Sequence record: AP019418.1 | Length of the DNA stretch: 64,000 nucleotides | Reading direction: 5' to 3' (one strand) | Shown: positions 1-64,000 of the stretch, in pieces | Layout of the letters: every line of letters starts with the position of its first letter | How positions within the stretch are numbered: the stretch's first letter is position 1 | Position numbers and translations under genes: made by a program | Notes under the pieces: generated by a model | Database searches by the model: none | Seen by the model: the letters and a program-made list of their open reading frames with translations, nothing else | Told to the model about the DNA's origin: nothing

Positions 1-715
1 TTAACTGTTCTTGAATATATTCTACTGCGATGTTATATGCATGGTTAGTGGTGATGTGGTCTTTATTTAAAGTATAGCTACCACCATTAGCAAGAGATAG
101 CTGAGTTTTACGCCTAGATTCGTAGATACTATAACCTAGTGTTTGTAAATTAATTCTGTCAAAGCCATGGAAGAATGTACGGAGAAATTCACTAAATAAA
201 TAGTTTAATGGGTTCAGTAGGTTAAGTGATACCACTGCATGATCATCACCATTATCAATCCCATGGACACGATCATATTCCGCGATACGATAATCTTTGC
301 CACTGATTAAAGTTATAACTGAACCAGCTTTAACTACATCCCATTGGATCCATGTACCGCTATCGATATATTTAGCTACTTGTTTATAGATATCTAGATA
401 GATAGTTTCTAGATAAGGTAGTTTCATTAGATTTTCTACCCAAGCAACTTTATTACTATCTACGTCAGTTACAGCACAATTAAAAATAGCTGCTGCCATC
501 TTAAGATTGGTGTACTGGTCTTTGGCTGTTTTATATGAAACTAAACTCTCTACTATATTTTCAACCATTAGATGTAAAAACTGTTGAGCCACATCTTTAC
601 TCAATTTCACCCCAATCGCTTCATCAATTGAAGCTGAAGCTGTAAGCTGACCTAGTAAATCGTATATTGCTTTTTCTTGGTGGCGCGTATCAAGTACAAT
701 GAGCTTATTCGACAT
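1..715 (-). CDS. hypothetical protein, partial (runs off window edge)
   Basis: ATG at 715 with GGAG upstream; frame (MSNKLIVLDTRHQEKAIY...) stays open to position 1; absent from ORF track because no stop lies in the window. Confidence 0.7.
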   Translation of the reverse strand, partial: MSNKLIVLDTRHQEKAIYDLLGQLTASASIDEAIGVKLSKDVAQQFLHLMVENIVESLVSYKTAKDQYTNLKMAAAIFNCAVTDVDSNKVAWVENLMKLPYLETIYLDIYKQVAKYIDSGTWIQWDVVKAGSVITLISGKDYRIAEYDRVHGIDNGDDHAVVSLNLLNPLNYLFSEFLRTFFHGFDRINLQTLGYSIYESRRKTQLSLANGGSYTLNKDHITTNHAYNIAVEYIQEQL

Positions 716-728
716 TATATTTCTCCAA

Positions 729-1157
729 TTAATTTTTTGGAATAGCGATCCAAACTGTGTTCTTTAACCGATAAAATATTACAAACTTACCTGCATTTAC
801 TCTAGGTATAATTTTTAATATATCCCAAAGATCAGATGCGGCCTCATGATTATCATGAAACCATTGGATTTCTTGAGGGGTGTTATTTATTGGATTATAT
901 CCAGTAGTATACATGAATTCAAAAGAGTCAATAGAATATTTAAAGAAGTCATCAATTAAGCTGTCCTCTACTGATTTAAATATATGCTCTAATGTACCAT
1001 AGTCATCTGGATGTATTCCAAAGCTTTGGCACCTAATTGCTAAACGAGCATTTATTAGCTCTTTTGGCGATCTTGGTACTAACTTGGCTATCACCCTCGT
1101 TACATCTATTACATACAGGTCAGCTACTTGGGGAGTAGTCACAGTACAATCTCTCAT
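729..1157 (-). CDS. hypothetical protein
   Basis: 142-aa ORF co-oriented with neighbours. Confidence 0.65.
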   Translation of the reverse strand: MRDCTVTTPQVADLYVIDVTRVIAKLVPRSPKELINARLAIRCQSFGIHPDDYGTLEHIFKSVEDSLIDDFFKYSIDSFEFMYTTGYNPINNTPQEIQWFHDNHEAASDLWDILKIIPRVNAGKFVIFYRLKNTVWIAIPKN

Positions 1158-1284
1158 TAAATGTTCAGGAACATGATATAGATCTAAAAATATTTTTAGT
1201 CAAATCTGTTCGTGGTAAGCCGATGTATATTATACCTTAGTTGGGTATTATCTCCATCGAAAAAACGCGTACAGCGCATTATAG

Positions 1285-2094
<810 letters not shown>

Positions 2095-2119
2095 AAAAAA
2101 ATAAAAAAAAAGACATAAT

Positions 2120-2140
2120 GCCCTCCCATTGCGGGAGGGC
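2120..2140. terminator. GC hairpin terminator between convergent genes
   Basis: GCCCTCCC-ATTGC-GGGAGGGC with adjacent A-tract. Confidence 0.8.
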
Positions 2141-2203
2141 TTATGCCATTAAGATAATATCTAAATAACACTATATTTAAAAACATACTGGTATAACCCA
2201 TCA

Positions 2204-2431
2204 TCAATTAATACTGTTGAGAATCTTTTTGATGAGATCACCAGGTGCAATACCAATACCTGAACAATACCGTCTAAAGTTATTACACGGTTGACATGCT
2301 TTCTTTTCAACGATATTTAATTCAAAGCAAATATTGCCACGTGAATCTAGAATGGATATAAATGCTTTGTTACCTGTTACGCGATATGTCTTACCGAATA
2401 CAACAGTTGTTTTATATGCAAGGCTATTCAT
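2204..2431 (-). CDS. small early hypothetical protein (75 aa, CxxC)
   Basis: AAAGGA RBS before ATG at 2431; early promoter lies inside the longer track ORF, so the start is revised. Confidence 0.6.
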   Translation of the reverse strand: MNSLAYKTTVVFGKTYRVTGNKAFISILDSRGNICFELNIVEKKACQPCNNFRRYCSGIGIAPGDLIKKILNSIN

Positions 2432-2465
2432 GATTATTCCTTTAACATGGATTATTATCATGTTT

Positions 2466-2482
2466 GTAATATAGCCTTTAAA
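2466..2482 (-). promoter_or_regulatory. phiKZ-type early promoter
   Basis: TTTAAAGGCTATATTAC on minus strand matches TTTaA-N4-TATATTAC. Confidence 0.7.
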
Positions 2483-2498
2483 TGTATTTAAATATTTA

Positions 2499-2786
2499 TT
2501 AAACCCCATAGCGATGAGCTATATATGTTTTTAATACCTCATATGCCTTATCAGTTGCCATGGAACTATTGACAAAATCAGAATGATCAATCTTAATAAT
2601 CTTACCGAATGAATCATAATCGATAGTTGTAACTGCTATTCGATCACTATCACGGATCAATAGTTTATTTTTATTTAAAACAAAAATATTCCATTTCTCG
2701 CCATCGGCTAAAATAACATCCTCATCTTTAAGATTAAGACGAACAAACTGTTTTACATAAATACTTAACTGAGCAACTGTTGACAT
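2499..2786 (-). CDS. hypothetical protein
   Basis: 95-aa ORF in coupled minus-strand run. Confidence 0.65.
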   Translation of the reverse strand: MSTVAQLSIYVKQFVRLNLKDEDVILADGEKWNIFVLNKNKLLIRDSDRIAVTTIDYDSFGKIIKIDHSDFVNSSMATDKAYEVLKTYIAHRYGV

Positions 2787-3097
2787 AATGATTTCTCGAT
2801 ATCTGTTAATGAAATAATCATATCTTGGACATTGATGGTAATAACATTTTTATAAGTTAAATAAGTTGGATATGAACCCATAAATGTAATAGTCCCACAG
2901 ATATGATTTTTATATCTAATATCAACACATCCGTCATATCTCCAGATAAAATCAAATGATCCTTTAGTGTGGTGTTCAAGTGAAAGAATAGAACCACTAA
3001 CTAATTTAGGATATTGTTCAAATTCAGACATTACATAATCTGCCAGTTCCTTAACCTCAGGATAATCAATCAATAATAGCATATACGTAAATCTCAA
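2765..3097 (-). CDS. hypothetical protein
   Basis: 110-aa ORF overlapping neighbours. Confidence 0.65.
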   Translation of the reverse strand: MRFTYMLLLIDYPEVKELADYVMSEFEQYPKLVSGSILSLEHHTKGSFDFIWRYDGCVDIRYKNHICGTITFMGSYPTYLTYKNVITINVQDMIISLTDIEKSLCQQLLS

Positions 3098-3567
3098 TTA
3101 GTTAATATAACACCCCATCCAGGGTGGACTCTTTCGAAAAATGGTAATGTATTATTTCGTATACTGTCTGCATCTATATTTGGAATGTGGATGGTACAAC
3201 AGTGGGGGTTACTGTCAATCTTGAAATAGAAATTATCTTTTAAATCTTCAACCTTGGATGTTTGCAATGGATATAAAATACCATTCCCCCAAACATACCA
3301 ACGTCTATACAGCTTATCGTTTAACCGCTTCTCAATAACCGAATGCGATTTGAAACGAGGAACTCGCAAACGCATCCCGTTTACTTCAGCCCATTTGTCT
3401 ACCCGATCATAGCTAATAATTCCATCCTTAACCATTACAAAGATAAATCCCTCAACTATGTTGGGGAGACGAACTACGTGTTTCAGAACCATAGTAAACG
3501 GAGATAACGTCAGATCAAGTTCAGCTGCCATTTGCTCGTCGAGCTTTTTAGCAGTGTTCTTTGCCAT
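3094..3567 (-). CDS. hypothetical protein
   Basis: 157-aa ORF, AGGAG RBS. Confidence 0.7.
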   Translation of the reverse strand: MAKNTAKKLDEQMAAELDLTLSPFTMVLKHVVRLPNIVEGFIFVMVKDGIISYDRVDKWAEVNGMRLRVPRFKSHSVIEKRLNDKLYRRWYVWGNGILYPLQTSKVEDLKDNFYFKIDSNPHCCTIHIPNIDADSIRNNTLPFFERVHPGWGVILTN

Positions 3568-3606
3568 CGGTTATCTCCTAATATACAGATTATTAATTAT
3601 CGCTAG

Positions 3607-4089
3607 TTATTTAATATCTGCAAAATTCTGATTTACTTTACCCATAAAAATACCATCGGCTCTATCGTCATAATAAAGCTTCCCTGCTTTAGCATTACAT
3701 AAAACTCCATAAATGTGACCATTGTAACCATCAAAATTAAATAAAGATGGATTATGCGGTACATGAATGAATCCCATTTTATCGCACAGAAACTTAGCTA
3801 CAGCAGCCGATCGGCTAATACCTGCCTCACAGTGTACGAATAGGTGTTGACCCTTACCAAGAGCTTCACAGAAGGAAATAATACGTTGTGCATGCCGATG
3901 ATCAAATAGATCATAAGAAGAATCAACATAATCCTCAATGTCATCAACATTGATACGTAAATAATTAAGATGTTTTGCTGAATAAAGTGGGACTCTACCT
4001 TTCTCCAGTAGACAGATCATATTTCTAGGGGAATAAAATGATTCAGCTACATGCAAAGGAATATAAGTAACTGTATTTACTGGTTTCAT
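3607..4089 (-). CDS. protein-tyrosine/dual-specificity phosphatase-like protein
   Basis: CX5R signature VHCEAGISRSAAVA; GAGG RBS. Confidence 0.8.
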   Translation of the reverse strand: MKPVNTVTYIPLHVAESFYSPRNMICLLEKGRVPLYSAKHLNYLRINVDDIEDYVDSSYDLFDHRHAQRIISFCEALGKGQHLFVHCEAGISRSAAVAKFLCDKMGFIHVPHNPSLFNFDGYNGHIYGVLCNAKAGKLYYDDRADGIFMGKVNQNFADIK

Positions 4090-4117
4090 ATTACACCTCG
4101 TTACAAAAAAAATAAAA

Positions 4118-4135
4118 GGAGCCCCGAAGGGCTCC
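4118..4135 (-). terminator. terminator after phuZ
   Basis: GGAGCCC-CGAA-GGGCTCC (UUCG loop on minus strand) followed by U-tract on minus strand. Confidence 0.85.
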
Positions 4136-4143
4136 AGTATAAG

Positions 4144-5127
4144 TTAATCGAATACAAGACCACTACTAGTTGCTTGGTCATCCACATCTAGAGTAGACTG
4201 ACGCTTACGCATATTAGCTTTGGCTCGATTCATCATTTCACGACGTTCTTCTAATCGTTTTCGAATATCTTCAACAGATAGACTAGTGATCACAAAATGC
4301 ATTTGATCGAAATCATATTTCTCGGGATCAGCATAACCAGTAGTACGAGTTAAAACAGTGTTAATGGATACTTCGCGATCAGGGTCAGTGTATAGTGAAG
4401 CAATAGAAATTGGATCCAGAATAGCCTGGGCTTCTTGACGATCAAAACACACGTGTAATTGGACAGTCTGTACAGGTACATCATGGTGTTTATGGAAGTG
4501 TGCCCAGTTAGTGATATCCATTAGATCAAGACTTTGGTGTTCTTGATTAAATAGAGTTACTAGTGCATCTAGCACTTCAAGAATGTTTTGGTTCACCATT
4601 GACTGCGGTACACCTTCAACATTCTCATGGTAGTTAATAATCATCGGAACTTTACTAACAGAGGAAACCCCTTCAAACGTCTTAAGGCTACCACTACTAT
4701 TTCGAAGACTAATATCACTGTCGTAAGATCCAATGACTACACTTACAACTACTTCACCTTGTTGTTGTAGATGACTAACAAGGGAAGGACCAATAGTTGA
4801 ACCAGAAGCGCCACCCATTGAATACACTACAATGTTAGCATCCCCTGCTGGGAAATGATGGGCAATGGCAGGAATGTGTGAAGAGATTAGTTCTGCGGCT
4901 GCCTTACGATCTTTACCCATACCGATAGCCCGTTTACGTGCGGTCTGGTCAGCTAGCTTAGTATCCGCTTCAATAATGATCGTATTATCATCAGTATTAT
5001 GTTTGTGTTTATTTTGTACACTGGTATCAATGTAGCAAACATCCTCATGATAACCATGGAATAGTTCACCAATACGGAAACCAGCACCACCACAAAAGTA
5101 AATTCGAGTTTTTACTTTAGACATCAT
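4144..5127 (-). CDS. phuZ: PhuZ phage tubulin (phiKZ gp039-like)
   Basis: 327 aa; YFCGGAGFRIG and tubulin signature SMGGASGSTIG; C-terminal tail ending GLVFD. Confidence 0.95.
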   Translation of the reverse strand: MMSKVKTRIYFCGGAGFRIGELFHGYHEDVCYIDTSVQNKHKHNTDDNTIIIEADTKLADQTARKRAIGMGKDRKAAAELISSHIPAIAHHFPAGDANIVVYSMGGASGSTIGPSLVSHLQQQGEVVVSVVIGSYDSDISLRNSSGSLKTFEGVSSVSKVPMIINYHENVEGVPQSMVNQNILEVLDALVTLFNQEHQSLDLMDITNWAHFHKHHDVPVQTVQLHVCFDRQEAQAILDPISIASLYTDPDREVSINTVLTRTTGYADPEKYDFDQMHFVITSLSVEDIRKRLEERREMMNRAKANMRKRQSTLDVDDQATSSGLVFD

Positions 5128-5177
5128 TACACCTCATTGTGATTAATATAATTTCATATACCAACTTGTAAATGGTA

Positions 5178-5690
5178 TCAGTGCTTAAAAGTAACGATCT
5201 CTTCATGAGTTCGTTCTTGATGAACAATTAATTCATTAACCACTTTACCAATATCTGATTTAAATTCAATTGCAAGCTTATCTCGACACATATAGGTTTG
5301 CCAAGTGCCACCGGACTTAACACAATCAATAATCATGTTTAGTACATTCTTAACTTCAATCTTACTGACTTTATAACGGTAAATACTTAGAAGTTCAGTA
5401 AGCCATTTCGTTTTTGGGATTTTGGCATTTTTACGTTCTTTAGAAATATCAAAAGGAATTAATGCAATGATCTCACCATCTTTGTTAGTGAATTCAAATA
5501 CCATACCTTTTGTGTTAGCTAAAGGACGAATGTTATAATTACCTTTAACACTGCATACTTCTTCAGATAACTTAACTAACCTATCTAGTTGAACATCAGA
5601 TGCATGAATGTTATCTTCTTTAAATGCTTTCTTTAGTTCATCATGAGTTAGTGGAGTACGTACTAGAGTGTAATCTTTCTGTTCAGTCAT
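5178..5690 (-). CDS. hypothetical protein (gp038 position)
   Basis: 170-aa ORF between dip and phuZ. Confidence 0.75.
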   Translation of the reverse strand: MTEQKDYTLVRTPLTHDELKKAFKEDNIHASDVQLDRLVKLSEEVCSVKGNYNIRPLANTKGMVFEFTNKDGEIIALIPFDISKERKNAKIPKTKWLTELLSIYRYKVSKIEVKNVLNMIIDCVKSGGTWQTYMCRDKLAIEFKSDIGKVVNELIVHQERTHEEIVTFKH

Positions 5691-5937
5691 TTTTCATTTT
5701 TTCCAATTTTTCTATTTTCAAATTAAACGGTATTGGCTTTTTATAGCCAATCCCTTATTACTAAAAGTAATAGATTCTCGAACTAAGGATGGGTTATACC
5801 CCTTCTCTAATAATAAGGAATATTATATGGGACCCCCCCAAAGGGTCCCCCCCACATAATATACTATTTATATAATTTTCTTTTTAGAAGAAAAGAGATA
5901 AATAAGAGAAATACAGTCTATTAAAGTAATGAATTTC

Positions 5938-6759
5938 TCAAAAATTAAATAGTACACCGCGCGTCCGTTGCGTCGGATTGGCCTGCCGGACGATGGTCCG
6001 GATGTGCGGTAATAGCGGGTTTTTCAAAAATACTTGCATCGCGGTTGAATTGAGCGGTTGATTATAACGTGTGATCTTAATAGTAAATAGAACTTCTTCA
6101 ACATCTGAATGACATCCTTCGAAACTAAAATATACTTCAGTCCGATCAATAAACTGATACATTTCTACAGCTGGTTCAGCTGGATCTTTAAAGGCCAGCT
6201 TATTAGCGAAATAATCAGTATGGGCTAGAATTAATTCTTTTACATTAATTGCATTCTTCTTATCAACAAGGAATTCAAACTCTTCAAGGTTATCTGTTTT
6301 GAAAATACCTTGATAAGATGACGACTCGATTAGTTCATCACTGATATCATCAACATGAACGCCTGGCATAAATTCAATGACTGGTAGAATAAGCTTGTTA
6401 CCTCCTACGCCGTCAGCGATATGAATTCCAATCACATTACCATCACTAATGTATTCGTCATTACCGCAAATAACGGCACCAGCCGCTAGATATAAATTAT
6501 CAACATATTTCAGATTATCGGCAATAATGCGAGATAGTACATATTCTCGCACCATGGCATCATCTGGACTTGACTGCGGTTTAAAAGTATAGTGGGTGTT
6601 ATGACTACTCATGGTCGCACATGTAACAAAAACTGAAATATCTACTGGATTAAAAATCCAATGAACAGAGATATCCTCTAATTTATGTGGATGATGTAAA
6701 CCATCTAGCTTAGATAGGGCTTGGAGTTGTTCTTCCCAGGTGATGTTAAATTGAGTCAT
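5938..6759 (-). CDS. dip: Dip, degradosome-interacting protein (RNase E inhibitor, phiKZ gp037-like)
   Basis: 273 aa from MTQFNITWEEQLQALSKLDGLHHPHKLEDIS, recognised as the Dip N-terminus; GAGG RBS; synteny with phuZ. Confidence 0.9.
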   Translation of the reverse strand: MTQFNITWEEQLQALSKLDGLHHPHKLEDISVHWIFNPVDISVFVTCATMSSHNTHYTFKPQSSPDDAMVREYVLSRIIADNLKYVDNLYLAAGAVICGNDEYISDGNVIGIHIADGVGGNKLILPVIEFMPGVHVDDISDELIESSSYQGIFKTDNLEEFEFLVDKKNAINVKELILAHTDYFANKLAFKDPAEPAVEMYQFIDRTEVYFSFEGCHSDVEEVLFTIKITRYNQPLNSTAMQVFLKNPLLPHIRTIVRQANPTQRTRGVLFNF

Positions 6760-6795
6760 TTTTTCTAACCTCTTCATTTATTAAAAATAATACAC

Positions 6796-7608
6796 TTATT
6801 TTACTTTAGCAGTTGATACTTCACATACATTAACTAATTGTTCAAATAACGGTTCATTATCTGGATCATTAACTAATTTTGATGTATTAATAATAATACC
6901 AGAATACAGCATATCAGCTGCATCTCGATCACTTGTTTTGCTGGTTACACCTTCCCACTTCCATCCATAGTAAATTAAATCAAATGATGAACCAATGTTA
7001 AAGGTTGATTGAATAAATTTGCATGTACCATTTTCTTTTAACCAATCAGGCCTATATGGTTCATTTTTATAAAATTCATGCATGAGTACTTTAAAATCAG
7101 TTTTAATGTTTTCATGAATAATGCAATCAATAGAATTAAGAGCTTCATCAAGAGCTGATTTAGACTCAATAATGATTTCTGATACATTGGCAGATTTTAG
7201 TGTAATCATGCCTAGTTCATCTGAGTGTGCTCTTCCGATTTGAAATACATTGAGCTTACCAATTGGTAAGGTGGCTTTTAATGGCAGATTAGTATAGTGA
7301 GATACATCGCTTTTATAACTGTCTTCATATGACTCAATTAAATTAAGCCATGCTCTTTCAATACGTGTATTCTCAAAATGCTGTTCTTCTTCTAGTAGTC
7401 TAGAAATTAGATGATTAATGTATTGAACATTATGGCCAGTACCTGTAATTGAATTATATTTCGTATTACCGGTAATTCCCCATTTATTATTTTCTTTATT
7501 TATCCAACCGTAGATTACACTGTTTTTAGGATATTTATTTTTAAAATTATCGTATATTTCTTTTAGATGTGGATTAGGGGTAAAACTAAAAGTAGTTGAT
7601 TCAGTCAT
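6796..7608 (-). CDS. hypothetical early protein (gp036 position)
   Basis: 270-aa ORF directly downstream of an early promoter. Confidence 0.75.
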   Translation of the reverse strand: MTESTTFSFTPNPHLKEIYDNFKNKYPKNSVIYGWINKENNKWGITGNTKYNSITGTGHNVQYINHLISRLLEEEQHFENTRIERAWLNLIESYEDSYKSDVSHYTNLPLKATLPIGKLNVFQIGRAHSDELGMITLKSANVSEIIIESKSALDEALNSIDCIIHENIKTDFKVLMHEFYKNEPYRPDWLKENGTCKFIQSTFNIGSSFDLIYYGWKWEGVTSKTSDRDAADMLYSGIIINTSKLVNDPDNEPLFEQLVNVCEVSTAKVK

Positions 7609-7648
7609 TATAGATACCTATTTGAATATTGTTTATTATTGCAAATAT

Positions 7649-7665
7649 GTAATATAGATCTTAAA
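7649..7665 (-). promoter_or_regulatory. phiKZ-type early promoter for the gp036-dip unit
   Basis: TTTAAGATCTATATTAC on minus strand; identical 17-mer at 59729. Confidence 0.8.
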
Positions 7666-7687
7666 CTTTTTTTAACTCAGCATAAAG

Positions 7688-7705
7688 CCTCCCCTAGGGG
7701 AGGCA
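7688..7705 (-). terminator. GC hairpin terminator
   Basis: GCCTCCC-CTAG-GGGAGGC flanked by CATAA and TATG. Confidence 0.75.
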
Positions 7706-7711
7706 ATATGT

Positions 7712-8527
7712 TCATTTATCTATTTCAGCGTTTGGATCATACCAAGGTAATAAACTTAGTAATGCCGGTTGTTGTTTCTTCATATCCTCTAAGATTGTTG
7801 CTTCACTTGCACCTTCTAACATAGTGGTGAAAGTAATCATGTTCTTAGAGTTATATATCGGACGTAGACCATTACCAAAGAATTTTACCTGTTGAACCAT
7901 TATTTTGAAATCAGGGTTATCGACTACATCTGGGATATAGATAGCAGGTGGCGCACTGAAATAACGTTTAATTAACTCAATAGCCCAATACGTTGGTAAA
8001 TCACCAAACTGTGATTTCACTGTAGCTAGGTTTAATTGGAATGCTTTAGGTTCTTCAGGCGGTGGTTCCACCGGATCAACTGGATCAGTGGGTTCTTCAG
8101 GGTCAGTAGGTTCAGTTGGCTCTTCAGGATCCTCTGGATCGCCTTCTGTTGGCTTTTCTTCAGATGTGCCACCATCAGGGTCACCTGAACCATCATCATC
8201 TTCAACGGGCTCCTCAGGCGTTTCTATAGGCTCCTTCGGATCTTCCTGATTCTCCGATAGATCGGGCTCTTCTGATTCCCCATCTCCATTTGCTTCAGTA
8301 GAAGACGTGTCTTCTGATTCTTCATCTGTTGTCGAGTCAGTTGCGGCTGTGCTTTCTGAATCGGCAGTGGTATTTTCATTTTCACTTGATTCAGTAGAAA
8401 CAATTTCAGTAGGAGTGGTTTCAAGTTCATTGACACTATCCTCTGCATTAGTTACTTCATTAGGGATTTCACTAATTTCTGATAATGTTACTGGTGCACT
8501 TACTGCGCGAGCTTTTCGTTTAGCCAT
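7712..8527 (-). CDS. acidic low-complexity virion protein (gp035-like, putative capsid vertex decoration)
   Basis: Long E/D/P/T-rich disordered region with PEEPT-like repeats plus about 110-aa globular C-terminus; gp number by gene order. Confidence 0.65.
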   Translation of the reverse strand: MAKRKARAVSAPVTLSEISEIPNEVTNAEDSVNELETTPTEIVSTESSENENTTADSESTAATDSTTDEESEDTSSTEANGDGESEEPDLSENQEDPKEPIETPEEPVEDDDGSGDPDGGTSEEKPTEGDPEDPEEPTEPTDPEEPTDPVDPVEPPPEEPKAFQLNLATVKSQFGDLPTYWAIELIKRYFSAPPAIYIPDVVDNPDFKIMVQQVKFFGNGLRPIYNSKNMITFTTMLEGASEATILEDMKKQQPALLSLLPWYDPNAEIDK

Positions 8528-8536
8528 GGTTGTACC

Positions 8537-9316
<780 letters not shown>

Positions 9317-9373
9317 CTACAATTATATTTGAGTTATTGTACTACAGATGATAAAAGAGAAAATACATCATAA

Positions 9374-9395
9374 GCCCTCTCCTTATGGAGAGGGC
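9374..9395 (-). terminator. GC hairpin terminator
   Basis: GCCCTCTCC-TTAT-GGAGAGGGC. Confidence 0.75.
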
Positions 9396-9402
9396 ATTAT
9401 AT

Positions 9403-9606
9403 TTACATAGTGTTAAAACACGCATTAAATTTAGATAAAGAGCAACCAGTATAAATTAATGATTGCTCTAGTTGTATGATGACATCACCATTACTATCAA
9501 AATCAGCAGCAACAAAAGTAGATTCAGTTATCTTAAAAGTAGATGGTAGCATTTCTAAATAATTAAATATTGCTTGATTATCGATGTCATGAGGATTTAA
9601 ATCCAT
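9403..9606 (-). CDS. small hypothetical protein
   Basis: 67-aa ORF, AGGT RBS. Confidence 0.55.
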   Translation of the reverse strand: MDLNPHDIDNQAIFNYLEMLPSTFKITESTFVAADFDSNGDVIIQLEQSLIYTGCSLSKFNACFNTM

Positions 9607-9613
9607 ATGTTAC

Positions 9614-10483
9614 CTATACATAGATAGTTATGGACCAAATATTAACAGGGCTGCATAAGACAATTGTGATTAAATCTCCATGAGTTCTCTGATAATGGTT
9701 GGAACACATAACTTTGATTAACTTTAATTTTTTAGTTTCTTTATTTTGAATTTCTTCGATAAGTGATTCAATAAGATCAGTAGTAATAAGTGAATGACCA
9801 TCAATAAATGGTTTTATACTTACTAGCGAATCTTTGTTAAATAGAATTGCATCATCATATTCACATGTAGATGCGGTCTTGTATATGGATGCAACTTTAT
9901 TAACTTTGTCATCAGTGACTATAGAAAAATTAAATTCATTCTTAGTTTTACTTAACGATGTTTCAAATAATTTATATTTATCAATAATAGTTTTATTATC
10001 AATAAATGATTTCATTCCAATATTTAAATCTATGTCCAGGGTATAAGAATTATGTATTAATCCAACTGATAGTTGAGTTTCATTACCACTATTGTTAAAC
10101 TTAATATTATTAACTGAACATATCTGATTATTAATAAATGATAATAATAATTTAGAAATAGTTTTAATAACATTAACTTCATAATCATTATTAGTACAAG
10201 CAAGTGCAGTTGTCATGTATCGACTAACTTGACCAACATCTAGTTTCTGATAGGGACTATCACTATCTATCCATGGGTCAATAGTTAAATTAATCCTTAG
10301 ACTAGCTAGAATATCGGAAGATGTTTCAGAATAAATGAAAAACACATTATTGTTAAGATCATCTTTTAGCCAACCACTAGTTCTAAGATTTTCTAGATCT
10401 TTTTCATTAGATACCGATTGACTTAATTGCTGAATTAAACTAGGGTTAGCTAGGTTTAATAAACTAATCATTTTATAAACCAT
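9614..10483 (-). CDS. hypothetical protein (very AT-rich)
   Basis: 289-aa ORF, GAGGA RBS. Confidence 0.7.
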   Translation of the reverse strand: MVYKMISLLNLANPSLIQQLSQSVSNEKDLENLRTSGWLKDDLNNNVFFIYSETSSDILASLRINLTIDPWIDSDSPYQKLDVGQVSRYMTTALACTNNDYEVNVIKTISKLLLSFINNQICSVNNIKFNNSGNETQLSVGLIHNSYTLDIDLNIGMKSFIDNKTIIDKYKLFETSLSKTKNEFNFSIVTDDKVNKVASIYKTASTCEYDDAILFNKDSLVSIKPFIDGHSLITTDLIESLIEEIQNKETKKLKLIKVMCSNHYQRTHGDLITIVLCSPVNIWSITIYV

Positions 10484-10573
10484 TTTATTATCCTCTAATT
10501 TATGTAATTACATGGAATAAATAACATAAGTACTTTTATGACTTATGATTTGATTCTCCAGGAGGTTTTCCCA

Positions 10574-11812
10574 ATGGCAACTATTAAAGAAGTCCTTGAT
10601 AGAAATTTTAAGGATGTTCAATTTGATCGCGATTTATGTAAAAGAATTATTGACTTTACTATCAGTTTTATGAATAGGAATGCTGATCACTCTGCTTTCT
10701 TTGGTGGTGTATTACTAGGTGTACAACAAGTTAAATTCTTCGATACGGATCGTGAGATTTGGTATGATGATGTTTTACGAATTGATGAAGCTCTGTTAGT
10801 CCAAGATTTTAAGACAGTTGAATTCATTGACCCTAACCATCGTGTAATGTCAGATGTATTCAATCATCTTCCTGCCTATATTTGTTCTAGGCTTTTAAAA
10901 ACAACTAATGTTCCTTTGAATATTAGACATGAAGCAATGGTTAGTTGTTTCATGGTGTTGCATTTTAAATATCTAACATCTTTACTTGTACCACGCTTTA
11001 AATATCCTGCACGTAAAGAAGTAGCCGAAGCTGCATTCGCTGCACTCAATTATCGATTTGACATTAAGACAATTGGGTCATGGGAGAAACTATTTAGGCA
11101 ACGGGCTGAAGGTATCATTGCACCTGATTCTATTTATGCACCTTTCTTAACTGGTAAAACACAAGAACTGGATTATTGGTCTGGTCGTGTGGTATCTGAT
11201 ACTCAAACACGTCTACGTGAATTAATCAACAAGTACTATGATGTTTATATCAGAACACTACAATCAGGTGGTAAATTAGTTATTTCATCAGACATGGCTG
11301 TTAATTCTGATGGTGAGCAGATTCTACGCGATAAGTCTACTGGGTATCGCTCATATCTTACTTATATCCATCAAGTTGCGCAACAAGAACAAAATTTCAT
11401 TAGACCTGAGCTAGTCGGTATTATTGAAAAGATAATGCCCACAATGCCTCCAGAAATGTTCATGGCAACGCTTAGACACCTTTCCCGTAACATCGGTCAA
11501 CCTAGAGCACAAAAGCTTGAGAAACTCGTAGATGAGTGCTTATTGTATGCTTTCGATTATATGCAATCACTCCGTACAATGGTTGCTAGAAATAATGATC
11601 TACAAACATTGCTTGTAAAAATACGAGCAAAGATAATGGCATCTAAAACAGAAAATGCTCAAGTTATTTTCATGCGTGAAGAAGGTGAGAAGTTAGTTAG
11701 GGATGCGACTAATTCTAGGGTACCTGCATATATCGCAGCAACTAGGACTGGGTTGATGTTGTATTTAATTCTACGTGCTATGACTAAGAATTACTATACA
11801 AAAACAAAATAA
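10574..11812 (+). CDS. conserved phiKZ-like virion structural protein (gp032-like)
   Basis: GGAGG RBS before MATIKEVLD; long helical protein; synteny with sheath and tube. Confidence 0.7.
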   Translation: MATIKEVLDRNFKDVQFDRDLCKRIIDFTISFMNRNADHSAFFGGVLLGVQQVKFFDTDREIWYDDVLRIDEALLVQDFKTVEFIDPNHRVMSDVFNHLPAYICSRLLKTTNVPLNIRHEAMVSCFMVLHFKYLTSLLVPRFKYPARKEVAEAAFAALNYRFDIKTIGSWEKLFRQRAEGIIAPDSIYAPFLTGKTQELDYWSGRVVSDTQTRLRELINKYYDVYIRTLQSGGKLVISSDMAVNSDGEQILRDKSTGYRSYLTYIHQVAQQEQNFIRPELVGIIEKIMPTMPPEMFMATLRHLSRNIGQPRAQKLEKLVDECLLYAFDYMQSLRTMVARNNDLQTLLVKIRAKIMASKTENAQVIFMREEGEKLVRDATNSRVPAYIAATRTGLMLYLILRAMTKNYYTKTK

Positions 11813-11819
11813 ACATAAT

Positions 11820-11840
11820 GCCCTCCCGCAATGGGAGGGC
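11820..11840. terminator. bidirectional GC hairpin terminator
   Basis: GCCCTCCC-GCAAT-GGGAGGGC between convergent genes; reverse-complement twin of the 2120 hairpin. Confidence 0.8.
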
Positions 11841-11858
11841 TTATGCTGTTAAGTAACA

Positions 11859-12221
11859 TTAGCTAGATTGATCATTACATAAATTTTTCAGAGCATCGTA
11901 AATAGCCACATAAGTAAAAATAGTTAAACTATCTTTAATTTCCTTACGCGGGGTACCACTGAATCCACCCCATGATACATTTGTATTACTAACGCATACG
12001 GTGCTAATAGCTGGCTCATGATAGCCACCATCTACTTTACGCTTTGCATAAACCTTAGCAGTAATCTCTCCACGTAACTTTTTGAAGAAAACTAGAGCAC
12101 CCGGAACGACTATACGTTTATTACCAATCTTCGTAATAAATTCTTTACGATTAGTAAAATGCTCTTTTAATAAATCATTAATAATTTTAGTTAAACTATC
12201 AATTTCATTCTTCATTGACAC
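11859..12221 (-). CDS. hypothetical protein
   Basis: 120-aa ORF overlapping upstream gene. Confidence 0.65.
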   Translation of the reverse strand: MSMKNEIDSLTKIINDLLKEHFTNRKEFITKIGNKRIVVPGALVFFKKLRGEITAKVYAKRKVDGGYHEPAISTVCVSNTNVSWGGFSGTPRKEIKDSLTIFTYVAIYDALKNLCNDQSS

Positions 12222-13408
12222 GTTGTTAGTTCCTTACAAATAAACTTGATAACGTGATCACTTACAAATTTCAATGGACCAGAACAATTAGATTTCTCAA
12301 TAGCAGTTTCAGTGTATGAAATTATTTGATTTCCACTTAAGGATAATGAATCAAATAATTCATAAGAGTTATTATTTTTATTCTTAAAGGATACTGCATA
12401 TTGACTATTTTCATTATTGATGCAAAATAGGTTAATAGCTGGGATAGATACAGGGTTATCTGAGGTATAGCTATTCTCCGTAACATTCCAACTGCTATGT
12501 ACATTGAAAATATTTGCAGCTAGTAAAAGATTGGCATTAACTGTTTCTAAACTAACATACTCCACAGAAGTACCTTTATGCCAATATAGTTCAATTGGAT
12601 TAACCCAAGTATACCCAATGGTTTTATAGAAGGCGTACATTACATATTCGCGCCAACGTTTGGGTTTCTTATTATCAGTTAAAACACACGTAATATTGCC
12701 TGACGGATAAATGTGGTGGATACTACATGCATTAATTTCATCTCTAACATTAGTTGTTTCAGTAATGTTAGAATGATCTTGTTCGAATAGCCATTTTAAA
12801 TGAGCACTAGTTGTATCATCACCATCCCCATTTGTAATGTCATTTTCTAACCACTTTTCAAATGTAGCTTGTCTATCAGGTGTTGGCATTCCCCAATAGG
12901 TGGCTAGAATGAAACGATAATAGTACCGAATAATATCATCATCGTTAAGAATATTTTTATCCAGTTTCCAGTAATGTTGGTACTCGTAAGCTTCACTTGG
13001 AATATTATTTACTTGGTACCATGTATTAATTAATACTTGAATTGTTAGTTGCCGAATACTTTCACTTGTTAGAGTGTAATATTCCCTACTATGCGGCTCT
13101 TCAATTGTCACTTCTTGATCAGTATAACCAATATATTTAGGTTTACCATCGATGAGTGCAAAATTAACATTCCATGATGTATCATTACTAAAGGTGATAT
13201 TAATAAAACCTTCTTCAAAACTAGGCTTCACTACAAAACTGACATCATCCTTCTGATATGTCATTTGTGTTAGAATACCAAAATTAATTTTAGATGTAAA
13301 TTCTTTATCGAAGTTATGTTTATAAAGTAATCCTAGTAAACAATCAATTTTATTAATAGTGTGGTTTTCTAATAATAAATCAGTATTTGTAAGTTCATTA
13401 ATTTTCAT
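12212..13408 (-). CDS. hypothetical early protein (gp031 position)
   Basis: 398-aa ORF, GAGG RBS, early promoter upstream. Confidence 0.75.
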   Translation of the reverse strand: MKINELTNTDLLLENHTINKIDCLLGLLYKHNFDKEFTSKINFGILTQMTYQKDDVSFVVKPSFEEGFINITFSNDTSWNVNFALIDGKPKYIGYTDQEVTIEEPHSREYYTLTSESIRQLTIQVLINTWYQVNNIPSEAYEYQHYWKLDKNILNDDDIIRYYYRFILATYWGMPTPDRQATFEKWLENDITNGDGDDTTSAHLKWLFEQDHSNITETTNVRDEINACSIHHIYPSGNITCVLTDNKKPKRWREYVMYAFYKTIGYTWVNPIELYWHKGTSVEYVSLETVNANLLLAANIFNVHSSWNVTENSYTSDNPVSIPAINLFCINNENSQYAVSFKNKNNNSYELFDSLSLSGNQIISYTETAIEKSNCSGPLKFVSDHVIKFICKELTTCQ

Positions 13409-13461
13409 TTTAACCTCTCTAAAATTTACAATCTAGTTTTACTTATTGAATAAGCAAACAT

Positions 13462-13478
13462 GTAATATATATCTTAAT
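13462..13478 (-). promoter_or_regulatory. phiKZ-type early promoter
   Basis: ATTAAGATATATATTAC on minus strand. Confidence 0.7.
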
Positions 13479-13509
13479 TATTTTTTAGCATAGTTTTTAA
13501 CAACATAAA

Positions 13510-13527
13510 GCCTCCCCGAAGGGAGGC
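13510..13527 (-). terminator. terminator of the sheath-tube operon
   Basis: GCCTCCC-CGAA-GGGAGGC (UUCG loop on minus strand). Confidence 0.8.
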
Positions 13528-13535
13528 GATATGCT

Positions 13536-13717
13536 TTAGCTTTTTTGGTTAGTACCGACAGTCTGCTCATTCTTTTCAGTTTGAGCATTTCGCCGAAGTT
13601 GACTAACCAGACCATTGCCAGCCGCAACTACATCGGGAGAAAAGAATGCATTGATATCAAAGTTCTGATCTTGGTTGCGAGTCTTCCCAGGTGGGACCAT
13701 CGGATATACTTTTGCCA

Positions 13718-13718
<1 letters not shown>
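13536..13718 (-). CDS. small protein coupled to tail tube gene
   Basis: 60 aa, TAATG overlap with tube stop codon. Confidence 0.6.
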
Positions 13719-14602
<884 letters not shown>

Positions 14603-14630
14603 ACTTTTCCTCATTCTGAAAGCCACCCAC

Positions 14631-16769
<2,139 letters not shown>

Positions 16770-16846
16770 CTAACAGTCAATCATAGATATTAATCATAGT
16801 TGACCATACTAGTTATTTTTTACTATCCATTTAAGGAGTAGCGGTA

Positions 16847-22177
<5,331 letters not shown>

Positions 22178-22184
22178 ATATACT

Positions 22185-22209
22185 GCCCCCTAGGAACCAC
22201 CTAGGGGGC
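22185..22209 (+). terminator. terminator
   Basis: GCCCCCTAGG-AACCA-CCTAGGGGGC followed by TTT. Confidence 0.8.
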
Positions 22210-22316
22210 TTTATAACGTCTTTTAACACATTATCCATATGAGACTATACTTTACAATTGCCGTTCAATACGGCTTTATTATGGCACATTAAAATAAGTA
22301 CCTTAAAGGGCAGTGT

Positions 22317-24470
22317 ATGGACGTTATACTTTTCAATAGTGATTGGGATAAATACTACAGCGCTAGTGTTGATCTTACTACTAAAAATAAATCTTTTATA
22401 AAGTTAGCTTTAACTTATAAAAAGATGGGTATTAAAAATTACAAATTTATACTAGCTATATTGGACCAAGGTTTAATTGGGGTGGATCCATATGACCCTA
22501 ATCTTAGCGAAGAAATGAAGTTCCGTATTAACATGGAATGCAAATATAATCCTTGGTATTTTTTTAGGGAAGTGGCAAGAATCCCCCCTAACTCGGGTAA
22601 TAACCCAATTCCATTCCAAGCTAACCGTGGTAATATTGCTTTATTCTGGTGTTATTTCAATCACGTAGATTTTGGTTTATTACAGCCTCGTCAGACAGGT
22701 AAGTCCGTATCAACTGACGTGCTCAATACAGGCATGATGTATATCTGGGGTGAGAACACTAAGATTAACCTTATTACTAAAGATAACAAACTACGCAATG
22801 CTAACATTGAGCGTCTAAAAGTAATGCGTGATTTGTTACCAGAGTATATCCACTATACCGATCCATTAGATGCAGATAACTCTGAATTGATGACTTGTAT
22901 TAGACTAGGTAATAGGTATCTAACAGCTGTTGGTCGAAATGATGTTAACGCAGCTGATAAATTAGGCCGTGGTCTTACTGTACCGAATATGCACTTTGAC
23001 GAACTTGCCTATATTAACTTAATTGGTGTTTCACTACCTGTAGCACTTGCATCTGGATCAGCGGCTCGTGACGAAGCCCGCCGTGAAAATCAGCCGTATG
23101 GTAACATCTATACAACTACAGCTGGTAACATTACTACCCGTGACGGTGAATTTGCGTATCGCTTCTTAACAGGTGGTTGCCCATGGTCTGAGGAATTCTT
23201 CGATCTACCGGATCAGAAAACTCTGCATCGTGTTGTAGAGAAAGGCACTACTGGAAAGAAACCTCTAGTTTACGGTGCATTTAACCACCGTCAATTAGGG
23301 CGTACTGACCAATGGTTGTATAATACCCTTCGTGAATCTGGTTCATTTGGTGAAATTGCAGATAGGGACTTCTTTAATATTTGGACAGTTGGTGGTGAAG
23401 GCTCACCCTTATCGTCAGATGAGAAAGATAAACTTAAAAACAATATGCGTGAGCCAAGCTGGACAGAAATCACGGATGATGGTTACACACTTCGTTGGTA
23501 TATACCAAAAGAAGAAGTAGCCTCACGGATGATGAAAGGTAGGTTCGTTATGGGTACCGACCCATCTGAACTTCTTGGTGAAGATAATGACGCCACCGGC
23601 ACAGTTGTAGTTGACGTAGAAACACATGAGGTTATGTGTGTTGGTAGATACAATGAATCATCAGTGCCATCAATGGGTAATTTCTTTGCAACAATGCTAT
23701 TGAGATATCCTAATATTCTTTGGATACCAGAACGTAAATCAATAGGTATATCGTTAATTGACCATGTTATCTTGATTCTACATACTAAAGGAGTAGATCC
23801 ATTCCGGCGTATCTTTAACAGAATTGTCAATGAATCATCAGAAAGAGAAAATGATTTCAGAGACATTCAAACTCCGTTATCAACAAGACAACCATCGTTC
23901 TATGATAGGTTTAAACGTTATTTTGGCTATGCAACGTCAGGTACTGGCGAGTATTCTCGTGATAATCTATTTAAGGTGGCATTACCATCAGCAATGCATT
24001 ATGGGGTAAGGACCATCTATGATAAACCACTTAGCACGGAGTTATTAGCACTTACTATCCGTAATGGTAGAATTGACCATGCTAAGGGGAACCATGATGA
24101 CTTAGTGGTATCATTATTATTAGCCCATTGGTTATTAATACAAGGTAAGAATTTATCTTATTATGGTATCAATGTTCCCATCTTAGGTAAATCAAAATTA
24201 CGTGATAAAGAACCAAGTCAACTTGAAAAATATCATGAAGAGAAAGAACAGCAAGGTCGCAAAGAATTTGAAGAGATAATTGAGCAGCTTCGCGGTGAAA
24301 AGAACCCGATGATTGCAGCTAAATTAGAAATGCGTTTGAAACAATTGTCTAAACGTGTTAATATTGATGATAGCAGTGGTGTAGGTATTGATGCCATGTT
24401 AAATCAAGCTCGTACAGAGCGTACACGTAGAGTGCGTATTAACAGATATTCTAGAAATAGTTGGTATTAA
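22317..24470 (+). CDS. terL: terminase large subunit (gp025-like)
   Basis: Walker A PRQTGKS, Walker B MHFDE, coupling TTA, nuclease GTDPS and HDDLV motifs. Confidence 0.93.
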   Translation: MDVILFNSDWDKYYSASVDLTTKNKSFIKLALTYKKMGIKNYKFILAILDQGLIGVDPYDPNLSEEMKFRINMECKYNPWYFFREVARIPPNSGNNPIPFQANRGNIALFWCYFNHVDFGLLQPRQTGKSVSTDVLNTGMMYIWGENTKINLITKDNKLRNANIERLKVMRDLLPEYIHYTDPLDADNSELMTCIRLGNRYLTAVGRNDVNAADKLGRGLTVPNMHFDELAYINLIGVSLPVALASGSAARDEARRENQPYGNIYTTTAGNITTRDGEFAYRFLTGGCPWSEEFFDLPDQKTLHRVVEKGTTGKKPLVYGAFNHRQLGRTDQWLYNTLRESGSFGEIADRDFFNIWTVGGEGSPLSSDEKDKLKNNMREPSWTEITDDGYTLRWYIPKEEVASRMMKGRFVMGTDPSELLGEDNDATGTVVVDVETHEVMCVGRYNESSVPSMGNFFATMLLRYPNILWIPERKSIGISLIDHVILILHTKGVDPFRRIFNRIVNESSERENDFRDIQTPLSTRQPSFYDRFKRYFGYATSGTGEYSRDNLFKVALPSAMHYGVRTIYDKPLSTELLALTIRNGRIDHAKGNHDDLVVSLLLAHWLLIQGKNLSYYGINVPILGKSKLRDKEPSQLEKYHEEKEQQGRKEFEEIIEQLRGEKNPMIAAKLEMRLKQLSKRVNIDDSSGVGIDAMLNQARTERTRRVRINRYSRNSWY

Positions 24471-24491
24471 AAAAAAAAAATAATAATACGT

Positions 24492-24516
24492 TACCCTCTT
24501 CGCAATGAAGAGGGTA
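24492..24516. terminator. bidirectional terminator
   Basis: TACCCTCTTC-GCAAT-GAAGAGGGTA between convergent genes. Confidence 0.8.
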
Positions 24517-24523
24517 TTTGAAG

Positions 24524-24808
24524 TTAAGCAACTCTAGCGAACAAAAGATTACTGGAGTTAGAATTAATATGATAGTTAGACGATCCGTCAATCCATTTAG
24601 CATCGGAAATCTTGTTTACAAGCTGACCATCGCCAATGTAACCTAGGAAAGTTTTATTATCATATACAGCAATTTTGATTAGCTCATTTCGTCCGTAGAC
24701 TAGTGGCTTACCATTGAATGCTGTTACTTCTAAACCAGACATGTATCCATAAATTGGATCAGGTCTGGAACTTGTTTCAAAGACTTTCATTCGAAGTCTC
24801 CTATGCAA
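24524..24808 (-). CDS. small hypothetical protein
   Basis: 94-aa ORF; start may be MKVFE at 24790. Confidence 0.6.
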   Translation of the reverse strand: MHRRLRMKVFETSSRPDPIYGYMSGLEVTAFNGKPLVYGRNELIKIAVYDNKTFLGYIGDGQLVNKISDAKWIDGSSNYHINSNSSNLLFARVA

Positions 24809-24856
24809 GAAAACCCATTTTGGGTAAAAATGTCAAGTTTAAGCTTGACGACATAT

Positions 24857-24882
24857 AGCCCTCCTGTTGCACCAGGAGGGCT
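24857..24882. terminator. GC hairpin terminator
   Basis: AGCCCTCCTG-TTGCAC-CAGGAGGGCT. Confidence 0.7.
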
Positions 24883-25017
24883 AATCTTTTTCAGAACTTA
24901 CGTTATTATTATGATTTACGATAGCTATCTCGTAAGTTCTATTTAATGATGTAAACTAGTTTAGAATCCCATTAGTTATTAAACTAATGGGAATTCCTTT
25001 ATACCGTTTAACTGAGT

Positions 25018-25248
25018 TTAGGAAAAATTGAAAACGATTTCATTATCATGCCACTCCCAAGTGGCTACAACGATAGATTCATCACCTCGCTTCAACAACT
25101 TACCCTGACCAAGTACATGTTGATCGATCCACGTCAGTGGTCGACCTTCTTGTTCGGCCAATGCATTTAATACGGCTCCATAAGTACCAGCCTTATAATT
25201 ACCATAAGGGCCATTATACATTTTCGTTGTCATGGTTGATTCTTTCAT
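25018..25248 (-). CDS. small early hypothetical protein
   Basis: 76 aa, TAATG coupling. Confidence 0.6.
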   Translation of the reverse strand: MKESTMTTKMYNGPYGNYKAGTYGAVLNALAEQEGRPLTWIDQHVLGQGKLLKRGDESIVVATWEWHDNEIVFNFS

Positions 25249-25766
25249 TAGTAATCGGATGGTTGATTGATGTTAATTGGATCGCTCCAACCATAAATAC
25301 TGACGCACTTAGGATCACGTTTACGCCACCGAATCGCATCAAACAGTCGCGAACAATTAACGGATACATATTCCCACACAGATTCATCTGGACACGAGGG
25401 ATCATTATTAAAGATGCCGTAGACCGCTTCATTACCTGTATGCGTTTCGCGAACAACCAAATTTACATGTAATGACCTATCTGAATTTGGAAAACGGTAT
25501 ACCAGATTCATCCCTTCATCTTCACAGATAACAGCTACAATATGACGAATCAAAGAATACCGTAGATTACGAATTTCGAACCATGTATTTGGTGAGGCTG
25601 TACGCAATTGATCAATAATCTTGTCAGCTTTTCCACCAGCATAGATCACATCGCTCAGACCAGAATAACGAATCCAATGAAGGATTTCTTTGAGATTCGG
25701 TGTATTCAATGCATCGGAACGATCTGACACTCGTTCAATTATATCAAACAATTTTTGCATATCCAT
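25248..25766 (-). CDS. early hypothetical protein
   Basis: 172 aa, GGAGG RBS. Confidence 0.7.
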   Translation of the reverse strand: MDMQKLFDIIERVSDRSDALNTPNLKEILHWIRYSGLSDVIYAGGKADKIIDQLRTASPNTWFEIRNLRYSLIRHIVAVICEDEGMNLVYRFPNSDRSLHVNLVVRETHTGNEAVYGIFNNDPSCPDESVWEYVSVNCSRLFDAIRWRKRDPKCVSIYGWSDPININQPSDY

Positions 25767-25769
25767 GAT

Positions 25770-26012
25770 TTATACCTCCAGGTGTTTCATCAGATCAGGA
25801 AGATGGATTGCGTCGAAGTTGCCTAGCTTCTGACGCTCGAACGCCTCCAATGCAACTGCTGTTTGCCAGAACGCCTCTTGGTATTCTGGGTGGTTGTTGA
25901 TGATATTGTAAGTGGTTTTATGTGGACCGACTTCACGAGTATAGTCGTCTTGGGTATATTGGTGTGCCAATACCATTTCAACCTGTTCTTTAGTTACATA
26001 GAACTTCTTCAC
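25770..26012 (-). CDS. small early hypothetical protein
   Basis: 80 aa in coupled run. Confidence 0.65.
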   Translation of the reverse strand: MKKFYVTKEQVEMVLAHQYTQDDYTREVGPHKTTYNIINNHPEYQEAFWQTAVALEAFERQKLGNFDAIHLPDLMKHLEV

Positions 26013-26040
26013 TTATACATCCACCAGTACCATGATGACC

Positions 26041-26376
26041 TCAGATATTTACCATGTTCGTGAAGTCGGTGTAGTTGTAGCCGGTATTCATATCGAGGTA
26101 GTCTTGTTCGACCATGTCGTCATTCAGGTACTTGATGTAAGCCTCGGCGTGAGCAGTGGCTACCGACTTGGTGAAGAAGTAACGAGCGTGTTGACGGTTC
26201 TGTTCGAACTGATACCGGTTGGTAGTGGTATGGCCGCCGAAACCATTGACCTCCATTACCCCGTAAACAGTACGATCATCCAGAGTAGTGATCTGTGCAA
26301 CCACTACACGAGAAGCATTTTCCGAATGGTCGATGAACGCCATGCTGTAAATCTCGATGTCTTTGAAGTCTTCCAT
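26041..26376 (-). CDS. early hypothetical protein
   Basis: 111 aa, AGGGA RBS. Confidence 0.7.
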   Translation of the reverse strand: MEDFKDIEIYSMAFIDHSENASRVVVAQITTLDDRTVYGVMEVNGFGGHTTTNRYQFEQNRQHARYFFTKSVATAHAEAYIKYLNDDMVEQDYLDMNTGYNYTDFTNMVNI

Positions 26377-26407
26377 TATAATTCCCTGTTAAAAATTGAA
26401 TAGATAA

Positions 26408-26427
26408 CCCCTACCTTGAGGTAGGGG
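26408..26427 (-). terminator. GC hairpin terminator
   Basis: CCCCTACC-TTGA-GGTAGGGG. Confidence 0.7.
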
Positions 26428-26437
26428 CTTTATGTCG

Positions 26438-26554
26438 TTACTTGCTGTGCAGCTTTTCTTCGCGCACAGCGTCTGTTAACTGACGTGGTGGGTTGAGTTG
26501 ATCAGGCATGAGCTTCCGGAGATTCTCCAGACCGATTATTTTCTTCTTGAATAT
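26438..26554 (-). pseudogene. 38-codon ORF with strong RBS but ATA at the start position
   Basis: AAAAGGAATATTTCA-ATA mirrors AAAAGGAATATTTCC-ATG at 55699; frame IFKKKIIGLENLRKLMP... is open to TAA before the terminator. Confidence 0.4.
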
Positions 26555-26575
26555 TGAAATATTCCTTTTGATATA

Positions 26576-26848
26576 TTAAATAGTTTTGATTATTTCGGTG
26601 TGAATAAGAGAGTTGAAACGAACATCGAACGTGCCGTACATATCCGATGTTAGTTCCTCGAAGACTGGACTATCCATGAATAGTTCCAGTGCGCGACGAG
26701 CCGCAAGACGCTTATCGCCTTCACCATTAGCACCGGGATAAACCGAACTACCCTCACCTGGCTTAGCAAAGCCATCAAAGACATGTGACTCGCCTTCACG
26801 GTCAGTCACAGTTGCTTTAACGGAATAGCCTGCGTAACGGAGTCCCAT
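26576..26848 (-). CDS. small early hypothetical protein
   Basis: 90 aa from the TAATG overlap at 26848. Confidence 0.65.
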   Translation of the reverse strand: MGLRYAGYSVKATVTDREGESHVFDGFAKPGEGSSVYPGANGEGDKRLAARRALELFMDSPVFEELTSDMYGTFDVRFNSLIHTEIIKTI

Positions 26849-27081
26849 TAGTCGTCCCATCCTTTTACTTCGTACCAGAGACAGGCACTATTGTATTCAA
26901 CAATGTAACCGTCTTTACGGAGGATTTTCGCTTGACGATTATTCATCTTCCCTTCAACTGGCGTATTCTCATTGTTGTAATCGAAGTTTACCACTGAATC
27001 ACCAGCGAGCGCCCGTTGCTTAATTTTAGCATGGATTGATTCCATTTTATAAAGAAGTTCACGCAGCTCTTGTAATGTCAT
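26848..27081 (-). CDS. small early hypothetical protein
   Basis: 77 aa, coupled. Confidence 0.65.
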   Translation of the reverse strand: MTLQELRELLYKMESIHAKIKQRALAGDSVVNFDYNNENTPVEGKMNNRQAKILRKDGYIVEYNSACLWYEVKGWDD

Positions 27082-27299
27082 GTAACTACACCTACAATAA
27101 AGACTCGACTGATTTCATTAAGGTATGCAAGCATTAGGAGAATACCTGCCCAAATAACAATTTTTCGAGTAGTCTGTTTTTCTATTACACCTGGGTGTGA
27201 TTCATGAATACTACGGTAACAAAATACATAAAACAGACACAGACTCATTGTGATGAAAATAATGGTAAACCAACCTAAATAGATCATTTTCTTCACCAA
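27078..27299 (-). CDS. small membrane protein (2 TM)
   Basis: Hydrophobic segments IYLGWFTIIFITMSLCLFYVFCY and IVIWAGILLMLAYL. Confidence 0.65.
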   Translation of the reverse strand: MVKKMIYLGWFTIIFITMSLCLFYVFCYRSIHESHPGVIEKQTTRKIVIWAGILLMLAYLNEISRVFIVGVVT

Positions 27300-27370
27300 T
27301 TGGATTTATGTATTTAGGAGGGAGTTAACACAACGTGTCGAAATTGTGTTAACTCTTTAACCTATGTTAG

Positions 27371-27640
27371 TTAGCTCTGATTACCCACTGCCATGATTTC
27401 GACATGGTAGGGCTTATCAGAATTATGCCCAATGCAAGTCTCGCATTTGAAGATACGCCAGAACCCATAAGAAGGGAGTTCACGGTTTTTCACATACATG
27501 TAATCATGTGCAGCCGCGAGGTACTTTTGTTGGATAGAGAATTCACAAGTGATATAACCTTTCTCACGAATGAACTCTTGAGTCATCTGATCAAAAGTCT
27601 TTTTGAGTTCATCAGTAAGATCGACTTGGATTGCGAACAT
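27371..27640 (-). CDS. small early hypothetical protein
   Basis: 89 aa, AAGGA RBS. Confidence 0.7.
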   Translation of the reverse strand: MFAIQVDLTDELKKTFDQMTQEFIREKGYITCEFSIQQKYLAAAHDYMYVKNRELPSYGFWRIFKCETCIGHNSDKPYHVEIMAVGNQS

Positions 27641-27677
27641 TAAAACATTCCTTTTAGTATATTGAATAATAATAAAT

Positions 27678-28049
27678 CTATTGTTTTGTCAATAGAAAGA
27701 TCTCTTTTAAAGCTGCATCAATCTGATGATACGGCCATGAATCAACACGAGGTTCATCACCAAGGTATGTCCAAAGTTGGATACCTTGAAGTTTATTGTA
27801 GAATACCTTGATTTTGATTCCTTCGTGGCCAACAAGACCTTCAATGTAAGCTACACCATGTACGTATGTAGCCCTAAGTGCGTACTCACTATCTTCACTG
27901 TCGCGCTGCATATATCTGGAATAGATGAAACTCTCATGATCAAATGGATCAGCTTGAACAATGTGGTCAAAAAATTTCTTTAGTTCAGATTTTTCAATAT
28001 TGGTCATTACATTATCCTCATGATTATTGAAATGATTTATTAAGTCCAC
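27678..28049 (-). CDS. early hypothetical protein
   Basis: 123 aa, GGAGG RBS. Confidence 0.7.
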   Translation of the reverse strand: MDLINHFNNHEDNVMTNIEKSELKKFFDHIVQADPFDHESFIYSRYMQRDSEDSEYALRATYVHGVAYIEGLVGHEGIKIKVFYNKLQGIQLWTYLGDEPRVDSWPYHQIDAALKEIFLLTKQ

Positions 28050-28081
28050 CTCCTAGAAGATAGACTTAATACTATTCGATG

Positions 28082-28474
28082 TTATTTTAAGACGCCTGCC
28101 TTGTAACCTTTAACAACATTTCTAGCTTCTAACACACTGATCTCGCCAATGTGTTTACGCAGTGCTGTAATAGCATTGATGGTGGGTTCATTATCTGCGA
28201 TATGGCGCCAGTTTCCCTTACCCCTAATAAGTTCAACATCCTGGACATATAGACCATCTTTAACTAGATCCATTGTTTCCACCAACTTTTCGACTTCTTT
28301 AGTTAGATGCGTATGAAGACTGGCGAGGGACATGTCAGTCATTTGATGCACGTCATAGAGAAAATCTCTATTATCAGAAGACGATAAAATCTTTTTGGCG
28401 AGTTTATTTACAGTGTCGATGTTTGCTGCAATTGAAATTAGCAGCCAGGCATATTTCTCTGCGTTATAATTCAT
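28082..28474 (-). CDS. early protein with C-terminal ribosomal bL12-CTD-like motif
   Basis: TINAITALRKHIGEISVLEARNVVK aligns by eye with bL12 [24 protein letters not shown]. Confidence 0.55.
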   Translation of the reverse strand: MNYNAEKYAWLLISIAANIDTVNKLAKKILSSSDNRDFLYDVHQMTDMSLASLHTHLTKEVEKLVETMDLVKDGLYVQDVELIRGKGNWRHIADNEPTINAITALRKHIGEISVLEARNVVKGYKAGVLK

Positions 28475-28502
28475 TAATACATACCCCTATTTAAAATTGG
28501 AT

Positions 28503-28646
28503 TTAGTTTAGTGCAGTGATACTACGAATATCCAATTCATGTAAATCAAATTTCATTAGGAACTCATTCACCGCTTGCTGAATAGTGTACCCACTCGGAG
28601 ATTCCCACTGGGTACCATTAAAAGCAATAATACGATAACCTACCAT
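28503..28646 (-). CDS. small unannotated protein (47 aa)
   Basis: GAGGA RBS; MVGYRIIAFNGTQWESPSGYTIQQAVNEFLMKFDLHELDIRSITALN. Confidence 0.65.
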   Translation of the reverse strand: MVGYRIIAFNGTQWESPSGYTIQQAVNEFLMKFDLHELDIRSITALN

Positions 28647-28670
28647 TTTTTATTCCTCTAATCACAAAAT

Positions 28671-28696
28671 AAATACCCTCCCGAAGGAGGGTATTT
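28671..28696 (-). terminator. terminator
   Basis: AAATACCCTCC-CGAA-GGAGGGTATTT. Confidence 0.8.
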
Positions 28697-28702
28697 ATAT
28701 CG

Positions 28703-29182
28703 TTACCAATTGATTACAGCGACAAACTCAAATACCCGACACAATTCTTTATCACGATGGGCATGATGAAAAGATTTACCTTCAATACCGCAATACGGAT
28801 AAAACAATTTTCGGTGTTCCGTGTCGCCGAACCAGAAGGTGGTGTTATTGGAATCAACCACACCATGGATAGCCACATCACGAATGTACTGAAATACATG
28901 AACTGCCTTATCAGTGATCACTCGCAGTTCTACACCGTGTTCCTTCATCATAGCCAGGATGTCTTCCTTGGTGTAATCTGCTTGTTCAGCATTGGTCATG
29001 ATCTTGTGAGTCAGAGAACGCTTTTCCTTGTCACCGAAACAGATACAGACCAATTGCACCAACTGACCTTCTACCTTGAGACCACTGGTCGGTTTTAGTA
29101 GAACGAACTCATCATATTTGTAATCATTGGTGACAATCAGTGCCGACTTATTGCGAGTGACAATACCTAAGCTATACGACAT
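28703..29182 (-). CDS. early hypothetical protein, possibly degenerate Ntn fold
   Basis: 159 aa, AAGGA RBS; weak by-eye similarity to 53211..53942. Confidence 0.65.
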   Translation of the reverse strand: MSYSLGIVTRNKSALIVTNDYKYDEFVLLKPTSGLKVEGQLVQLVCICFGDKEKRSLTHKIMTNAEQADYTKEDILAMMKEHGVELRVITDKAVHVFQYIRDVAIHGVVDSNNTTFWFGDTEHRKLFYPYCGIEGKSFHHAHRDKELCRVFEFVAVINW

Positions 29183-29194
29183 AATTAATTTTCC

Positions 29195-30196
29195 TTATTT
29201 TAGAGTATGTTGGACCTTGTGGATGTCTTCCAGGCTAGTACCCAGACCAGAAGCCATGTAGATATGTTCCTGGCCTACACGCTTGTGGAAACCAAGCAGA
29301 GCATCTACCGGATTTTCAATGGGGAAGTATTCGGTATTGTTGCAGTCCCAAGCAAACTCCCATTCTCCATCACGAATCTCTATTTTGTTAGCACTGAGGT
29401 AAGTGATATTGATGGTATTTACAGTGGCATTACCACCAATGAGGTAGTACGATCCTTCATTGCTACGAACATCGATCCTACCGCCATCGATAGTGTCCTG
29501 ATAGTAGAAACCACGGTCGAAGAATAACTTCAGCATCGAAGTGAAGTAGCTGTTCAATACAGCTTGAGCATCTTTCTCTTCGGCCACCCATTTTCCATCA
29601 ACGATGTTATTCAGGTAATTACGATCATGATTGATCCCGACATTATCCACGATGTCAGCGTAGTTCTTATGGAACTTAGCAATCTCGTACAAACGTTCCA
29701 GAGCAGCAAAACGGAAAGGGCTGGTGGGATGTAGAGCCAGAATGATCCGACCTACGTTCCACAAACCGGTCCCGTTGACCTCGTAACTTTCTTCGAGGTA
29801 ACCTTTGATACCACAGTTAACTTCAAGTTCATCTGCTGGGAAACCGGTGCGGAGCCGCCTACGGATAGCCAATAGTACCGATTCGGATTCTTCCGGATCG
29901 AACAGGTCTATGCCGAAAGTAATCCAGCTACCACGTACTTTGTGCTGGTATGCCAGGCGTACAGTATCACCGAATGGAGAAATGAACCAGCGTTCGTCTT
30001 CCGATACGACCAAATGGCAACCACATTGCCACAGGGTACTTAGAGGATCATTAGAGGCGAGAATGCGCTTGGTGTCGTTCATATCCGACGAAGTATCATC
30101 TGGACTGCCACGTAGGTGTGTCAGAATAAACAGAAGCGATGATTCTGTAGTTTGAGCACTCAACATTGCGCGAGTGATGGTTGCATTGATGATCAT
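29195..30196 (-). CDS. early hypothetical protein (gp015 position)
   Basis: 333 aa, AAGGA RBS, host-like codon usage. Confidence 0.8.
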   Translation of the reverse strand: MIINATITRAMLSAQTTESSLLFILTHLRGSPDDTSSDMNDTKRILASNDPLSTLWQCGCHLVVSEDERWFISPFGDTVRLAYQHKVRGSWITFGIDLFDPEESESVLLAIRRRLRTGFPADELEVNCGIKGYLEESYEVNGTGLWNVGRIILALHPTSPFRFAALERLYEIAKFHKNYADIVDNVGINHDRNYLNNIVDGKWVAEEKDAQAVLNSYFTSMLKLFFDRGFYYQDTIDGGRIDVRSNEGSYYLIGGNATVNTINITYLSANKIEIRDGEWEFAWDCNNTEYFPIENPVDALLGFHKRVGQEHIYMASGLGTSLEDIHKVQHTLK

Positions 30197-30267
30197 GAGA
30201 TATCTTCCTTTTTGCAGTTTATGAATATATTGCTAAATAAAAAAATAATACGATGTAGAAAATAAAA

Positions 30268-30285
30268 GGGAGTCCGAAGACTCCC
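30268..30285 (-). terminator. terminator
   Basis: GGGAGTC-CGAA-GACTCCC with U-tract on minus strand. Confidence 0.85.
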
Positions 30286-30300
30286 ATTATTGCGTGTAAT

Positions 30301-31413
30301 CTATTTGATGATAACCGCTTTAGAAAGAGTTTCCATACTTCCAATAACTAATTTGGATTTCTCTTCTTCAGGGTTCTCCATTGCTTCATGCAGGAGTTCA
30401 CCGATGGTTTTGGGTTGAACATCATCACTGATTTCACGCGAGCATGCCGAGTCGTCGTACATATCAAACACATTCAGATCATCATCATCCAGGGGCGTGA
30501 TGTCATTCCATGAATAGCTTGATTCATCCGAGGTATCATCAGACTCACCATACTGTTCACTGAGGTCACGGTCCAGTTCAGCCTCATACATCTCGCTAAT
30601 TGCTTTATCGTCTTCTTCTTGCGCCTTACGACGAGAAGTCTTGTAGAACGGAAGCAGGCGTTGCAGGACTTTATGGAACTTCTTCTTGCTGATCAACCAG
30701 CTAACAGAGTAGCGAGACAGCTTTACTTCAGCTGCTTTGATAGTCGGATCGGAGTACAGCGCCATGACTAGCTTGTCCAGTTTGTGCAGATGATCTTTAA
30801 ACGAGTTTGCATAAGCAGGATGTTCCCGAAGAGTGAACATCACAAACGAACGCATGTCAGTGATATAGTACTGACTGTGATGTTTGTTGATTTCGATGTA
30901 TACCGGATCTACTGCGCGGTTATAATCGAATTCCTCTGCCCAGGTAAGGCTACGTACTTTAGTAGGACGAGGACCTTCTGCCCAACGAACAGTCGGATGT
31001 TTCTCACGGATGTTCCAACCATGATTGCGATCATACTCGGTTGACTCTTCTTTGAACCAGGTGAAATTACCTTCACCGCGCGATACAATACCACGGCACC
31101 AACTGACGTTGATTGCCTTGTTACGGCTTTCAGTAAGATCACAGGGCATGTCCAGAATAGCGACATAACTGTTATGACCATTGGCCACAACGCCGAGAAC
31201 AGTAGCTTCGAATGTCTCGTAGCGCTGTCCAGGATACACACGTTCATTCTCATCCAGGTAACGAAGGGAGCAGGATTCGAAGATAGCACGAGTACCGGCA
31301 GGGAAATGGGCACGACCGAAAGGTTGTTCGGCCTTTCTTTCTTTACGACGGCTGATAACCCATTCCAGTTTTTCTTTGGTCAGACGGGTTACGGGTTCAC
31401 GATATTGTTTCAT
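30301..31413 (-). CDS. probable phiKZ014-like early ribosome (5S rRNA)-binding factor
   Basis: 370 aa, basic N-terminal part and acidic C-terminal tail; tenth large ORF counting from DHFR (gp004); identity rests on gene order and recall. Confidence 0.6.
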   Translation of the reverse strand: MKQYREPVTRLTKEKLEWVISRRKERKAEQPFGRAHFPAGTRAIFESCSLRYLDENERVYPGQRYETFEATVLGVVANGHNSYVAILDMPCDLTESRNKAINVSWCRGIVSRGEGNFTWFKEESTEYDRNHGWNIREKHPTVRWAEGPRPTKVRSLTWAEEFDYNRAVDPVYIEINKHHSQYYITDMRSFVMFTLREHPAYANSFKDHLHKLDKLVMALYSDPTIKAAEVKLSRYSVSWLISKKKFHKVLQRLLPFYKTSRRKAQEEDDKAISEMYEAELDRDLSEQYGESDDTSDESSYSWNDITPLDDDDLNVFDMYDDSACSREISDDVQPKTIGELLHEAMENPEEEKSKLVIGSMETLSKAVIIK

Positions 31414-31510
31414 GGTGTATTTTCCTTTTTACGATTAATTTGGATTATGTACATCCCAATGCATCCTTTCCAAGATACATTGGGATGGAGTCTCCGAAGA
31501 GACCCATCTA

Positions 31511-32113
31511 TTATTCCTGGGTCAGTTCCCCAAGACGACCTTCAGCTTTCATACGGCGGATTTCCGAAATGGACTTACCGTATTTTGCAGCCAGTTCCTT
31601 TACGGTGCCTTCAGGGGCAGGTTTATTCATGTTGCGAAAGTTTTGCTTGGCGATGTTGTAGTTTTGAGCTTGAAGAGTTCTCAGCTCAGAACGAACCAGA
31701 GCATTGCCAATGCACTGAGAGGTGAAAGTGACCATGAAAGACTTCAGCTTATCACGGTACGTATTGACCCATGCACAGGATTCATCCACGTGCGTGCACA
31801 TGTACTCGGCGGCTTTGGCATATTCCAACAAGCCGACTGCATCTGGTCCAACATCCTGGTAAACCATTTTGTTGAAAAGGCCCAGTGCGATATCAGATGC
31901 ACGTTCAGCTGTAATGAAATCGATTGCATCATTAATGATCAACGTTTCCAGATCTTTGAACTTAACCGCATCGTTTTTGATCAACGCCAGCATAGCGTCA
32001 ACCTTTACGGTCAACATCATGTCTTCATTACGACGATTGACCAGTTCATTGGTCTGCTCTTGGGTGAACACATGGTCCACGTTTTGGAAGACTTTCGACA
32101 GACGACTATCCAT
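31511..32113 (-). CDS. early protein with C-terminal HTH
   Basis: C-terminus TVKELAAKYGKSISEIRRMKAEGRL is a typical helix-turn-helix. Confidence 0.65.
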   Translation of the reverse strand: MDSRLSKVFQNVDHVFTQEQTNELVNRRNEDMMLTVKVDAMLALIKNDAVKFKDLETLIINDAIDFITAERASDIALGLFNKMVYQDVGPDAVGLLEYAKAAEYMCTHVDESCAWVNTYRDKLKSFMVTFTSQCIGNALVRSELRTLQAQNYNIAKQNFRNMNKPAPEGTVKELAAKYGKSISEIRRMKAEGRLGELTQE

Positions 32114-32290
32114 TTATTTATCCTCATTTACAGTGAATGCAAACATAGTACATTTCGGTTTAGCCGGATGTTGACACCATTCCTTCGAAACCTTACCTTC
32201 GGGTTTGGTCAGTTCATAATAGAACTCACCGCAAGCAGCAGCGAGTCCCATCAGAACTGCAAGAAAACCTACACCTATTTTGGTTTTCAC
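32114..32290 (-). CDS. small putative lipoprotein (58 aa), not in ORF track
   Basis: GTG start overlapping upstream TGA; MKTKIGVGFLAVLMGLAAAC lipobox-like signal; stop abuts next ATG. Confidence 0.65.
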   Translation of the reverse strand: MKTKIGVGFLAVLMGLAAACGEFYYELTKPEGKVSKEWCQHPAKPKCTMFAFTVNEDK

Positions 32291-32685
32291 TTAGCGATGA
32301 TCCGTTGTACGAAATGTTGGAGATTTGCAACCAGCCGATCGAACTCTTCCTCGGTCAGCTGATCACGATGAGATTCCAGAAGTACTTCTACCTCCGGAAG
32401 AACGTTCAGAGCGATGTCCAGCTGGATACGCGAAATGAACTCTGCGACATCCAGTTCACGATCACGACGAAGATGATTTACCAGCTTGCGATGTTGTTCA
32501 CTGTTACAGTAGGTGGAGATCTTATCGATAAGAATATCAGAGATACTGCTTTCGATCTGTTCGGCTACAGCCTGACCGTCTTCCTTTACGGTAGCTTTGA
32601 CCGCGAGGATGGCAGCAACGGCTGTTGCGCCAACTGCCAGTGCAATAAGACCAAGACCAAGTGCGTTTTCTTTGATGAAGTTCAT
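32287..32685 (-). CDS. N-terminally membrane-anchored early protein
   Basis: ALGLGLIALAVGATAVAAILAV TM segment followed by helical domain. Confidence 0.75.
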   Translation of the reverse strand: MNFIKENALGLGLIALAVGATAVAAILAVKATVKEDGQAVAEQIESSISDILIDKISTYCNSEQHRKLVNHLRRDRELDVAEFISRIQLDIALNVLPEVEVLLESHRDQLTEEEFDRLVANLQHFVQRIIAK

Positions 32686-32690
32686 ATTGA

Positions 32691-33032
32691 TTATCCTTTC
32701 AAAGTTGCATCATCATTGAAGATATCAGGACCCACCGAGAGACTTCCCAGAAGATCCGGAGCAATGTAAACAGAGTTGAGGGTTTCGTATACACCGGTAA
32801 CAGCATCTACGTTAACCAGGCTAGAACTGCGCATGGGTACCCATTCACCGTTACGGAAGGCTTCACCGACCAGTACACGAACATCATCTACGTCAGTGCG
32901 GTTCGGCCATAGATCCTTACCTTCTACTATTTTTACATTACGAGCATGGTAGACCAGTTTACCATTCATGCGAGCAACGATATTCGGACGGCACATGTTG
33001 TCGATTACTTTAACTGCTACGGACTTTTCCAT
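32691..33032 (-). CDS. early hypothetical protein
   Basis: 113 aa in coupled run. Confidence 0.7.
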   Translation of the reverse strand: MEKSVAVKVIDNMCRPNIVARMNGKLVYHARNVKIVEGKDLWPNRTDVDDVRVLVGEAFRNGEWVPMRSSSLVNVDAVTGVYETLNSVYIAPDLLGSLSVGPDIFNDDATLKG

Positions 33033-33042
33033 TTTTATTTCT

Positions 33043-33192
33043 CTATTTAGTTACGAGCATTTCTTGACCATTGGGACCGATACGATGACCGAGGATAACA
33101 GTTTCATTAGAAATAGTTTGCTCTTCAAACTTAGCGTTTACAAACAGTCCACCAAAAGTCAAACCAATAACCACTAGTGCGAATGCTTTCAT
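33043..33192 (-). CDS. small signal/TM protein (49 aa), not in ORF track
   Basis: MKAFALVVIGLTFGGLFVNAKFEEQ...; AAGGGA RBS; first gene behind an early promoter. Confidence 0.7.
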   Translation of the reverse strand: MKAFALVVIGLTFGGLFVNAKFEEQTISNETVILGHRIGPNGQEMLVTK

Positions 33193-33202
33193 TTTTAAAG
33201 TC

Positions 33203-33249
33203 CCTTTTTACATTAATTGAAGGTTAAATATCAAGTTAGTAATATACTG
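33203..33249. repeat. 47-bp direct repeat (promoter-leader-RBS), copy 1
   Basis: CCTTTTTACATTAATTGAAGGTTAAATATCAAGTTAGTAATATACTG identical to 35054..35100. Confidence 0.9.
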
Positions 33250-33255
33250 TTTAAA
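33239..33255 (-). promoter_or_regulatory. phiKZ-type early promoter
   Basis: TTTAAACAGTATATTAC on minus strand. Confidence 0.85.
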
Positions 33256-33282
33256 TATGTTTGAATAAGGGAGTAGTAGTTA

Positions 33283-33543
33283 TTACATATCGTGCAGGTA
33301 GGTCTCATCAATGATGGCACGGGCTAGCTCAATGAGACTATCTTCATCAACAACAATGTTACCATCTTTCCAGGTAGCGCTATGGGATAACCAGTTACGG
33401 TAATCCTTACCTCGTACAGGATTGATGCATACCTGACGAGTAGCTGCATCACGGTCACCACGGAAACCCATGATAGCACGTGCACGACGGATTGCTTCTT
33501 TCTCCAAGTCTTCGTCAGATTTAAAAGTCAGGAAAGTTGTCAT
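33283..33543 (-). CDS. early hypothetical protein
   Basis: 86 aa, AAGGA RBS, own promoter. Confidence 0.75.
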   Translation of the reverse strand: MTTFLTFKSDEDLEKEAIRRARAIMGFRGDRDAATRQVCINPVRGKDYRNWLSHSATWKDGNIVVDEDSLIELARAIIDETYLHDM

Positions 33544-33588
33544 AGTTTGATTCCTTTTTACTGATTTAATAGGTTTAATTACACTGTT

Positions 33589-33605
33589 GTGATATACTGG
33601 TTAAA
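33589..33605 (-). promoter_or_regulatory. phiKZ-type early promoter (variant)
   Basis: TTTAACCAGTATATCAC; 33592..33623 identical to 35093..35124. Confidence 0.75.
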
Positions 33606-33624
33606 ATGGTTTGAATGTATTATT

Positions 33625-33957
33625 TCATTTCCACAGACGACAATAGTCATCTACATGTCGAGTGATTTCTGCAACAGCCCTGAGTCGCCGGCGGCCAGTT
33701 AATTTAGAGCAGTGTTTATTAACTAATGTATCAACAGTTTTACGTAACCTAACACAGCGTTCTTCATTAGGTATATCTTGTTCGATAAACAGGCTAGTTA
33801 ATTTATGGATTTCCATATGGATTTTCTTACATACATCGTTAGCCGATTTTTCTTCATTTAATTTGTTGTATGATTCGACTAACTTAACAATAGTTGTAGC
33901 AACAGTAGTTGCGGCAACAAAAATTTGAATACCATTGATAAAATTTTTATTAAACAT
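33625..33957 (-). CDS. early protein with N-terminal hydrophobic helix
   Basis: 110 aa, GIQIFVAATTVATTIVKLV; GGAG RBS. Confidence 0.7.
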   Translation of the reverse strand: MFNKNFINGIQIFVAATTVATTIVKLVESYNKLNEEKSANDVCKKIHMEIHKLTSLFIEQDIPNEERCVRLRKTVDTLVNKHCSKLTGRRRLRAVAEITRHVDDYCRLWK

Positions 33958-34009
33958 TTTTAAACTCCAACTAATGTATTAAAAAAATATGTCTATATTG
34001 AAAATAAAG

Positions 34010-34027
34010 CCCTCCCCGAAGGGAGGG
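34010..34027 (-). terminator. terminator
   Basis: CCCTCCC-CGAA-GGGAGGG. Confidence 0.8.
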
Positions 34028-34058
34028 TGTATGTCGCCAATAAGTGTTACTAATTTAT

Positions 34059-34271
34059 TTAGTTAGTTTGACCATACGTTCTTTCAAAGTTGTTTACATC
34101 ATAACCTGAGTGGTGTGTTGCAGAACCACCTGAAGTAGTATCTATAATCTTAACTACCACTTCATCATTTTCAATGTAAACCGACAGTTTATCTCGCATA
34201 AAATCCACGTGGTCATTTCGAGAACGTAGATATTTCATTACAGCTTCGCCACTGATTTTACTGTTAGCCAT
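34059..34271 (-). CDS. small early hypothetical protein
   Basis: 70 aa, GAGGA RBS. Confidence 0.7.
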   Translation of the reverse strand: MANSKISGEAVMKYLRSRNDHVDFMRDKLSVYIENDEVVVKIIDTTSGGSATHHSGYDVNNFERTYGQTN

Positions 34272-34273
34272 TA

Positions 34274-34510
34274 TTATTTCCTCGATTGATTCCAGTTAAA
34301 ATTATCTTTTGCATTTTTAGTGAAGAACCCGTTACCCCAACCAAATGAGTATCTAAAGTCCTTGATTACACCAACATCCGAATCGATAACCTTATATTCA
34401 ATGACTTTATCACTATTCTCCAGAATGACTAAGATCGCGATAAGATCTTTAGGATCACCTACAGTCAATTCATGTCTTTCAGACTCGTCTCTGTGGATAA
34501 CGATGTACAT
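34274..34510 (-). CDS. small early hypothetical protein
   Basis: 78 aa, GAGGA RBS. Confidence 0.7.
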   Translation of the reverse strand: MYIVIHRDESERHELTVGDPKDLIAILVILENSDKVIEYKVIDSDVGVIKDFRYSFGWGNGFFTKNAKDNFNWNQSRK

Positions 34511-34527
34511 GGTACTTTATCCTCTAA

Positions 34528-35043
34528 TTATACCCATTTAGTTACTGGGAGTTCGAAGGTTTCACACAAGTCGAGTACTTTACGATGTTCCAAGTTATTT
34601 TCTGGATAGAAGGTAATGGGTGTAGTCGGACTACCCCAATTAACACGACATCCAGTTTCTTTATGGATTTCGCCAAGTACAGTATATGCACCTGCCCCAT
34701 CTGCATAACCCATTTGATTAGGGTTAACGCAGATTTGAGTAAAACGCTCCGTCAATACTCGATTAATAGTGATGGTCAAGAGACGAACGAACTCACGAGT
34801 CTTCTCGATGTCGTCTACCCAGAATTCCAGAAGGATCCATTTCCCATGAGGGTTATCATGCCCACCTTGGAAGAATACACAGAAACCTTCTTTTGCCTTA
34901 TAAAACTCGTGATTGGTAATGTTACATTCAACCATTTGTTTCACTGCATGCCATACACGCTCGGTGACATAATCACCATAAAGTTCGATGCAGTGACCAC
35001 GGCCAGGGAATTGTTCTTTTTTAGAAAATTTAATTTCGAACAT
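34528..35043 (-). CDS. early protein with degenerate KH-like C-terminal domain
   Basis: ICVNPNQMGYADGAGAYTVLGEIHKETGCRVNW resembles the type I KH consensus. Confidence 0.6.
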   Translation of the reverse strand: MFEIKFSKKEQFPGRGHCIELYGDYVTERVWHAVKQMVECNITNHEFYKAKEGFCVFFQGGHDNPHGKWILLEFWVDDIEKTREFVRLLTITINRVLTERFTQICVNPNQMGYADGAGAYTVLGEIHKETGCRVNWGSPTTPITFYPENNLEHRKVLDLCETFELPVTKWV

Positions 35044-35053
35044 GGTATAGATT

Positions 35054-35100
35054 CCTTTTTACATTAATTGAAGGTTAAATATCAAGTTAGTAATATACTG
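35054..35100. repeat. 47-bp direct repeat (promoter-leader-RBS), copy 2
   Basis: Identical to 33203..33249. Confidence 0.9.
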
Positions 35101-35106
35101 GTTAAA
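35090..35106 (-). promoter_or_regulatory. phiKZ-type early promoter
   Basis: TTTAACCAGTATATTAC on minus strand. Confidence 0.85.
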
Positions 35107-35137
35107 ATGGTTTGAATGTATTATCGGTAGGGGAGGG

Positions 35138-35551
35138 TTACCCTTTTAACTTTTTAATACTATTGGATAAGTACATGACACTACGGAAAATTTTGAATCT
35201 TGAAAAGTATTCACGTACTTCTTTTTTAGTCAATACAAGTCTTCCATCTTTGTTTACATTATCACCAAAGACAATTTCCTGAGTATTCTTCCATAAAGAT
35301 CTATAAAGATAACAGCCGTGTGGTGCATCACACCAATCATAGATCTTAAGTTCAAATTCAACTTTGTCGACAATATCATCATCAAATAAAATAGTATTTC
35401 CTTTACTATTTAATTCCATTAACTCATTTGCACAATTTATTGCAAACTCAACCGCTGCCCAGGTTCTACCACCGCTGAACATATCTTTACTTAATTTATT
35501 TAGATCGATAGCATTATAAGTTGTTTTCTTAGTGTTTTTCATGGACTGCAC
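35138..35551 (-). CDS. early hypothetical protein
   Basis: 137 aa behind an early promoter. Confidence 0.7.
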   Translation of the reverse strand: MQSMKNTKKTTYNAIDLNKLSKDMFSGGRTWAAVEFAINCANELMELNSKGNTILFDDDIVDKVEFELKIYDWCDAPHGCYLYRSLWKNTQEIVFGDNVNKDGRLVLTKKEVREYFSRFKIFRSVMYLSNSIKKLKG

Positions 35552-35593
35552 CCCTCAATAATAAATAGAATAATCTGTATTTAATTCACCTTT

Positions 35594-35610
35594 GTAATAT
35601 ACCCTTTAAA
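35594..35610 (-). promoter_or_regulatory. phiKZ-type early promoter
   Basis: TTTAAAGGGTATATTAC on minus strand. Confidence 0.85.
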
Positions 35611-35632
35611 TACATTTGAATACATGACATAA

Positions 35633-35654
35633 AGCCTTCCCCTGGGGGAAGGCT
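35633..35654 (-). terminator. terminator after DHFR
   Basis: AGCCTTCCC-CTGG-GGGAAGGCT. Confidence 0.75.
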
Positions 35655-35658
35655 ATTA

Positions 35659-36183
35659 TTATGTTTTAATCCAATGGGTATATGTACATAGGTCAGTTTC
35701 TTTAATAATGGTTGATTTCCATTTATCCCATTTAATGATTTCTTTAGGGAAATAAACACAACTACTATTATCGATTTCCATCTTGACAGTAGTAATGTAC
35801 ATTTCGTCTAAAATATCCTTTTCAATGACTTCTTTATAAAGTTGAGAACCGCCAATGATCCATACATCCTTTCCAGTTTCTTTATTGAAATGAGTGGCAT
35901 AAATAACAGCTGCACTTAGATTAGGGAGTACACCTAATTTATTATCACAGGATACTGGGTAATTACCGTTACGATATAAACTTGATGATACAACAATGTT
36001 ATTACGATTAGGTAACGGTTTACTACCTAAGGATAAGAAAGTATTTTTACCCATGATAACACAGCAACCAGTTGTCATTTCTTTAAAGAAAGCTAAATCC
36101 TCAGGTATATGCCAAGGTAATAGATTATTATATCCAATGACACCATTTAGGTCATGGGCAACGATTAATTTAATAGCCATCAA
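35659..36183 (-). CDS. folA: dihydrofolate reductase (gp004-like)
   Basis: LIVAHDLNGVIGYNNLLPWHIPEDLAFFK, VIMGKNTF, PLPNRNNIVVS, WIIGGSQLY. Confidence 0.97.
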   Translation of the reverse strand: MMAIKLIVAHDLNGVIGYNNLLPWHIPEDLAFFKEMTTGCCVIMGKNTFLSLGSKPLPNRNNIVVSSSLYRNGNYPVSCDNKLGVLPNLSAAVIYATHFNKETGKDVWIIGGSQLYKEVIEKDILDEMYITTVKMEIDNSSCVYFPKEIIKWDKWKSTIIKETDLCTYTHWIKT

Positions 36184-36686
36184 TTTTCCTTAGGCCAGAA
36201 TTTACAAGATACTTCATTATCTTTAAATTCAATAGCCCAACTACAGCAAGTGAAATTAGTTTTAAACTTAAATGTAGACGCTAATAGGTAATTAATTTGA
36301 GCCATTTGTAATAGCGTTAATTCACCATATACTTTCTCATCAATTAATACACCAGGTCTTTTATGTTTAATAACTAATTCATTCAACTTAATATCTTGTT
36401 CAATATAGAGGTATTCCACTTCGCCTTTTTCTAGTATGGGCATGTCCCAAAGAATCAGACTAATCTGCTGTGTGAATTCCTCAATATTAGTTGTAATATC
36501 TAGTCCTTCATAACCTATCAATAGATTTATAAGTACTTGTAGGCTAATCAGATTAACAGGTAAGTCTTTTAAATCGTCTTCTTTAATAGTTGTTCTAAAA
36601 TAAACAGTGCCATCTAAGTTTTTAACTAATAATCTATTTAATAGATGATTGACTTCTGATTTAATCTGATAATCCAGTTTGATCAT
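36180..36686 (-). CDS. hypothetical protein (gp003 position)
   Basis: 168 aa, overlaps both neighbours. Confidence 0.7.
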   Translation of the reverse strand: MIKLDYQIKSEVNHLLNRLLVKNLDGTVYFRTTIKEDDLKDLPVNLISLQVLINLLIGYEGLDITTNIEEFTQQISLILWDMPILEKGEVEYLYIEQDIKLNELVIKHKRPGVLIDEKVYGELTLLQMAQINYLLASTFKFKTNFTCCSWAIEFKDNEVSCKFWPKEN

Positions 36687-37245
36687 TAGCTAACTCCTTG
36701 AGTCTAGTCATGCCATTGCTAACTTCAATAATGTAACTAAAGTCAAAACTATATTTCATCATTTTGAATTCTTCTTTAAAGTTAGCGATATTTCCAGACA
36801 GAGCAATTTGTTCAAATCGACTAAAATCAGTGATAGTTTCATCAAACATTAGTTCTCTTGCGGTAATATCTGGATCATAGTTAGGATGATCAACTACAGT
36901 ACCTTCATGCTTTAAAGTACCTTGAAAATTCAAAGTCTTTTTAACATGGTCTACAGTTATTTTCCAACTAGTTGCAATATACCGAGCTTTAACTAAATTA
37001 GGAGCATACCTGTAAATACACCATTGTAATGGAGTGCCAACAGTTTGCGTATCATGCGTGGCTTTTATAACTTTAATAAAATTCTCAAGTTGATCAAATG
37101 TAACATTCCTAGTTACACCATCATTAGTGGTTATATTAAGAGATGGTCGAAGACCAGTACCAAGATCATTGGTGATGATTATATCCTCAACTAAAGCTTC
37201 ATATAACTTTAGTCCTTCTTTTCTGGATCCAACATCATTACCCAT
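36661..37245 (-). CDS. gp002-position protein, possible ChmB (chimallin-interacting protein)
   Basis: 194 aa, second gene from the reference genome junction; ChmB is gp2 in related nucleus-forming phages; assigned by synteny only. Confidence 0.5.
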   Translation of the reverse strand: MGNDVGSRKEGLKLYEALVEDIIITNDLGTGLRPSLNITTNDGVTRNVTFDQLENFIKVIKATHDTQTVGTPLQWCIYRYAPNLVKARYIATSWKITVDHVKKTLNFQGTLKHEGTVVDHPNYDPDITARELMFDETITDFSRFEQIALSGNIANFKEEFKMMKYSFDFSYIIEVSNGMTRLKELANDQTGLSD

Positions 37246-37598
37246 TGTTTAGCTTCCTCTTTTGTTACCAGTTGATAAAGTTTATTAAATTCACGTTGAC
37301 GCATTAATTTGTAATCTAGTATACGCCCATTATTTTTACGAATTAAAATAATAAAATCACCCGGACAGACAATTTTATCTTTATCTGGGCCTACACGTAA
37401 AATACCATGACTAGATTCAGTTAGATTACATAATGGGCAAATCGCATTACTAAGAGTAGACTCTTTAGTAGGTATAGCATAACCAACAATAGCACCTTGG
37501 TTGATATTATTGATAACGCCATCACCAGGTATATCACCGTTCTTTTTCCATTCGATTGCTTCAATTGGATCGGTGTATTTCGGTAGATAAAAAGACAT
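37209..37598 (-). CDS. small phage protein of the IEA.QW...GD(F/Y)II...F..(L/T)Y family with CxxC insert
   Basis: PIEAIEW, CPLC, HGIL, VCPGDFII, EFNKLY. Confidence 0.7.
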   Translation of the reverse strand: MSFYLPKYTDPIEAIEWKKNGDIPGDGVINNINQGAIVGYAIPTKESTLSNAICPLCNLTESSHGILRVGPDKDKIVCPGDFIILIRKNNGRILDYKLMRQREFNKLYQLVTKEEAKQWVMMLDPEKKD

Positions 37599-37942
37599 TC
37601 TTAATTAACTCCGATAAATAATAGTAGTATAGTAAAAAGCACTTAGGTATATTTCTATTTTAAGCTATATTGTTGATAAAATAAAACCTAAGGGTACATA
37701 GTGGGTTATTATTTAAAGCTCTTAAATAGCATGGTAGAACGATATTGGACTATATAGCTGTAACCCTTAAGGCACTAAGGCTACAGAGGTTTTTAAGATA
37801 AAGATATCCAATGTACCATAATATGCTTTTACAATAGATCAACTAAATTCATTTAAAATGGGTCGTAAAAATACTTAGTTGATCTAAAGATATGTTGAAT
37901 ACTTTTTCACATGAACTTACGACTCACAATTGGAAATTAACA

Positions 37943-40231
37943 ATGTTAAAAACTATCATTAAACTAGACGGTACTGAAGAAGCATACTCACCTGCTAAGA
38001 TTAATGGTTGGGGTGAATGGGCAGCCCAACATCTTGGCGATAAGGTGGATTGGAGTAGTGTTGTGATGGATGCTGTTCAAGCTCTTGGTGATAAAACTTC
38101 ATCACAAGAACTACAATTACAACTTATTGAAGAATGTTTAAATCGTAAGACATGGTCTTATTATCTAATGGCTGGTAGACTATATGCGATTTATCTTCGT
38201 AAGAAGTTCTATGGTCTAAATGGCATCCCAACTGTTAAAGCGCTTCAAACCAGGATGCGTAAAGATGGTATCATTGTTAAATTAGATTATAGTAGTAAAG
38301 AATACGCTCAGATTGAAAAGATCATTGATCACGATCTTGACCTACTTTGTCCGCATTTTTCACTTCATCACATTCGTGGAAAGTATGCTCTACGTAATCG
38401 TAAAACTGGTCAAGAATATGAGACTGCCCAGTTTGTATATATGCGAATGGCAATGGCTCTAGCTGAAAAAGAGCCAGCTGAAACTCGCATGACCCATGTG
38501 GAGAATTACTATAAACTACTTTCTAATAAAATTCTTAGTGCGCCAACACCTAACTACGTTAACCTAGGTACTAAGCTTCGTGGTTTTGCATCATGTTGCC
38601 TATTTGCTTCTGGTGATAATGGTGTATCACTGGCAATGGGCGATTATATTGCTAACATCATGACCCAATCATCAGCAGGCATTGGTGTTAACTTAATGAC
38701 TAGGTCAATTGGTGATCCTATCCGTAATGGCCTAATCATTCACCAAGGTAAGAAACCATACATCGATGTAATTGGTAAAGCAGTAAGGGCTAACCTACAA
38801 AATGGTCGAGGTGGTGCTGTTACGTGTTACTACAGTGCTTTCGATCCTGAAGCAGATATGATTACTCAGCTACGTAATCCACGTTCTACTGAGGATAGGA
38901 AGAACCGTGATCTTCACTATGCATTCCTAAGTAATAAGTTCTTTGCTAAGAAAGCGGCTCAGAAAGATGGCATGATCTTTGTATTCAATCCATTTACTGC
39001 TCCAGATCTACATGATGCTTTCTATAGTGGTGATATTGATAAGTTTATTAAGCTTTATGAAAAATATGAAGCGGATCCTAAATTTGAGAAAACTTATGTA
39101 AATGCTCGGGATCTTCTCAAATCAATGCTAGTTGAAGCATATGAGACTGGAACCATCTATTCAGCTCAAATTGATGAACTCAATCATCATACACCATTTA
39201 AAGAACCTATTTACAGTTCTAACCTATGCCTTGAAATCGCAGAACCCACTAAGCCTTACTATCGAATGGAAGATCTTTATTCTAGTGAGGATCACGGGCG
39301 CGGTGAGATTGCTACTTGTTCACTGGCTGCTATTGCAGTGGATAACGTTCCTGATAAGCAAACTTATGAAATGGCGGCTTACTACGCACTTAAGATGATT
39401 GACTATTGTATCCTTAATGCAGAGTATGCTTTCCCACACCTTGCACTAACCGCTAAGAATCGAATGAGTGCTGGTGTTGGTATCATGGGTCTAGCCACAC
39501 ATATGGCACGTGCTGGCCTTAAATATAGCAGCGATGCTGGTAAAGCTGAAATCCACTTCATTGCTGAACGGCATATGTACTTCCTTATCAAGGCGTCACT
39601 TAAGATTTCTAAAGAACGCGGGAATGCGCCTTGGATTCATAAGACTAAATGGCCAGAGGGATGGACTCCACGTAAGACTTATAATAAGTCAGTGGATACT
39701 ATCATTGAAGGTGGCTTTGAAGAACTTTATCCATGGGATGAGCTAGAGAAAGAAATTAAGGAGAATGGTGGTATTGCACACTCCGTACTAGCTGCATACA
39801 TGCCTGGTGAAGCATCATCTAAGGCACTAGGGTCAACTAATGGTCCATACCCGGTACGTCGCCTAATTCTTAATAAGACTGATAATGGTGCACGTGTGCT
39901 ATGGGCTGCTCCATATGGAGATGATGACTCCTATGTGTATGAATCAGCTTATGATATCCCCACTAAAGATCTTATTGATTGCTATGCCATTATTCAAAAG
40001 TGGACTGATCAAACAATCAGTGCGGACCTCTACCGACGCATTGTAGGTTCTGAAAAGATCTCTTCTAATGAAATGCTAGGTAATCACTTCTACATGGTGA
40101 AACGTGGAATGAAAACCCGGTATTATGTAAATCTAGAAACAGCAGCAGGACTTGATATTAAATCACTTGAACGTGCTGTTGAGGTAACTAATACTGAAGT
40201 TGGGTGTGCAGGCGGTTCGTGCACTCTTTAA
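37943..40231 (+). CDS. nrdA: ribonucleotide reductase class Ia alpha subunit
   Basis: ATP-cone-like N-terminus, SCC, NLCLE active site, CSLAAI, RYY, C-terminal GCAGGSC. Confidence 0.97.
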   Translation: MLKTIIKLDGTEEAYSPAKINGWGEWAAQHLGDKVDWSSVVMDAVQALGDKTSSQELQLQLIEECLNRKTWSYYLMAGRLYAIYLRKKFYGLNGIPTVKALQTRMRKDGIIVKLDYSSKEYAQIEKIIDHDLDLLCPHFSLHHIRGKYALRNRKTGQEYETAQFVYMRMAMALAEKEPAETRMTHVENYYKLLSNKILSAPTPNYVNLGTKLRGFASCCLFASGDNGVSLAMGDYIANIMTQSSAGIGVNLMTRSIGDPIRNGLIIHQGKKPYIDVIGKAVRANLQNGRGGAVTCYYSAFDPEADMITQLRNPRSTEDRKNRDLHYAFLSNKFFAKKAAQKDGMIFVFNPFTAPDLHDAFYSGDIDKFIKLYEKYEADPKFEKTYVNARDLLKSMLVEAYETGTIYSAQIDELNHHTPFKEPIYSSNLCLEIAEPTKPYYRMEDLYSSEDHGRGEIATCSLAAIAVDNVPDKQTYEMAAYYALKMIDYCILNAEYAFPHLALTAKNRMSAGVGIMGLATHMARAGLKYSSDAGKAEIHFIAERHMYFLIKASLKISKERGNAPWIHKTKWPEGWTPRKTYNKSVDTIIEGGFEELYPWDELEKEIKENGGIAHSVLAAYMPGEASSKALGSTNGPYPVRRLILNKTDNGARVLWAAPYGDDDSYVYESAYDIPTKDLIDCYAIIQKWTDQTISADLYRRIVGSEKISSNEMLGNHFYMVKRGMKTRYYVNLETAAGLDIKSLERAVEVTNTEVGCAGGSCTL

Positions 40232-40237
40232 GTGTAT

Positions 40238-40263
40238 ACACCCTCCCTTAATTGGGAGGGTGT
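40238..40263 (+). terminator. hairpin between nrdA and nrdB
   Basis: ACACCCTCCC-TTAATT-GGGAGGGTGT; 20-bp core repeated at 41915. Confidence 0.75.
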
Positions 40264-40331
40264 TATTCCCAATTTATACTAACCTCTATTATTTATTGTA
40301 AGAAATATTTTTAAATTGTAAAGGAACTGAT

Positions 40332-41495
40332 ATGTCTACTAAATCTCAACTACCAAAGAAAATCTTCAATGTTGCTAAGAGTGATTATCATCTACCGGAA
40401 ATTATTCTTGGAGATGATCCAGGTCTACTAGATTCAATCCACACTCATTATCCTAAAATGTGGGAGCTATATAAGCGTCTAAAGATGCTTGATTGGGATG
40501 AGCTAGAATTTGACTTTTCCACTTGTCTAGTAGAATTTGAAACGTGTGATAAATCAACTTATGACATGATGATTAAGACACTGGCCTGGCAATGGGAAGC
40601 TGACTCTGTAGCCAGTCGTTCCATTGTTAATATTCTATCACCTGTCATGACAGATTCACGAGTATGGGCGGGATATGTACGTATTAATGATAATGAAGAC
40701 GTACATGCTTTAACTTATTCTGAAATTGTACGTAATAGCTTTAAAGATCCTAAAGTTATTCTAGACGAAATTCTTAGGGTAGAAGAAGCACAAGAACGAA
40801 TGGTTGCAGTAGCCCGCACTATGGGTGAAGCACATGACGCAGTTCATGCGTATGCTCTTAATCAGGTACCCAATGATCAAGAACTTTACAATAAAGTATT
40901 CATGTTCTTCATCGCTCTATATTTCCTAGAACGTATCCAGTTCATGGCATCCTTTGCAGTAACCTTTGCTATTGGTCGTACTGGTGCATTCCAGCAAATT
41001 GCAGCCGCTGTTAAGAAAATTGCCCAAGACGAATTCGAAATCCATGCACAATATGGACAAGAAGTTATTCGTGCACTACTGGCAACTGAACGCGGTAAAC
41101 TCGCTTACAGTCAATGTAAAGATAAAATCATTGAACTACTATGGGAAATTGTAAAGACTGAAGTTACCTGGGTTAATTATCTATTCTCTGAAGGTCGTGA
41201 ACTAACTGGTGTTAATGCGACTAAACTTATTAACTGGGTACTTTTCAATGCTAATGCCGCAGCAACATTCCTAAGTATTGAAAATGATGTTGTAGAACAG
41301 TATCAAGTGGAGTTTAAAGAATCAGCTGGATTTGATTTTGTTTGGCCAGAGAAAAACCCACTTCTTTATATGGAAGACTACCTAGATATTTCATCAACCC
41401 AAGCATCTCCTCAGGAAGAAGAGAAGCCTGATTACATGGTCAACGTTGTAAATGATGTTGGTGAAGAAGAAGAATTTGAGGTTGACTTCTTATGA
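40332..41495 (+). CDS. nrdB: ribonucleotide reductase class Ia beta subunit
   Basis: WEADS, NEDVHALTY (radical Tyr), FLERIQF, DEFEIH, QEEEKPDY C-terminus. Confidence 0.95.
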   Translation: MSTKSQLPKKIFNVAKSDYHLPEIILGDDPGLLDSIHTHYPKMWELYKRLKMLDWDELEFDFSTCLVEFETCDKSTYDMMIKTLAWQWEADSVASRSIVNILSPVMTDSRVWAGYVRINDNEDVHALTYSEIVRNSFKDPKVILDEILRVEEAQERMVAVARTMGEAHDAVHAYALNQVPNDQELYNKVFMFFIALYFLERIQFMASFAVTFAIGRTGAFQQIAAAVKKIAQDEFEIHAQYGQEVIRALLATERGKLAYSQCKDKIIELLWEIVKTEVTWVNYLFSEGRELTGVNATKLINWVLFNANAAATFLSIENDVVEQYQVEFKESAGFDFVWPEKNPLLYMEDYLDISSTQASPQEEEKPDYMVNVVNDVGEEEEFEVDFL

Positions 41496-41905
41496 TTAAG
41501 ATTATCGCATTCGTAGTTTTAATGTGGTCCACTGTCCTATTTGCAGCAACTGAAGTAAAATCAACTACAGATGGTATTATTGCACATTCAGAATGTCAGC
41601 TAGTTGCTAAAGATAGTAGTGTTGTCGGCACTACTGTTGGAGGTGCGGTTGGAGCCACCGCAGGCGCTGTGTTAGGTCGAGCAATCTTTGGTAAATCTGG
41701 AGGTTGGGTAGGTGGTTTAATCGGTGGTGCCGCAGGCGGCGCAGTCGGTAATAATGTTAGTGCTACTGAAACATTTCAATGTAAACTGATTGTTAATACA
41801 GATGGCAAGCAGTACATGGTTCAAACAGTTACCAATGAAAAACCAAAGGTTGGTGATAAAGTCACTGTTGTTGAAATGAATGATGGTACACGAGATATAA
41901 TGTAG
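41492..41905 (+). CDS. secreted glycine-zipper (SlyB/YcfJ-like) protein
   Basis: Signal peptide MIKIIAFVVLMWSTVLFA; two GxxxG zipper helices; OB-like C-terminus KPKVGDKVTV. Confidence 0.8.
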   Translation: MIKIIAFVVLMWSTVLFAATEVKSTTDGIIAHSECQLVAKDSSVVGTTVGGAVGATAGAVLGRAIFGKSGGWVGGLIGGAAGGAVGNNVSATETFQCKLIVNTDGKQYMVQTVTNEKPKVGDKVTVVEMNDGTRDIM

Positions 41906-41913
41906 ACATAATG

Positions 41914-41935
41914 ACCCTCCCTTAATTGGGAGGGT
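41914..41935 (+). terminator. terminator
   Basis: ACCCTCCC-TTAATT-GGGAGGGT then TTT. Confidence 0.8.
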
Positions 41936-41990
41936 TTATGCTAACAATTCTATAGCACTCTTATTAACAGTCATCAACGAGAGAGTAGAC

Positions 41991-43874
41991 ATGAATAAAA
42001 TGCTAAACTTCCTAAACCGTACGCTATATAGCGGTACTGAAAAAGTATCTTCAAAAGCTACACCAAGTCTAGAACACTTTAAAACAAATGTTGAACAAGT
42101 AGATAAAAAGATTCTACAACCCTTTAGTACTAAATTTAAAACCATTCTAAAAGAATGTTACAGTAATGAAGAGTGGGTTGAAGAACAATCATTTATTGAA
42201 GAACCTATTGATCTTGGTTCAGCTGCACGCGGTCTTACCGAGCGCGGTATTATGCGTGGTGATTGGGGACGCTTAGCGCATTCCACTATTAAAGAAGCAG
42301 AAGGTATGATGCGTACTTATAGTGGTCGTCTAAATGAAGATATGGAGGCATCTGAAATTAATGAAGTAATTCAAGATATGCCTTATAACTTCACAGCTGG
42401 CTCAGCTAATACTAGCCGTTTAGAAGAAGATGATTCTATTTTTGTTGAAGCAGATACAACTGTAGTTGAACCTCTGTCTAAGCAGACTCTGCCAAAAGTA
42501 GCAGAACTTACTAACCAACTAGTAGAAGTTTATAACCGAATCACTGAAGAATTTACAGAAACTGGTATTGCTAAAGTTGAACAAGTTGAACAGCCAGCAG
42601 TTCTTGTAGCACTTGGTGAGATCATTAGTAGTTTTAATAAACTAATTGATGCTTCATGTGGTGCTCTACCAGTGGAAGAAACTGTTATTGTAGAGGAGGA
42701 TCCGTTACCTGCCATTGTTACTGGTCCAACTACTGAACCCATTGATGGTGAAATTCCACCTGTTGATGCTATTAATAATTCTGCGGCATTAGAAGAGTTT
42801 ATTGAAGAAGTACTAAGTACTAATCCAGAATTCATTAAATACCAAAGTATGAATGATAGTAATATTGATTCATATCTAACTGGAGATGACTGGATTATAC
42901 TAAAATTTAAAGATGGTTCTTATTATTTATACAATGCCCAGAGTGCTGGTGAAACAAATATAGAAATCATGAAAGATATGGCCGAAACTGGTAGTGGTCT
43001 TAATGGTTTTATAAATCGAGTTATTCGTGGCGGGTATGTAGAGAAGTCCATCATTAATACTCCCGGTTTTATACAAGTCTCAAATGAAGGTCTTATCGAC
43101 ACCATTAAGAGTATCTTCGACTCTGGCCCTGAGATCAATCTTGATAAAAAGAAGAAAGCTATTGCTACACTGAAAAGTACCTATGGTGATGCCAAATGGG
43201 TGGCAGAAGCAAAGCTTAAAACCGGCGAAGTAAAAGTATCGAGTTACGAGACGTTCGCGTCTAATGATCCTAAGACCGCAAAAGCCAATATCACTAATGC
43301 TGTAGCTAAAGCTGATCGTCACAACCAGAAAGTTCTGGATGAGAACAGTAAGATACTAGCCCCCGTGGTTAATCTGTTCAAAGGGAATGATTGGCAAGAC
43401 CCTAAGAAAGTCGCTACTCTTCTGGCTGAATGGAAACCCAATGTAAAGACAAACTTCCAAGAACCCAAATGGCCAGATAATGCTGGTGCTAAGATTAAGT
43501 TGCTTGATGCTACCGGTATTGTGGAAGCAGCTAACGTTATCATTGACGTTCTGTCTAACAACACTAAGACTATTGCGGACACTTGGGTAGCCCAGTATCC
43601 TGACCTATCTGTCAATGGGGATATCTACAAACATAAGCTATCCACTATTAAAGATAAAGATGCTCTTGAGGATGTATATCTGCTGGCTAAAAGGGCCGAT
43701 AATGCCATTCTTAACATTCATGCATCGTACGACGACGCTAAGGTTGAATCTACATATCGAGTATTTGCTATCGACATGTTGAAACTAATGCAAGCATCTG
43801 TCAGTAGCTTCCCAAGTGGTTCAACCGTAGAGAACACCAATGAACGCAATACGGTCATTGGTATTGAAGAATAA
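41991..43874 (+). CDS. protease-processed internal head protein (gp303-like) with KTSC-like middle domain
   Basis: Several S/A/G-X-E sites (SLE, SNE, ALE, SNE), acidic propeptide, SNEGLIDTIKSIF junction typical of phiKZ inner-head paralogs. Confidence 0.75.
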   Translation: MNKMLNFLNRTLYSGTEKVSSKATPSLEHFKTNVEQVDKKILQPFSTKFKTILKECYSNEEWVEEQSFIEEPIDLGSAARGLTERGIMRGDWGRLAHSTIKEAEGMMRTYSGRLNEDMEASEINEVIQDMPYNFTAGSANTSRLEEDDSIFVEADTTVVEPLSKQTLPKVAELTNQLVEVYNRITEEFTETGIAKVEQVEQPAVLVALGEIISSFNKLIDASCGALPVEETVIVEEDPLPAIVTGPTTEPIDGEIPPVDAINNSAALEEFIEEVLSTNPEFIKYQSMNDSNIDSYLTGDDWIILKFKDGSYYLYNAQSAGETNIEIMKDMAETGSGLNGFINRVIRGGYVEKSIINTPGFIQVSNEGLIDTIKSIFDSGPEINLDKKKKAIATLKSTYGDAKWVAEAKLKTGEVKVSSYETFASNDPKTAKANITNAVAKADRHNQKVLDENSKILAPVVNLFKGNDWQDPKKVATLLAEWKPNVKTNFQEPKWPDNAGAKIKLLDATGIVEAANVIIDVLSNNTKTIADTWVAQYPDLSVNGDIYKHKLSTIKDKDALEDVYLLAKRADNAILNIHASYDDAKVESTYRVFAIDMLKLMQASVSSFPSGSTVENTNERNTVIGIEE

Positions 43875-43883
43875 CTTACTGAG

Positions 43884-44040
43884 TATGTAATGATATGTAG
43901 AAATGATCCCTCCCCCTCGTTTCTACATTAGTCATAATAAATCGGAGCCAGTCCCCCTTCCAACTGGCTCCCAGAGAGTAAAACTCTTTGCTGGGCATTA
44001 ATGACGATATATCGCCTCCCTTCGGGGAGGCTTTATATTT
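43884..44040 (+). ncRNA. candidate sRNA with C-rich loops
   Basis: TATG late-promoter core, three hairpins (two with C-rich loops), UUCG terminator at 44014..44031. Confidence 0.5.
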
Positions 44041-44094
44041 TGTTTTTACGTGAGTATGTTAAAATATGTACAAATAACATAGAGTAATTATAAA

Positions 44095-44547
44095 ATGATT
44101 AAGAATGAACTTTTACCAGGGTTAATCTATGCCCAAAAAGAATTTGATAAAATTGCAGCTAATGTAAAAGACTATGATAAATATAAAAGACGTGAAGCTG
44201 GTAGGGCAAGCGCCGTTTTAAGAAGTCTAGTGAATAATATTGTAAATCAAAATAAACCATCTTCACTTGAACATGAAGGTAAAGTTAGTACTACTAATAC
44301 TAATGAATATTTAGAAGAAGTTAATAATTACTTCTTTAACATTAATAATATTAAATTAATTTCTCCTAAACTCATAAAAGAGAAATTAACAATTGATCTA
44401 ATGAATATTTATGTTAAATGGAATATGATTGGAGTGGCTGGCCGAAATGATGTGCCAATTATTGAGCACAGAATTAATGATTGGTGCGAAGTGACCGATG
44501 TCTACATTAATGGTAATAAGATAACTTCTTTACAATGGCCACGTTGA
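44095..44547 (+). CDS. hypothetical protein
   Basis: 150-aa AT-rich ORF. Confidence 0.65.
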   Translation: MIKNELLPGLIYAQKEFDKIAANVKDYDKYKRREAGRASAVLRSLVNNIVNQNKPSSLEHEGKVSTTNTNEYLEEVNNYFFNINNIKLISPKLIKEKLTIDLMNIYVKWNMIGVAGRNDVPIIEHRINDWCEVTDVYINGNKITSLQWPR

Positions 44548-44605
44548 ATTTAAAATAAGTTGTAATAAAATACCTAGTATTACATGTTATGTATTGAAGC
44601 ACAAT

Positions 44606-44690
44606 GCCCGAATGGTGAAATTGGTAAACACAGAAGACTTAAAATCTTCCGGCTACGGTCTTGTCGGTTCGAATCCGACTTCGGGCACCA
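44606..44690 (+). tRNA. tRNA-Leu(TAA)
   Basis: GCCCGAA/TTCGGGC acceptor, GAAGA-CTTAAAA-TCTTC anticodon arm, long variable arm, CCA end. Confidence 0.97.
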
Positions 44691-44699
44691 ATTTAAATA

Positions 44700-44775
44700 C
44701 GGAGTGTAGCGCAGTTGGTAGCGCGCCTGCTTTGGGAGCAGGATGTCGGGAGTTCGAGTCTCCCCACTCCGACCA
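44700..44775 (+). tRNA. tRNA-Pro(TGG)
   Basis: CGGAGTG/CACTCCG acceptor, CCTGC-TTTGGGA-GCAGG, CCA end. Confidence 0.97.
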
Positions 44776-44796
44776 TTTTAATAATAGGTAAATAGG

Positions 44797-45090
44797 ATGG
44801 ATAATAAATGGATATCATGGGAACATCAAATTATAGGAACAGCTCTTTACGCTATTCTTAGTGACCCTGAATTAACTAATATTCAATTAGCTCAAGGCTT
44901 ACACTATCTAACAGAAGCAAAGTCTTCTGTATTACATGTTTGTAATAATCATATTACATTCACTGTAACCTATCCACATGGCACATTTAGAACCAATGTA
45001 ATTAGAGAGTGCCCTGCTAGTGATACAAATACATTCAAATGGTCAGGTGTATTAGTCCGTCAAAAAGATGGAACATTCTTACCAGAATAA
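44797..45090 (+). CDS. hypothetical protein between tRNAs
   Basis: 97 aa, AGGT/AGGA RBS. Confidence 0.65.
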   Translation: MDNKWISWEHQIIGTALYAILSDPELTNIQLAQGLHYLTEAKSSVLHVCNNHITFTVTYPHGTFRTNVIRECPASDTNTFKWSGVLVRQKDGTFLPE

Positions 45091-45097
45091 ATAAAAA

Positions 45098-45174
45098 GGG
45101 CCTATAGCTCAGTTGGTTAGAGCAGGCGACTCATAATCGCTTGGTCGCAGGTTCAAGTCCTGCTGGGCCCACCA
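45098..45174 (+). tRNA. tRNA-Ile2(CAT), lysidine type, reads AUA
   Basis: GGCGA-CTCATAA-TCGCT arm and C4-G69/C5-G68 pairs as in enterobacterial tRNA-Ile2; G1-C72 paired, so not initiator. Confidence 0.85.
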
Positions 45175-45181
45175 TATACTA

Positions 45182-45200
45182 GCCTCCCACTTGGGGGAGG
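45182..45200 (+). terminator. terminator
   Basis: CCTCCC-ACTTGG-GGGAGG then TTTT. Confidence 0.75.
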
Positions 45201-45226
45201 TTTTATACTGTCTCATTGAGGAAAAC

Positions 45227-45448
45227 ATGAATACAGTAATAATGTTGGTATTATCTATCAAAGTTGGATTATTTGGTTTCATTTCGACTAATGAAAGTAA
45301 TATCCTATTTGAAAATAGGGAACAGTGTATTTCTCATCTGGATATTCTGGAACATAAATACAAGTCTCTTGAAGTTATTCGAAATGAGAATACTCTAAAG
45401 ATAACCGAAAGAGATAACCATTCTATTTATATTTTTAAATGTCTCTAG
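45227..45448 (+). CDS. small protein with N-terminal signal/TM
   Basis: GAGGA RBS; MNTVIMLVLSIKVGLFGFIS. Confidence 0.65.
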   Translation: MNTVIMLVLSIKVGLFGFISTNESNILFENREQCISHLDILEHKYKSLEVIRNENTLKITERDNHSIYIFKCL

Positions 45449-45456
45449 GAAAATAC

Positions 45457-45744
45457 ATGGAACATCAAGAACAAAAAGAACTATTGAGACAACCATTACA
45501 AACACTTTATAATCTTACTTTTAGTCCCCGTTTACGTAATGGAGCGAAGGCTCCCGATTGGATTCACCTGACCGATGAAGTAACCCTATTCCCAAACGGA
45601 TTAGATATTACAATCAACGCTGTTACACGTTGCATCAAATGGGAACTTATCGGCGAGGATGTAAGTAACATTACTTATGTTGAAGCTATGTTCTTTAATA
45701 AAGGTCTTAAAGCAGTTAAAGCCTATCTCAAACATACGGAGTAA
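45457..45744 (+). CDS. hypothetical protein
   Basis: AGGA RBS before MEHQEQK. Confidence 0.65.
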   Translation: MEHQEQKELLRQPLQTLYNLTFSPRLRNGAKAPDWIHLTDEVTLFPNGLDITINAVTRCIKWELIGEDVSNITYVEAMFFNKGLKAVKAYLKHTE

Positions 45745-45746
45745 AT

Positions 45747-46094
45747 ATGGATCATCTAACCCCAACGCAGAGCGCTGTATATTTCACATTTATTAGCCCT
45801 GAGTTTATAAAGCTAACTCTTGTTGAATCTTTTGTAGCGATCCACAAGAAACATCCAGAAGTAAAGCATTGCGTTAAGAAAAAGATTAGTGCTAATGAAA
45901 CGCAGTTTATCTTTATCTTCAAAGATGGGACTGATAATTTAATCATTACACGTAAAACTGAACCTTGCCCTGAACTGGATAGCCCAGTAGGCGATAGTAT
46001 TAAGTTGTCCGGCGAAGAACTTAAAAATATTCTTGCTAAGTACGATCGTCCCAAGGATGGTAACTATTTCAAGCACTGGACTGATCGCCCGTAA
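45747..46094 (+). CDS. hypothetical protein
   Basis: 115 aa, GGAG RBS. Confidence 0.7.
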   Translation: MDHLTPTQSAVYFTFISPEFIKLTLVESFVAIHKKHPEVKHCVKKKISANETQFIFIFKDGTDNLIITRKTEPCPELDSPVGDSIKLSGEELKNILAKYDRPKDGNYFKHWTDRP

Positions 46095-46146
46095 TAAAAT
46101 ATTACTGGTTATGTAATACTATGTAGGAAGTCATGTCCATACGTTT

Positions 46147-46223
46147 GCGCTCATAGTTCAGTTGGTTAGAATACCCGCCTGTCACGCGGGTGGTCAGGGG
46201 TTCGAGTCCCCTTGGGCGCGCCA
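46147..46223 (+). tRNA. tRNA-Asp(GTC)
   Basis: GCGCTCA/TGGGCGC acceptor, CCCGC-CTGTCAC-GCGGG, G73, CCA. Confidence 0.97.
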
Positions 46224-46229
46224 TTTAAT

Positions 46230-46305
<76 letters not shown>

Positions 46306-46312
46306 TATTCTA

Positions 46313-46334
46313 AAGAGTAGCTTCGGCTACTCTT
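46313..46334 (+). terminator. terminator after tRNA pair
   Basis: AAGAGTAGC-TTCG-GCTACTCTT then TT. Confidence 0.85.
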
Positions 46335-46389
46335 TTATGTTGCCATGGGTTATCTTATGAATTAAAATGATTTACTTGAGAGCACACTC

Positions 46390-47397
46390 ATGTTTGAATT
46401 ACTATTATCGCCAGATATAGGCGAAGAGTTACCCTTGGTTGGATTTAATGAAATTATTAAATTAGGTGATCTACCTGTAGCGTTAGCTGGTACAATGTCA
46501 TATGTGGATGGAAATACACTGTATGTTGGATCTGGTCATCATACTGAAGGACAAACAGCTGCAACTGTGTTCAGACGTTTTACCATATCGCCATTTGCCG
46601 ATATAGGTGCAACTGCTTCTGGAACATTCTTACCAGGGGTATCTTTAGGATTTGGGACATTACATAAGAATAACTTTATTGTTTATGGCGGTATTACTGG
46701 ATGGAACTCGGCTGGTAATGGTGGTACGGGAACATCTAACTTTATACAACATTTTGATATAGCTACAGGCAATAGGGTTGAGCGATATAGTGGTCCCGTA
46801 CCACTTTGGGGCACAGCCTCCGCATCAGATGGTAATGATCTTATTATGTGTGTTAACCCAGTTGGGGTAAATGCAATGCGGTTAAAACCATCGGGTAAGA
46901 CATGGCTTAGTGGGCAAGATTATTCAGGTGGTGCTCGTTCAGGTCAACAGTTATTCTTTTATAATGGTTACTTTTACCATTTTGGTGGTTGGGATAATAC
47001 AAAGAACATACCTAATCTTGAAGTTTATCGATATAATGCAACTACCTTAATATGGGAGCAAACACCTTGGATGATTATACCTGCTGATAAAGGAACAATC
47101 TGGCAAGGTAATGGTTATGTAGATGGGGACTATTTTAATTACCTTAACGCTGTTGATGTCGGCGGTGTAACTAAAATGTTTGCACAACGTTTTAATATTA
47201 GGCGCCGGAAATGGGCTGAACCATTTGAACTAGGTATCGGATTCCTTAATATTTCATCTATAGCTAAAGGTCCGGATAATAGCATGATCATTGTAGGTGG
47301 ATCTAAAATGCCAGTTGGTGGTGGAGCATATATGTTGAAAAGCCAATTGTTATCAGGTATCTATCAGGTAAAACTAGCGCCATTAATCATTGATTAA
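46390..47397 (+). CDS. Kelch-repeat beta-propeller protein, probably virion-associated
   Basis: Repeated GG motifs (IVYGG, YHFGG, IIVGG) followed by Y/F-D/N...W; short MFELLLSP N-terminal module. Confidence 0.75.
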   Translation: MFELLLSPDIGEELPLVGFNEIIKLGDLPVALAGTMSYVDGNTLYVGSGHHTEGQTAATVFRRFTISPFADIGATASGTFLPGVSLGFGTLHKNNFIVYGGITGWNSAGNGGTGTSNFIQHFDIATGNRVERYSGPVPLWGTASASDGNDLIMCVNPVGVNAMRLKPSGKTWLSGQDYSGGARSGQQLFFYNGYFYHFGGWDNTKNIPNLEVYRYNATTLIWEQTPWMIIPADKGTIWQGNGYVDGDYFNYLNAVDVGGVTKMFAQRFNIRRRKWAEPFELGIGFLNISSIAKGPDNSMIIVGGSKMPVGGGAYMLKSQLLSGIYQVKLAPLIID

Positions 47398-47681
47398 AAT
47401 AATAATATTTATAACTATTTAGATAATTATACTGGCACGATGATATTATGTAAGAGTACTATAATAAAGTATTCTTAAATCTATCCACTAAACACACTCG
47501 GTGGTAGAACTTATTATAGAGTGTGTCTAAATGCCAGGGGTTTGCCACCCCTGGTTATATTCATTGTTACTATTATAAATTCATTTATAGATGAGAAAAG
47601 GTTTTATCACCTTTTCAAAATCGGCATTTAATTCCAGTTAAAAAACTGAATCTATGCTACATTGTAATAAAGGAGTCTATT

Positions 47682-48194
47682 ATGACTAACTCTAATCAGT
47701 TTGTAAGAACTATTGTAAAGTACCAAGATATCCTAGATGCTTTAATTCAAAAAACGAATGAGAACTGGGTTAATTATCGATCTAATTCTATTGGTCATAT
47801 TGTTATTCGTGAATACAGGACTGTTGGATTATTTGTAGGTCGGCAATGTGGTAGTACAACTGCATTGATTGAGTTTGCTAATCGTCATCCTGGCGAATGT
47901 CTAGCTGTATTTGTAGAAGATAAAATTAAACAGGCTGTACTGGCTAAGTTCCAGAATGCTAAAGATAATATTGTTTCTTGTTTAATTACACACCAACTCC
48001 GTAAATATATTCATCAACCTGAGGAATCATCTATTCAAAAAGATATTAAAGAAGAATTAATATCGTCTGTAAAATATATTCTTGTTGACAATGCCTCATT
48101 TAATCTGAACCTACGCGGTATCACTGATAAAGAATTTAACCAGTGGGTTGCAGATACTTTTGGTACAGAGGTAATGGTGGTTCGTTTTAGTTAG
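47682..48194 (+). CDS. degenerate P-loop NTPase-like protein
   Basis: VGRQCGSTT (terminase-like RQxGK[ST] with K to S) and YILVDNA (Walker B-like). Confidence 0.6.
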   Translation: MTNSNQFVRTIVKYQDILDALIQKTNENWVNYRSNSIGHIVIREYRTVGLFVGRQCGSTTALIEFANRHPGECLAVFVEDKIKQAVLAKFQNAKDNIVSCLITHQLRKYIHQPEESSIQKDIKEELISSVKYILVDNASFNLNLRGITDKEFNQWVADTFGTEVMVVRFS

Positions 48195-48354
48195 AATTAG
48201 TAACTTTGATAGTTTCTAATAAGATTAACTACACGTTATTTACATAATGTCATAACAAGAAATAAATAATACTCAGATTGTAATAATATGTAGTTATTAC
48301 ATATCTATATTAGGTTGTCAGTAACTCATCTCTAATATAAAATCGCCATTTAAT

Positions 48355-48430
<76 letters not shown>

Positions 48431-48477
48431 ATTCATAGTTTTAGATTTAGTTATATTTCACTACTATGTAAACTATA

Positions 48478-48499
48478 AAGGCAGCTAATGCTGCCTTTA
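48478..48499 (+). terminator. terminator
   Basis: AAGGCAGC-TAAT-GCTGCCTT then T. Confidence 0.75.
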
Positions 48500-48561
48500 T
48501 GTCGTCTTGTAAAAGTACCCAATAGTTGAATCTTATAGCTGAATACAAATAGGGTAAAGAC

Positions 48562-48747
48562 ATGTCACTTAAAGCATTGCAAGATATAGTTAGTAGTGTT
48601 CCTACAAATGAACAAAAGGAACGATTAGTTAAAGTTCGGAAAACGATGGAAGAGCTAAATGAGTCTATTAAGAATCAGATTCGTAATAAACGACCTAGTC
48701 AAGCTCTTCTCGACAAAACGATAAACTGGGGTACCAAGTATGGCTAA
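48562..48747 (+). CDS. small coiled-coil protein
   Basis: 61 aa, overlaps next gene. Confidence 0.6.
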   Translation: MSLKALQDIVSSVPTNEQKERLVKVRKTMEELNESIKNQIRNKRPSQALLDKTINWGTKYG

Positions 48748-49030
48748 GACATTAGTTCGTGCAAAGCTGATTACTGAGGCTGGTCAATGGATGTCGTCTG
48801 ACTGGGAATGTGGTTTCCGTGCATGTCGATTCGTGAAACTTGGTAATGATCATGTAAACATAAAAGACTTTGAGGCTATGATCACGGCATTCGAAGTTGG
48901 TGACATGTTAGTGATTTGGCCAAATGGGCTTAGAACTTCGTATAGTGTGGATAATTTCAATAAGTACTTTTCCCATATCAAAGATGAATACCATGAGACT
49001 GATCTCCGTCCACTCTTTTACCCCAAGTAG
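48740..49030 (+). CDS. small phage protein, same EA.QW...GD..I...FNK family as 37209..37598
   Basis: TEAGQW, EVGDMLVIWPNG, DNFNKYF. Confidence 0.65.
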   Translation: MAKTLVRAKLITEAGQWMSSDWECGFRACRFVKLGNDHVNIKDFEAMITAFEVGDMLVIWPNGLRTSYSVDNFNKYFSHIKDEYHETDLRPLFYPK

Positions 49031-49246
49031 TTGAGCTTATGATAACTATATTCGTGTATAAATACATTACATTCGTTATACCCTTTAATTGATTGAAATC
49101 AAGCTACATAAAAGTGATTGAATGGTCCATGTAGGTGATAATTTTAATAAAGGTAAAGGATTTATCAGAGAATATCTCAGTGCATTTAGGTATTTTATCA
49201 CTCGCCTATCTAAATCACATAAAGCCCTTTACCGAGGAATGTGAGA

Positions 49247-49342
49247 ATGTTGGTTGCGATTGATAATACTGGGACAGAATATGATGTCGACCCAACTGAT
49301 GAAGTAGACGTAATGTTTGTATTTAGACCCACACTAAAATAA
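49247..49342 (+). CDS. 31-aa small ORF
   Basis: GAGGA 8 nt before ATG; MLVAIDNTGTEYDVDPTDEVDVMFVFRPTLK. Confidence 0.4.
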   Translation: MLVAIDNTGTEYDVDPTDEVDVMFVFRPTLK

Positions 49343-49501
49343 CTTTATATGACTTAATACCCCTCTATATAGAGTGGTCTATTTATAAGTAAAATTATAC
49401 ATAGAGTTAATATTATTTGTAGATTAGTTCTACACATAACTCAACTTGAAACCGGGTGTTAATAAAATTTAACACTACGGAAAACATAAAGGTGTATAAA
49501 A

Positions 49502-50131
49502 ATGGCTTTTCATTTTACTGAAGTAGATTTAAATGATTTTATCAATGAATCAGGTAAAGACTTAAAAATAAATGTTGGTAAACAAACACTAGCAGTTTAT
49601 GATATCGATAGGCTAAATATTGTTAATTCAACTATTAATAAACTAGTTTATAATGAACCTATAAGTGAAGAACACATAGATGCATCACTTACAGATAATT
49701 CATTAAAAGAGCTTAATGATTATTTACTAAATGTTGGTGTTACTGAAAGCGCTAAAATGATGATTGATGCTGTGTTAGAATTAAGCGATTATCATAAAAG
49801 TGATGAATACTTTAACCCAATGATGTATAAATTAAAAAGTATGCACACTAAAAATACAGATGGTGTTTATTTGATATTTTTACCAACGCCTACTATCGAT
49901 GATCAAATTAACACCATGCAAGGGTATATTATCAATAAATCCGGTAATCTCATTAGGACTACTGTACAGTCATGGCGATTTGAGAAAATTGAATTCAAAG
50001 ACTTAGCCAAACATGATAGACGTTGGTTATTTATTGAATATTACATTAATGTTAAACAAACGAAAAATAATATAATCAAAGAGCAACAAGATGAATTAAC
50101 TAAATTTATTTATTATAGTACTCTAAGTTAA
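49502..50131 (+). CDS. hypothetical protein
   Basis: 209 aa, AAGGT RBS. Confidence 0.7.
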   Translation: MAFHFTEVDLNDFINESGKDLKINVGKQTLAVYDIDRLNIVNSTINKLVYNEPISEEHIDASLTDNSLKELNDYLLNVGVTESAKMMIDAVLELSDYHKSDEYFNPMMYKLKSMHTKNTDGVYLIFLPTPTIDDQINTMQGYIINKSGNLIRTTVQSWRFEKIEFKDLAKHDRRWLFIEYYINVKQTKNNIIKEQQDELTKFIYYSTLS

Positions 50132-50155
50132 AACAAATAAAAAAATAAATATAAG

Positions 50156-50178
50156 AGCTAGCCCCTAATGGGCTAGCT
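50156..50178. terminator. bidirectional terminator
   Basis: AGCTAGCCC-CTAAT-GGGCTAGCT between convergent genes. Confidence 0.8.
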
Positions 50179-50188
50179 TTATGTTATC

Positions 50189-50326
50189 TTACTCTGCTAC
50201 ATCTTTTACATCAGGTTTATTATTCCAACGTACTGCTCTCGCAATACCATACGTAAGAATAAGAGCACCTACGGTGCCAATAGTGGTGCTAATAATAATG
50301 CCAAGAGTTTTTGGATCAATATTCAT
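50189..50326 (-). CDS. 45-aa single-TM protein, not in ORF track
   Basis: MNIDPKTLGIIISTTIGTVGALILTYGIARAVRW...; AGGA RBS; own promoter and terminator. Confidence 0.75.
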   Translation of the reverse strand: MNIDPKTLGIIISTTIGTVGALILTYGIARAVRWNNKPDVKDVAE

Positions 50327-50382
50327 ATTTAGTATCCTATTTACAATTAATAGAAAATATTACTTTTAGTAATATCAAGTTA

Positions 50383-50399
50383 ATGATATACTGTTTAAA
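50383..50399 (-). promoter_or_regulatory. phiKZ-type early promoter (variant)
   Basis: TTTAAACAGTATATCAT; flanks match the 33.2 kb promoter. Confidence 0.65.
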
Positions 50400-50473
50400 T
50401 ATGTTTGAATATAACTTTATTTATTATAATAAATAAAATAATACTTTCATATACACTATATGTAGAAGATTCC

Positions 50474-50550
50474 GCCGCTATAGCTCAGCTAGGTAGAGCA
50501 ACGCACTTGTAATGCGTAGGTCCTCCGTTCGATTCGGAGTGGCGGCACCA
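50474..50550 (+). tRNA. tRNA-Thr(TGT)
   Basis: GCCGCTA/TGGCGGC acceptor, CGCA-CTTGTAA-TGCG, CCA. Confidence 0.97.
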
Positions 50551-50628
50551 AATTTACTGAGGTTTAAACTATTCTTAAATATATTAGTTAGGATGGGATT
50601 GAACGCGAAAGACTCAGTAAATCATATT

Positions 50629-50649
50629 GCCCCTCCATATGGAGGGGCT
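50629..50649 (+). terminator. terminator
   Basis: GCCCCTCC-ATAT-GGAGGGGC then TT. Confidence 0.8.
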
Positions 50650-50679
50650 TATGTTTGTCATTAATCAGGAAAATATAAA

Positions 50680-50856
50680 ATGAGTCATCTATTATTTATC
50701 ATCCAAGAATACATTACTAATAAATTTGAGGTAACACGAATTGATATGAAGCCAGGTAATAGAATGTTACGTGTATGTTTATACGGTCAACATGAGGGAA
50801 AAGGTTTCGTCCGTATAGATTTATGGTCAGTTGGTTATCGCATTACAAAGAAATAA
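50680..50856 (+). CDS. 58-aa small protein, not in ORF track
   Basis: AGGA RBS; MSHLLFIIQEYITNKFEVTRIDMKPGNRMLRV... Confidence 0.6.
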   Translation: MSHLLFIIQEYITNKFEVTRIDMKPGNRMLRVCLYGQHEGKGFVRIDLWSVGYRITKK

Positions 50857-50898
50857 TACTCCAGATTATTTAATATGTATTAATCAAAGGAGTTTATA

Positions 50899-51309
50899 AT
50901 GAGTAATGAAACTAACTATCTAGGTTATGAATGGAAAACAGATATAACTACTTCAAATCTTAATAGAGTGGTTGATTTATATACACTTGAATTAACATGG
51001 TTAAAAGAAGATTTTAATGATACTCTTTTTATAAAGTCTTATAAAGTGCTAGAGGGTCTATTAGAGGAACCGTCTAGGGCAATCCATGATGATACAGTAA
51101 CCGTTCAAGATCAATTAGATGAATTAAATACTGTTTTTAAATTAGTATTTGGAAAAGATAATGACGTAGAGTTATCAATTAATAATGATTCAATTATTGT
51201 GATCGGTGCTACAGATACAACTAAAGAAAAATTAGAAGCAGAGGTGCGTGAGTTTGCATATAGAAAATCATTAATTGATGAACGTTATCCAGACATTGTA
51301 ACGGATTAA
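50899..51309 (+). CDS. hypothetical protein
   Basis: 136 aa, AAGGAG RBS. Confidence 0.75.
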   Translation: MSNETNYLGYEWKTDITTSNLNRVVDLYTLELTWLKEDFNDTLFIKSYKVLEGLLEEPSRAIHDDTVTVQDQLDELNTVFKLVFGKDNDVELSINNDSIIVIGATDTTKEKLEAEVREFAYRKSLIDERYPDIVTD

Positions 51310-51389
51310 AATACTTACAGCTATCTAGTATGTAACTAGGCGGATTGCCATTTGTAAATTATCTATTTAATCAAACTGAGGAAATACTA

Positions 51390-51779
51390 ATGAAACAATT
51401 CTTTCAACTACTTCTAAGCCTACTTTTCAAACTACCGGTTCTATCATATTTTGCTGAGAAGAAACGACTAGAGAAAGAGAAAAAGGAAGAAGAAAAGCGT
51501 CAGCAAGAACAACGTCAAAAAGAACTACTTGACGAACAGCGTCGCGAACAAGAAGATCATTATCGAAAGACGGCTTACGATCGCCTAGCAAAACTTATTC
51601 ATACTCGGTGGTATGATGAGTTTAATGCATATGAAAAGAAACTAGTTGATCTTGCCGTGTCTACTGGTAAAGCAGTTAGTGTTAAGTATGGTAAAGTTAC
51701 TAAGATGCAACACCCTCATCAATTTAAACTACTTAATGATTGGCTGGATGATATTCCAGTAGAAGATTTTTCTAAGTGA
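51390..51779 (+). CDS. protein with N-terminal hydrophobic anchor and charged coiled coil
   Basis: GAGGA RBS; MKQFFQLLLSLLFKLPVLSYF then E/K/Q/R-rich helix. Confidence 0.7.
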   Translation: MKQFFQLLLSLLFKLPVLSYFAEKKRLEKEKKEEEKRQQEQRQKELLDEQRREQEDHYRKTAYDRLAKLIHTRWYDEFNAYEKKLVDLAVSTGKAVSVKYGKVTKMQHPHQFKLLNDWLDDIPVEDFSK

Positions 51780-51805
51780 GTTTAAATAAAAAAATAAAGA
51801 CATAT

Positions 51806-51828
51806 CCCCTCTCCATACGGAGAGGGGT
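51806..51828. terminator. bidirectional terminator
   Basis: CCCCTCTCC-ATAC-GGAGAGGGG between convergent genes. Confidence 0.8.
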
Positions 51829-51839
51829 TTATGCCGTAA

Positions 51840-52520
51840 TTATACACTTACTTTGATAAGATTTTTAATATCAGTAAAATGGGTATATGTTGCCTTTTTA
51901 TCTTTGTGAACCAGTAAGCAACAGGTGCCTTCATTTACTGTATTGGTTTGTTTTAATGGGATATTTAAAGCATATTCAAACAGATCATCCATCCAGTTAA
52001 ATACCATGAACTTACTGATAAGGACATGATCGAAATCAATTAATCCAATAAACGAATCGATCTCAAATTGATAATACTCTACAACCATTTTAGACCATTC
52101 TTTGTTTATTGCCTCAATGACATTAGGATTATTTATTTTATTAAATAACTCAGTGCGTTCCTTAGTAGGTAAACTGAGGTAATAATTAATATTACTCCTA
52201 ACGATATCTGGATTAGTGATATCAATTTTTTCTGGTAAGTTATATTTACTATCTACATAATTCTTAGTTTCTGGCGTCATTCTCCAGCAACCATAATCAG
52301 CAGTAGTACTTGATAGATCTACTCTAGCCTCTACTACTTTAGAAAATACATTTACATATAAATTAACAGATTCACATATATCAGGTCTGATTGAATTAAA
52401 GTTTAAACTTTTAATAAGACCCCTAACTGGTCGAGTACCAATTAGACAATGCAATTCAAGCTTAACATTTTCCTCTTTAGCCATCTTAAATATATCAGCA
52501 AAACTGAGCTTTTCTACCAT
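51840..52520 (-). CDS. hypothetical protein
   Basis: 226 aa, AAGGT RBS. Confidence 0.7.
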   Translation of the reverse strand: MVEKLSFADIFKMAKEENVKLELHCLIGTRPVRGLIKSLNFNSIRPDICESVNLYVNVFSKVVEARVDLSSTTADYGCWRMTPETKNYVDSKYNLPEKIDITNPDIVRSNINYYLSLPTKERTELFNKINNPNVIEAINKEWSKMVVEYYQFEIDSFIGLIDFDHVLISKFMVFNWMDDLFEYALNIPLKQTNTVNEGTCCLLVHKDKKATYTHFTDIKNLIKVSV

Positions 52521-52670
52521 TTAGAATATACCTTTTATTAATTGGACAAATAGATTAGATACACATAGCAATAGAATAAACCATAAACCTAGTCTTTGTA
52601 ATTTATCTATACGCTTAGCTTTTTGTTTCCTCTTTAATCTAACTAATAATGTATTTTTAATATCATTCAT
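52521..52670 (-). CDS. 49-aa basic protein with C-terminal TM, not in ORF track
   Basis: MNDIKNTLLVRLKRKQKAKRIDKLQRLGLWFILLLCVSNLFVQLIKGIF; TAA abuts next ATG. Confidence 0.55.
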   Translation of the reverse strand: MNDIKNTLLVRLKRKQKAKRIDKLQRLGLWFILLLCVSNLFVQLIKGIF

Positions 52671-52689
52671 TAAATTATCTCAGATTTTT

Positions 52690-53220
52690 TTAGACGGTGT
52701 ATAAACCTTCAGTATTACATGTTGTTATGATGTTGTAAAGACGATGCCAATAGCGATCATACGTATTTTTACGTTTGTAGCTATTGGTGCGGATGACTAG
52801 ATTGGCGACCCAGTGATTCTGATCAATGGTCTCATGTAGATGCCCGAAATAAGCCCCCAGTTCAATTTCGAATGGGATCTTACACTCACGCCCCTTACAC
52901 ATTGCTTCACGTAATAAACGCATTGCAGAATTCTCTGCATTAGTGTCTTTAAATAAAAGACTAATGTATCCAGGGCTACCACCAGTTTCTTCATCAACAT
53001 GGCCTGAACAACAATAAATAGTTGCAATATTGGTGAATTGGTTAAACCATTTAATCAATGGTCTACATGCTTCATCAATAAGATCTTCATATTCAGGTTT
53101 ATACATTACTTTAACAGTATCATCTGCACGTTGTTTCACATGATGAAAATATTGCTCCCAATTTACATTAGTGTAATATAGCATATCCATATTAGAATTA
53201 CTCATACAAATCAACCCCAT
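52690..53220 (-). CDS. TYW3/Taw3-like fold protein
   Basis: IDEACRPLIKWFN...TIYCCSGH...GYI resembles the TYW3 N-terminal IDxxIxxL...N...TTSSCSGR motif. Confidence 0.5.
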   Translation of the reverse strand: MGLICMSNSNMDMLYYTNVNWEQYFHHVKQRADDTVKVMYKPEYEDLIDEACRPLIKWFNQFTNIATIYCCSGHVDEETGGSPGYISLLFKDTNAENSAMRLLREAMCKGRECKIPFEIELGAYFGHLHETIDQNHWVANLVIRTNSYKRKNTYDRYWHRLYNIITTCNTEGLYTV

Positions 53221-53942
53221 ATGTTATTGGCATATTCGCGGTCATTGAAAATGCGGGTAAGATCCATCCGCTTTTGAATGCGCGCTAGTATCCATTTTAG
53301 TTGTTTAGTTGATAGTTCTTGATTTTGCTTGTACTCACCTGTAGCATGGATGTAATAATCAAATTTACGACTTACAGTAGTAGTATGTGCACATGCAATA
53401 GCAAATGCTTCAAGTGCAGTTAGTTTGGTTGATCCATTATCATTACAATTAGGGATAAACTCAAGTACACTATTAACTGCATCTACACCACTACCCAAAT
53501 GAGCCCAATCTTTCTTGGTGATGTTGATACCCATGTCTTTAAGAATAACTGTATATATGTCACCATTCTCCATAGTGAACATCATAGAAGTATTACCATT
53601 AAACAACCTGCGTTCTATGACTGGCAAGATATTTACTTCAACTTTAAACCAATCAGCTAAATCAACACCTGCGGTAAGGGCATTCAATAGATCATAAACA
53701 TTATCTATAGTTCCAGCAAAAGCCATAGTTTTAACACGTTTGCCTTGCCAAGTAACAGTCGGATGAAAAATTATCTTGTGGCAATCATTGTAATATACAT
53801 CTACACCTTCAGCTTTAGCAGTTAGATCAATATAACCGTTATCTAATACTGGAAGTCGCCCAATGCTATCAGTTGCATTATTCCGCTCAATTAATAGGCA
53901 GTCTGCAATCATGACTTTACCATCATTTACGATATATGTCAT
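53211..53942 (-). CDS. HslV/proteasome-beta-like Ntn hydrolase
   Basis: AAGGGG RBS before M-T-YIVNDGKVMIAD; HKI, FAGT, HLGSG and ALEAFAIA motifs. Confidence 0.65.
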   Translation of the reverse strand: MTYIVNDGKVMIADCLLIERNNATDSIGRLPVLDNGYIDLTAKAEGVDVYYNDCHKIIFHPTVTWQGKRVKTMAFAGTIDNVYDLLNALTAGVDLADWFKVEVNILPVIERRLFNGNTSMMFTMENGDIYTVILKDMGINITKKDWAHLGSGVDAVNSVLEFIPNCNDNGSTKLTALEAFAIACAHTTTVSRKFDYYIHATGEYKQNQELSTKQLKWILARIQKRMDLTRIFNDREYANNIWG

Positions 53943-53986
53943 TTTCACCCCTTATAATAAAATAAATAGGCTTAAGCGAAATAAAG

Positions 53987-54006
53987 CCCTCCCCGAAGGG
54001 AGGGCA
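53987..54006 (-). terminator. terminator
   Basis: GCCCTCCC-CGAA-GGGAGGGC. Confidence 0.8.
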
Positions 54007-54108
54007 TTATCAATAGGTGGGATCTCGGCGGCACCTTCATTTGCGGACGGGAACGCTGAAGGGAGATAGTCCGGGAGATCCCGATTTGGGTATTCTTTAC
54101 ATATGGTA

Positions 54109-54489
54109 TTACTGCAAGTATTTGTTCCCCGCAGTATAATCACCATTGATCCAATTTTTGATTACAACACTGATCCCTTCATTTTCTTTAACGGTAACCC
54201 CCAACTCAAGATCGATTGATTGATAAGCTACAGCCGCCAGTGTTAACCGAAGATAAACGGATCCATCTTTTTCGATATCGTAGGATACTACGAACCCGTC
54301 TTGTAGATTTTGTAGCTGGAATGTATTAGCATGTTGTGGGTGGAGACGATCCATATTGTACTCGACGACATCTAGTAGATATTGCCGAGCATCAGCAGCA
54401 TTATCAAATCCGAGATCGCACAGACCGATCGGATAGCGAGCTTGCGTGCATGTAACTTTCATAGATACTACACGATGTTGTTTGCACAT
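54109..54489 (-). CDS. hypothetical protein
   Basis: 126 aa, GAGGA RBS. Confidence 0.7.
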   Translation of the reverse strand: MCKQHRVVSMKVTCTQARYPIGLCDLGFDNAADARQYLLDVVEYNMDRLHPQHANTFQLQNLQDGFVVSYDIEKDGSVYLRLTLAAVAYQSIDLELGVTVKENEGISVVIKNWINGDYTAGNKYLQ

Positions 54490-54515
54490 TATATTTTCCT
54501 CTTAGATGTCAAAAA

Positions 54516-54537
54516 CCCTCCCCGATCAGGGGAGGGT
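54516..54537 (-). terminator. terminator
   Basis: CCCTCCCC-GATCA-GGGGAGGG with U-tract on minus strand. Confidence 0.8.
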
Positions 54538-54630
54538 ATCTCATTGGTACTTCTTCAGCAAAACTGAAACTAAGATAAAAGAGCAATCGTAAAGGAACTA
54601 CATAGAATAGTGTATTTCTTTTACTATTTT

Positions 54631-55044
54631 TTACACAACCTCTTTAGATGGGGGTTCTTTATGAATCCAGTCTAAAGTTGTTGGTAAACTATTATCTGAT
54701 CTGAAGGTACACACCGTCCGGAACCGAGAGTGATCAACTACAGATAATTGCCCGTTAATCGCAGCCTCATATTGCCTACACAACTTCACACACCTTTTCT
54801 CTAGATCAGTTGGTTCGTAACCTTCTTCTCTTGGTTCAGTGTATGGTCCATCCCAAAAGAATATTAATCTAAGATCAATCCCAGATTTATACTCCGCTTG
54901 GTATGAATATTGATGAACATCAAAATCATCTAATTCTTCAACTAGATGTGATGTTATTGTTCTAGGGTGTTCATGAGTTAATTCACTGTATATATGTTTA
55001 TTTCTAGGGTTTTGTAAATCAACTACGATAAGTTGACTAGTCAT
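54631..55044 (-). CDS. hypothetical protein
   Basis: Start revised to MTSQLIVVD directly after the upstream stop. Confidence 0.65.
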   Translation of the reverse strand: MTSQLIVVDLQNPRNKHIYSELTHEHPRTITSHLVEELDDFDVHQYSYQAEYKSGIDLRLIFFWDGPYTEPREEGYEPTDLEKRCVKLCRQYEAAINGQLSVVDHSRFRTVCTFRSDNSLPTTLDWIHKEPPSKEVV

Positions 55045-55045
55045 T

Positions 55046-55699
55046 TTAACTTTTATCCAGATGTCTATTACGAGTGCGTTCCACTGCTGTAGGTTCGACA
55101 GTGGCTCGCGGTAGATAAGTAATCTCCGGGAAAGTCTTATTAAGAGCATCTTCAATTAGCTCTTTAGCAATCTCTGCATCGATGTAATGGTTTAGAATAA
55201 TACCACGATGATACAGGAAGAAGCTGTATTCATCATAACCATGGCGAAGACTTACTTTACCACGATACCCACCATAGGTTAGAGTATCTTCGTTAATTTC
55301 ATTCCGATAAATATCAAGTTGGATATTATTTTGAAGATGCATTTGAATGAAGTCATTACTATCACCGCCGAATAGGGTTGGTCGTTTCCGACCAGTAACA
55401 ACATCTTGGATGGAATCCATTAGTCGGTTAATGTCTGTTTCTAATCGTTGGATATCACATTGAGAATTCATTGCTTCATGGAAACGAGTTACAACTGCAT
55501 TGAATTCTTCTTCAGTCCAACCACTGGTACGTTTTTCATAATCAACAATGATAATACCGAACCAGGCATAACCGTTAGAATGTTTTACTTTAACACATAG
55601 ATGAGGTACATTATCAGCACCTGACTGATGGTTAACAGTGTAATTATTATTACGGCTGATTACTAGTTTGATAAAAGGTAGACTAATGATTGACGCCAT
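55046..55699 (-). CDS. hypothetical protein
   Basis: 217 aa, AAAAGGA RBS. Confidence 0.75.
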   Translation of the reverse strand: MASIISLPFIKLVISRNNNYTVNHQSGADNVPHLCVKVKHSNGYAWFGIIIVDYEKRTSGWTEEEFNAVVTRFHEAMNSQCDIQRLETDINRLMDSIQDVVTGRKRPTLFGGDSNDFIQMHLQNNIQLDIYRNEINEDTLTYGGYRGKVSLRHGYDEYSFFLYHRGIILNHYIDAEIAKELIEDALNKTFPEITYLPRATVEPTAVERTRNRHLDKS

Positions 55700-55847
55700 G
55701 GAAATATTCCTTTTGTATTTTTTAAATTAAAGTAGGAGTTATTATTGAGTTTCAACTCAATACATCAATAACTCCAGTATGTTTTCAAAATTAAATACAT
55801 GTATTTACAGTTACATTGTAACCAGTTAGTTTTGCCAACAATACAAA

Positions 55848-56036
55848 TTAGCGAACCTGTTCGATTTTTTCAGAAACAATGAAAATATGTGCAATACGAT
55901 CCTCATCAACATACCGATATCGAAATGAGGTATAACTAGATGACACATCCGTATCGTTTAAATAGGTGATATTAAAATCATCTACTTCCCTACCATTAGC
56001 AGCCGCAACGGTATTTAGAATGTTGAGTAGACTCAT
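55848..56036 (-). CDS. small hypothetical protein
   Basis: 62 aa, AAGGA RBS. Confidence 0.65.
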   Translation of the reverse strand: MSLLNILNTVAAANGREVDDFNITYLNDTDVSSSYTSFRYRYVDEDRIAHIFIVSEKIEQVR

Positions 56037-56059
56037 TTTACAGATTCCTTTTTAGTATA

Positions 56060-57586
56060 TTAATATTTCAATAGACTATTGATAAAAGCATTAGGGTCAT
56101 AACGGTTATTTGAAAAAGCCGCCATTACATCACACCCTGGCTGATCTTTAAATCTGATATCTTCAGGAATATCGAAGTCAGGGAACATTAGTTTAATATA
56201 CTCCCTAACTTCTTGATCTCGTAGATATGGAATCTCCACCATGTAATCAACGCGACCTTTCCTTAGAAGTGCTTTATCAATATTCTCAGGATGGTTTGTA
56301 GTTAGAATGGTCATAGTCTCATCTAGTGGAACAATGCCATCTAGCCCATTTAATAGAGCTGACAAAGTTAATCCGCTAGCTGGTTGTTCATACGTGATTC
56401 CATTCTTCATGCACTTCTTTAATTTCCACCATCGGCGAATTGTGGTAAATAATGGATCTTTTTCATCGGCCCATTTTGAAACACCCAGTTCAGCCATAGC
56501 ATAAGCACTTATCCCAAAACCTTGATCATCGCTATTTTCATCAAAGATATAGATGGTGTCATTAAACCCAACTACAGAGTATCCTTCATAGTCATCTTTA
56601 AGATCAACCCATGCAGACGGATATTTTTCAATTAAATCAATAAAAGAATATTTCCTCTCTAATTCCTTTATCTCTTTATCTAGTTTTACAGGATCATTTA
56701 AAACACGATCTTTAACTGCCGGGGTATCATCGAAATCTTCAATTAGAAGAATATTACCTTTAGGTAGTGTAGTAAATGCCCGCCTAAGACTATCATTGGT
56801 CATAGAGGCTAATGACAGTGCACTAACATTTTTATTAAAATGTGAGGCAATCGCTTTACTGATTGAGGTTTTACCAGTACCAGGAGGACCTGTTAGAACA
56901 CAAGTGAATTTATAGGGTAGTCCACGATCATCGTACCATTTCCGATCAGAATAGAATTCTTCAATCTTATTAAGGAATTCTTCTTTGATCTCTTTACGCA
57001 AAATCACCGTGTTGATATCGCGTTTAGTAACTTCAATCTCATTGCCCCAACGGTTACCATCCCAATGTGAAATAGTCAGACCCCTTTCATTTGGGCGCCA
57101 ATGGTAAGCATCTACTAAATCAATAATTAGTTTACTACTCCTAGATAATCCACGGATAGTAATATCCATTTGATCTCGACTGGCATTTTGACTATCCCGG
57201 CGTGCTTTTACAAACCAGAATAACCTACCTTTAAACAGAAAGAAATGTAAGCCAAAACCAACACCAATTTTCTGTTTAGTTGCACTATAACTTTGCTCAT
57301 CAACATTAGTTGAAAAACGTCGATTAAATCCAGCTAATGGCTGCTTAATATACCATTCCATGAAACAATCAAAGTTCTTCTCGTTCAGCCCATTACCCAT
57401 GTTGGTAATATGTAGACTAACTGTAAACTGATTTAATGCGAACCTAGCTAGTTTACTTGGTAAGCCTCTTAGAGTGGTCCAGAATAAACCACCAATTGCC
57501 ATTCCGATAGCTCCACCCATAACCATATTCTTCTGAGAGATATCGATGAACATGGCGTAATATTGCAATAAGGTTTCTATAATCAT
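56060..57586 (-). CDS. Bcs1-like membrane-anchored AAA ATPase
   Basis: N-terminal TM, BCS1_N-like region, KWYDDRGLPY, GPPGTGKT, LLIEDFD, LTLSALLNGLDG, TTNH, LLRKGRVD. Confidence 0.88.
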   Translation of the reverse strand: MIIETLLQYYAMFIDISQKNMVMGGAIGMAIGGLFWTTLRGLPSKLARFALNQFTVSLHITNMGNGLNEKNFDCFMEWYIKQPLAGFNRRFSTNVDEQSYSATKQKIGVGFGLHFFLFKGRLFWFVKARRDSQNASRDQMDITIRGLSRSSKLIIDLVDAYHWRPNERGLTISHWDGNRWGNEIEVTKRDINTVILRKEIKEEFLNKIEEFYSDRKWYDDRGLPYKFTCVLTGPPGTGKTSISKAIASHFNKNVSALSLASMTNDSLRRAFTTLPKGNILLIEDFDDTPAVKDRVLNDPVKLDKEIKELERKYSFIDLIEKYPSAWVDLKDDYEGYSVVGFNDTIYIFDENSDDQGFGISAYAMAELGVSKWADEKDPLFTTIRRWWKLKKCMKNGITYEQPASGLTLSALLNGLDGIVPLDETMTILTTNHPENIDKALLRKGRVDYMVEIPYLRDQEVREYIKLMFPDFDIPEDIRFKDQPGCDVMAAFSNNRYDPNAFINSLLKY

Positions 57587-58368
57587 ACTAGCATCCCTCT
57601 GGATAGCTTAGGAAAATATTGTCCACAGATCATGTATTCACGTTCTAGAAAATCTAGAGTATGACTTTCAAATATTTCACCTACATCTTTACCATAGATT
57701 TCCGTATACCCATTTTTGAATACGGCCATTACATAAACATCAGACATAGTCATGCCGTAGTTATAAATTTGATTGTCTCTGTATTTTGGATGAAATAGGT
57801 CATATAAAAAACGAGTCATTGAACTATTGGCAACAGTTGTCACCCCTTTCTGCTTTAAGGCATAACGTACTTGTTTAACCACATAGTTAACTTTAGAGCG
57901 CTCGCCAAATACCGTCAGTTTATCTACATTGCAATTACGATATCCCATAACATCAGGATTAGCTATCACGGTGTGTTTTGGAACACGTACATCAAAGATA
58001 ATGCCATTAGGGGATAGAATAATCTTTTCATGGTTAAATAGAACATGAAATAAATGTCGTTCTGGTTTAGTGATTTTGATACTTAACCCAATCACTCCAC
58101 TAATCTTTCTTTCTAGATCTTCTAGTGACTGCATCACCATGTGATATTGATTGAAGAAAGCATTGTTCTTATATTGATCTAATTCAAAGTATTTCCAACT
58201 TCCACGAAAATGAATAGCATGGCTTTTGGTATAACCTTTAGTTAATCGACACTTGAGTTTGTCAAACCAGCTTTCAAGATAACTCTCGACTGTAAAACCA
58301 AGTGGGTTATTATTAATAAGTTTATTGGAATATGATAAGCTAAATCTGTACATAGTTCGACGATGCAT
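57583..58368 (-). CDS. hypothetical protein, paralog of 58425..59297
   Basis: AGGA RBS before MHRRTM; overlaps AAA start; shared motifs with upstream gene. Confidence 0.7.
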   Translation of the reverse strand: MHRRTMYRFSLSYSNKLINNNPLGFTVESYLESWFDKLKCRLTKGYTKSHAIHFRGSWKYFELDQYKNNAFFNQYHMVMQSLEDLERKISGVIGLSIKITKPERHLFHVLFNHEKIILSPNGIIFDVRVPKHTVIANPDVMGYRNCNVDKLTVFGERSKVNYVVKQVRYALKQKGVTTVANSSMTRFLYDLFHPKYRDNQIYNYGMTMSDVYVMAVFKNGYTEIYGKDVGEIFESHTLDFLEREYMICGQYFPKLSRGMLV

Positions 58369-58397
58369 TTTATATTCCTGCCAAATAAAGAAAAAAT

Positions 58398-58419
58398 AAA
58401 GGGCTCCGAAGAGCCCTTT
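58398..58419 (-). terminator. terminator
   Basis: AAAGGGCTC-CGAA-GAGCCCTTT with U-tract on minus strand. Confidence 0.85.
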
Positions 58420-58424
58420 ATGTA

Positions 58425-59297
58425 TTAGATTTTTACAGACCAACTTTGCTCGAATTCCTGATATAGGAAATTGTCTGACGCATTATCCCAATTTTCTCGA
58501 TCAGTTACACCATAATAATGGAATTCTAGTTCAGTAGGTCCACCAACAAAACCATTCTTAGCATAGCTATAAACTTTGCCATTGGTTAGCTTAATCAGTG
58601 TATCCACATAGAAACTATTACGGTTCCATATTTCATTGTGGATGTACTTAAATACCACACTGTGGATATACTTAAATTGCGCACTTGGTTTTCCGAGTAC
58701 ACTCCAATAGAATTTACGGATACCTATTTCGGTCTTGAAATTAAACTCTCCGTTGCGAATGTTGTTAGAAACAATACGTGCCAGTTTATTAACCCGATTT
58801 TCTTCACCGATTAGATAGATCCCGGAAACACTACATCCATCTCCTATTGATCCATTATTAACTAGTGGATCAACACCATATTCATCAGTGAAAATGGTTT
58901 TGATAACCTCTTTACCTTCTCGACGCACTAACATATTCAGGTGACCATCTTCGATATATGACATATGGCTAGGCTGAATATATTCACTTGTATCGACGAT
59001 AACATCATTCGCCATTACATTAAACTGTAGATGGTTTACCAGATCACTAATACCTTTAAAACGAATGGCTTGGTTCGCTGTATTTAGATCGACATACACC
59101 ACGACATCAATAATGCCTTGTTTTAGTGATTTGTCATCTTTGTCAGTAGTTGTATCAATTTTTACGTAATTTTGATATAGTTCACTAAAACAAGATATGA
59201 TGTCATCATGTAGTTTAATTACATCAGATCCATTTCGTTCAAGCGCTTTAAGCGATACGTTAAAACCAATACGAATTTTATTAGAACGACGTGCCAT
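58425..59297 (-). CDS. hypothetical protein, paralog of 57583..58368
   Basis: 290 aa, AGGTG RBS. Confidence 0.75.
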   Translation of the reverse strand: MARRSNKIRIGFNVSLKALERNGSDVIKLHDDIISCFSELYQNYVKIDTTTDKDDKSLKQGIIDVVVYVDLNTANQAIRFKGISDLVNHLQFNVMANDVIVDTSEYIQPSHMSYIEDGHLNMLVRREGKEVIKTIFTDEYGVDPLVNNGSIGDGCSVSGIYLIGEENRVNKLARIVSNNIRNGEFNFKTEIGIRKFYWSVLGKPSAQFKYIHSVVFKYIHNEIWNRNSFYVDTLIKLTNGKVYSYAKNGFVGGPTELEFHYYGVTDRENWDNASDNFLYQEFEQSWSVKI

Positions 59298-59338
59298 GGT
59301 TATATCACCTATGTTAAATTAATGAATTATTTATTCAA

Positions 59339-59701
59339 TTACCGTACTACATCTGTGATTAGAATAAGTTCACCATCACTATTGATAACACTATAGCTTT
59401 TTACAATTTCGATGCGCTTACTAATAATCTTATTCTCTAGATCTACTTTTACGATATTAACACGAATTACCTTATTCGATTGATCATGCATTTCTTTAAA
59501 AATGCATTCGATATTTTTACCAATGACAGCTTTTAATTTTTCAATGCTGTCAATGGATGAATATTTAAAACTATATGCTTCTGCCAGGGTTTTTGCATTA
59601 CCCACAACCGTAGTTAGGGTACCCCAATAATCATAAACATACAACGCAGTATCACTATTGGGATTATCGATAATTTCAATTATAAAATCCACTTGTATCA
59701 C
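59339..59701 (-). CDS. early hypothetical protein
   Basis: GTG start, AGGAG RBS, early promoter upstream. Confidence 0.65.
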   Translation of the reverse strand: MIQVDFIIEIIDNPNSDTALYVYDYWGTLTTVVGNAKTLAEAYSFKYSSIDSIEKLKAVIGKNIECIFKEMHDQSNKVIRVNIVKVDLENKIISKRIEIVKSYSVINSDGELILITDVVR

Positions 59702-59728
59702 TCCTATTAGTTTATTGATAGTACACTT

Positions 59729-59745
59729 GTAATATAGATCTTAAA
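59729..59745 (-). promoter_or_regulatory. phiKZ-type early promoter
   Basis: TTTAAGATCTATATTAC, identical to 7649..7665. Confidence 0.8.
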
Positions 59746-59756
59746 TAAATTATGAT

Positions 59757-60221
59757 CTAACCATTTAAAATAGATAAAGCCTCTATATGCCAATGGTGTA
59801 TTAGTTCTTCTTTACTAATAATATTATTGAAGTAGTTTAACCGATGTGATACCATTAATTTAGAATACATATCGACTTCACTACTTACCTTAATCACCCC
59901 AGTCTCTAATAATTGCAGAGAGCCAACATACGCAAATAAAGTTGGTTTTAAATACCAGTGTTCCCTATATTGTTTTTGATCAGGTACATTTCCTATAATG
60001 TAGTCAGTAGAATTACTTCGGTATGCGTAAATAGTTGATTTAGAACCAAGTAAATTAAGATCGATATCATAACTCCCGCTTTTAGCTGCAATACATTCAA
60101 TAACTGATGGGGCCACACATATACGGTTGGTTACACTGTCTTCGCCATCAGCTCTATTACTTGGAATATATGGCCTTAATAAAACATAATCCCCAAGGTA
60201 TACTGTCGATATGTGATACAT
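59757..60221 (-). CDS. ADP-ribosyltransferase-fold-like protein
   Basis: MYHIS...LRPYIP...GEDSVTNRICVAPS...IYAY...VPD...REHW. Confidence 0.5.
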   Translation of the reverse strand: MYHISTVYLGDYVLLRPYIPSNRADGEDSVTNRICVAPSVIECIAAKSGSYDIDLNLLGSKSTIYAYRSNSTDYIIGNVPDQKQYREHWYLKPTLFAYVGSLQLLETGVIKVSSEVDMYSKLMVSHRLNYFNNIISKEELIHHWHIEALSILNG

Positions 60222-60236
60222 AATTAACCTATTTAA

Positions 60237-60764
60237 TTAAAACAGATAACGCTCTGTTACTGAACGATATTGTGACATGATGTTTAATGGATCAACATCC
60301 ACTGGTGCTTTAGTGACAGTTAAGCGAGCACCTTTTAAAAATTCACCAATATCTAATTTCCTTACAGTAACATCATGGATAGTGTTTTTCGTAATCCACT
60401 CAGTATCAATGCTATTGTGAGGATTATTATTCTTAATCCATTTGTCAGAGTCCCTAAATGGAATGGTATAAACATACACAACCATTTTTAAAATATCACT
60501 TTTATCGATATTATTTTGACAATAGATTGTAATATCCCTATCAACAGTAGCATATCTATCACTATCAAATAACTTTTCGATAGCGCTACCAATACCTAAA
60601 TAAGATGCATCTTTTTCAGATGACGTTGCATATAGGTATTGGTTAGACTCAATACCATCCCACATAACAAGTTCACCAGATCTTTTAAATCCTGGCATTA
60701 ATTCATCTTGTTTATAAAGAGAACCATGGTAAAGTAATTCTGGTTTATTCATAATAAAATCCAC
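60237..60764 (-). CDS. Arr-like ADP-ribosyltransferase-fold protein
   Basis: LYHGS...LMPG...YLYATSS...VYVYTI...NPHN...TEW (H-Y-E-type arrangement). Confidence 0.55.
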   Translation of the reverse strand: MDFIMNKPELLYHGSLYKQDELMPGFKRSGELVMWDGIESNQYLYATSSEKDASYLGIGSAIEKLFDSDRYATVDRDITIYCQNNIDKSDILKMVVYVYTIPFRDSDKWIKNNNPHNSIDTEWITKNTIHDVTVRKLDIGEFLKGARLTVTKAPVDVDPLNIMSQYRSVTERYLF

Positions 60765-60798
60765 TATGCTTTATAAGAGTTATGGTTATCAATTAACT

Positions 60799-61155
60799 TC
60801 AAGGTAGTAGTGTGGCAGTATTGAAGTGATTGGTTACTGCTTCGATCAGCATTTGCTCGATGTTGATTTTGTAGTATTCTGGTTCTTCGTTCAATTCCCA
60901 AATAATAGTCGCACGTAATAGTGCAGGTGCTATGAATCTAACTACCTTACCATGTGTGTCAAACTCTACATTGAACATTGCATATTGTTCAGTAGTATGA
61001 TTTTTATAGAAAATGAAATTACCAGCGTAACTGCGAACCTCTATTTCACCATGAATACTGGAGTAGGTTTCCTGGTGGAATACTTTACCTTTAAGGCGTG
61101 TATTCTCTTCAATGATATTTACCAATTCTTTCAATTTGTCTTTATCTAGTTGCAT
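60799..61155 (-). CDS. hypothetical protein
   Basis: 118 aa, AGGA RBS. Confidence 0.7.
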   Translation of the reverse strand: MQLDKDKLKELVNIIEENTRLKGKVFHQETYSSIHGEIEVRSYAGNFIFYKNHTTEQYAMFNVEFDTHGKVVRFIAPALLRATIIWELNEEPEYYKINIEQMLIEAVTNHFNTATLLP

Positions 61156-61195
61156 TTGTAGGTTCCTATTAATAAATGTATACGATGGATATCTT

Positions 61196-61558
61196 TTACG
61201 ATTTCCGGTGCTTATCCATATCTAGTTTTATATCAGTATATATCTTGAATCTATTAGATAGGCTATCCATATCTACGCGCAATGCCCGAATATGCATATC
61301 AGTATCTTTTGGTTTACCTTCAGACTCCCATACAGCTTCTGCGATAACAAATGCTACATTGTTCAAATAGTATTCGACTTCATGTTCATCGAGTAAAAGA
61401 GCATCATGGAAACCAATACGTGATAAAATGGCATAATCACGCTGATTAACATCTCTCCAACCTTTACGTACTAAATAACTTTTACCAATTCCACCTTTGC
61501 CACTTTCACTAATAATTTCTACAATGAACTTATCATGCCATTTATAATCCACAATCAT
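61196..61558 (-). CDS. small protein with ParA/MinD-type Walker A
   Basis: SGKGGIGKS and ALLLDE in only 120 aa. Confidence 0.6.
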   Translation of the reverse strand: MIVDYKWHDKFIVEIISESGKGGIGKSYLVRKGWRDVNQRDYAILSRIGFHDALLLDEHEVEYYLNNVAFVIAEAVWESEGKPKDTDMHIRALRVDMDSLSNRFKIYTDIKLDMDKHRKS

Positions 61559-61565
61559 TACTCCT

Positions 61566-62099
61566 TTATTTAATCAGCTCCATCACTAGAGGAATGGATA
61601 GGCTTATGCCATTAGCCATTTTAGCTAGGATACTATGGACATCGTTTGCTTCTTGGACATTGGTGCAAGGTATAGAGATAGCGTCACCATAGTAAGGACT
61701 GTAGTTAATACGGTTGCCATATACACCACTTACAAAACTATAATCTAATCCATCCGTAGTGGTCATAATAACTACAACATGATCATCCCCAACCATACCG
61801 GATTCCAGATAGTCACATAGTTCCAGTTTTTGTTGCATACCTCGTTGACAGATCCACACTTCATGGTATCGATGATAGGGATATGGGGCACATGCTACAT
61901 CATTTTCACTAACGAAGTACATAGTCCCCCAGTTGTAAGATTGGAATTGGGTTGTTTGTTTATGGGCTTCCCATACCTCCTCCATACAAAAGGTATGTTT
62001 ATTAACCCATAGACCATCGTTATTAAGACTATCAACGATTCCATCGCGAACACGTACTACACGAAGTGTTTTTGCCATTTTTAATACCCCTGAATTCAC
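61566..62099 (-). CDS. hypothetical protein
   Basis: 177 aa (start possibly MAKTL at 62078). Confidence 0.7.
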   Translation of the reverse strand: MNSGVLKMAKTLRVVRVRDGIVDSLNNDGLWVNKHTFCMEEVWEAHKQTTQFQSYNWGTMYFVSENDVACAPYPYHRYHEVWICQRGMQQKLELCDYLESGMVGDDHVVVIMTTTDGLDYSFVSGVYGNRINYSPYYGDAISIPCTNVQEANDVHSILAKMANGISLSIPLVMELIK

Positions 62100-62110
62100 G
62101 GAGGAATCAC

Positions 62111-62572
62111 TCAGTAAACACCATTAACAATAGCCTCGCGGAAACGAGACCATTCGGTTTGTCCAATTGCGAATACACGTTCTTTAGGGCGCCATAGATG
62201 ATCACCGCAGTCAAGACCCAAGTAAAGCATATTGGCTTTCCAATGATTGCGATGAACACGTAAATTAGCTGACGTACTGAACTCACGCATTACTTCTTTT
62301 ACATTAAGATGAGTTAGTGTATCGCTAATCATACCTGACAAACTGATACCAATTGCTTTACGAACTCGGATCAGATCGGCAGTCATTTTACGCCAAGTTA
62401 TCAGATGTTCATAGTACTCATCTGGTGTCATGTTGTTTTTATAGTTCAATGCACCTGGAGTCATTGACATCCAGTTAGTGAATTGCGATGTCATGTAATA
62501 CATCCAATCACTATTATGACGGAGTTCTTTAAGCTTCTCTTGTATTACGATGTTAGTAGTTGCTTTGGGCAT
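62111..62572 (-). CDS. hypothetical protein
   Basis: 153 aa, GAGGGA RBS. Confidence 0.7.
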   Translation of the reverse strand: MPKATTNIVIQEKLKELRHNSDWMYYMTSQFTNWMSMTPGALNYKNNMTPDEYYEHLITWRKMTADLIRVRKAIGISLSGMISDTLTHLNVKEVMREFSTSANLRVHRNHWKANMLYLGLDCGDHLWRPKERVFAIGQTEWSRFREAIVNGVY

Positions 62573-62702
62573 TATTAATCCCTCAGGGCTTGATGGATGA
62601 AGTTACTTTAGACAATTAGCGAAAAACTTCGGACGATGTACCTTCAACTATTTAACGAACTTATCCAGTCCGGCTTCACGCACGAGCTTTTGTTCCTTAG
62701 AC

Positions 62703-63140
62703 TTAGCCATTTACGTATCCCTCGTCAGATACATAAGTGCGTTCAGGGCTGAATACATACTTGATTTTATTGATCACAGCTGTAATATAAACCTGATATT
62801 CTTTTGAAATAGATTCCATCAGTTCAATAGATACGGAATTTGAACTCTGAATAAGCTTACTTACCTTCTCTAGTTCATCAAGGTCACTACCGCAAATTAT
62901 ACCAACATCACTGAAGCTGATAACTGGATAGTGTTTCCAAATATAAGAACGCAGTTTACCAAGATGAATTACTTGAATTGTTTCATCGCACCATTGTTTC
63001 TTTTTCTTATTGTAGTATTTAACATGACGTTCGATGAAGACGCGATTACCAGAAACAGAGGGGTATGTATTCAGTGCATAACCATACGTATGGGCGGTGT
63101 TATTTGGATCTTGTCGCCATTTTGGAATAAATGCTTTCAT
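62703..63140 (-). CDS. hypothetical protein
   Basis: 145 aa, AAGGA RBS. Confidence 0.7.
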   Translation of the reverse strand: MKAFIPKWRQDPNNTAHTYGYALNTYPSVSGNRVFIERHVKYYNKKKKQWCDETIQVIHLGKLRSYIWKHYPVISFSDVGIICGSDLDELEKVSKLIQSSNSVSIELMESISKEYQVYITAVINKIKYVFSPERTYVSDEGYVNG

Positions 63141-63167
63141 TTGTATTTTCCTTTTTACGAAATAGAA

Positions 63168-63186
63168 GCCCTCCCGAAGGAGGGCA
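63168..63186 (-). terminator. terminator
   Basis: GCCCTCC-CGAA-GGAGGGC. Confidence 0.8.
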
Positions 63187-63198
63187 ATTATACTATTA

Positions 63199-63513
63199 TT
63201 AAATTACGTATCTAGCTACTTCTTTTAATTTCTCGCCGGGCGTGGCCAGATAATCGACATTATATTTAATAGCAATTACACCAACGTGTTCTTTTCTCAA
63301 TAGTTGTTCTACCTGATCACATAATTTATAAATAGTTCCATCTTCTACATCTTCGTATAATGGATATTGGCTATAAATATTATCAGGTGTAAGTACAGAC
63401 AGTTTCAATTCCCCGTCTTTATCAATGACTGGGTGATATGTCTGTTTAAGACCTTTACAATGATAGTGATAGGTAATGCGCTGCTGTTTAGTGGTCATGT
63501 AAAGATACCTCAA
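63199..63513 (-). CDS. hypothetical protein
   Basis: 104 aa, overlap with upstream stop. Confidence 0.65.
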   Translation of the reverse strand: MRYLYMTTKQQRITYHYHCKGLKQTYHPVIDKDGELKLSVLTPDNIYSQYPLYEDVEDGTIYKLCDQVEQLLRKEHVGVIAIKYNVDYLATPGEKLKEVARYVI

Positions 63514-63959
63514 ATAAACCGTTGGGTAGTTCCGTCTTTAAAGACAGTTAGTTGATTAACATCTTTCAATGAATTATCTGCAATATTCTTAGCCAATAGC
63601 AGTAGATCATTGTGATATGTTTTAATGAGAACTTTAAGCCTCTCCCTCTGTTTATAGCGGAAACCTTTATTAATCACAGTAACTCCATCCGGGTTATTTT
63701 TATAATTCAGTACAGTGATTGGTGTATTCGGTACAAAGACAGCTAACTCATCATCGAATACAATATAAACCATCACTTTATAATTATTAACCGATTCTTG
63801 GAATTGTTGTGTGATTACATTATAGTCTTTTGTGCGATGACTAAGAAATAGCTCTCTATTAGCTCGGCAGAAACTATGTCGTGCTTCTTTATCAGCACTC
63901 ATAACAGCGATACCACGGATAATGAATTTATTATCTAAGGTATATTTTCTTTGAGACAT
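63510..63959 (-). CDS. hypothetical protein, possibly 5'-truncated by window edge
   Basis: Frame stays open upstream of the ATG to the end of the window. Confidence 0.6.
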   Translation of the reverse strand: MSQRKYTLDNKFIIRGIAVMSADKEARHSFCRANRELFLSHRTKDYNVITQQFQESVNNYKVMVYIVFDDELAVFVPNTPITVLNYKNNPDGVTVINKGFRYKQRERLKVLIKTYHNDLLLLAKNIADNSLKDVNQLTVFKDGTTQRFI

Positions 63960-64000
63960 TGCATAATCGACTACATCAACATCACCGCCGAATAGTACGG

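Follow-up and report, generated by a model that had tools for sequence, protein, structure and literature searches.

What does a giant bacteriophage do with a relative of Bcs1? In mitochondria this heptameric inner-membrane AAA translocase (Bcs1 in yeast, BCS1L in mouse and human) moves the folded Rieske protein, and a Pseudomonas host already has the Tat pathway for its own Rieske protein. The question is raised by an ORF on the minus strand of a 64,000-nucleotide stretch of record AP019418.1 (hereafter, the window; Table 1). The original prediction read its product as a Bcs1-like ATPase with which the phage transports a folded protein across a membrane or dislocates membrane proteins. Sequence and predicted fold bear out the family assignment, whereas the functional part of the prediction derives wholly from homology and is treated below as one possible role. 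New here are a fast-evolving insert of ~115 residues at the pore-loop-2 site and an overlapping candidate partner gene of the gp285 family.

Source genome and gene identity

The source genome is that of a phiKZ-like giant Pseudomonas phage, as the jumbo-phage setting of the original prediction implied: positions 50000–64000 of the window match Pseudomonas phage PA02 (279 kb) at 100% identity, and the ATPase is 98.2% identical to PHIKZ286. The ORF is intact and unbroken over its 508 residues. All motifs quoted in the prediction are present in the translation, namely the hydrophobic segment MVMGGAIGMAIGGLFW (residues 21–36), Walker A GPPGTGKT (233–240), Walker B LLIEDFD (280–286), LTLSALLNGLDG (406–417), TTNH (429–432) and LLRKGRVD (440–447).

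Table 1. Positions of the ATPase gene, its parts and neighbouring elements in the window
Feature	Position	Strand	Description
Bcs1-family AAA ATPase gene, PHIKZ286 ortholog	56060..57586	(-)	508 aa, 58.5 kDa; assigned by ORF, ortholog identity, Pfam, PDB sequence and fold matches
Gly/Ala-rich hydrophobic segment, residues 21–39	57470..57526	(-)	putative single membrane anchor, N terminus out, C terminus in
BCS1_N (Bcs1-specific) domain, residues 33–194	57005..57490	(-)	PF08740
AAA core, first half, residues 196–287	56726..57001	(-)	Walker A 233–240, short non-aromatic pore-loop-1 region, Walker B 280–286
Lineage-specific acidic insert, residues 288–402	56381..56725	(-)	pI 4.8; pore-loop-2 position
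AAA core, second half, and C-terminal helical lid, residues 403–508	56063..56380	(-)	sensor-1 N431, arginines R442 and R445
PHIKZ285 ortholog, candidate partner protein	57583..58368	(-)	261 aa; stop overlaps ATPase start (ATGA)
GC-rich hairpin followed by a T run	58396..58421	(-)	between gp284 stop and gp285 start; terminator or attenuator-like site
Candidate phiKZ early-type promoter TATATTAC	59729..59736	(-)	after TTTAA and AT-rich DNA; upstream of gp283.1
phiKZ-type intrinsic terminator, hairpin GCCCTCCC..GGGAGGGC then TTTAT	53986..54005	(-)	downstream of the gene run

Domains and predicted fold of the ATPase

Similar to mitochondrial Bcs1, the phage protein is made up of a transmembrane helix (putative here), a Bcs1-specific domain, an AAA core and a helical lid, in this order. 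The Pfam matches to BCS1_N and AAA that the original prediction had expected were both found: BCS1_N scores 44.1 bits against a cutoff of 28.1 and is matched over profile positions 2–182 of 182, and AAA scores 61.5 bits in two separate stretches. The catalytic motifs are those of mitochondrial Bcs1. In a set of 108 homologs, which served for all conservation, hydropathy and flank counts, G233, G236, G238 and K239 of Walker A are invariant, as are N431, R442, G444 and R445, and E283, D284 and D286 are nearly so. Pore loop 1 is likewise short and carries no aromatic residue (residues 257–266, LSLASMTNDS, aligned to LSENNLTDD of the yeast protein); the aromatic-hydrophobic-Gly motif of threading AAA unfoldases is absent from it.

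The putative membrane anchor lies within a long helix (residues 21–54) of the AlphaFold2 model and is aligned to the transmembrane region of yeast Bcs1 in the sequence match. Its hydrophobicity is borderline (best 19-residue Kyte-Doolittle window of 1.51), and a hydrophobic segment occupies the same position in the 108 homologs (median of 1.59). In 86 of these, the C-terminal flank holds more lysines and arginines than the N-terminal one, a positive-inside pattern that predicts an N terminus outside and a C terminus inside. The predicted topology is thus equivalent to that of mitochondrial Bcs1, with the ATPase facing the matrix in one case and the cytoplasm in the other, but the tail that precedes the helix is much shorter in the phage protein (~20 residues).

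The best PDB match by sequence is yeast Bcs1 (6sh3, E of 4e-38), with residues 403–469 forming the second matched stretch, and mouse Bcs1 is also among the best. The AlphaFold2 monomer model has a pLDDT of 86.6, with values mostly above 90 in the BCS1_N region and above 90 in residues 403–508. In a Foldseek search of the PDB, the top 17 matches are all Bcs1 chains (E from 6.5e-27 to 3.4e-16), with target TM-scores of up to 0.73 for full-length chains and up to 0.80 for the AAA domain. These alignments run over ~475–526 columns, that is, nearly the full length of the protein, although identity in them is only 16–22%; confidence is high for the modelled C-terminal helices. Unlike in mitochondrial Bcs1, the lid has no AAA_lid_BCS1 (PF25426) score among the 25 Pfam matches listed for the ATPase, whereas bacterial homologs do match this profile. 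The next-best fold and sequence match after Bcs1 is the Bacillus subtilis AAA ATPase YjoB (PDB 7w42), which is much weaker (fold E of 7.6e-15, 14% identity). YjoB is also the annotation given to the homolog in some phage records.

Two other classes of AAA ATPases were rejected. The NCBIfam profiles of the threading unfoldases FtsH, CDC48 and PAN reach 28–50 bits against cutoffs of 500–1008 and cover only residues ~407–480. Given these sub-cutoff scores and a pore loop free of aromatic residues, the protein is not a threading unfoldase of the FtsH, Cdc48/p97 or proteasomal Rpt type, and "FtsH" and "cell division protein", as found in record annotations, are misnomers. The PADLOC and NCBIfam matches to defence ATPases (IetA/IteA, TRIP13-like) extend over only ~65 residues around the P-loop, with an E of 5e-11 at best and 28 bits against a cutoff of 510 for IteA, and a defence or anti-defence assignment on this basis was discarded.

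With its putative transmembrane helix, BCS1_N domain, AAA domain with intact catalytic residues and predicted Bcs1 fold, the protein is, as judged by sequence and model, a true member of the Bcs1 family.

An acidic insert at the pore-loop-2 site

The AAA domain is broken by ~115 residues (288–402) that follow Walker B and precede the next conserved helix, and both the Bcs1 and the AAA matches are split there. This segment had been overlooked in the original prediction. In the AlphaFold2 model it has low pLDDT and sits between strand 3 (residues 279–282) and helix 3 (408–415). The spacing from Walker B to helix 3 is 118 residues here versus 11–15 in distal and eukaryote-like members of the family, and pore loop 2 of a fungal relative has 11 residues. 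The insert is 113–118 residues long throughout the phiKZ/PhiPA3 clade versus 11–60 elsewhere, and the long-insert proteins form a single clade (support of 97–100). A long pore loop 2 is a variant feature that gives no ground to exclude the ATPase from the Bcs1 family.

Compared to its ortholog in phage SL2, the insert has a dN of 0.189, ~10–20 times that of the flanks (0.008–0.021), and its dN/dS of 0.15 indicates purifying selection. The insert of the phiKZ/PhiPA3 clade is possibly a folded domain. It has no Pfam match even at an E of 10, and tblastn searches with it return matches solely inside orthologs. Recombination mosaicism runs through the ATPase gene. The insert is not an intein because it lacks both a Cys/Ser start and an HN end. 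A genuine intein is present at a different site in another Bcs1 homolog.

Candidate partner gene and gene surroundings

The four-base overlap of the gp285 stop with the ATPase start was read directly from the sequence. Genes of the gp285 family lie directly upstream of the ATPase in five long-insert lineages and beside none of ten short-insert homologs, and no member of the family turned up anywhere other than immediately upstream of Bcs1 genes with a long insert; in SL2 the insert is present and gp285 is absent. Searches with gp285 gave no Pfam, PHROG-annotated or PDB match and no known domain, and the protein database contains just one further cluster of the family. The AlphaFold2 model of gp285 is unreliable (pLDDT of 46.9).

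An all-against-all BLASTP comparison of the flanking genes of 11 phages yielded none in common that could point to a cargo, except for gp287, which is shared with one relative, and neither a Rieske-like protein nor any other obvious cargo emerged from the ATPase neighbourhood. In other phages the homologs adjoin genes of nucleotide metabolism and replication.

The candidate promoter carries the motif TATATTAC, which is reported to be the phiKZ early-type promoter consensus (Ceyssens 2014). The window has seven intergenic copies of an extended form of this promoter-like motif, and every one of them is on the minus strand. The site upstream of gp283.1 is a candidate for the promoter of the gene run that contains gp285 and gp286, and early timing is suggested by this motif alone. 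The hairpin downstream of the run agrees with a terminator motif conserved in phiKZ that is given in PMC10914365.

Distribution and phylogeny

Bcs1 genes in large phages are common and already known, so the ATPase is less unusual than the original prediction held. The view that this is not a standard phage function was too strong: homologs occur in 156 phage records (among the matches listed, nearly all from genomes of 220–440 kb), the protein belongs to PHROG 7485 (phrog_7485, E of 8e-182), 782 homolog clusters are found at E<=1e-30, and BCS1 orthologs in jumbo phages were described by Iyer et al. 2021 (PMC7824862). Homologs are also present in giant eukaryotic viruses and on bacterial chromosomes. 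The phiKZ ATPase shares the layout of putative transmembrane helix, BCS1_N and AAA with the other phage Bcs1-like ATPases of PHROG 7485. Most members have a low-complexity linker of 20–60 residues at the pore-loop-2 site and no gp285-like neighbour; it is the ~115-residue insert under purifying selection, together with an apparently coupled partner gene, that sets the phiKZ/PhiPA3 clade apart.

The chromosomal homologs (Rhodobacterales, e.g. Paracoccus methylarcula, Betaproteobacteria and Acidobacteriota) have the same three parts in ~410–430 residues but, unlike the phage ATPase, a compact pore loop 2 and a matched AAA_lid_BCS1. One of them adjoins a QatABC defence system. The phage ATPase nests in a clade of phage and metagenome sequences (support of 99%), and the bacterial homologs, which are 23–31% identical to it, form separate clades. 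The phylogenetic comparison suggested in the original prediction thus separates phage from bacterial proteins; on the eukaryotic side the searches returned no full Bcs1 sequence but distal AAA proteins, one fungal entry among them, and the tree is read as unrooted. The genome-contig profile scan used an alignment of 20 closer rows, and one alignment left out rows from annotated-record loci.

This distribution bears on the idea, contained in the original prediction, of a role in the early vesicle. A ring in the lipid vesicle around the injected genome might move folded proteins in; the topology would fit if the vesicle lumen equals the periplasm, and both the early-type promoter motif and the effect of a knockdown on ChmA (see below) are consistent with it. 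However, the gene is also carried by phages that form no nucleus (phiTE, CcrColossus), and a vesicle-specific role is therefore unlikely as a general one. The family does not appear in the Chimalliviridae core gene table, the gene is non-essential, and no route is known by which the protein, once synthesised, would arrive at that membrane. An importer of this kind is highly improbable.

Published experiments and alternative roles

Published experiments on PHIKZ286 speak neither for nor against transport. The gene is dispensable in PAO1, tolerates transposon insertions (20 and 55) and lies within the non-essential orf184-304 region of phiKZ, an arm proposed to be the home of host-interaction and defence-related genes. 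Its knockdown by ASO was scored "++" for ChmA reduction and had no effect on PFU. PHIKZ286 cross-links to rplL, rplK and rplJ, i.e. to the ribosomal L7/L12 stalk, PHIKZ285 cross-links to rpmC, and both proteins co-fractionate with ribosomes (PMC10449902). The SEC samples in that study were free of detergent, and membrane complexes such as FtsH-HflKC were also found at high molecular weight.

These contacts could mean that the function is not membrane transport, and that a gp285–gp286 complex binds the L7/L12 stalk of host ribosomes, be it to fix translating ribosomes to the membrane or to adjust the translation of early phage messages. The drop in ChmA, an early protein, would agree with this, and the lineage-specific insert and partner could supply the new contact. 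L7/L12 is, however, abundant and flexible and cross-links readily. In addition, a membrane-anchored ring on small membrane fragments would co-elute with ribosomes under detergent-free conditions, as the behaviour of FtsH-HflKC indicates. No ribosome-binding domain was detected in Pfam searches with the ATPase and the insert or in the searches with gp285, and a ribosome-directed role cannot be family-wide because most homologs lack both the insert and gp285. We regard a ribosome-directed factor as unlikely.

The Bcs1-type ring may have been rebuilt in the phiKZ/PhiPA3 lineage such that seven pore-loop-2 domains and gp285 dock it, anchored in the membrane, onto the host L7/L12 stalk and couple the translation of early messages to a membrane site or to folded-protein transfer. 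No AAA ring in bacteria or their viruses is known to us to connect ribosome and membrane in such a manner, and this arrangement is very improbable.

Dispensability in a laboratory host and location in the proposed host-interaction arm would also be expected of a factor for host takeover or counter-defence, in which a protein of the host inner membrane (e.g. a membrane-bound defence effector or a secretion component) is extracted, held or blocked by the ring and the insert is an arms-race interface. The insert evolves much faster than the rest of the ATPase, recombination has made the gene mosaic, and the homolog beside QatABC points in the same direction, but the latter is a single case. No known anti-defence family is matched, the PADLOC matches being weak and confined to the P-loop region, and with a dN/dS of 0.15 positive selection on the insert is not shown. 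This role is unlikely.

A further proposal comes from comparative genomics (Iyer et al. 2021; PMC7824862), namely that the protein is a membrane-proximal chaperone of virion assembly by which the head is loaded with folded proteins. The family does occur in large-genome phages with complex virions, but most virion genes do not tolerate insertions, whereas PHIKZ286 tolerates many. In phiKZ-like phages the site of capsid filling is the phage nucleus and not the membrane. The early-type promoter motif and the non-structural neighbours, which in other phages belong to nucleotide metabolism and replication, also argue against the proposal. It is very unlikely to be correct.

A possible role at the inner membrane

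The explanation that we tentatively favour, although we give it somewhat less than an even chance, is that of an accessory, early-expressed Bcs1-type ring in the inner membrane that handles a folded client, with the insert and gp285 as a module for docking or selection. The N-terminal helix would anchor the protein in the Pseudomonas inner membrane such that its short N-terminal tail is outside and the ATPase part is cytoplasmic, and the subunits would assemble into a probably heptameric ring of the Bcs1 kind. Changes of this ring, driven by ATP, would serve to hold a folded client on the cytoplasmic side of the membrane and to move or remodel it, and an unfolded chain would not be threaded. 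In the phiKZ/PhiPA3 lineage, each subunit would contribute a fast-evolving domain of ~115 residues to the cytoplasmic mouth of the ring, and the gene appears to be translationally coupled to that of its lineage-specific partner, gp285. Insert and gp285 might together dock or select the client or a large partner, e.g. the ribosome. The gene, which belongs to the accessory genome arm and follows an early-type promoter motif, would aid early infection (ChmA accumulation) but is not required for plaque formation on PAO1.

Several observations weigh against this inner-membrane ring. No gene next to the ATPase is conserved across phages and no obvious cargo was found; the hydrophobicity of the anchor is borderline, and location and topology are predicted; seven inserts of 13.5 kDa at the ring mouth could block the entry of a folded client rather than serve it; the interaction data point to ribosomes only and not to a membrane client; and SL2 carries the insert but no gp285. 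The docking role is conjectural because the insert and gp285 are both poorly modelled.

To our knowledge, no AAA machine other than Bcs1 takes proteins across a membrane in the folded state, with no threading. The ATPase belongs to a large, diverse and uncharacterised branch of the family that extends over big phages, giant viruses and bacteria. Within this branch phiKZ is the most tractable case, with transposon mutants, antisense knockdown and interaction proteomics already in existence for the gene, and the insert and the partner gene provide a specific experimental handle. Because the gene is dispensable in the laboratory host, an accessory or conditional role is a likelier pay-off than a core function. 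The function of any member of the branch would tell whether this mode of folded-protein transport exists outside mitochondria, and might also bring to light a so far unrecognised step that jumbo phages take at the host membrane during infection.

The ATPase is a member of the Bcs1 family

Membership of the ATPase in the Bcs1 family is secure. All motifs on which the original prediction based its Bcs1-like assignment are found in the translation, and its expectation of BCS1_N plus AAA is borne out by Pfam, which matches a complete BCS1_N domain (residues 33–194, 44.1 bits against a cutoff of 28.1) and an AAA domain in two stretches (residues 230–288 and about 407–470). Among all PDB sequences, yeast Bcs1 is the top match (E 4e-38; mouse Bcs1, E 1e-27), and both alignments have two parts (query residues 27–287 and 403–469). 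The AlphaFold2 model (m277518cfe1c0), built from 108 homologs, has a mean pLDDT of 86.6 and a pTM of 0.77 and is confident at residues 1–290 and 405–508. A PDB fold search with this model puts Bcs1 chains in the first 17 places (E 6.5e-27 to 3.4e-16), with target TM-scores of up to 0.73 against full-length chains and up to 0.80 against the AAA domain; B. subtilis YjoB follows, and then threading AAA proteins. K239 of Walker A, E283/D284 of Walker B, N431 (sensor-1) and R442/R445 are invariant or nearly so in the 108 homologs, and in the alignment to yeast Bcs1 the pore-loop-1 stretch corresponds to a short, non-aromatic loop. FtsH, CDC48 and proteasomal identities were rejected: their models stay far under the cutoffs, with matches confined to the C-terminal half of the AAA core, so the "FtsH" and "cell division protein" annotations in sequence records are misnomers. 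Bcs1 relatives in jumbo phages are already known from Iyer et al. 2021 (PMC7824862), who described BCS1 orthologs there, and the finding as originally stated is therefore not new.

Over window positions 50000–64000, the sequence matches Pseudomonas phage PA02 at 100% identity and many phiKZ-like phages at 97–98.5%. The ATPase is 98.2% identical to PHIKZ286 of phiKZ. Compared with phiKZ, its gene is a recombination mosaic, with 80–99% identity (dS 0.6–0.8) over the first ~600 nt and 100% over the other ~930 nt.

The most hydrophobic 19-residue segment of the ATPase, residues 21–39, has a borderline Kyte–Doolittle mean of 1.51, and a similar Gly/Ala-rich segment occupies the same position in the 108 homologs (median 1.59). 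Lysines and arginines are commoner C-terminal to it in 86 of the 108, which predicts an outside N terminus and a cytoplasmic ATPase, a topology equivalent to that of mitochondrial Bcs1.

Features of the window and of related loci (positions refer to the window unless a contig is named)
Feature	Position	Strand	Remarks
ATPase gene (PHIKZ286 ortholog)	56060-57586	-	single intact ORF, 508 aa
PHIKZ285 ortholog	directly upstream of the ATPase gene	-	261 aa; TGA stop overlaps ATPase ATG
gp284 ortholog	58425-59297	-	
Promoter-like element TTTAA...TATATTAC	59729, upstream of gp283.1	-	AT-rich
TTTAA(N4-5)TATATTAC sites	2466, 7649, 13462, 33239, 35090, 35594, 59729	all -	seven, intergenic
tRNA cluster	44606-50550	+	seven tRNAs: Leu-taa, Pro-tgg, Met-cat, Asp-gtc, Asn-gtt (twice), Thr-tgt
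gp284–gp286 region of phage SL2	L092:2095-4524		57 nt between the gp284 and gp286 orthologs
Paracoccus methylarcula Bcs1–Qat locus	L021:5692-11549		chromosomal
Acidobacteriota MAG Bcs1 locus	L014:5968-8903		

A pore-loop-2 insert and its candidate partner gene

In the ATPase, 118 residues separate D286 of Walker B from the conserved LxLSxLLNxLDG helix. This gap spans 11–15 residues in distal or eukaryote-like members and 20–60 Pro/Ala/Glu-rich, low-complexity residues in most phage members; gaps of 113–118 residues are restricted to phiKZ-likes, PhiPA3 and a small number of metagenomic relatives. The insert (residues 288–402) is modelled between strand 279–282 and helix 408–415, i.e. at the pore-loop-2 site, which, given the known AAA fold, would place it at the cytoplasmic mouth of a Bcs1-like ring. 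It is acidic (pI 4.8), has no match in Pfam and is predicted with low confidence as helices and a hairpin. Judged from sequence comparison, the insert evolves fast: it is 68.7% identical to that of phage SL2 (dN 0.189) versus 95–98% for the flanking domains (dN 0.008–0.021), and 31% identical to that of PhiPA3 versus 56–72% for the Bcs1-specific and AAA domains. Its dN/dS against SL2 is 0.15, so it is still under purifying selection.

The adjacent gp285 contains no known domain that we could find and is nearly without relatives in the protein database. The gene immediately upstream of the ATPase is a gp285 homolog in PhiPA3, HHBS36_1 and two metagenomic contigs that also carry long inserts, and none of ten short-insert homologs has a gp285-like neighbour. 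Maximum-likelihood analysis groups PA02, SL2, PhiPA3 and HHBS36_1 in a single clade (support 97–100%) nested in a phage/metagenome clade (99%), apart from the bacterial groups. The insert and gp285 therefore appear to have arisen together. SL2 has lost gp285 and retains a divergent copy of the insert; in another long-insert contig (L096), the upstream gene is unrelated or undetectable. The gp284 ortholog shows a weak similarity to the N-terminal domain of Legionella SidC (E 0.0013) that, at 18 bits, falls short of the cutoff of 25, and it faintly matches the gp285-family profile; both similarities are probably due to chance.

The mechanism that we tentatively favour is an ATPase ring anchored in the inner membrane, which would handle a folded client at the cytoplasmic face of that membrane. 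The insert and gp285 would serve it as a docking module particular to this lineage, and its contribution to early infection would be accessory.

Expression and dispensability

The ATPase gene lies within gp283.1 to gp288, a same-strand run of genes of unknown function. The seven extended-motif sites precede minus-strand start codons by about 45–75 nt and resemble a family of phage promoters; the motif would correspond to the phiKZ early promoter consensus. Exact TATATTAC matches number ten in the window, all on the minus strand. Between gp284 and gp285 lies a strong hairpin followed by a T run, and downstream of gp288 a phiKZ-type terminator. The tRNA cluster runs opposite to the early-type genes around it.

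In a phage transposon screen, PHIKZ286 took 20 and 55 insertions and PHIKZ285 took 13 and 32, against zero for essential genes; the screen assigns PHIKZ286 to the largely non-essential orf184–orf304 arm. In an antisense oligomer knockdown of PHIKZ286 (Gerovac et al. 2025, Table 1), PFU/CFU was unaffected and ChmA reduction was "effective". A role for jumbo-phage BCS1 in membrane-proximal head assembly has been proposed (Iyer et al., PMC7824862), but it fits poorly with both the gene's dispensability and its context, and we regard it as improbable. A host-takeover or counter-defence device is less doubtful than head assembly, if still unlikely.

Fossati et al. (PMC10449902) report cross-links of PHIKZ286 to rplL, rplK and rplJ. 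These are stronger evidence than its co-elution with ribosomes, which says little about a membrane-anchored ring since the lysates were detergent-free and FtsH-HflKC and similar membrane complexes eluted at high molecular weight too. A ribosome-directed function is the least unlikely of the alternatives to the membrane-anchored ring. Full-text literature searches on phage Bcs1 and PHIKZ286 found no functional test of any phage Bcs1 and no description of the pore-loop-2 insert, its rapid evolution or its coupling to the gp285 family.

Distribution of the family

The ATPase belongs to PHROG 7485 (E 8e-182), of unknown function. Relatives occur in 156 of 50,697 phage records (tblastn), with hosts including Pseudomonas, Serratia, Klebsiella, Erwinia, Ralstonia, Brevundimonas, Vibrio, Salmonella, Caulobacter, Pectobacterium and Rhodococcus; among the matches listed, genomes are 142–440 kb and nearly all exceed 220 kb. 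An exhaustive HMMER scan yields 782 clusters (50% identity) at E<=1e-30. Carriers include phages without a phage nucleus, such as phiTE and CcrColossus, and the core genes of Chimalliviridae tabulated by Prichard et al. do not include phiKZ gp286. This wide distribution is hard to square with import into the early infection vesicle, a very improbable role.

Among predicted viral structures (BFVD), many giant eukaryotic viruses, including Klosneuvirus, Catovirus, Mimivirus, Medusavirus, Pandoravirus and Marseillevirus, have one or several proteins of the same fold, some annotated BCS1; the family is thus common to large viruses of bacteria and eukaryotes. In a metagenomic homolog (P0027, 807 aa), the Walker A loop is interrupted by an intein-like insertion (GPPGTGK | ... 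HN | TS), about 345 residues long, that contains a LAGLIDADG_3 domain.

Proteins with the architecture of the ATPase are also encoded on bacterial chromosomes, for example by a large group in Rhodobacterales and by scattered members in Betaproteobacteria and Acidobacteriota. The Paracoccus methylarcula homolog, with TM, BCS1_N, AAA and AAA_lid_BCS1, is immediately followed by a complete QatA-QatB-QatC anti-phage system, and a search seeded with this protein returns 5235 proteins at E<=1e-10, the named top matches being from Rhodobacterales. In the Acidobacteriota MAG, a TROVE plus VWA (Ro60-like) gene comes after the homolog. The large chromosomal family in Rhodobacterales raises the question of the origin of mitochondrial Bcs1, and the phiKZ Bcs1 system is ready for experiment.
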